Source: an uncultured Actinomycetes bacterium (GTDB lineage: Bacteria > Actinomycetota > Acidimicrobiia > Acidimicrobiales > Acidimicrobilacustridaceae). From it: DNA of 24,000 bases. Each line of letters starts with the position of its first letter. The stretch's first letter is position 1. Positions 1 to 24,000 of the stretch are shown piece after piece. The position numbers were made by a program, and so were the translations under genes. The notes beneath the pieces are model-generated. The model was not told the origin of the DNA, searched no databases, and saw only the letters and a program-made list of their open reading frames with translations. Location of the stretch: contig CALEHQ010000027.1 in NCBI GenBank assembly GCA_937876315.1, positions 75,526 to 99,525 of the forward strand, read 5' to 3'.

Positions 1-165
1 CAAGACGATCCGATGGGGTGGAAGAGCCGACGCGGAGACATCGAACCGTTCATTCCACCTGGCGGACAGCTTGAGTTCTATGACGACATTGGCCACTTTC
101 TGCATATCGAACAAACGCGGTCCATTGCTGACCTTGTGCTCAAGTTTTTGGAGCCACTCCGATGA
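1..165 (+). CDS. alpha/beta-fold hydrolase, C-terminal fragment (5' end lies outside the window)
   Basis: Frame 1 is open from base 1 to TGA at 163-165. The translation ends ...FYDDIGHFLHIEQTRSIADLVLKFLEPLR, the G-H-x-x-x-x-E catalytic-His region typical of alpha/beta-hydrolase C-termini. The stop overlaps the next start (ATGA, 162-165). Confidence 0.6.
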   Translation, partial: QDDPMGWKSRRGDIEPFIPPGGQLEFYDDIGHFLHIEQTRSIADLVLKFLEPLR

Positions 166-812
166 AGCGGCGTACTGAGTTTCTCCTGAACGGTTCTCTA
201 CGACTGGCATTGCACACGTTGGCCGAAGGTGAAGGGCGCCCACTTTTGTTGCTACACGGCTTGGGCGAACAGTCACCGCGAACTCGACCTGCTTGGACCA
301 ACTCATGGAACGGGCCTGTGATCGCACTTGATTTCACTGGTCATGGCGACTCTGAAGTTCCCGTTAGTGGCGGCTACACCCCTGAAGGTTTGATGTCTGA
401 TGTCGATGCCGTCTTGGCGGATCGGGGTCCGGTCACAATCGTTGGTCGTGGGTTTGGAGCCTGGGTCGGACTCTTGGTTGCTGGCGCCCGCACGAGCCTT
501 GTCCACGGAGTGGTTCTGTTCGATGGTTCGGGCATCGTCGGTGGCGGGCCACAGCCGCCAACCCCGTACGTCAACGTTTTGCCAGCCTCGGGTTCAGTGA
601 CCCCCGACCCCTATGCATTGCTCGAACTCAGTCGCGATCCGCGACCACCCGATTACGCGCTCGACTACGTGCGCTTCGTGCTTGAGGATTCAGACATCGA
701 ACATCCAATTGTGGTGAGCGCTCGAATTCGTCCCGATTGGTTGGCCGCAGTTGCCGCCGACATTGGCGTCATTGAGCTTCCGTTGGAACAGGCGATCGAG
801 TCCTTCGCCTGA
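162..812 (+). CDS. alpha/beta-hydrolase-fold protein, probably non-catalytic (nucleophile Ser replaced by Gly)
   Basis: 216-aa ORF. It has the HG oxyanion motif LLLLHGLGEQS and GHGDS. The nucleophile elbow reads VGRGFGAWV (G-R-G-F-G instead of G-x-S-x-G). Confidence 0.6.
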   Translation: MKRRTEFLLNGSLRLALHTLAEGEGRPLLLLHGLGEQSPRTRPAWTNSWNGPVIALDFTGHGDSEVPVSGGYTPEGLMSDVDAVLADRGPVTIVGRGFGAWVGLLVAGARTSLVHGVVLFDGSGIVGGGPQPPTPYVNVLPASGSVTPDPYALLELSRDPRPPDYALDYVRFVLEDSDIEHPIVVSARIRPDWLAAVAADIGVIELPLEQAIESFA

Positions 813-822
813 CATCCGACGG

Positions 823-1890
823 TTAGATGTCGCGAGCACCCACGTATACGGCAAGTTCCCTTAGCGCGCCTAGTGCTTCTGATGTAATCGCCGCATCGTC
901 CAGTGCTGAAATTGCTTGATCCGTTAATTGCGTGATGCTTACTTCAACTTCGGACAATGCCCCGGTGTCAGTGAAGACCGACTGAATGGCGAGGATGTCC
1001 TCGGGCGCGAGATCAATGGAACCGACGCGACTGAGAATGTCTCGCTGAGAATTCGTTGCGCGGTCGAGAGCGATTGCCAGCATCGGGGTGGGCTTCCCTT
1101 CACGAAGATCGTCACCGACAGGTTTCCCAGTTCGCGCGCTGTTACCGAAGGTGCCAAGGATGTCATCGCGCAACTGAAATGCCTCACCCAATGGCTCGCC
1201 GTAGCGAGAAAGCGGTGTTTGAAGTTCATCGAGGCGTCCTGCGAGAGCTGCGCCAACGTGCAACGGACGCTCAATGGTGTACTTGCCGGACTTGTAGCGA
1301 ACGATTCGCCGTGCCGTCGCCAGATCGACGTCCCCTCGTGCCGCGCCGAGCACGTCGAGAAATTGACCGATGTTCAATTCGATCTTCAGTTCATTCCAAA
1401 TCTCGAATGCTGATTGTGGAGCATTCGACATCAAGCGGTCGGCGTACACCTCGGCGAGATCACCAACCAGGATTGCAACGCCCTCGCCAAAGCGCCTGGA
1501 TTCGCCGTTCCATTGGCTTGAGCTGTGCTCTGCGTCGAAGGTGCTGTGAATAGTGGGCTCGCCACGGCGCGTTGAAGATCCGTCCATGACGTCGTCGTGG
1601 ACAAGTGCGAATGCATGCAACAACTCGAACGCAGCGCCGGTTTCGATGATTGCGGGGTCATCAGCCATACCGCCAGCGCCGACGAACGCCCAGTGGCAGA
1701 ACGCAGGGCGCAGGCGCTTTCCCCCGTCGACGATAAATCGCGTCAAGACGTTGAGCGGTGCCTCGAGATCGGAATCGACTGCAACCCACCGAGAGCGCTC
1801 GGATTCAAGAATGGACCGAAGCCGCGCCTCAACGGGAGCGACAACTGCGGTGAGCGCAGCAGGTACAGCGACAGGAGTTGGGGATGTCAC
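823..1890 (-). CDS. short-chain polyprenyl diphosphate synthase (GGPP/FPP synthase family)
   Basis: 355 aa. First Asp-rich motif is LVHDDVMD, second is FQLRDDILG, followed by GKPVGDDLREGKPT. The start overlaps the xseB stop (1887-1890). Confidence 0.85.
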   Translation of the reverse strand: MTSPTPVAVPAALTAVVAPVEARLRSILESERSRWVAVDSDLEAPLNVLTRFIVDGGKRLRPAFCHWAFVGAGGMADDPAIIETGAAFELLHAFALVHDDVMDGSSTRRGEPTIHSTFDAEHSSSQWNGESRRFGEGVAILVGDLAEVYADRLMSNAPQSAFEIWNELKIELNIGQFLDVLGAARGDVDLATARRIVRYKSGKYTIERPLHVGAALAGRLDELQTPLSRYGEPLGEAFQLRDDILGTFGNSARTGKPVGDDLREGKPTPMLAIALDRATNSQRDILSRVGSIDLAPEDILAIQSVFTDTGALSEVEVSITQLTDQAISALDDAAITSEALGALRELAVYVGARDI

Positions 1891-2141
1891 TCTTCCTCTT
1901 CGTCGTCGCTGTCGAGTGCATCGAGATCGGCGACGATTCTGGTGACTTCAACCTGTGCGTTTTCGAGACGGCCGCGACAAAGTTCAATGAGGTCGGCGGC
2001 GCGGCGAACTTGTTCGGCCAAGCGATCAACATCGACGTCGTCGGCCTCGAGTTCGCTGAGAATTTCTTCGAGTTCGGTGACCGCATCTGCGTATCCGAGG
2101 GGATCAGAGGTGCTCTTTTTGGTTGCCATTGGTTCTCTCAA
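1887..2141 (-). CDS. xseB: exodeoxyribonuclease VII small subunit
   Basis: 84-aa acidic helical protein (LEEILSELE...VDRLAEQVRRAADLIELCRGRLENA). It sits directly downstream of xseA and overlaps it (2138-2141). Confidence 0.85.
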   Translation of the reverse strand: MREPMATKKSTSDPLGYADAVTELEEILSELEADDVDVDRLAEQVRRAADLIELCRGRLENAQVEVTRIVADLDALDSDDEEEE

Positions 2142-3379
2142 TCGATATCGGTTGCAGTACTGGTGATGGTGCCATCGGCCACGGTTGTTACGAGTGTGTC
2201 GCCACGAGAAATATCGGCGGCTCGTCGCACGACGGTACCGCTCGTGGTGCGGGTGATCGACCAGCCGCGAGCCAAGGTACGAACCGGGTCGACGGCACTG
2301 AGTCGAGCGGCGAAAAGATCGAGACTTTGCTTTTCGGACTTCGTGGTTGTTTCGATCGTTCGGGAAAGTCGGGCGGTGATGGTGGCCATGCGGTGGCGTT
2401 CGACGGTGAGGCGTGTGCGGGCTCCGATGGCGGCGTGCCGGGCGCAGCGCGCCAAGCGCTCGCGCTCGGAATCGATTGTCGTTGTCGCGATTTCCGCGAT
2501 GTCGCTCCAGGCAACTTCGCTTCGGTTGACAACGTCCATCGCGATGTCAATGAGTGCTTCGGCGCAAGCAGTTGGTGTCTTGTTCGCAGTATGCGCCACG
2601 ACGTCGGCCACACTCGTGTCAATTTCGTGACCGATCCCGGTGAAAACCGGTAGTGATGATGTTGCGATAGTGCGGGCAACGAGTTCGTGATCGAAGACCG
2701 CAAGGTCAAGGCGCGACCCGCCACCTCTAATCAACGCGATGACATCAACGTTCATTCGTTGCGCCGTGCGTAGCGCAGCGGCAATCGTGCGTTCGGCGCC
2801 TGCGCCTTGCACCTTTGAATCAATGAAGGCCACCTGCCACGGGAGGCTGCTCTCAACGAGTGAATGCATGAAGTCGGCTTGGGCAGCGCTTTCATCGGCG
2901 GTGATCAATGCAATGTGAAGCGGCATTGCAGAAAGCGGAAGTGCTTGATTTTTATCGATGAGGTTTTCGGCGCGAAGAACCGCGAGTACGCGTTCTCGTT
3001 CTGATTCGAGTGCTTCCAGGGTGAATGCAGGGTCGATGTCCTGCATTGAAAGTTGCAGGCGTCCGCCAGCGAGCCACAGTTCAAGCGGACCGCGGATGCG
3101 TACCTTGACTCCTTCTTCGAGTCGGACAGTTCCGGCCTCACGCAGTTTTTGGTCAACCCGAGTGCGGGTCCGACTCCAAAGTGTAACTGGGACTTTGGCT
3201 GTGACTGCACCTTTGTCGTCGCGATCAACAAGGTCGAAATAGAAATGCCCCCGGGACTCTCGGGGGCCAGAGATCTCGCCGTCGACCCACACTGCGCCGC
3301 CGAGCCGGTCTTTGATGGCATCGGCGGTGGCCGTCATGAGTTCAGTCACCGTGTAGTTCACGCCGGTCATAGGCGGCAC
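2138..3379 (-). CDS. xseA: exodeoxyribonuclease VII large subunit
   Basis: 413 aa. N-terminal OB-fold segment is VWVDGEISGPRESRGHFYFDLVD, the core contains IALIRGGGSRLDLAVFD, and the tail is a long helical region. Canonical xseA-xseB order. Confidence 0.9.
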   Translation of the reverse strand: MPPMTGVNYTVTELMTATADAIKDRLGGAVWVDGEISGPRESRGHFYFDLVDRDDKGAVTAKVPVTLWSRTRTRVDQKLREAGTVRLEEGVKVRIRGPLELWLAGGRLQLSMQDIDPAFTLEALESERERVLAVLRAENLIDKNQALPLSAMPLHIALITADESAAQADFMHSLVESSLPWQVAFIDSKVQGAGAERTIAAALRTAQRMNVDVIALIRGGGSRLDLAVFDHELVARTIATSSLPVFTGIGHEIDTSVADVVAHTANKTPTACAEALIDIAMDVVNRSEVAWSDIAEIATTTIDSERERLARCARHAAIGARTRLTVERHRMATITARLSRTIETTTKSEKQSLDLFAARLSAVDPVRTLARGWSITRTTSGTVVRRAADISRGDTLVTTVADGTITSTATDID

Positions 3380-3400
3380 CGTAGCGGGCGAATGCCCTCA

Positions 3401-3406
3401 TAGAGT
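3401..3406 (+). promoter_or_regulatory. candidate -10 hexamer TAGAGT, 6 nt upstream of the ATG at 3413 (possible leaderless mRNA)
   Basis: A TANNNT hexamer is followed by CAGGCC and then ATG. There is no Shine-Dalgarno sequence in the 33-nt divergent spacer. Confidence 0.3.
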
Positions 3407-3412
3407 CAGGCC

Positions 3413-3949
3413 ATGGGAACTTTCCGCATCACGGCTCCGGTCTGGCGTTCATTCGGCATCGCCCTCGTGTTCGCAACAGCGCTGGTTGTTGCAGGTTGCG
3501 GGTCCTCTTCGACGTCTTCCGCGACGTCATCGACGACGTCATCAATGGCATCGACGACAACGCAAGCGGCGTCGGAAACTTCCTTAATTCCGCAGTCGCC
3601 CTCAACGCTTCCCGCGTCGTTGCAAGCGCCCTGCTCGGCACTGGCTTCGGCTTTGGACATGGGTGACCTTCAGCCAAAGAACTCCGGTAACTGGAGCGCC
3701 GAGAGGCAGCGGATTCTCACCGATGCAGCGAGCAACGTTGAATTGTTCGCTGCTGCGATCAAGGGGGCGCCGGTAGATATCTCTGCATCCCTTGAAACAC
3801 TCAAGAGTTATTCCGCTTGGATCGGAACAACACTGTCGAACTCGTCATCGTTTGAGTCGGCTGCGAGTGCGATAAACGCTTACCCCGATCTTGCTGAGAC
3901 CTCGCTTGCTGCCTCAATCGTCGACAACTGGAAACGCAAGAACTGCTGA
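3413..3949 (+). CDS. secreted lipoprotein of unknown function
   Basis: The signal peptide ends in the lipobox LVVAG-C (ALVVAGCGSS). A Ser/Thr-rich linker is followed by a domain of about 110 aa. Confidence 0.6.
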   Translation: MGTFRITAPVWRSFGIALVFATALVVAGCGSSSTSSATSSTTSSMASTTTQAASETSLIPQSPSTLPASLQAPCSALASALDMGDLQPKNSGNWSAERQRILTDAASNVELFAAAIKGAPVDISASLETLKSYSAWIGTTLSNSSSFESAASAINAYPDLAETSLAASIVDNWKRKNC

Positions 3950-3952
3950 GCG

Positions 3953-4384
3953 TTACTCCTGAACGAGTTCGATCAGGGTGCCGAGAGCATCCTTCGGGTG
4001 GATAAACGCAACGGTGGTGCCGCGTGATCCGGGGCGAGGAGCGTCGTCAAGGACACGAAAGCCCTGAGCCTTCACTGCATCGAGCGCTTCGGCGCAATTA
4101 GCGACGCGATAGCCAACGTGATGAATGCCAGGACCACCGCGGTTGTTGAGCCACTTGGCGACGGTGGAGTCGTCTCGAGTCGGGGTAAGCAGCTGCACGT
4201 AGCTTTCTGCCACCTTCAACAGGGCTTCTTCAACGCCGTCGCTCTCAACAATTTCACGATGATCGACAACTGCACCGAAGGTCTCGCGGTAGTAGTCAAT
4301 TGCTGCGCCGAGGTCCGGAACTGCAATTGCGATGTGATCAATTTCGGTAAGCAGTGGCTTCTGGTTTGCAGCAGCTTCGCTCAT
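3953..4384 (-). CDS. mce: methylmalonyl-CoA (ethylmalonyl-CoA) epimerase, VOC/glyoxalase fold
   Basis: Motifs IDHIAIAVPDLGAAIDYYRETFG, GIHHVGYRV and FIHPKDALGTLIELVQ. The ATG at 4384 is preceded by AGGAG at 5-nt spacing. The longer ORF begins at 4432 (alternative start). Confidence 0.8.
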   Translation of the reverse strand: MSEAAANQKPLLTEIDHIAIAVPDLGAAIDYYRETFGAVVDHREIVESDGVEEALLKVAESYVQLLTPTRDDSTVAKWLNNRGGPGIHHVGYRVANCAEALDAVKAQGFRVLDDAPRPGSRGTTVAFIHPKDALGTLIELVQE

Positions 4385-4456
4385 CTGGACTCCTGATTCG
4401 TCTTCGCCGGGTCGGCGTGCAGTGATGGCCATTGGATTGGTCCTTCGTTGGGGGTG

Positions 4457-5836
4457 TTAGGCGCCGTGGCGACGGAACGCAGTGATGCGGTCCTCGCCGA
4501 CCTTGGTGCGAAATTCTGGATCGTCGATGCCGAGGCCTTCAGAAGGCGCAAGACAGAGCACTCCGATCTTGCCCTCATGCAGGTTTTTGTGGACCTGGTA
4601 GGCGGCTTCACCGGTCTGATCAAGCGGATACACAGCAGAAAGAATCGGCTGAATCTTGCCTTCGCAGATGAGTTGGTTTGCGGCCCATGCTTCTGCGTAA
4701 TTCGCGAAGTGGGAACTGATGATGTTCTTCAACTTCATCCAGAGGTGACGGTTGTCGTATTCGATCATGAAGCCGCTCGTTGCAGCGCAGGTGACGATGG
4801 TCCCGCCTCGTGCAGCGACGAACACCGACGCACCGAATGTTTGGCGACCGGGATGTTCGAACACGATGTCCACATCGCGACCGATCATTGAACGGATGTC
4901 CTTGCCGAGACGACGCCACTCGGATTCATCCTGAGTGTGTTCGTCGGCCCAGAACTTGTAGTTGGCTTCGCGCCGATCAATGACATGCTCAACGCCGAGG
5001 TCGTTGAGAAGCGCAACCTTTTCCGCGGAGGAAACGACGCCGACCGGGGTGCCTCCACCATTGAGGATGTATTGAACGGCGTAACCGCCGAGGCCGCCTG
5101 ATGCACCCCACACAAGCACGGCGTCACCTTGTTTCATTTGGGCAGCGTTCTTACTCACCAGCATTCGGTAACTCGTCGAGTTGCACAGAGCATTCACCGA
5201 CGCTTCTTCCCACGAAAGATGTGCGGGCTTCGGCATGAGCTGGTTGGCCTTGACGACAGAAAGTTCGGCGAGGCCGCCGTAATTGGTTTCGAATCCCCAA
5301 ATTCGCTGATTGTCGCCAAGCATTGAGTCGTTGTGACTTGATGCGTCTTGATCATCGACGTAGTTGCAGTGGGCAACGACCTTGTCGCCGACCTTCCACT
5401 TACGAACGGCGCTACCGACGCGCAGCACAACGCCCGATGCGTCGGAACCAACAGCATGGAACGGCTGGTCGTGGCGTGCGCCCCAGTAACTCTCTTTGCC
5501 GAGACGCTTGAGGAATCCGAAGGTCGAGACGGGTTCAAAGATGGAGGACCAGACCGTGTTGAAGTTGATCGAACTGGCCATGACCGCGATGACGGCTTCG
5601 TCGGGAGCCAGTTCAGGCATGGCGATCTCTTGAAGGTGAAGTGCCTGACGGGGGTCTTTGTCGCCTGAGTCCATTCCGTCGAACATCGTCTGTTCGGACG
5701 CGAGTACGACGGTGGCTTTATAGGACTCGGGCAGGGGGATGGCCGCGAGTTCCTCGCCGGGGGCTCCTTGAATGATGGCGTCGATGATCTGCTGCATGGG
5801 GCCGAACGCTACCGTTTCCGCCACTCGGGGGGCCAT
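4457..5836 (-). CDS. ccr: crotonyl-CoA carboxylase/reductase
   Basis: 459 aa. Long stretches match remembered Ccr sequence: AAIPLPESYKA, VMASSINFNTVWSSIFEP, RIWGFETNYGGLAE, KANQLMPKPAHLSWEEA, VLVWGASGGLGGYA, DIVFEHPGRQTFGASV, IEYDNRHLWMKLKNIISSHFANY, GKIGVLCLAP. An alternative start at 5797 (MQQIIDAI...) fits homolog N-termini better. Confidence 0.9.
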   Translation of the reverse strand: MAPRVAETVAFGPMQQIIDAIIQGAPGEELAAIPLPESYKATVVLASEQTMFDGMDSGDKDPRQALHLQEIAMPELAPDEAVIAVMASSINFNTVWSSIFEPVSTFGFLKRLGKESYWGARHDQPFHAVGSDASGVVLRVGSAVRKWKVGDKVVAHCNYVDDQDASSHNDSMLGDNQRIWGFETNYGGLAELSVVKANQLMPKPAHLSWEEASVNALCNSTSYRMLVSKNAAQMKQGDAVLVWGASGGLGGYAVQYILNGGGTPVGVVSSAEKVALLNDLGVEHVIDRREANYKFWADEHTQDESEWRRLGKDIRSMIGRDVDIVFEHPGRQTFGASVFVAARGGTIVTCAATSGFMIEYDNRHLWMKLKNIISSHFANYAEAWAANQLICEGKIQPILSAVYPLDQTGEAAYQVHKNLHEGKIGVLCLAPSEGLGIDDPEFRTKVGEDRITAFRRHGA

Positions 5837-5845
5837 GTGATCGAC

Positions 5846-5857
5846 GGCCCTAGGGCC
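5846..5857. promoter_or_regulatory. perfect 12-bp palindrome GGCCCTAGGGCC in the ccr/thiolase divergent region (candidate operator)
   Basis: Read directly from the sequence; it is its own reverse complement. Confidence 0.25.
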
Positions 5858-5892
5858 ATGAGGCCCCGAGAGTTACCGACGGGTAGTGTTTT

Positions 5893-5902
5893 GTCCCGGG
5901 AC
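5893..5902. promoter_or_regulatory. perfect 10-bp palindrome GTCCCGGGAC in the ccr/thiolase divergent region (candidate operator)
   Basis: Read directly from the sequence. It lies just downstream of a TAGTGT -10-like hexamer at 5884-5889. Confidence 0.2.
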
Positions 5903-5972
5903 ATCACCGTCCCTCCAGCCGACCACCTGTCTGAGTTGGCGGCTAGGTACTCATCCTCTTGGAGGTTCAGAC

Positions 5973-7154
5973 ATGGCTGGATCGGTCATTCTCGCTGGCG
6001 CCCGTACTCCCATCGGCAAGCTTTCTGGCGCACTCGCCGGTTTCGAAGCCTCCGACCTCGGAGCGATTGCTATTCGCGCCGCGCTTCAGCGCGCCGGGCT
6101 TACCCCCGATCAGGTCGACTACGTCTTCATGGGCCAGGTGCTCTTGGGTGGCGCTGGTCAGATGACAGCTCGCCAGGCATCGACGAAGGCCGGCATCCCA
6201 ATGTCCGTTCCGTCAACCACCGTGAACAAGGTGTGCCTCTCGGGTCTCAACGCGATCCACCTCGCCGACCTCTACATCCAGTCCGGCGAAGCCGACATTG
6301 TTGTTGCCGGTGGCATGGAGTCCATGACCAACGCTCCGTACCTCATGCCTGGCGCACGTGCCGGTCTGCGCATGGGTGACGGCAAGGTTGTCGACTCAAT
6401 GATGTTCGACGGTTTGTTCTGCGCCATTGATCAAATGGCAATGGGTGCGGGAACAGAAAAGTACGCAGCTACCGCTGGCCTTAGTCGCGATTCGCAGGAT
6501 GCACTCGCCGCGCTCTCACATGCACGTGCAGTCAAGGCCCAAGCCGACGGACTCTTCAATGATGAAATCGTCAAGGTCGAGATTCCGCAGCGCAAGGGCG
6601 ATCCCAAACTCTTCTCTGAAGATGAAGGTGTTCGCGCCGAGACCACACTCGACTCACTCGGTGCTTTACGTCCAGCATTCGATAAGGCCGGCAACATCAC
6701 TGCTGGTAATGCTTCGCAGATTTCCGATGGTGGCGCCGCTGTCATCGTTGCGTCGGAAGCCGCTGCTGAGCGTCTTGGAATCACGCCGCTTGGTCGCATC
6801 ATTGGTTACGGCCAGGTTGCTGGCCCCGATGCTTCGCTGCTTGATCAGCCGGCAAATGCCATCAACAATGCGCTTGATCGAGCTGGCATGAAGCTCAGTG
6901 ATCTTGACCTGTTCGAACTCAACGAAGCATTTGCTGCGGTAGGCGTTGCTTCAATGGCCAAGCTCGGTATCACCGATGAAATAACCAACGTCAACGGAGG
7001 CGCAATCGCACTTGGTCACCCCATCGGCATGTCAGGCACCCGCGTTGCACTGCACATCCTTATGGAACTCAAGCGTCGCGGTGGTGGCAAGGGTGCTGCT
7101 GCACTCTGTGGTGGTGGCGGTCAGGGCGACGCCATCCTTCTTGAGTCGATCTGA
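5973..7154 (+). CDS. acetyl-CoA C-acetyltransferase (thiolase II)
   Basis: The ATG at 5973 is preceded by GGAGG at 5961-5965. The N-terminus is MAGSVILAGARTPIGK. Also present are the Cys nucleophile VNKVCLSGL, NEAFA, and C-terminal GHPIGMSG and CGGGGQG. The 5' part of the tracked ORF (5886-5972) is probably not translated. Confidence 0.9.
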   Translation: MAGSVILAGARTPIGKLSGALAGFEASDLGAIAIRAALQRAGLTPDQVDYVFMGQVLLGGAGQMTARQASTKAGIPMSVPSTTVNKVCLSGLNAIHLADLYIQSGEADIVVAGGMESMTNAPYLMPGARAGLRMGDGKVVDSMMFDGLFCAIDQMAMGAGTEKYAATAGLSRDSQDALAALSHARAVKAQADGLFNDEIVKVEIPQRKGDPKLFSEDEGVRAETTLDSLGALRPAFDKAGNITAGNASQISDGGAAVIVASEAAAERLGITPLGRIIGYGQVAGPDASLLDQPANAINNALDRAGMKLSDLDLFELNEAFAAVGVASMAKLGITDEITNVNGGAIALGHPIGMSGTRVALHILMELKRRGGGKGAAALCGGGGQGDAILLESI

Positions 7155-7155
7155 G

Positions 7156-7758
7156 TTAGTCGACGTCGCGGCGACCCTCGAGGGCGCGGCCGAGTGTGAG
7201 CTCGTCTGCGTACTCGAGGTCACCGCCGACAGGTAGTCCGCTGGCAATTCGGGTCACTCGAATGCCGAGTGGTTTCAATAGTCGTCCCAGGTACATCGCC
7301 GTAGCTTCACCCTCGATGTTCGGGTTTGTGCAGAGAATGACTTCTTCGATGCCTTCAGGCTCGATACGGGCGAGAAGTTCTTTCACGCGCAACTGATCGG
7401 GGCCGATGCCTTCGATGGGGCTGATAGCGCCTTGCAGTACGTGGTAGCGACCGCGGTATTCGCCAGTCTTCTCAACTGCGACGATGTCGCGGGGTTCTTC
7501 GACGACACACACGACGCTTGCTTCTCGACGCGTATCGCTGCAGATCCCGCACGCGTCTCCTTCGGAAATGTTGAAGCAAAGAGTGCAGAAACTGACGCGC
7601 TCTTTCACGATGGCGATTGCAGTCGCGATTCTGAGGGCATCTTCGGTCGGAAGTTTCAGGAGATGAAACGCGATTCGTTGCGCAGACTTTGGGCCTACGC
7701 CAGGAAGTCGACCGAGTTCATCGATGAGGTCCTGTACCGGACCTGCGTACACGCTCAC
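7156..7758 (-). CDS. recR: recombination protein RecR
   Basis: HhH motif [18 protein letters not shown]4 zinc finger [16 protein letters not shown], and a Toprim region. Overlaps ybaB by 4 nt. Confidence 0.95.
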
Positions 7759-8168
7759 GCGCGCTCGCCGGGATTGGGTGTGTCGATCTCAATAATGTCG
7801 CCGGGTGCGCCGAAGAGCCCAAGCGCCTCAAGGTCGGCAAGACCGCCGAGGTCGCCAAGGTCGGGCATGCCTGCGTTTTGGAATGGGCCGAGTACCTCTT
7901 GTTGCATCGCGTCGATCTGTGCGAGTGCATCGTGAAATGCTGAGAGCACGAGGTCTTCAAGCATTGGCACGTCTGCAGGGTCGACGGCCTCGGGAGAAAT
8001 TGAAACCTTGAGCACGTGAAGTCCGCCGGTGATGCGAATGGCGACAGCGCCACCACCGGCTTGACCGATGAACTCGCGCGACGCGGCTTCGTTCCGGGCA
8101 TCTTCGAACTGCTGCTGCATGGCCATTGCCTGGCTCAACATCGAACCGAGATCGAACTGATCTGACAT
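7755..8168 (-). CDS. ybaB: YbaB/EbfC nucleoid-associated protein
   Basis: Core sequence [37 protein letters not shown]...ISPEAVDP...[12 protein letters not shown]. Conserved dnaX-ybaB-recR synteny. Confidence 0.9.
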
Positions 8169-8200
8169 GTGGGCTCCCGGAGGGGCGAAGGGGTAGGGGT

Positions 8201-10093
8201 TTATTCTTCGTCGACGAGTGAAGCGCCGGGAAACACAGCAGCGATGCGGTCGACACCGGCAGTCGCTGTTCCTCGGGCATTCGTGAGGTCGTCGAGGTCG
8301 ATGGATTCGTCGACTGGGTTTTCGTCGGCGGCGGCGCGGCGCGAAGCGGCGACAGCGCGAGGTGCTGAAGGGTCGGGAGCCGAACCATCGACAACGAGTC
8401 GGATGGGAACGGTTGTGCCGAAATGCGCCGACAGCATCGACTCGACCTCGGGGCGGAGTTCTTCACAGCGCGTTGCGTGCGGTTCGTTGGGAAGCCCGAA
8501 CACGGCGACACCTTCCGAGACCTCGACCCAGTGGCCACCAGAGAACCGGGCGCGAGACCGCTGGGGGAGAGCGGGAAGGAGTGTGTCGCTCCAAATGCGC
8601 GTGAGGTCGACGAGTGCAGGCATTGTCCCGCCCGCGGGTGCTGGTGCTGCGGGCGGTGCTGTATCGGCTGAAGGTTGCGGTTCGGCTTGCGGTTCGGGCT
8701 CAGGTGCAGCTGGAGAACTTGCCGCTGGTGCCGCTGGAGCGGAACCGGGACGGGCCGGTCGTGCAGGTCTGCCGGGGGCCGGACGAGCCGCCGGACGGGC
8801 AGGGCGCGCGCCCTCTTCAGCACCAGAGCGACGAGCGAGTTCTTGGCGAGCCACATCGGCAGGACGGCTACCGGCTGCTGGCATGGCGCTACCATCGGTG
8901 TGTTCTTCGTCGGTGTCGTCGTTGGCCACCGGAGGAGGTGGTGCAGTCGGGCGGGCAGGACCAGGGCTCGCAAGTGCAGGGTCGGCGGCCGCAACAACGC
9001 CATCGCGTTCAAGACGAGAGATGCGATCGGCCAATGACGAAAGTGAAATGTCGGCGTCGTCGCGAGTGAGACGCACGAGTGCGACTTCAAGCGGAATACG
9101 CGGATCAAGCGCGTCTTGGATTCCGACGAATGCTTCGCCGAGTGATTCGAGTGCGCGAGTTGCGCCCGCAGCACCAAGGCGACGGCCCTGTTCCGTAGCG
9201 CGGGCGCGGTCGGTGTCGGTCAGACGCGAAAGGTCGGCGCCAACCGATGCAAGAAAGACGTCGCGCAGTCGGGCAATGAGCGCTTCGCCAAGAACGCGTG
9301 GGTTGCGACCACGAGAGAGCGCGCCCTCGACGGCAATGAGTGCACGACCGGTGTCGCGTTCGCATAACGCTTCGACAAGTTCGTCGACTGCATCTTCCGA
9401 ATCGGGGATTCCGCCAGCAGCGACAACGCGATCGAGTGCCGAAAGGGTGTCGCGTGCAGAACCGGCGCCGACGCGCAGCACATACGCGCGACCCTCGGGT
9501 GAAAGTTCAAGACCAGCGTCGGCAACGACGTGGTCGACAAGACCTTCGAGATCGGCAGCTGAAAGTAAATGCACTTCGAAGTGCTGCGTGCGACTGCGGA
9601 TGGTGGGCAGCACCTTCTGGGGGTCGGTGGTTGCCAACACGAAGATGACATGCGACGGTGGTTCTTCGAGCGTTTTCAACAGTGCATTCGATGCTGCTGT
9701 CGAGAGCATGTGGACTTCATCGAGGATGTACACCTTGTAACGACCAGGTGTGGCGAGCGACGCACTGGAAATGAGATCGCGGATTGCATCGACGCCGTTA
9801 TTGGAAGCAGCATCGAGTTCGTGCACATCGAAACTGGTGCCGGCATCGATTGAAAGGCAGGAATCGCACACGCAGCAGGGTTCGCCTCCGGCTGGGTTCT
9901 CGCAGTTGAGAACCTTGGCCAAGATGCGTGCAGTTGAGGTCTTGCCCGTCCCGCGAGGCCCGGAGAAGAGGTAGGCGTGACCGAGTCGGTCTTCGGTGAC
10001 GGCGTTGCGAAGTGCCGAGACGAGGTGCTCTTGACCACGGACCTCGCTGAAGCGGGTCGGGCGGTAACGACGGTAGAGCGACTGGTAGGACAT
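8201..10093 (-). CDS. dnaX: DNA polymerase III subunit gamma/tau
   Basis: N-terminus YRRYRPTRFSEVRGQEHL, Walker A GPRGTGKTS, zinc module CENPAGGEPCCVCDSC, DEVHML, RSRTQHF. A Pro/Ala-rich linker precedes the C-terminal domain. Confidence 0.95.
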   Translation of the reverse strand: MSYQSLYRRYRPTRFSEVRGQEHLVSALRNAVTEDRLGHAYLFSGPRGTGKTSTARILAKVLNCENPAGGEPCCVCDSCLSIDAGTSFDVHELDAASNNGVDAIRDLISSASLATPGRYKVYILDEVHMLSTAASNALLKTLEEPPSHVIFVLATTDPQKVLPTIRSRTQHFEVHLLSAADLEGLVDHVVADAGLELSPEGRAYVLRVGAGSARDTLSALDRVVAAGGIPDSEDAVDELVEALCERDTGRALIAVEGALSRGRNPRVLGEALIARLRDVFLASVGADLSRLTDTDRARATEQGRRLGAAGATRALESLGEAFVGIQDALDPRIPLEVALVRLTRDDADISLSSLADRISRLERDGVVAAADPALASPGPARPTAPPPPVANDDTDEEHTDGSAMPAAGSRPADVARQELARRSGAEEGARPARPAARPAPGRPARPARPGSAPAAPAASSPAAPEPEPQAEPQPSADTAPPAAPAPAGGTMPALVDLTRIWSDTLLPALPQRSRARFSGGHWVEVSEGVAVFGLPNEPHATRCEELRPEVESMLSAHFGTTVPIRLVVDGSAPDPSAPRAVAASRRAAADENPVDESIDLDDLTNARGTATAGVDRIAAVFPGASLVDEE

Positions 10094-10169
10094 CGGGGCG
10101 AGCCTACCGATCGTCTGGGGCTGCCATCGCCCGAAGTTGGATCGGGTCCGGGGCGCGAAACGACCCGCC

Positions 10170-10290
10170 CCCCCGTGTGACGGTCAGGCGACCTGCGGCA
10201 CATCGGTGGTCCCGTTGAGAGCTGCTGCCTTCCGGCCCTGACTCGATTCGCGGGTTCCGATTGCACAGGACCCGACCGCCACACGCGAGA
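10170..10290 (-). ncRNA. ffs: signal recognition particle RNA (small bacterial SRP / 4.5S type); ends uncertain by about 15 nt
   Basis: The minus strand reads GAGUCAGGGCC-GGAA-GGCAGCAGCUC. This is the conserved domain IV pattern: GNRA tetraloop (plus-strand 10230-10233) flanked by AGG and AGCA loop motifs. Extended helical pairing supports it: CCCG/CGGG, AUCGG/CCGAU, CCUG/CAGG, CGGUC/GACCG, GUGUG/CACAC. It occupies the position upstream of dnaX usual in Actinobacteria. Confidence 0.75.
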
Positions 10291-10355
10291 GCGGGTCTGG
10301 AGGAACGATACCCTGTCGGACTGGAATGCCATTCGGCCCCGCCGGTTGGTCCCCG

Positions 10356-10443
10356 GGAGGGGTGCGAGAGCGGCCGAATCGGCACGCTTGGAAAGCGTGT
10401 GTGGGGAAACTCACCGTGGGTTCGAATCCCACTCCCTCCGCCA
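10356..10443 (+). tRNA. tRNA-Ser (anticodon GGA)
   Basis: Manual fold: acceptor GGAGGGG/TCCCTCC, D stem CGA/TCG, anticodon stem CACGC/GCGTG with loop TTGGAAA. Also a long variable arm, a T arm GTGGG-TTCGAAT-CCCAC, discriminator G and an encoded CCA. Confidence 0.9.
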
Positions 10444-10476
10444 AAAGGCTTTGAGAGAAACGTGATCGGAGACGAA

Positions 10477-10950
10477 ATGGGAGAAGCAGCCGATGCCTCC
10501 ACACTCTCCGATCACGACCTCATGGGCCTCGCTCTCGAACAAGCGCGACTCGCTGGCGAGCAGGGTGAAGTTCCGATCGGTGCCGTCGTTGTGATCGATG
10601 GCAAAGTCGTTGCTCGACGCCATAACGAGCGCGAACAGTCACAAGATCCCACTTCGCACGCGGAACTTCTGGCGGTTCGCGATGCGGCTGCCGCAGTTGG
10701 TTCCTGGCGACTCGAGAACGCCACGGTGGTGGTCACGCTTGAACCATGCGCCATGTGTGCAGGCCTCATGGTCAATGCTCGCGTTGGACGTGTCGTGTTT
10801 GGCGCTCGAAGTTACGAAAACGGTGCGTGCGGTTCGCTGTATCACTTGGGCAGTGATCCTCGACTCAATCATGAGTTCACGACGACTTCCGATGTGCGGG
10901 TTGAGGAGTGCAGCGAACTGCTGTCTTCCTACTTCGCCAGTCTTCGCTAA
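10477..10950 (+). CDS. tadA: tRNA-specific adenosine deaminase
   Basis: CDA-fold zinc motifs HAELLAV and TLEPCAMCAG, and an N-terminus LMGLALEQARLAGEQGEVPIGAVVV. The ATG at 10477 lies after GGAGA. The upstream part of the tracked ORF overlaps the tRNA and SRP RNA, so it is not coding. A GTG at 10462 is an alternative start. Confidence 0.9.
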   Translation: MGEAADASTLSDHDLMGLALEQARLAGEQGEVPIGAVVVIDGKVVARRHNEREQSQDPTSHAELLAVRDAAAAVGSWRLENATVVVTLEPCAMCAGLMVNARVGRVVFGARSYENGACGSLYHLGSDPRLNHEFTTTSDVRVEECSELLSSYFASLR

Positions 10951-10975
10951 CCCGGAACCCGTCCCAGACCGGCGT

Positions 10976-10998
10976 TGGCCCCCTTCGAAGGGCGGCCA
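10976..10998 (+). terminator. GC-rich near-perfect palindrome/hairpin downstream of tadA
   Basis: The sequence TGGCCCCCTTCGAAGGGCGGCCA has one mismatch per arm. There is no U-tract, so its function is uncertain. Confidence 0.3.
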
Positions 10999-11012
10999 CT
11001 AGTGTCGAAGAC

Positions 11013-11102
11013 GGAAAGTTGCCAGAGCGGACGAATGGGGCGGCCTCGAAAGCCGTTGTGGCCTTCGGGTCACCGAGGGTTCGAATCCCTCACTTTCCGC
11101 CA
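11013..11102 (+). tRNA. tRNA-Ser (anticodon CGA)
   Basis: Manual fold: acceptor GGAAAGT/ACTTTCC, D stem CCA/TGG, anticodon stem GCGGC/GCCGT with loop CTCGAAA. Also a long variable arm, a T arm GAGGG-TTCGAAT-CCCTC, discriminator G and CCA. Confidence 0.9.
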
Positions 11103-11106
11103 CCAA

Positions 11107-11131
11107 CGCCGGCGCCTTCGAGGCGCCGGTG
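11107..11131 (+). terminator. GC-rich hairpin immediately 3' of tRNA-Ser(CGA)
   Basis: CCGGCGCC-TTCGA-GGCGCCGG forms an 8-bp perfect stem, extendable by two pairs. No U-tract follows. Confidence 0.35.
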
Positions 11132-11161
11132 GCGCGTTCAGGGCCGTAGCCTGATCCCACC

Positions 11162-13042
11162 ATGATGCCCAGTTCGCTCCATTCAATGATGGCCGGCAAC
11201 CGCGACGCGATCGCCGGTAAGTCGCTCAGTCGCCGGACAATCCTCCGAGTGCTCTCCTACACCAGTCCGTATCGGTTGGCGATCACAGCATTCCTGATCG
11301 TCATCGTGATCCAGGCATTACTTGGGCTTGCTCCGGCCCTGCTGTTTCGTCAGATCATCGACAAGGCCATTCCCGAAGGCAACCGCGGGCTCTTGCACGT
11401 TCTTGCCGCAGTGATTATCGCCGCGGCGGTTTTTTCTTCCGCGATGTCGTTCTGTGAGCGCCTCTATTCCTCGCGCATCGGCGAAGGACTGATTTTCGAT
11501 CTTCGGGTGAAGTTGTTCGATCACGTATCGGCGATGCCAATTGGGTTCTTCACGCGTACTCAAACTGGTGCACTGATGAGTCGACTGAATAACGACGTCA
11601 TCGGGGCGCAGCGCGCAGTCACCACCACCCTCGGTTCGGTTGTTTCAAACGTCATCGTGTTAATCACGACATTGATCGCAATGTTCTATTTGGAATGGCG
11701 CCTGACGATTATTGGCATTCTGGTTTTGCCGATCTTCATCATCCCCGCCAAGAGAGTTGGGCGGCGGTTGTCGGCGATCACGCGACGTGGTTTCGACTTG
11801 AACGCTGTGATGAACACGCAGATGACGGAACGCTTCAACGTATCGGGCGCACTTTTGGTGAAGCTCTTTGGAAATCGAAAGCGCGAAAACAAAGAATTTT
11901 CCGATCGAGCGGCAGAGGTCCGTGATGTGGGCATTCAGAGCGCTATGTACAGCCGTACCTTTCTCATTGCGCTTGCTCTCGTTGGCGCAATCGGAACGGC
12001 ACTTGTGTACTGGATCGGCGGGCAGCTTGTTATTTCCGATGCGATCACGCTTGGAACGTTGGTCGCATTAGCGGCACTGGTGACACGCATCTATGAACCG
12101 CTCACTGCGCTTTCGAGTGCTCGTGTCGACATCATGACTGCACTTGTTTCCTTCGATCGCGTCTTTGAAGTCCTCGATCTTCGCAATTCGCTCGATGACA
12201 AAGAAGATGCAATCGACCTTCCTCCTTCTAAGGGCGCAATTGAATTTGATCACGTCACCTTCCGCTATCCATCTGGATCGGAAGAGTCGCTCGCTTCCCT
12301 CGAAATCGGGTTGAGCGGCTCGGTTGATGATGGCCCCGGTGCCGAGGTTCTTCACGATGTCTCCGCTTCAATTCTTCCCGGGCAGTTGATCGCACTCGTT
12401 GGCCCATCGGGTGCAGGTAAGACGACGTTGAGTTCCCTGGTCCCGCGTTTGTATGACGTCACCGAAGGTTCGGTGCGTATCGATGGTCACGACGTTCGTG
12501 ATCTCACGCTCGATTCCTTGCGCGGTGCAGTTGGCGTGGTGTCTCAGGACCCTCACCTGTTTCATGACACCGTTGCCGAGAACCTTCGCTATGCCCGCCA
12601 CGATGCCACCGATGCAGAGATTGTTGCTGCCTGTCAGGCTGCACAGATTCACGATGTGATTGCTGCGCTTCCCGACGGTTACAACACCGTTGTTGGTGAG
12701 CGAGGTCATCGCCTCTCTGGTGGCGAGAAGCAGCGTTTGGCGATTGCGCGCGTATTGGTGAAAGCGCCGGCGATTATCGTTCTCGACGAAGCAACAAGTC
12801 ATCTCGATTCGGAAAACGAATCGCTTGTTCAAAAGGCGCTGGCCACTGCGCTCGCAGGCCGAACAGCGTTAGTCGTTGCGCATCGGCTTTCGACCATCAC
12901 TGGCGCCGACCAGATCCTGGTTCTTGAGTCAGGTCGGATCGTTGAGCGTGGTCGCCACGAAGAGTTGTTGAACGCCGATGGTTTGTATGCCGACCTCTAC
13001 CGCACTCTCGTGCGTCAAGATCTCGAAGGCATTGAGGCCTAA
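11162..13042 (+). CDS. ABC exporter, fused permease/ATPase (type I exporter, MsbA/MdlB-like)
   Basis: 626 aa with an N-terminal six-helix transmembrane domain. Walker A GPSGAGKTT, signature LSGGEKQRLAIAR, Walker B IIVLDEATSHLD, H-loop VVAHRLST. Confidence 0.9.
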   Translation: MMPSSLHSMMAGNRDAIAGKSLSRRTILRVLSYTSPYRLAITAFLIVIVIQALLGLAPALLFRQIIDKAIPEGNRGLLHVLAAVIIAAAVFSSAMSFCERLYSSRIGEGLIFDLRVKLFDHVSAMPIGFFTRTQTGALMSRLNNDVIGAQRAVTTTLGSVVSNVIVLITTLIAMFYLEWRLTIIGILVLPIFIIPAKRVGRRLSAITRRGFDLNAVMNTQMTERFNVSGALLVKLFGNRKRENKEFSDRAAEVRDVGIQSAMYSRTFLIALALVGAIGTALVYWIGGQLVISDAITLGTLVALAALVTRIYEPLTALSSARVDIMTALVSFDRVFEVLDLRNSLDDKEDAIDLPPSKGAIEFDHVTFRYPSGSEESLASLEIGLSGSVDDGPGAEVLHDVSASILPGQLIALVGPSGAGKTTLSSLVPRLYDVTEGSVRIDGHDVRDLTLDSLRGAVGVVSQDPHLFHDTVAENLRYARHDATDAEIVAACQAAQIHDVIAALPDGYNTVVGERGHRLSGGEKQRLAIARVLVKAPAIIVLDEATSHLDSENESLVQKALATALAGRTALVVAHRLSTITGADQILVLESGRIVERGRHEELLNADGLYADLYRTLVRQDLEGIEA

Positions 13043-13046
13043 CCGG

Positions 13047-14015
13047 TCAATTGGTTGCGAGAAGTTCTCGCAACCGGGGGAGCATCTCGGATCCAAGAAC
13101 AGCGATTTGCTCGCGGGCTGCGTCAGGAGCGATCCCGGGGGCGTGGATCCGTAAGTTGAGGCATGTGCTGTTGGTTGTGCGCAACGCTTCAGCGAGTTCG
13201 GTGGCGAGCGAGGCTGCGTCATCACCACATATCCAGCCGTTGTCGCGCCAATGCGAAAGTGCTTCTGTCGGCGAGTAGCTCTGGTACACCTCAAACTGCG
13301 CTTCAAATGCCTCTTTGGGTGGTGAACCCAACCACACGCGGCGAATCAGAATGCGTGGCGCGTTGCCACCGGCTTCGACATAGGCATCGGAGAGTGTGCG
13401 CAGTCGATCAGGGTTACTTCCGCCGTCAAAAATGATTCCGGCGCCTGCATTGGCGGCGCGACGCACAGCCGCGGGGCTCATCGCAGTGCTGATGACAGGG
13501 ATTGATCGCTCGGTGAGTTCACGCAATGCGCGATCTCCTTCAATCACCCCAAGTTGTCGGCCCGCCAGCATGTTGACGAGGCGAGGTAGATCGCGTTTGA
13601 AAATATCGACCGCCGTGCTTTGGTCGATTTCCATCGCTTCGAAGTCGAGGGGCAACGAACCTGAACCAACACCGATTCCGACGCGACCAGGGAAACGCGC
13701 ATCGAGCCAAGCAACTTCTTCGGCCAGCATGGCAACTGGCCGAAGCGGAAGCAGAACAGGACAGGCAGCTGCCCATCCCTTCGACATCGCTGAAAGTTGG
13801 AAGCCGCTGGTTTGCAATGGATTGGGGAGATAGCCGGCGAATCCGCCATGGTGTTCTGACGTCATCACCCCATCGAATCCGTTGTCAGTCGCTATGGCCG
13901 CCTGCGTGCATAACTGCTCAACGATGTCGACCGCCGCGAGTTCGTTATGGGGATAGAGGCGGAGGGAGATCGACCCGTCAGCAAAGACGTTGGAGGTGTG
14001 GGTGTGATCGGCCAT
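13047..14015 (-). CDS. luciferase-like (LLM class) flavin/F420-dependent oxidoreductase
   Basis: 322 aa. The N-terminal region A..A...GFDGVMTSEHHGGFAGYLPNPL and the overall TIM-barrel LLM pattern match. The cofactor cannot be assigned from sequence alone. Confidence 0.7.
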   Translation of the reverse strand: MADHTHTSNVFADGSISLRLYPHNELAAVDIVEQLCTQAAIATDNGFDGVMTSEHHGGFAGYLPNPLQTSGFQLSAMSKGWAAACPVLLPLRPVAMLAEEVAWLDARFPGRVGIGVGSGSLPLDFEAMEIDQSTAVDIFKRDLPRLVNMLAGRQLGVIEGDRALRELTERSIPVISTAMSPAAVRRAANAGAGIIFDGGSNPDRLRTLSDAYVEAGGNAPRILIRRVWLGSPPKEAFEAQFEVYQSYSPTEALSHWRDNGWICGDDAASLATELAEALRTTNSTCLNLRIHAPGIAPDAAREQIAVLGSEMLPRLRELLATN

Positions 14016-14038
14016 AGTCGGAGGTTACGGCGCATCGA

Positions 14039-14605
14039 ATGCGGACGCTGCGGCTCCTGCCGTCGTACGCTCCCTGCATGGCATCCGAGGAACTTTCCGC
14101 GACCGTCGAACGTCTTTTGGCCTTTGAAGAAATTCGTCAGTTGGCTTCGCACTACGCCGTTGCGGTCGACTCCCGCGATCTAGACGCTCTGGTCGAACTA
14201 TTTGTTGACGACGTTCGTGTTGGCCTCGACACCTTCGGACGTGAGGCGTTACGGGCATCGTTCTCGGACTCACTGGGTGCGATTGGAATTTCGATGCTGA
14301 ACGTGGGGACGCACGCGATCGACATTGTCGATTCCAACCATGCAACTGGCCAGGTGTATTGCCACGGACAGATTCAGGACGGTGATCGCTGGATTCACCA
14401 GTTCATCCTTTATCGCGATACCTATGAGCGGCGTGACGGTGAGTGGTTTTTCGTTCGGCGAATTCATGAACTTTGGTACGGCGAGAAAGCACCGACGTCC
14501 CCGCTCTCAATGGCGCCTGCGGAATGGCCAAAGAATCACGATGGTTTGGGCACCGTGCCTGCGTCGTGGCCGTCATGGACGGCATTTTGGGAAGATCACA
14601 CCTGA
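14039..14605 (+). CDS. SnoaL-like / NTF2-fold protein of unknown function
   Basis: LAFEEIRQLASHYAVAVDSRDLDALVELFVDDV is typical of SnoaL-like (NTF2 superfamily) domains. GGAGG lies 14 nt upstream of the ATG at 14039. An ATG at 14078 (MASEELS...) is an alternative start. Confidence 0.6.
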   Translation: MRTLRLLPSYAPCMASEELSATVERLLAFEEIRQLASHYAVAVDSRDLDALVELFVDDVRVGLDTFGREALRASFSDSLGAIGISMLNVGTHAIDIVDSNHATGQVYCHGQIQDGDRWIHQFILYRDTYERRDGEWFFVRRIHELWYGEKAPTSPLSMAPAEWPKNHDGLGTVPASWPSWTAFWEDHT

Positions 14606-14716
14606 GTTCTTTCGTCGCATCAGGGGTGTGACTGTTTCCTCGTCATGCTTCAACGCAGAGAACTATCGTGCGACCATCGGCGCGCCGCCGTCGACTGAGT
14701 TCTTGGGGGAGAACAC

Positions 14717-15427
14717 ATGACTGACGCACCACCACCGCCACCACCGGGAAGTACACCGCCACCGCCACCGCCACCGCCACCGCCACCGCCGGGAAGTACC
14801 CCACCACCTGCTCCACCCACACCGCCAGCATCACCGGTCCCACCGGTTGGTGGTGCGCCTAGCCCGAACAACGGATTAGCAATTGCTGCCCTCGTGCTCG
14901 GCATCTTGACCTTTGTGTGTCTCGGCCCGATCGCTGGTGTCCTCGCCATCATCTTTGGTTTCTTGGGGCTGAAGAAGGCGAACGAAATGGGCGGTACCGG
15001 TAAGGGCATGTCTATCGCCGGCATCGTGCTCGGCTTAGTTGGGACAATCGCCTCAATCCTGTTTCTGGTTTTCGTTGTCTTTGCTGTTGGTCAGGCAACT
15101 GACTCAATCTCCGATTCGGTGAAGAACTGGTCGGGAGAAGCGAATGCATCCGACTACAACGTGACCGTTGAAAAGTGCGCGGTCGACGAAACGTTTGGTT
15201 CGCCGGAAATGACGATCAAAGTCACGAACAAAACTTCAGGTGAGAAGAACTACATTTTCAACTACGAGTTCCGCTCCGGCTCGGGCACATTGATCGACAG
15301 CGGCTCGTCATTTCCGGAATCGATACCCCCGAATGGCTCGAAACTTGTGGTGATTTCAAGTTTCGAAGATGTGACATCACCTTCGGTGAAGTGTGAAATC
15401 ACCAGTGTTGAAAATTGGTTCAACTGA
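14717..15427 (+). CDS. membrane protein with a poly-proline N-terminus, a DUF4190-like two-helix hairpin, and a C-terminal extracytoplasmic beta-rich domain
   Basis: GGGGGAG RBS upstream. The N-terminus is PPPPPPGSTPPPPPPPPPPPPGSTPPPAPPTPP. The two helices GLAIAALVLGILTFVCLGPIAGVLAIIFGFLGLKKA resemble DUF4190. A third helix follows, then a C-terminal domain of about 110 aa containing two Cys. Confidence 0.7.
   Translation: MTDAPPPPPPGSTPPPPPPPPPPPPGSTPPPAPPTPPASPVPPVGGAPSPNNGLAIAALVLGILTFVCLGPIAGVLAIIFGFLGLKKANEMGGTGKGMSIAGIVLGLVGTIASILFLVFVVFAVGQATDSISDSVKNWSGEANASDYNVTVEKCAVDETFGSPEMTIKVTNKTSGEKNYIFNYEFRSGSGTLIDSGSSFPESIPPNGSKLVVISSFEDVTSPSVKCEITSVENWFN
14756..14790 (+). repeat. coding hexanucleotide microsatellite (CCGCCA)x5 + CCGCC, nested in a duplicated CCGGGAAGTAC (PGST) unit
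   Basis: Counted directly from the sequence. The flanking CCGGGAAGTAC copies lie at 14744-14754 and 14787-14797. Confidence 0.9.
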
Positions 15428-15453
15428 GCTTTCTGATTGTTCCTGAAATTCGT

Positions 15454-15482
15454 GCAGAGCCTGGCCTTGTGCCGGGCTCTGT
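15454..15482 (+). terminator. hairpin downstream of the DUF4190-like gene
   Basis: The stem CAGAGCC...GGCTCTG is 7 bp with a 13-nt loop. No clear U-tract follows. Confidence 0.3.
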
Positions 15483-15512
15483 CGCGTCCGGCGCGATCGC
15501 TAGCGTGACGAC

Positions 15513-16421
15513 ATGCGAGTTGCGTTTGTGACGACAATTGACCAAGACGCGATTCATGACGATGTCGACCTTCCGCTCCAAGTAACTGTATTTGCCGATT
15601 CAGGCATCGAACTCGTCCAAGCGCCGTGGGAAGACCCAACCATCGACTGGGATTCGTTCGATCTCATCGTGGTGCGGAGTCCATGGAACTACGTCGATCG
15701 GCTTGACGAGTTTCGCCATTGGTTGGACTCGCGTCGACGCATGAGGACAATTCACAATGCGGTGTCGCTTATTGAATGGAACATGGACAAGCGGTATCTC
15801 GCCGGTCTTGCTGCGCGCGGGGTGCCGATTGTGCCGACGGTGTTCGCCGAGTCAATGGAACAATTCCAAGTGGCTGCCAGGTCTGCACGTAGTCCAGAAA
15901 TCGTCGTGAAGCCCTCGGTGTCGGCGGGGAGTCGACTCACGGGTCGCTTCGCGGTGGACGATGCTGCCGCTGAGGAACTCGCGGGTCAGGTACTTGCCAA
16001 GGGTTTTGCGGTAATGGTGCAACCTTTCGCTTCACGCATCGATGATCAGGGCGAAATCGGAACGGTCCTCTTTGACGGCGTGGTGTCTCATTCGTTCCGC
16101 AAAGCTGCGCGTCTGGCCGAAGGCGGTGCGCTTGTGGGTGGCGAATACAGGGAGGAAATCACGGCGATCGTTGCACCCGATGACATCCTTGCCGTCGTCG
16201 AATTGGCATCGATCGCCGCAACCACGATCGCCCGTGAGAGCGGTTGGCTCGCCGCCAACGAGGAACTTCTCTATGGGCGCTATGACGTCATCCGCCTCGA
16301 TGATGGATCACCTGCATTGCTCGAGGCAGAACTCTTCGAGCCCTGCTTCTTCTTGCCGACGGATGCTGAAGCACCCCATCGTTTCGTTGACGCTGTTATT
16401 CGACGGTTGCCGAACTCGTAG
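15513..16421 (+). CDS. ATP-grasp-fold ligase of unknown specificity (RimK/glutathione-synthetase-like)
   Basis: 302 aa. The N-terminal pre-ATP-grasp pattern is W.DP.IDWDSFDLIVVRSPWNY...F..W, followed by NMDKRYLAGLAARGVPIVPT. Also present are IVVKPSVSAGS, VMVQPF and ALLEAELFEP, resembling the ATP-grasp strand and loop motifs. Confidence 0.55.
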   Translation: MRVAFVTTIDQDAIHDDVDLPLQVTVFADSGIELVQAPWEDPTIDWDSFDLIVVRSPWNYVDRLDEFRHWLDSRRRMRTIHNAVSLIEWNMDKRYLAGLAARGVPIVPTVFAESMEQFQVAARSARSPEIVVKPSVSAGSRLTGRFAVDDAAAEELAGQVLAKGFAVMVQPFASRIDDQGEIGTVLFDGVVSHSFRKAARLAEGGALVGGEYREEITAIVAPDDILAVVELASIAATTIARESGWLAANEELLYGRYDVIRLDDGSPALLEAELFEPCFFLPTDAEAPHRFVDAVIRRLPNS

Positions 16422-16424
16422 ATG

Positions 16425-17228
16425 TCAGTTGGCGAGTGTGCCGGCAAAGATCTGCCAAGCAAGCGCACTCTTCGCAACAAGGCTTAGGACGAGGTACACC
16501 TTTTCGCCGTAGAGGTAATCGGTGAACTTTCCCTTACCGCGGTACTGGAGCCACTGATTAAGAGCGAAGCAGTTGAACAACAAGAAGAGCGAAATAACGA
16601 TCCCGAATACGAAGACGGGTACCCCATCGGCATTTGCAGGAACCCCGTTGATCATTGTGTTGTCGGTAGCTGCTGAGTAGAGCGCGATCACAATGGCAAT
16701 CCACGGAATAATTCCGACAATGCAGCCGAAGATAAATGGCCGCCAGTTCACGGACTCCCGATTTTGGTTGACCTGCTCCATTACGAGCCCGAACAAAATC
16801 ATCGCGGCGTTGACACCAAAAATTGCAACGAGGGCGTAGAAGTTATTGATGCCATTGAGCAGGCAGATCAGCAGGATCATGATTGATGCGCTGACGGAGT
16901 ATTCAATCCAACGCGCGTAATTCACTCCGCGAAGCAGATTGCGTTCGTACCAGGCCCGGATGGGGGTCACTGATGTAAGGAGATGGTCGCCAGCTGCAAG
17001 AAACAAAAAGATTGCGATGGCAATCGCGAAGTTGAAACTAAAGAAGGTCTTACTTGCAGTCGTAAGTGAACCTTCAGCCCCAGGAGGGCCGGTCTGCACG
17101 GCTGCGACGATCGGAATTGCAAATGAACTACTCAGAATGAGGATGAGGATGCCCTGCACGAGATGCAGACCTCCGACTCCGATATTCCACTTGCGGAGAT
17201 TGACGAGTCGTTCTGAGGTTTCAGGCAT
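16425..17228 (-). CDS. heliorhodopsin (retinal-binding seven-helix photoreceptor, inverted topology)
   Basis: 267 aa with seven hydrophobic helices. It aligns along its length with remembered HeR-48C12. LRKWNIGVGGLHLVQ...FAIP...GPPG matches LQNFNRIAGVFHLLQ...FALP...GPPG. RWIEYSVSASIMILL matches RWVEYSLSSSVMIVL. AIFGVNAAMILFG, FGCIVGIIPWI and ISLFLLFNCFALNQWLQYRGKGK also match. VLSLVAKSALAWQIFAGTL matches VLSLVAKSALAWQIFSGTL. Schiff-base Lys is K253 (codon 16470-16472), counterion is E109, and His22 and His82 are conserved. The N-terminus is basic (cytoplasmic side). Confidence 0.9.
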   Translation of the reverse strand: MPETSERLVNLRKWNIGVGGLHLVQGILILILSSSFAIPIVAAVQTGPPGAEGSLTTASKTFFSFNFAIAIAIFLFLAAGDHLLTSVTPIRAWYERNLLRGVNYARWIEYSVSASIMILLICLLNGINNFYALVAIFGVNAAMILFGLVMEQVNQNRESVNWRPFIFGCIVGIIPWIAIVIALYSAATDNTMINGVPANADGVPVFVFGIVISLFLLFNCFALNQWLQYRGKGKFTDYLYGEKVYLVLSLVAKSALAWQIFAGTLAN

Positions 17229-17235
17229 GGATCAA

Positions 17236-17241
17236 ATGCTA
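17236..17241 (-). promoter_or_regulatory. candidate -10 hexamer TAGCAT (minus strand), 7 nt upstream of the heliorhodopsin ATG (possible leaderless mRNA)
   Basis: The minus strand reads TTTAGCATTTGATCC-ATG with no Shine-Dalgarno motif. The hexamer lies in the 60-bp divergent spacer. Confidence 0.3.
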
Positions 17242-17288
17242 AACGTTTTTGGGTCTTGCGGCCGTTAGTTGAGGCGGTCTAGTCCTAG

Positions 17289-18185
17289 ATGGGGAACAAT
17301 GACGGCATGCAGGTACATCTCGTTGACGGCACCTATGAGCTCTTTCGCCACCATTTCGCGCTGCCGTCTCGGGCCAATGCCGACGGCATGGAGGTTGCGG
17401 CAACCCGTGGTGTGGTGATGTCGATGTTCAACATGTTGGACGAAGGCGCGACCCATGTTGGCATTGCGACCGATCGCACGGTTGATTCATTCCGCAACGA
17501 ACTGTGGGATGGCTACAAGTCGGGTGAAGATCTTGATCCCGAACTTGGCAACCAGTTCCCGTTGCTCGACGAGGTGTTGATCGCTGCGGGTTTTTCGGTG
17601 TTCTCAATGGTTGAACACGAGGCCGACGACGGTATGGGTTCGGCTGCTGCAAAAGCTGCGTCTGACAAAAACGTGCAACAAGTTCTTATCTGCACTCCCG
17701 ACAAAGACCTTGCCCAATGCGTTGTTGGAAATCGCGTCGTGCAATTCGACCGTCGCAAGGGTCAGATGTTCGATCACGATGGAGTGATCGAAAAGTTTGG
17801 GGTTCCGCCAGAATCGATCCCTGATTACCTCGCACTTATGGGCGACGCATCCGATGGTTTCCCAGGGCTGCCCGGTTGGGGTGCCAAGTCGGCATCAACT
17901 GTTCTTGGTCGCTACTTGCATATTGAAAACATTCCGGCTGACCCAGCGGACTGGGATGTGCAAGTTCGAGGTGCGGCAAAGCTCGCAGCAACATTGCAAG
18001 AACAAATGGAACTCGCGATGTTGTTCAGAAAGATCGCAACGGTGGTGACCGACGCGCCGACGTTCACGACGATTGATGAACTTCGTTGGACTGGATCTCG
18101 TGACAACTTCGCCGAAGTAGCCGCACGTATCGATGCGCCTCGGCTTGTTGAACGAGCCGCGAAATTGGCCCAGACGCGAAACTGA
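17289..18185 (+). CDS. 5'-3' exonuclease / flap endonuclease (Pol I N-terminal-domain family, FenA/ExoIX-like)
   Basis: N-terminus VHLVDGTYELFR. Acidic clusters FRNELWDGYK, VEHEADDGMG and CTPDKDLAQC, plus the H3TH motif LMGDASDGFPGLPGWGAKSA. An ATG at 17307 (MQVHLVDG) is an alternative start. Confidence 0.85.
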   Translation: MGNNDGMQVHLVDGTYELFRHHFALPSRANADGMEVAATRGVVMSMFNMLDEGATHVGIATDRTVDSFRNELWDGYKSGEDLDPELGNQFPLLDEVLIAAGFSVFSMVEHEADDGMGSAAAKAASDKNVQQVLICTPDKDLAQCVVGNRVVQFDRRKGQMFDHDGVIEKFGVPPESIPDYLALMGDASDGFPGLPGWGAKSASTVLGRYLHIENIPADPADWDVQVRGAAKLAATLQEQMELAMLFRKIATVVTDAPTFTTIDELRWTGSRDNFAEVAARIDAPRLVERAAKLAQTRN

Positions 18186-18205
18186 CCGACCCGAAGGCCG
18201 GTCAG
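18182..18205. terminator. hairpin overlapping the exonuclease stop codon (convergent-gene terminator candidate)
   Basis: CTGACCGACC-CGAA-GGCCGGTCAG forms 9 bp with one mismatch. A second small hairpin, GCGCC-AAAA-GGCGC at 18225-18238, lies 3' of tatA. Confidence 0.35.
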
Positions 18206-18243
18206 TCGTAAGGAATACTGCTCAGCGCCAAAAGGCGCGAATG

Positions 18244-18453
18244 TCAGGAGTCGGACGTATCGGTGGACTCTGTGGCCTTCGAGTCGGATTCTGACGTTGA
18301 ATCTTTCGAGCCCTTGGTCTCGCCTTCCTTCAGGCCCTTTTCAAATTCACCCTTGGCGGAACCGAGGGAGCGGGCAAGTTTGGGAAGCTTTGCGCCGCCG
18401 AAGAGCAGGGCAATGATCCCGAGGATGATGACAAGTTCCCAACCGTTTGGCAT
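18244..18453 (-). CDS. tatA: twin-arginine translocase subunit TatA/E
   Basis: 69 aa. A single N-terminal helix and amphipathic helix (WELVIILGIIALLFGGAKLPKLARSLGSAKGEFEKG) are followed by an acidic tail. Confidence 0.9.
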   Translation of the reverse strand: MPNGWELVIILGIIALLFGGAKLPKLARSLGSAKGEFEKGLKEGETKGSKDSTSESDSKATESTDTSDS

Positions 18454-18569
18454 GAGGGTCCTTCCATAGGAGGAGAGCGAGAGACTGGGATCAGCCTAGG
18501 CCGATCTGGACCAACAGACGCTTTGGGGAGGTTTCAGCCTCCTCCGACGGGCTGGGTAGTGTTGGCGCC

Positions 18570-20126
18570 ATGTCGGAACACCCAATGACCGAGCGTCTGG
18601 CCCAACTGGCCGAGCGCAAGGAACAAGCCCTCCACGCCGGTTCAGAGCGTTCGGTCGAACGCCAGCACTCGAAGGGCAAGATGCTTGCTCGAGAGCGCAT
18701 CGATTATTTGCTCGATGAGGGTTCATTCCATGAACTCGACATGCTTGCTCGCCATCGTGCGCATGACAGTGGCATCGAAGAACGTCCCTACACCGATGGC
18801 GTCGTCACTGGGTGGGGAACCATCGATGGCCGAAAGGTCTTCGTGTTCTCGCAGGACTTCACCGTTTTCGGTGGAGCACTTGGCGAGGTCTTCGCCGAAA
18901 AGATCCACAAGGTGATGGACCTTGCTCTTTCTGTTGGCGCGCCGTTGATCGGCCTCAACGATGGTGCCGGTGCTCGTATCCAAGAAGGCGTCGTGTCGCT
19001 CGCTAGTTACGGCGGCATCTTCCATCGCAACGTTCAAGCATCGGGTGTGACTCCGCAGATCTCTGTGATCCTCGGCCCATGCGCTGGTGGTGCGGTCTAT
19101 AGCCCCGCTATGACTGACTTCATCTTCATGGTCGATGAAACCTCACACATGTTCATCACTGGTCCCGATGTTGTGAAGACCGTAACGGGCGAAGATGTCA
19201 CGCTCGAAGAACTCGGTGGTGCAAAGTCACACGCGAGCAAGTCCGGTGTGGCCACGTTTGTTTCTCCGGACGAGAAGTCCTGCCTTGACGACGTGAAGTA
19301 CCTCTTCTCATTCCTTCCGTCGAACAACCTCGAGACTGCACCCGAGATGCCGACAGACGACGATCCGCAACGCAGTTGCCCAGAACTCATCGACATCATG
19401 CCGGCCAGCCCCAATATTCCGTATGACATGAAGAAGGTCATCGCGTCGGTTGTCGACGACGGCGATTTCTTCGAGTACTTCCCCCGTTGGGCCGGTTCCA
19501 TCGTGTGTGGTTTCGCTCGCCTCAACGGTGAATCCGTCGGCATCGTTGGCAATCAGCCGATGGTTCTTGCTGGTGTGCTCGACATCGAGTCGGCAGAAAA
19601 GGGCGCACGTTTCGTGCGTACCTGCGATGCATTCAACATTCCGCTGGTTACCTTCGTCGACGTACCCGGATTCCTTCCTGGCGTCGATCAGGAATACGGC
19701 GGCATCATTCGCCATGGCGCCAAGTTGCTCTACGCCTTCTGTGAAGCAACCGTTCCACGTATTCAGGTCATCACTCGTAAGGCCTACGGCGGCGCATATG
19801 TGGTCATGAACTCCAAGTCGATTGGCGCCGATCTTGCGTTCGCATGGCCGTCGGCCGAACTTGCAGTGATGGGCCCGAATGGCGCTGTCGAGATCCTCTA
19901 CCGCCGTGAACTTCAGGGTGCGGCCGATCCCGAAAAGCGTCGTGCGGAACTAATCGAGGATTACACCGAACGATTCGCGAACCCGTACGTTGCGGCCGAG
20001 CGTGGATTCATCGATGACGTCATCGATCCCGCCGACACGCGCATGAAGGTCATCGCCGGTCTTGAGATGCTCAAGTCCAAGCGCGAGGAACTTCCGCATC
20101 GCAAGCACGGAAACATTCCGTTGTGA
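18570..20126 (+). CDS. pccB: acyl-CoA carboxylase carboxyltransferase (beta) subunit, propionyl-CoA carboxylase type
   Basis: 518 aa. N-terminus QHSKGKMLARERIDYLLDEGSF. Also GWGTIDGRKVFVFSQDFTVFGGALGE, GLNDGAGARIQEG, ILGPCAGGAVYSPAMTDF, LVTFVDVPGFLPG and HGAKLLYAF, as in PccB/AccD5. Confidence 0.9.
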   Translation: MSEHPMTERLAQLAERKEQALHAGSERSVERQHSKGKMLARERIDYLLDEGSFHELDMLARHRAHDSGIEERPYTDGVVTGWGTIDGRKVFVFSQDFTVFGGALGEVFAEKIHKVMDLALSVGAPLIGLNDGAGARIQEGVVSLASYGGIFHRNVQASGVTPQISVILGPCAGGAVYSPAMTDFIFMVDETSHMFITGPDVVKTVTGEDVTLEELGGAKSHASKSGVATFVSPDEKSCLDDVKYLFSFLPSNNLETAPEMPTDDDPQRSCPELIDIMPASPNIPYDMKKVIASVVDDGDFFEYFPRWAGSIVCGFARLNGESVGIVGNQPMVLAGVLDIESAEKGARFVRTCDAFNIPLVTFVDVPGFLPGVDQEYGGIIRHGAKLLYAFCEATVPRIQVITRKAYGGAYVVMNSKSIGADLAFAWPSAELAVMGPNGAVEILYRRELQGAADPEKRRAELIEDYTERFANPYVAAERGFIDDVIDPADTRMKVIAGLEMLKSKREELPHRKHGNIPL

Positions 20127-20326
20127 GCGATTCGTCGCCGAGCGTGCGCATCACGCCCGAACCGACCATTGAAGAGGCAGCAGCAATTGCTGCTGCTATT
20201 GAAGTCACCCGACCTCGAATCATGGTGGGACAGGAAGTCGAGCCGGAATCGCGATGGCGATTCAGCGGCCGTTGGTGGTCGCGTCAGGTGGCATCCCGTC
20301 GCGCACGACCCGCTGCTCGCAACTAA
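20123..20326 (+). CDS. acyl-CoA carboxylase epsilon subunit
   Basis: 67-aa ORF with a GTG start overlapping the pccB stop (GTGA). It has an Ala-rich helix EEAAAIAAAIEV and a Trp/Arg-rich tail RWRFSGRWWSR, typical of actinobacterial AccE. The position after the beta subunit is conserved. Confidence 0.6.
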   Translation: MSDSSPSVRITPEPTIEEAAAIAAAIEVTRPRIMVGQEVEPESRWRFSGRWWSRQVASRRARPAARN

Positions 20327-20375
20327 GGCTGAACGAAACCACGAAACCCAGTGCCCTTGATCGGCCAAAGGGCGG

Positions 20376-21533
20376 GTGGCCCGGCACCTCGCTTCTGCCG
20401 TTAGCGTTTCGGTCGTGCCTACGTCGCCGCTATCTGATCTACGCGTCATCGACATCTCTACGGTTCTGGCCGGACCTGGTTGTGCCCGACACTTGGCCGA
20501 CTTCGGTGCTGACGTCATCAAGGTGGAGCGCCCCGGGAAGGGTGACACCGTTCGCGATATGGGATGGCGCGATCCATCCGATGACATCACCTTGTTCTGG
20601 AAAGTTGCCGGTCGAGGAAAGCGCACCATTGCTCTTGATCTGAAAACCGAAGAGGGGTTGTCGGTTCTTCGTCGGTTGCTCGATACAGCCGACGTGCTCG
20701 TCGAAAATTTTCGGCCCGGAAAGCTCGAAGCACTGGGGCTTGACCCGGACACGCTCCACGCAACAAACCCGAAGCTGATCATTACTCGCGTGACGGGATT
20801 CGGTCAGACCGGTCCGTATCGAGATCGCCCTGGCTTTGCGACACTGGCCGAAGCGATGTCGGGATTCGCGAACGTGAATGGTGAACCCGATGGTGCGCCA
20901 ACGCTTCCACCCATCGCGCTTACCGACGAAGTGACGGCAATCGTCGCTGCATTCGCCACGATGGTCGCATTGCACTCAGGGGCTGGGCAGGTTGTCGACG
21001 TCAATCTTCTCGAGTCGATGTTGCACCTGATGGGCCCACTGCTTTCCGCAAACGCGCTCACTGGCTACGAACAACCTCGTCTCGGATCGGGCATTCCCTA
21101 TTCGGTGCCGCGCAATACCTATCAGTGCTCCGATGGGAAGTGGGTCGCGATCTCAACGACTGCGGAGTCGGTTGCACAGCGGCTGATGGCGTTAGTGGGT
21201 GCTCCTGATGATCCACGGTTCGATGGTTTCGAAAACCGAGTCGCCAATCGCGAGCTCATTGATGAGATCGTCGGCGAATGGGTGTCGCAACGGCCTCTCG
21301 AACTTGTGCTTGCTGAAGCGGAACTTGCCGAAGTTGCGGTTGCGCCGGTCCACTCAATGGCTGATGTTGTGAATGATCCGCATCTACGTGAACGCAACGC
21401 GATTATCGAAGTCGATGGCGTCCCGATGCAGAATGTGATCGCTCGTTTGTCAGCGACACCTGGCGCAGTTCGCTTTGCAGCCCGTGGTCTTGGCGCCGAT
21501 ACAGACGCCGTGATCGCAGAACTCGACGACTGA
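20376..21533 (+). CDS. family III CoA-transferase (CaiB/BaiF/Frc family), substrate unknown
   Basis: LSDLRVIDISTVLAGPGCARHLADFGADVIKVERPGKGDTVR is the hallmark N-terminus. Also LVENFRPG and a candidate catalytic-Asp region IALTDEVTA. A GTG at 20415 is a plausible alternative start. Confidence 0.85.
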   Translation: MARHLASAVSVSVVPTSPLSDLRVIDISTVLAGPGCARHLADFGADVIKVERPGKGDTVRDMGWRDPSDDITLFWKVAGRGKRTIALDLKTEEGLSVLRRLLDTADVLVENFRPGKLEALGLDPDTLHATNPKLIITRVTGFGQTGPYRDRPGFATLAEAMSGFANVNGEPDGAPTLPPIALTDEVTAIVAAFATMVALHSGAGQVVDVNLLESMLHLMGPLLSANALTGYEQPRLGSGIPYSVPRNTYQCSDGKWVAISTTAESVAQRLMALVGAPDDPRFDGFENRVANRELIDEIVGEWVSQRPLELVLAEAELAEVAVAPVHSMADVVNDPHLRERNAIIEVDGVPMQNVIARLSATPGAVRFAARGLGADTDAVIAELDD

Positions 21534-21538
21534 CGTCG

Positions 21539-23551
21539 TCAGCCGCGAGTTTCAGCAACAAGTGCGGCGATATCGCTCATGATGTGGCCGAGCTCAAAGT
21601 CTTTGGGTGTGTAGACGCGAGCGACGCCGGCCGCAAGCAGCTTGGGTCGGTCATCTTCGGGGATGATCCCGCCGACAATGACGGGACAGGTCACGCCCTC
21701 GGCCCGGAGTCGTTCGACGACATCGGGAACGAGTTGCATGTGGCTTCCGGAAAGAATTGAAAGTCCGACGACGTCAACGTCTTCGTCCCGAGCAACTGCG
21801 GCAATCTGAGTTGGGGTGAGGCGTATGCCTTGATAGATGACTTCCATGCCGGCGTCACGCGCCGCTACTGCGATCTGTTCAGCGCCATTGGAGTGACCGT
21901 CAAGGCCAGGCTTGCCCACGAGGAACCGCGGAGGACCGCCGGCCATGGTCTTGACTCGTTCAGCGACGGCTCGAAGATCTTCAGGCATGGTGCCGACGCC
22001 AGCAGCGGCTGCGACGCCGGTTGGGGCGCGGTATTCGCCAAAAACCTCGCGCAGTGCCCCCGCCCATTCGCCCGTGGTTCCGCCAGCAACAGCCAAGGCA
22101 ATGGTTGCTCCCATGATGTTTTCGTCAGTGAGGGCAACACGGCGCAATTCGGCGAGGGCGGCTTCGACGGCAGCGTTGTCGCGAGCGGCCCGCCATGTTT
22201 CAACCTCAGAAATGGTCTGTGCCTCGACAGCGGGATCGACGCGAAGAATTGACTCATCGCCAGAAAGTGGAGAGTCAGCGGCTTCGGTGAACTTGTTGAC
22301 ACCGACGACGATCTGCTCGCCGGTTTCGATACGACGAACTCGATCGGTGTTCGATGCAACAAGGCGACCCTTGAGTTCTTCGATGGCGGAAAAAGCCCCG
22401 CCCATTGCCAAAATCTCTTCGAGTTCAGCACGCGCTGCAGTAACCAGTTCATCAGTGAGGCCTTCGATGACGTGAGAGCCATTGAAGATGTCCTCGTATT
22501 CGAGAAGATCGGTTTCGAAGGCGAGGACTTGTTGCATGCGGAGCGACCATTGCTGATCCCATGGCCGGGGGAGACCGAGGGCTTCGTTCCATGCGGGAAG
22601 CTGCAGGGATCGAGCGCGCGCATCTTTTGAAAGGGTGACGCCGAGCATCTCTAGCACGATTCTCTGCACGTTGTTTTCGGGCTGTGCTTCAGTGAGTCCA
22701 AGGGAGTTCACCTGCACGCCATAGCGGAAGCGCCGAGCCTTGGCATCGGTGACGCCGTAGCGCTCAAGGCAGATTTCATCCCACATCTTTGTGAACGCAC
22801 GCATCTTGCACACTTCTTCAACAAAGCGAATGCCCGAGTTCACGAAGAACGAGAGAGAAGCAACGACCGCAGACATTCGATCGGCGGGAACCTGACCGCT
22901 GTCGCGCACCGCATCAAGAACATCGATTGCCGTTGCCAGCGAGTACGCAATTTCCTGAACCGTTGTGGCTCCGGCTTCTTGAAGGTGATAGCTGCAGACG
23001 TTCATCGGATTCCATGCCGGGATGTTTTCCGAGCACCATGCAACCATGTCGACGATGAGCCGACGGGAAGGCCCTGGCGGGAAGATGTACGTGCCTCGCG
23101 AGAGGTATTCCTTCACGATGTCGTTCTGAGTTGTGCCGCGTAGTTCGCTTGATGCAACTCCGTTCTCTGCTGCGTAGGCGACATACAGAGCAAGAAGCCA
23201 GGCTGCAGTCGCGTTGATTGTCATCGAAGTGTTCATCCCGCCAACGGGGATGCCTTCAAGGAGTTCGCGCATATGGCCAATTTCGGCAACAGGAACGCCG
23301 ACCTTGCCGACTTCGCCGCGCGAGCGCGGATCATCGGGGTCGTAACCGGTCTGGGTTGGAAGATCGAACGCAATCGACAGGCCGGTCTGACCCTTAGCCA
23401 AGTTGGTTCGGTAGAGCTCGTTCGAGGCGCGCGCGGTTGAGTGCCCTGAGTAGGTGCGCATCATCCACGGACGATCGGCTGATCGAATCGATTCTCCAGA
23501 AGGGGTCGAGCTCATATCTCCATGGTCGCCCACTGATGGTTGCTTTGTCAC
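21539..23551 (-). CDS. ecm: B12-dependent acyl-CoA mutase, single-chain MeaA/ethylmalonyl-CoA mutase type
   Basis: 670 aa. RPWMMRTYSGHSTARASNELYRTNLAKGQTGLSIAFDLPTQTGYDPDD matches the MeaA/Ecm signature (TY.GHS...PTQTGYD). It does not match the MCM signature (QYAGFST...ATHRGYDSD). The C-terminal B12-binding domain has GLDGHSNGAEQIA (DxHxxG) and SILSGSH. The GTG start overlaps the aat stop. Confidence 0.8.
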   Translation of the reverse strand: MTKQPSVGDHGDMSSTPSGESIRSADRPWMMRTYSGHSTARASNELYRTNLAKGQTGLSIAFDLPTQTGYDPDDPRSRGEVGKVGVPVAEIGHMRELLEGIPVGGMNTSMTINATAAWLLALYVAYAAENGVASSELRGTTQNDIVKEYLSRGTYIFPPGPSRRLIVDMVAWCSENIPAWNPMNVCSYHLQEAGATTVQEIAYSLATAIDVLDAVRDSGQVPADRMSAVVASLSFFVNSGIRFVEEVCKMRAFTKMWDEICLERYGVTDAKARRFRYGVQVNSLGLTEAQPENNVQRIVLEMLGVTLSKDARARSLQLPAWNEALGLPRPWDQQWSLRMQQVLAFETDLLEYEDIFNGSHVIEGLTDELVTAARAELEEILAMGGAFSAIEELKGRLVASNTDRVRRIETGEQIVVGVNKFTEAADSPLSGDESILRVDPAVEAQTISEVETWRAARDNAAVEAALAELRRVALTDENIMGATIALAVAGGTTGEWAGALREVFGEYRAPTGVAAAAGVGTMPEDLRAVAERVKTMAGGPPRFLVGKPGLDGHSNGAEQIAVAARDAGMEVIYQGIRLTPTQIAAVARDEDVDVVGLSILSGSHMQLVPDVVERLRAEGVTCPVIVGGIIPEDDRPKLLAAGVARVYTPKDFELGHIMSDIAALVAETRG

Positions 23552-24000
23552 GGTGACACCTCTGAAGTGAAGGGGCGAACGGGAATTGCTAAGGCATTGG
23601 CAAGCAGAGACAGGTACTCAGCGCGTGGGATTTCGATCGCTCCGAGGCTGGCCAAGTGGGGGGTGAGCCACTGGACATCAAGGAGGATCACGCCTTGTGA
23701 ACGCAAATGATCGACGAGTCCGACGAGTGCCACCTTGGAGGCATCACGGGAATGATGAAACATCGACTCGCCTGCAAACAGTCCGCCAATGTGGATGCCA
23801 TAAAGGCCGCCGACGAGTTCGCCTGTCGATCGGTCACGAGTCTCTACCGAGTGGGCCCATCCCAATCGGTGAAGTTCGCGATAGGCGGAGTCGATGGCCG
23901 ATGTAATCCACGCACCATCGCGATCGGGATTGGCACACTCATGAACAACTTGATCAAACGCTGTATCGATTGTGATGTCGTAACGGTCCATTGACTGTCG
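23548..24000 (-). CDS. aat: leucyl/phenylalanyl-tRNA--protein transferase (N-terminus outside the window)
   Basis: AFDQVVHECA, GAWITSAIDSAYRELHRLGWAHSVE, LVGGLYGIHIGGLFAGESMFH..RDASKVAL and LASLGAIEIPRAEY match Aat. The frame stays open upstream of the ATG at 23991 to the window edge. Homologs carry about 80 more N-terminal residues. Confidence 0.8.
   Translation of the reverse strand, partial: RQSMDRYDITIDTAFDQVVHECANPDRDGAWITSAIDSAYRELHRLGWAHSVETRDRSTGELVGGLYGIHIGGLFAGESMFHHSRDASKVALVGLVDHLRSQGVILLDVQWLTPHLASLGAIEIPRAEYLSLLANALAIPVRPFTSEVSP

Follow-up and report, generated by a model that had tools for sequence, protein, structure and literature searches.

The 24,000-nucleotide stretch of DNA analyzed here (the window) comes from an abundant freshwater Acidimicrobiia bacterium and carries, on the minus strand at positions 16425..17228, a gene that its sequence identifies as a genuine, intact heliorhodopsin (HeR) of the 48C12 group (subfamily 1). 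The literature has not settled on a physiological role for HeRs. For this protein we favor, with a probability of roughly 60%, the reading that it is a canonical 48C12-group HeR, encoded by a solitary gene, which would serve as a photosensor with a slow cycle and no transport activity, acting through its cationic cytoplasmic loops on a partner whose gene lies elsewhere. The surroundings of the gene reveal no new light-responsive system.

As a discovery the gene matters little: the frequent occurrence of HeRs in freshwater Actinomycetota is already known, and this one matches the model by which NCBI names them. It is of modest use as a natural experiment on the role of HeRs, offered by a genomic slot that is filled by HeR in some close relatives and lacks it in others, by a 97% identical copy in the isolate KE-4, and by a clade-specific change at two residues (A78/D81). 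Comparisons of light responses and simple mutant spectroscopy are therefore feasible.

Identity of the gene and its product

The reading frame is intact from ATG to TGA and encodes 267 amino acids. The product matches the Pfam Heliorhodopsin model PF18761 over its full length (profile positions 1–242 of 242; E = 3.1e-91; 305.5 bits; cut-off 26.7 bits), the NCBIfam HeR equivalog model NF038020 (293.4 bits; cut-off 100 bits) and, at the level of sequence, the structure of HeR-48C12 (PDB 6su3; E = 4e-61) as well as that of TaHeR. Matches of this strength are far from what chance would give. All of the top 10 Foldseek matches are HeRs (E = 1.6e-12 to 1e-10, TM 0.73–0.80), and the best type-1 rhodopsin reaches an E-value of only 4.6e-3, compared with about 1e-12 for the best HeRs. 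Seven long helices are present in the AF2 model, which is of moderate confidence only (pLDDT 69.7), and the hydropathy profile likewise has seven peaks. The preliminary description of this DNA, made from the letters alone, had proposed a heliorhodopsin with seven hydrophobic helices; profile HMMs, sequence matches to solved HeR structures and the fold search bear out the identification.

The Pfam, NCBIfam, PDB and Foldseek matches effectively refute the reading that this frame, rather than encoding a functional HeR, is a pseudogene in decay or codes for a type-1 rhodopsin or some other seven-helix protein. The sole point in its favor is the loss of one serine described as conserved (48C12 S76, here Ala), a position at which 103 full-length family representatives have Ser in 57 cases and Ala in 32. 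Against it, type-1 rhodopsin profiles are absent at E<=1 from the profile search of the product, type-1 structures have E-values of at least 5e-3, in round figures, compared with 1e-12 for HeRs, and the undisrupted frame is 97–98% conserved across many genomes.

The HeR is of an already known kind, represented by curated models, solved structures and near-identical public copies in a family of more than 7,250 homologues. It counts as known because sequences 97–98% identical to it have been deposited from several freshwater Acidimicrobiia metagenome-assembled genomes and an isolate (KE-4, whose copy is 97% identical), and because NCBI names an 87% identical relative "heliorhodopsin HeR". Exactly the same protein is present in 45 blocks of the sequence collection; judged by this recurrence and by the close relatives in assembled genomes and KE-4, the gene is maintained and abundant.

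Functional residues and predicted topology

Alignment with HeR-48C12, for which the roles of the Schiff-base residues have been described (PMC7049168; PMC9726877), places the predicted retinal Schiff-base lysine at K253 in TM7 (AAG codon at 16470..16472, minus strand; 48C12 K241). This lysine lies within SLVAKSALAWQIF, in the aligned TM7 block SLVAKSALAWQ, and is shared by 78 of the 80 related genomic loci compared, with alignment gaps in the other two. The predicted single counterion, E109 in TM3 (16902..16904, minus strand; 48C12 E107), lies within RWIEYS and is conserved in all 80 loci. This one Glu replaces the Asp pair of type-1 rhodopsins, and S249 (48C12 S237) occupies the position of type-1 Asp212. 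The pair of histidines typical of the Schiff-base cavity in this family (48C12 H23 in TM1 and H80 in TM2) is present as H22, within GLHLVQ (17163..17165, minus strand), and H82 (16983-16985, minus strand), and a GPPG loop spans residues 47–50. Lysine, counterion, histidine pair and loop had all been named in the preliminary description, and the residues and codon given there are all confirmed.

Other residues lining this cavity, on the cytoplasmic side, are also those of 48C12 in the alignment: besides H22, H82 and S249, these are N15, Y94, N103, R106, Y110 and E242. Such conservation of the cavity lining is a point in favor of a light-driven enzyme whose substrate, carbonate or nitrate as a small planar anion, would be bound in the Schiff-base cavity, a hypothesis raised for subfamily 1 from an acetate-bound structure (PMC7049168; cited in PMC7771536). 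We regard it as very improbable for this protein: catalytic activity was not found for any HeR in the literature examined, the cavity is altered by A78/D81, and redox partner genes are absent nearby.

The distribution of charges predicts the inverted, N-in orientation by the positive-inside count, with 10 Lys/Arg residues in the N-terminus plus loops 2, 4 and 6 and a single one in the remaining loops. An Arg/Lys-rich N-terminus had previously been taken as the sign of this orientation; the orientation stands, whereas the enrichment at the N-terminus itself is only modest (3 Lys/Arg and 2 Asp/Glu among residues 1–14).

A third group of residues, F165, C169, G172, F218, N219 and A222 (16563..16736, minus strand), aligns with the lateral fenestration of 48C12 (F162, C166, G169, F206, N207 and A210), which has been proposed as a carotenoid site and is defined as such for HeRs in a preprint (10.1101/2025.11.27.691015). 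That preprint proposes two-antenna HeRs, in which an exogenous xanthophyll bound at the fenestration, beside the retinal ring, would serve as a second light-harvesting antenna. As a motif, the combination it requires (in 48C12 numbering, opposing aromatic residues at 162 and 206, Gly at 169, and small side chains at 166 and 210) is present here as F165/F218, C169/A222 and G172; all six site residues of 48C12 are identical, and the motif is nearly invariant across the 80 related loci. We nonetheless consider a second antenna unlikely, if conceivable, in this protein. In the parts of the preprint available to us, the case for HeRs consists of structure comparison and docking, and neither binding of a carotenoid nor transfer of its energy is shown for a bacterial HeR; an antenna would leave the use of the absorbed energy unexplained; and carotenoid enzyme genes are absent beside HeR within the window. 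The proposal concerns light capture and is compatible with a sensor.

The A78/D81 variant of TM2

The one mild oddity of the protein, typical of its clade, is found in the TM2 segment A78-A-G-D81-H82 (16983..16997, minus strand), which joins the proton-relay histidine (48C12 H80) to a clade-specific Ala/Asp pair. Residue-by-residue alignment shows that A78 and D81 replace S76 and F79 of 48C12. The serine triad of that protein (S76/S111/S237), described as highly conserved and as stabilizing Schiff base and counterion, is consequently incomplete, with S113 and S249 kept and S76 replaced by A78, a loss that does not exclude the protein from the family. Both structurally characterized prokaryotic HeRs have Ser at the A78 position. 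The two substitutions occur jointly in 78 of the 80 related loci, which are of the Acidimicrobiia/Thermoleophilia type; among the 103 family representatives, Asp is found at the D81 position in 15 and never together with Ser. A limited literature search found no discussion of a natural S76A/D79 variant.

Lying in the Schiff-base region, the pair could alter proton transfer. A stronger proposal is that it defines a subtype in which a counterion-bonding serine has been lost and a buried carboxylate, one turn away and beside the histidine, joins or replaces the proton acceptor; we hold this only tentatively and think it rather doubtful, and the covariation may simply be a trait shared by the clade. 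If it were true, a different proton-transfer path and photocycle would be expected: for example, the acceptor might be a genuine carboxylate, the M/O kinetics might change, or protons might even move vectorially.

The extra carboxylate adjoining H82 is also one of two points in favor of proton transport, driven or gated by light, as in the viral V2HeR3, the other being that some HeRs do move protons (PMC9448325). There is only a very slim chance that this protein is a transporter of that kind: E191 (in TM6) and W195 of V2HeR3 correspond to L214 and F218 here, the extracellular-half positions that were checked match those of the non-transporting 48C12 (PMC7049168), and the protein belongs to the 48C12 group and not to the viral group.

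Predicted promoter and transcript

A predicted promoter element, the -10-like TANNNT hexamer TAGCAT, is located at 17236..17241 on the minus strand, which is -13..-8 from the ATG. Hexamers of this form starting at -14..-11 occur in 45 of 76 related loci, including all 30 whose HeR is at least 70% identical, against a background of 0.3% of random positions. SD-like motifs were detected in only 6 of the 76 loci, with none following TAGCAT here, and a sigma-70 consensus scan upstream of HeR found nothing. The position of the motif suggests a leaderless transcript, and HeR probably has a TANNNT promoter of its own that yields a leaderless, monocistronic mRNA.

Genomic context

HeR is flanked by two plus-strand genes, neither of which is part of its unit. 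The convergent neighbor encodes a DcsG-like ATP-grasp ligase (15513..16421; E = 1.6e-39 to DcsG, PDB 6jil; PF27100, DcsG_N, recorded), and its stop codon lies 3 bp from that of HeR. The divergent neighbor encodes a FEN-like 5'-3' exonuclease (17289..18185; PF02739 and PF01367) and is separated from HeR by a 60-bp intergenic region (17229..17288), the point at which a two-gene cassette is inserted in sister strains. The window further contains dnaX, recR, an SRP RNA, two tRNA-Ser genes, tatA, pccB and methylmalonyl-CoA mutase, in agreement with the actinobacterial core-genome context recognized at the outset. Rfam and tRNA scans of the window returned only the SRP RNA and the two tRNA-Ser genes, and nothing near HeR.

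Synteny was compared across 80 related genomic loci and 80 metagenomic loci seeded with the exonuclease, with genes assigned by tblastn using the window proteins and by the collection's own gene calls. Every relative that has a HeR at least 70% identical and holds the flanks keeps the order DcsG-like gene, HeR, exonuclease, tatA, pccB. This order, together with a report that a HeR enhances photolyase activity (PMC9769723), speaks for light regulation by HeR of an immediate neighbor, analogous to the HeR–photolyase and HeR–glutamine synthetase pairs, either the divergent exonuclease (by way of a DNA-repair link) or the convergent DcsG-like ligase. Our analysis makes such regulation quite improbable. 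The two flanks are adjacent without HeR in loci L104 and L105; in distant relatives the exonuclease keeps its tatA–pccB neighbors where HeR is absent; HeRs no more than 67% identical have wholly different neighbors; and sister strains carry other genes inserted on either side of HeR. Two of these observations, the persistence of the flanks in HeR-less loci and the different neighbors of more distant HeRs, led us to reject functional coupling to the neighbors. Both neighbors lie on the opposite strand, in place of the closely spaced, same-strand partner of an operon-linked HeR, and there is therefore no operon.

Among loci holding both flanks, HeR stands alone in 28, is accompanied by the cassette in 6 and by an SDR gene in 4, and is missing in 2. 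The slot may thus be empty, hold HeR alone, or hold HeR with an SDR gene or cassette, and the flanking genes are therefore independent of HeR; we infer that the slot in which HeR sits is small and variable and lies between two such independent core genes. The SDR genes belong to sister lineages whose HeR, 78–82% identical, sits in the same slot, the SDR start overlapping the HeR stop by 4 nt.

Two further partner candidates were considered. The cassette that sister strains carry upstream of HeR (PqqD/Big_9 plus a 2OG-Fe(II) oxygenase) is not supported as one: its oxygenase belongs to a very small family confined to the clade (24 homologues at E<=1e-5), the distant homologues that were looked up lie in unrelated contexts, the cassette abuts the DcsG-like gene in the absence of HeR on the L167 contig, and a HeR located behind the cassette still retains its own TANNNT element. 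The nearest ABC transporter gene (11162-13042) was rejected as an OmrDE-like partner, being a single half-transporter four genes away on the opposite strand. Ten groups of HeR neighbors have been described, namely GS, NAD+ synthetase, photolyase, MerR, TerC, ABC transporter, SDR, alpha/beta hydrolase, DUF2177 and DUF2238 (Cho et al., 2024; PMC11109279); genes for GS, NAD synthetase, photolyase, MerR and TerC are absent from the window. The earlier expectation that HeR would be the entry point to an uncharacterized light-responsive system in the window therefore finds no support: the gene is solitary with a promoter-like element of its own, its flanks stay adjacent in HeR-less relatives, and it has no known partner gene beside it on its strand.

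Proposed function

As a solitary photosensor, the protein would bind all-trans-retinal and absorb green-yellow light, with a maximum expected from its homologues at about 550–560 nm and predicted to be slightly red-shifted by the Ala that naturally replaces Ser at position 76 (48C12 numbering). Upon illumination, the Schiff-base proton would move into the cytoplasmic cavity (to E109, then H82) and back; characterized homologues suggest that its return would complete a photocycle of seconds with no net ion transport. Retinal binding, color, photocycle and non-transport are extrapolated from 48C12, which is 48% identical, and from TaHeR.

The long-lived state would alter the conformation of the cytoplasmic loops, including a cationic patch in the third of them (R230-G-K232-G-K234; 16527..16541, minus strand), which corresponds to 48C12 K218/K220/K222. 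The equivalent lysines of AbHeR (K216/K217/K220 in ICL3) are needed for binding of glutamine synthetase (PMC9529153). This loop change would in turn modulate a cytoplasmic or membrane partner protein, whose gene, to judge from the locus, is not beside HeR. Partner regulation as described for AbHeR, TfHeR and OcHeR was adopted as the working model for this mechanism. That model comes from a few in vitro studies by one laboratory, each with an operon-encoded partner (PMC9529153; PMC9769723; PMC11109279), unlike the HeR described here.

Comparison with known heliorhodopsins

The proton-transporting V2HeR3 of Emiliania huxleyi virus 202 shares the Glu counterion with the protein described here, and its E215 corresponds to E242, whereas the Glu/Trp pair E191/W195 that forms its gate and is a hallmark of transport is absent (L214/F218; PMC9448325). 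SDR-linked HeRs, one of the groups of Cho et al. (2024; PMC11109279), have counterparts in the sister lineages that carry an SDR gene in the same slot; the window gene has none. According to published reports, AbHeR, TfHeR and OcHeR bind glutamine synthetase, photolyase and an ABC multidrug transporter, respectively, and up-regulate these partners. Their cationic third cytoplasmic loop, to which the studies point as the binding surface, is conserved here as R230/K232/K234; in those systems, however, HeR and partner share a strand and a predicted operon, whereas both neighbors lie on the other strand here, and the nearest ABC transporter gene is four genes away, also on the opposite strand.

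TaHeR, from a Thermoplasmatales archaeon (PDB 6is6; E = 6e-56), shares the fold and key residues and, being of the non-transporting type, has a hydrophobic side chain in place of V2HeR3 E191, as does the protein described here. It differs in being archaeal, in belonging to group B, and in its residues at the A78 and D81 positions, which are Ser and Ala.

HeR-48C12, a freshwater actinobacterial protein (PDB 6su3, 6su4 and 6uh3), aligns over the full length with 48% identity. The present host is a member of the Acidimicrobiia, and its protein differs from 48C12 by the substitutions S76 to A78, F79 to D81, S112 to A114, R91 to W93 and D127 to N129, by a 7-residue insertion in the extracellular TM5–TM6 loop and by a 3-residue insertion in the AB loop. 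Common to both are the retinal Lys, the Glu counterion, the His pair, the fenestration residues, Q213/Q216, the ICL3 lysine patch, the cavity residues N16, Y92, N101, R104, Y108, E230 and S237 (48C12 numbering), a hydrophobic residue in TM6 (48C12 L202, here L214) and the predicted N-in topology.

Identity, Fold and Distribution

The open reading frame at 16425–17228 (reverse strand, ATG to TGA) encodes a 267-aa protein that matches the heliorhodopsin (HeR) profile PF18761 at E 3.1e-91 over profile positions 1–242 of 242. PF18761 was the sole Pfam family at E ≤ 1, the type-1 rhodopsin profile gave no match, and the NCBI HeR equivalog model was passed with 293 bits (cut-off 100). A sequence search of the PDB returned HeR-48C12 (hereafter 48C12; 6su3, E 4e-61), the archaeal TaHeR (6is6, E 6e-56), and the eukaryotic Cv06 (9vfc, E 1e-38), with no matches beyond these. 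An AlphaFold2 model built from a 19-sequence alignment (moderate confidence, pLDDT 69.7) contains seven long helices; its best ten Foldseek matches in the PDB were all heliorhodopsins (E 1.6e-12 to 1e-10, TM 0.73–0.80), and the best type-1 rhodopsin was a xenorhodopsin at E 4.6e-3. Loop charges carry a positive-inside signature (10 Lys+Arg on the N-terminus side vs. 1 opposite), predicting the inverted, N-in topology that the preliminary description had proposed. That description identified the gene correctly in all checkable details, and its positions for K253 (codon AAG, 16470–16472), E109 (16902–16904), H22 (17163–17165), and H82 (16983–16985), all on the reverse strand, and for GPPG (residues 47–50) agree with the sequence. 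A non-functional HeR was considered and excluded.

The protein collection holds more than 7,250 homologues at E ≤ 1e-3, the closest being 94–97% identical, and a relative at 87% identity bears the NCBI name “heliorhodopsin HeR [Actinomycetes bacterium]”. In a genome scan, carriers were freshwater Acidimicrobiia/Acidimicrobiales MAGs, and the cultured isolate KE-4 (OZ239146.1; 2.35-Mb chromosome) encodes a 97% identical HeR. In the assembly collection, 45 blocks contain the identical protein, indicating that the organism is abundant and its sequence already public. The gene is thus of an already known and already annotated kind.

Genomic Setting and Transcription

The window is core chromosome, as had been proposed, with dnaX, ybaB, recR, SRP RNA, two tRNA-Ser genes, tatA, and pccB. 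The bacterial small SRP RNA (10179–10277, reverse strand, 76.6 bits) and the tRNA-Ser genes (GGA, 10356–10443; CGA, 11013–11102; both forward), located downstream of dnaX, are ordinary core-genome content. Toward HeR the order is ABC half-transporter, luciferase-like monooxygenase, SnoaL-like protein, DUF4190 protein, and DcsG-like ATP-grasp ligase; past it follow a 5′–3′ exonuclease, tatA, pccB, a family III CoA-transferase, and methylmalonyl-CoA mutase. HeR converges with the ATP-grasp gene (15513–16421, forward), leaving 3 bp between the stop codons, and diverges from the exonuclease gene (17289–18185, forward) across 60 bp (17229–17288). Since neither neighbour shares its strand, HeR belongs to no operon.

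A scan for the sigma-70 consensus upstream of HeR found no match. Aligned upstream regions of relatives revealed a TANNNT hexamer at constant distance ahead of the start codon. It begins at −14 to −11 in 45 of 76 loci, among them every one of the 30 whose HeR is at least 70% identical, against a background frequency of 0.3% at random positions in these loci. The window instance is TAGCAT (17241–17236, reverse strand), and the hexamer is kept where other genes adjoin HeR upstream (loci L002, L003, and L026). Shine-Dalgarno-like motifs occur in only 6 of the 76 loci. In actinobacterial promoters, a −10 element so near the ATG, without a Shine-Dalgarno sequence, is characteristic of leaderless mRNAs. 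From the −10-like hexamer and the missing Shine-Dalgarno motif, we infer that HeR is probably transcribed alone, as a leaderless mRNA.

Several features of the surroundings were recorded in passing. The DcsG-like protein (302 aa; PF27100) matches PDB 6jil (E 1.6e-39), DcsG being an ATP-grasp enzyme of the D-cycloserine pathway, and found no match in the local Pfam copy; its gene diverges much faster than its neighbours (46–90% identity where HeR shows 71–98%). Exonuclease homologues mostly align from residue 7 on and the upstream ATG is absent in some relatives (window 17289–17309), so that translation may really begin at the ATG at 17307 (MQVHLVDG...), in which case the spacer to HeR would measure 78 bp. 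The DUF4190 membrane protein (14717–15427, forward) has a long Pro-rich N-terminal tract, PPPPPPGSTPPPPPPPPPPPPPGSTPP..., especially at ~14720–14830, whose opposite strand reads poly-Gly. On contigs whose HeR is identical, gene calls give either one product of 221 aa or two of 91 and 94/133 aa, which suggests length variation of the repeat or assembly slippage. Genes for acyl-CoA carboxylation and rearrangement at 3953–7154 and 18570–23551 encode a thiolase, a 459-aa zinc-ADH-family enzyme (perhaps crotonyl-CoA reductase-like), a glyoxalase-fold epimerase-like protein, PccB, the family III CoA-transferase, and a B12-dependent methylmalonyl-CoA mutase, a set that suggests a methylmalonyl/ethylmalonyl-CoA route. 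The window lacks genes for carotenoid or retinal biosynthesis (crtB/I/Y, blh); a polyprenyl synthetase gene 15 kb from HeR (823–1890, reverse strand) could supply isoprenoid precursors.

A Variable Slot Between Fixed Flanks

The order ATP-grasp, HeR, exonuclease, tatA, pccB is limited to a subclade with HeR at least 70% identical; HeRs at 67% identity or below have none of these neighbours. A metagenome scan seeded with the exonuclease recovered distant relatives, many apparently marine, that keep exonuclease–pccB and lack HeR. Among all loci holding both flanks, the slot between ATP-grasp and exonuclease contains HeR alone in 28, as in the window, which represents the minimal state and is without the cassette; HeR with a cassette of a PqqD/Big_9 membrane protein and a PF13640 2OG-Fe(II) oxygenase in six; HeR with an SDR gene that overlaps its end in four; and nothing in two. 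These last, the closer relatives L104 (exonuclease 83%; 4367–4501) and L105 (77%; 1669–1783), have 114–134 bp between the flanks and represent this slot in a naturally HeR-free form. On one further contig (L167), the cassette abuts the ATP-grasp gene and HeR is absent. Taken together, the tally, these HeR-less loci, and the distant relatives define the slot as a small variable islet: HeR, SDR, and cassette are each present or absent independently of one another, and neither flank depends on HeR. Regulation of a neighbouring gene product by HeR is contradicted by this analysis.

The cassette lies between exonuclease and HeR in about one-seventh of related loci (L002:1346–3003, L026:4479–5968, L033:4287–5943, L088, L097), on the HeR strand and ending 32 bp before HeR. 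Its oxygenase has only 24 homologues at E ≤ 1e-5, a very small family confined to the clade, and the distant ones sit in unrelated gene contexts. The SDR (adh_short) gene overlaps the end of HeR by 4 nt (L172:4804–5580, L173, L019, L021; HeR 78–82% identical), which looks like translational coupling, and the enzyme could be retinoid-related. This sister-lineage arrangement matches the “SDR group” of Cho et al. (PMC11109279), who list SDR among ten recurrent HeR neighbours; the association is therefore not new.

The Schiff-Base Region and a TM2 Variant

Functional residues were mapped from an alignment with 48C12 (48% identity, 247 aligned positions). H22, H82, E109, and K253 correspond to H23, H80, E107, and K241 of 48C12; also kept are S113 (S111), S249 (S237), N103 (N101), R106 (R104), W107 (W105), Y110 (Y108), E151 (E149), Q225 (Q213), Q228 (Q216), and E242 (E230), with N15 (N16) and Y94 (Y92) as further equivalents. 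The mapped conserved residues make up the Schiff-base region and the cytoplasmic Schiff-base cavity (Kovalev et al., PMC7049168).

Two TM2 positions differ. S76 of 48C12, one of three “highly conserved” serines and a hydrogen bond donor to the counterion, is proposed to reorient with proton transfer, and its S76A mutation is reported to red-shift absorption by 6 nm (PMC9726877); the window HeR has Ala here (A78). The residue preceding the relay histidine is Asp (D81), whereas 48C12 has Phe (F79) and TaHeR has Ala. Ala and Asp occur together in 78 of 80 related genomic loci. Of 103 full-length sequences, each representing a 50%-identity cluster, 57 have Ser and 32 have Ala at the S76 position; Asp at the D81 position occurs in 15, with Ala in 13, with Val in two, and never with Ser. 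On these sequence counts, A78/D81 is a clade trait and not a lesion. D81 probably faces the polar cavity, as a conserved mid-membrane Asp is unlikely to point at lipid. A limited literature search found no paper discussing this natural variant.

The TM5–TM6 extracellular loop (residues ~186–204, window 16620–16680; DNTMINGVPANAD) is 7–10 residues longer than in 48C12 or in HeRs at 70% identity or below, a subclade-specific extension predicted to form a small beta-hairpin.

Proposed Function and Comparison with Known Heliorhodopsins

We consider a slow-cycling, non-transporting photosensor the best reading, with a probability of roughly 0.6. The sequence data establish the family and fold, the chromophore lysine (K253) and counterion (E109), the lack of transport hallmarks, and the solitary arrangement of the gene, and they predict the topology. 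By analogy with 48C12, TaHeR, and related work, the protein would bind retinal and absorb green-yellow light; the Schiff-base proton would pass via E109 and H82 to the cytoplasmic cavity and then return, in a photocycle of seconds with zero net transport, and light-changed cytoplasmic loops would signal to a partner protein. For light-driven chemistry in the Schiff-base cavity, another conceivable role, we found no evidence.

The expectation that HeR would lead to a new light-responsive system encoded in the window did not hold: the gene is solitary, its flanks are HeR-independent, and none of the reported HeR partners (glutamine synthetase, photolyase, heterodimeric ABC exporter) is encoded adjoining it. 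What remains of note is the clade-specific A78/D81 pair at the Schiff base and the natural occurrence of one fixed slot both with and without HeR, which, with isolate KE-4, could serve to probe HeR function.

Proton transport by HeR is opposed by the absence of its hallmarks: the TM6 Glu/Trp pair that marks proton-transporting viral HeRs (E191/W195 in V2HeR3; PMC9448325) is replaced by L214/F218, and the non-transporting 48C12 likewise lacks it. A carotenoid antenna is compatible with the photosensor reading, and its sequence motif is present: in a recent preprint (10.1101/2025.11.27.691015), a lateral fenestration/carotenoid site is proposed at F162, C166, G169, F206, N207, and A210 of 48C12, and all six are identical here (F165, C169, G172, F218, N219, A222). 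In AbHeR, lysines of the cationic third cytoplasmic loop are required to bind glutamine synthetase (PMC9529153), and a cationic loop of this type is kept in the window HeR as R230-G-K232-G-K234.
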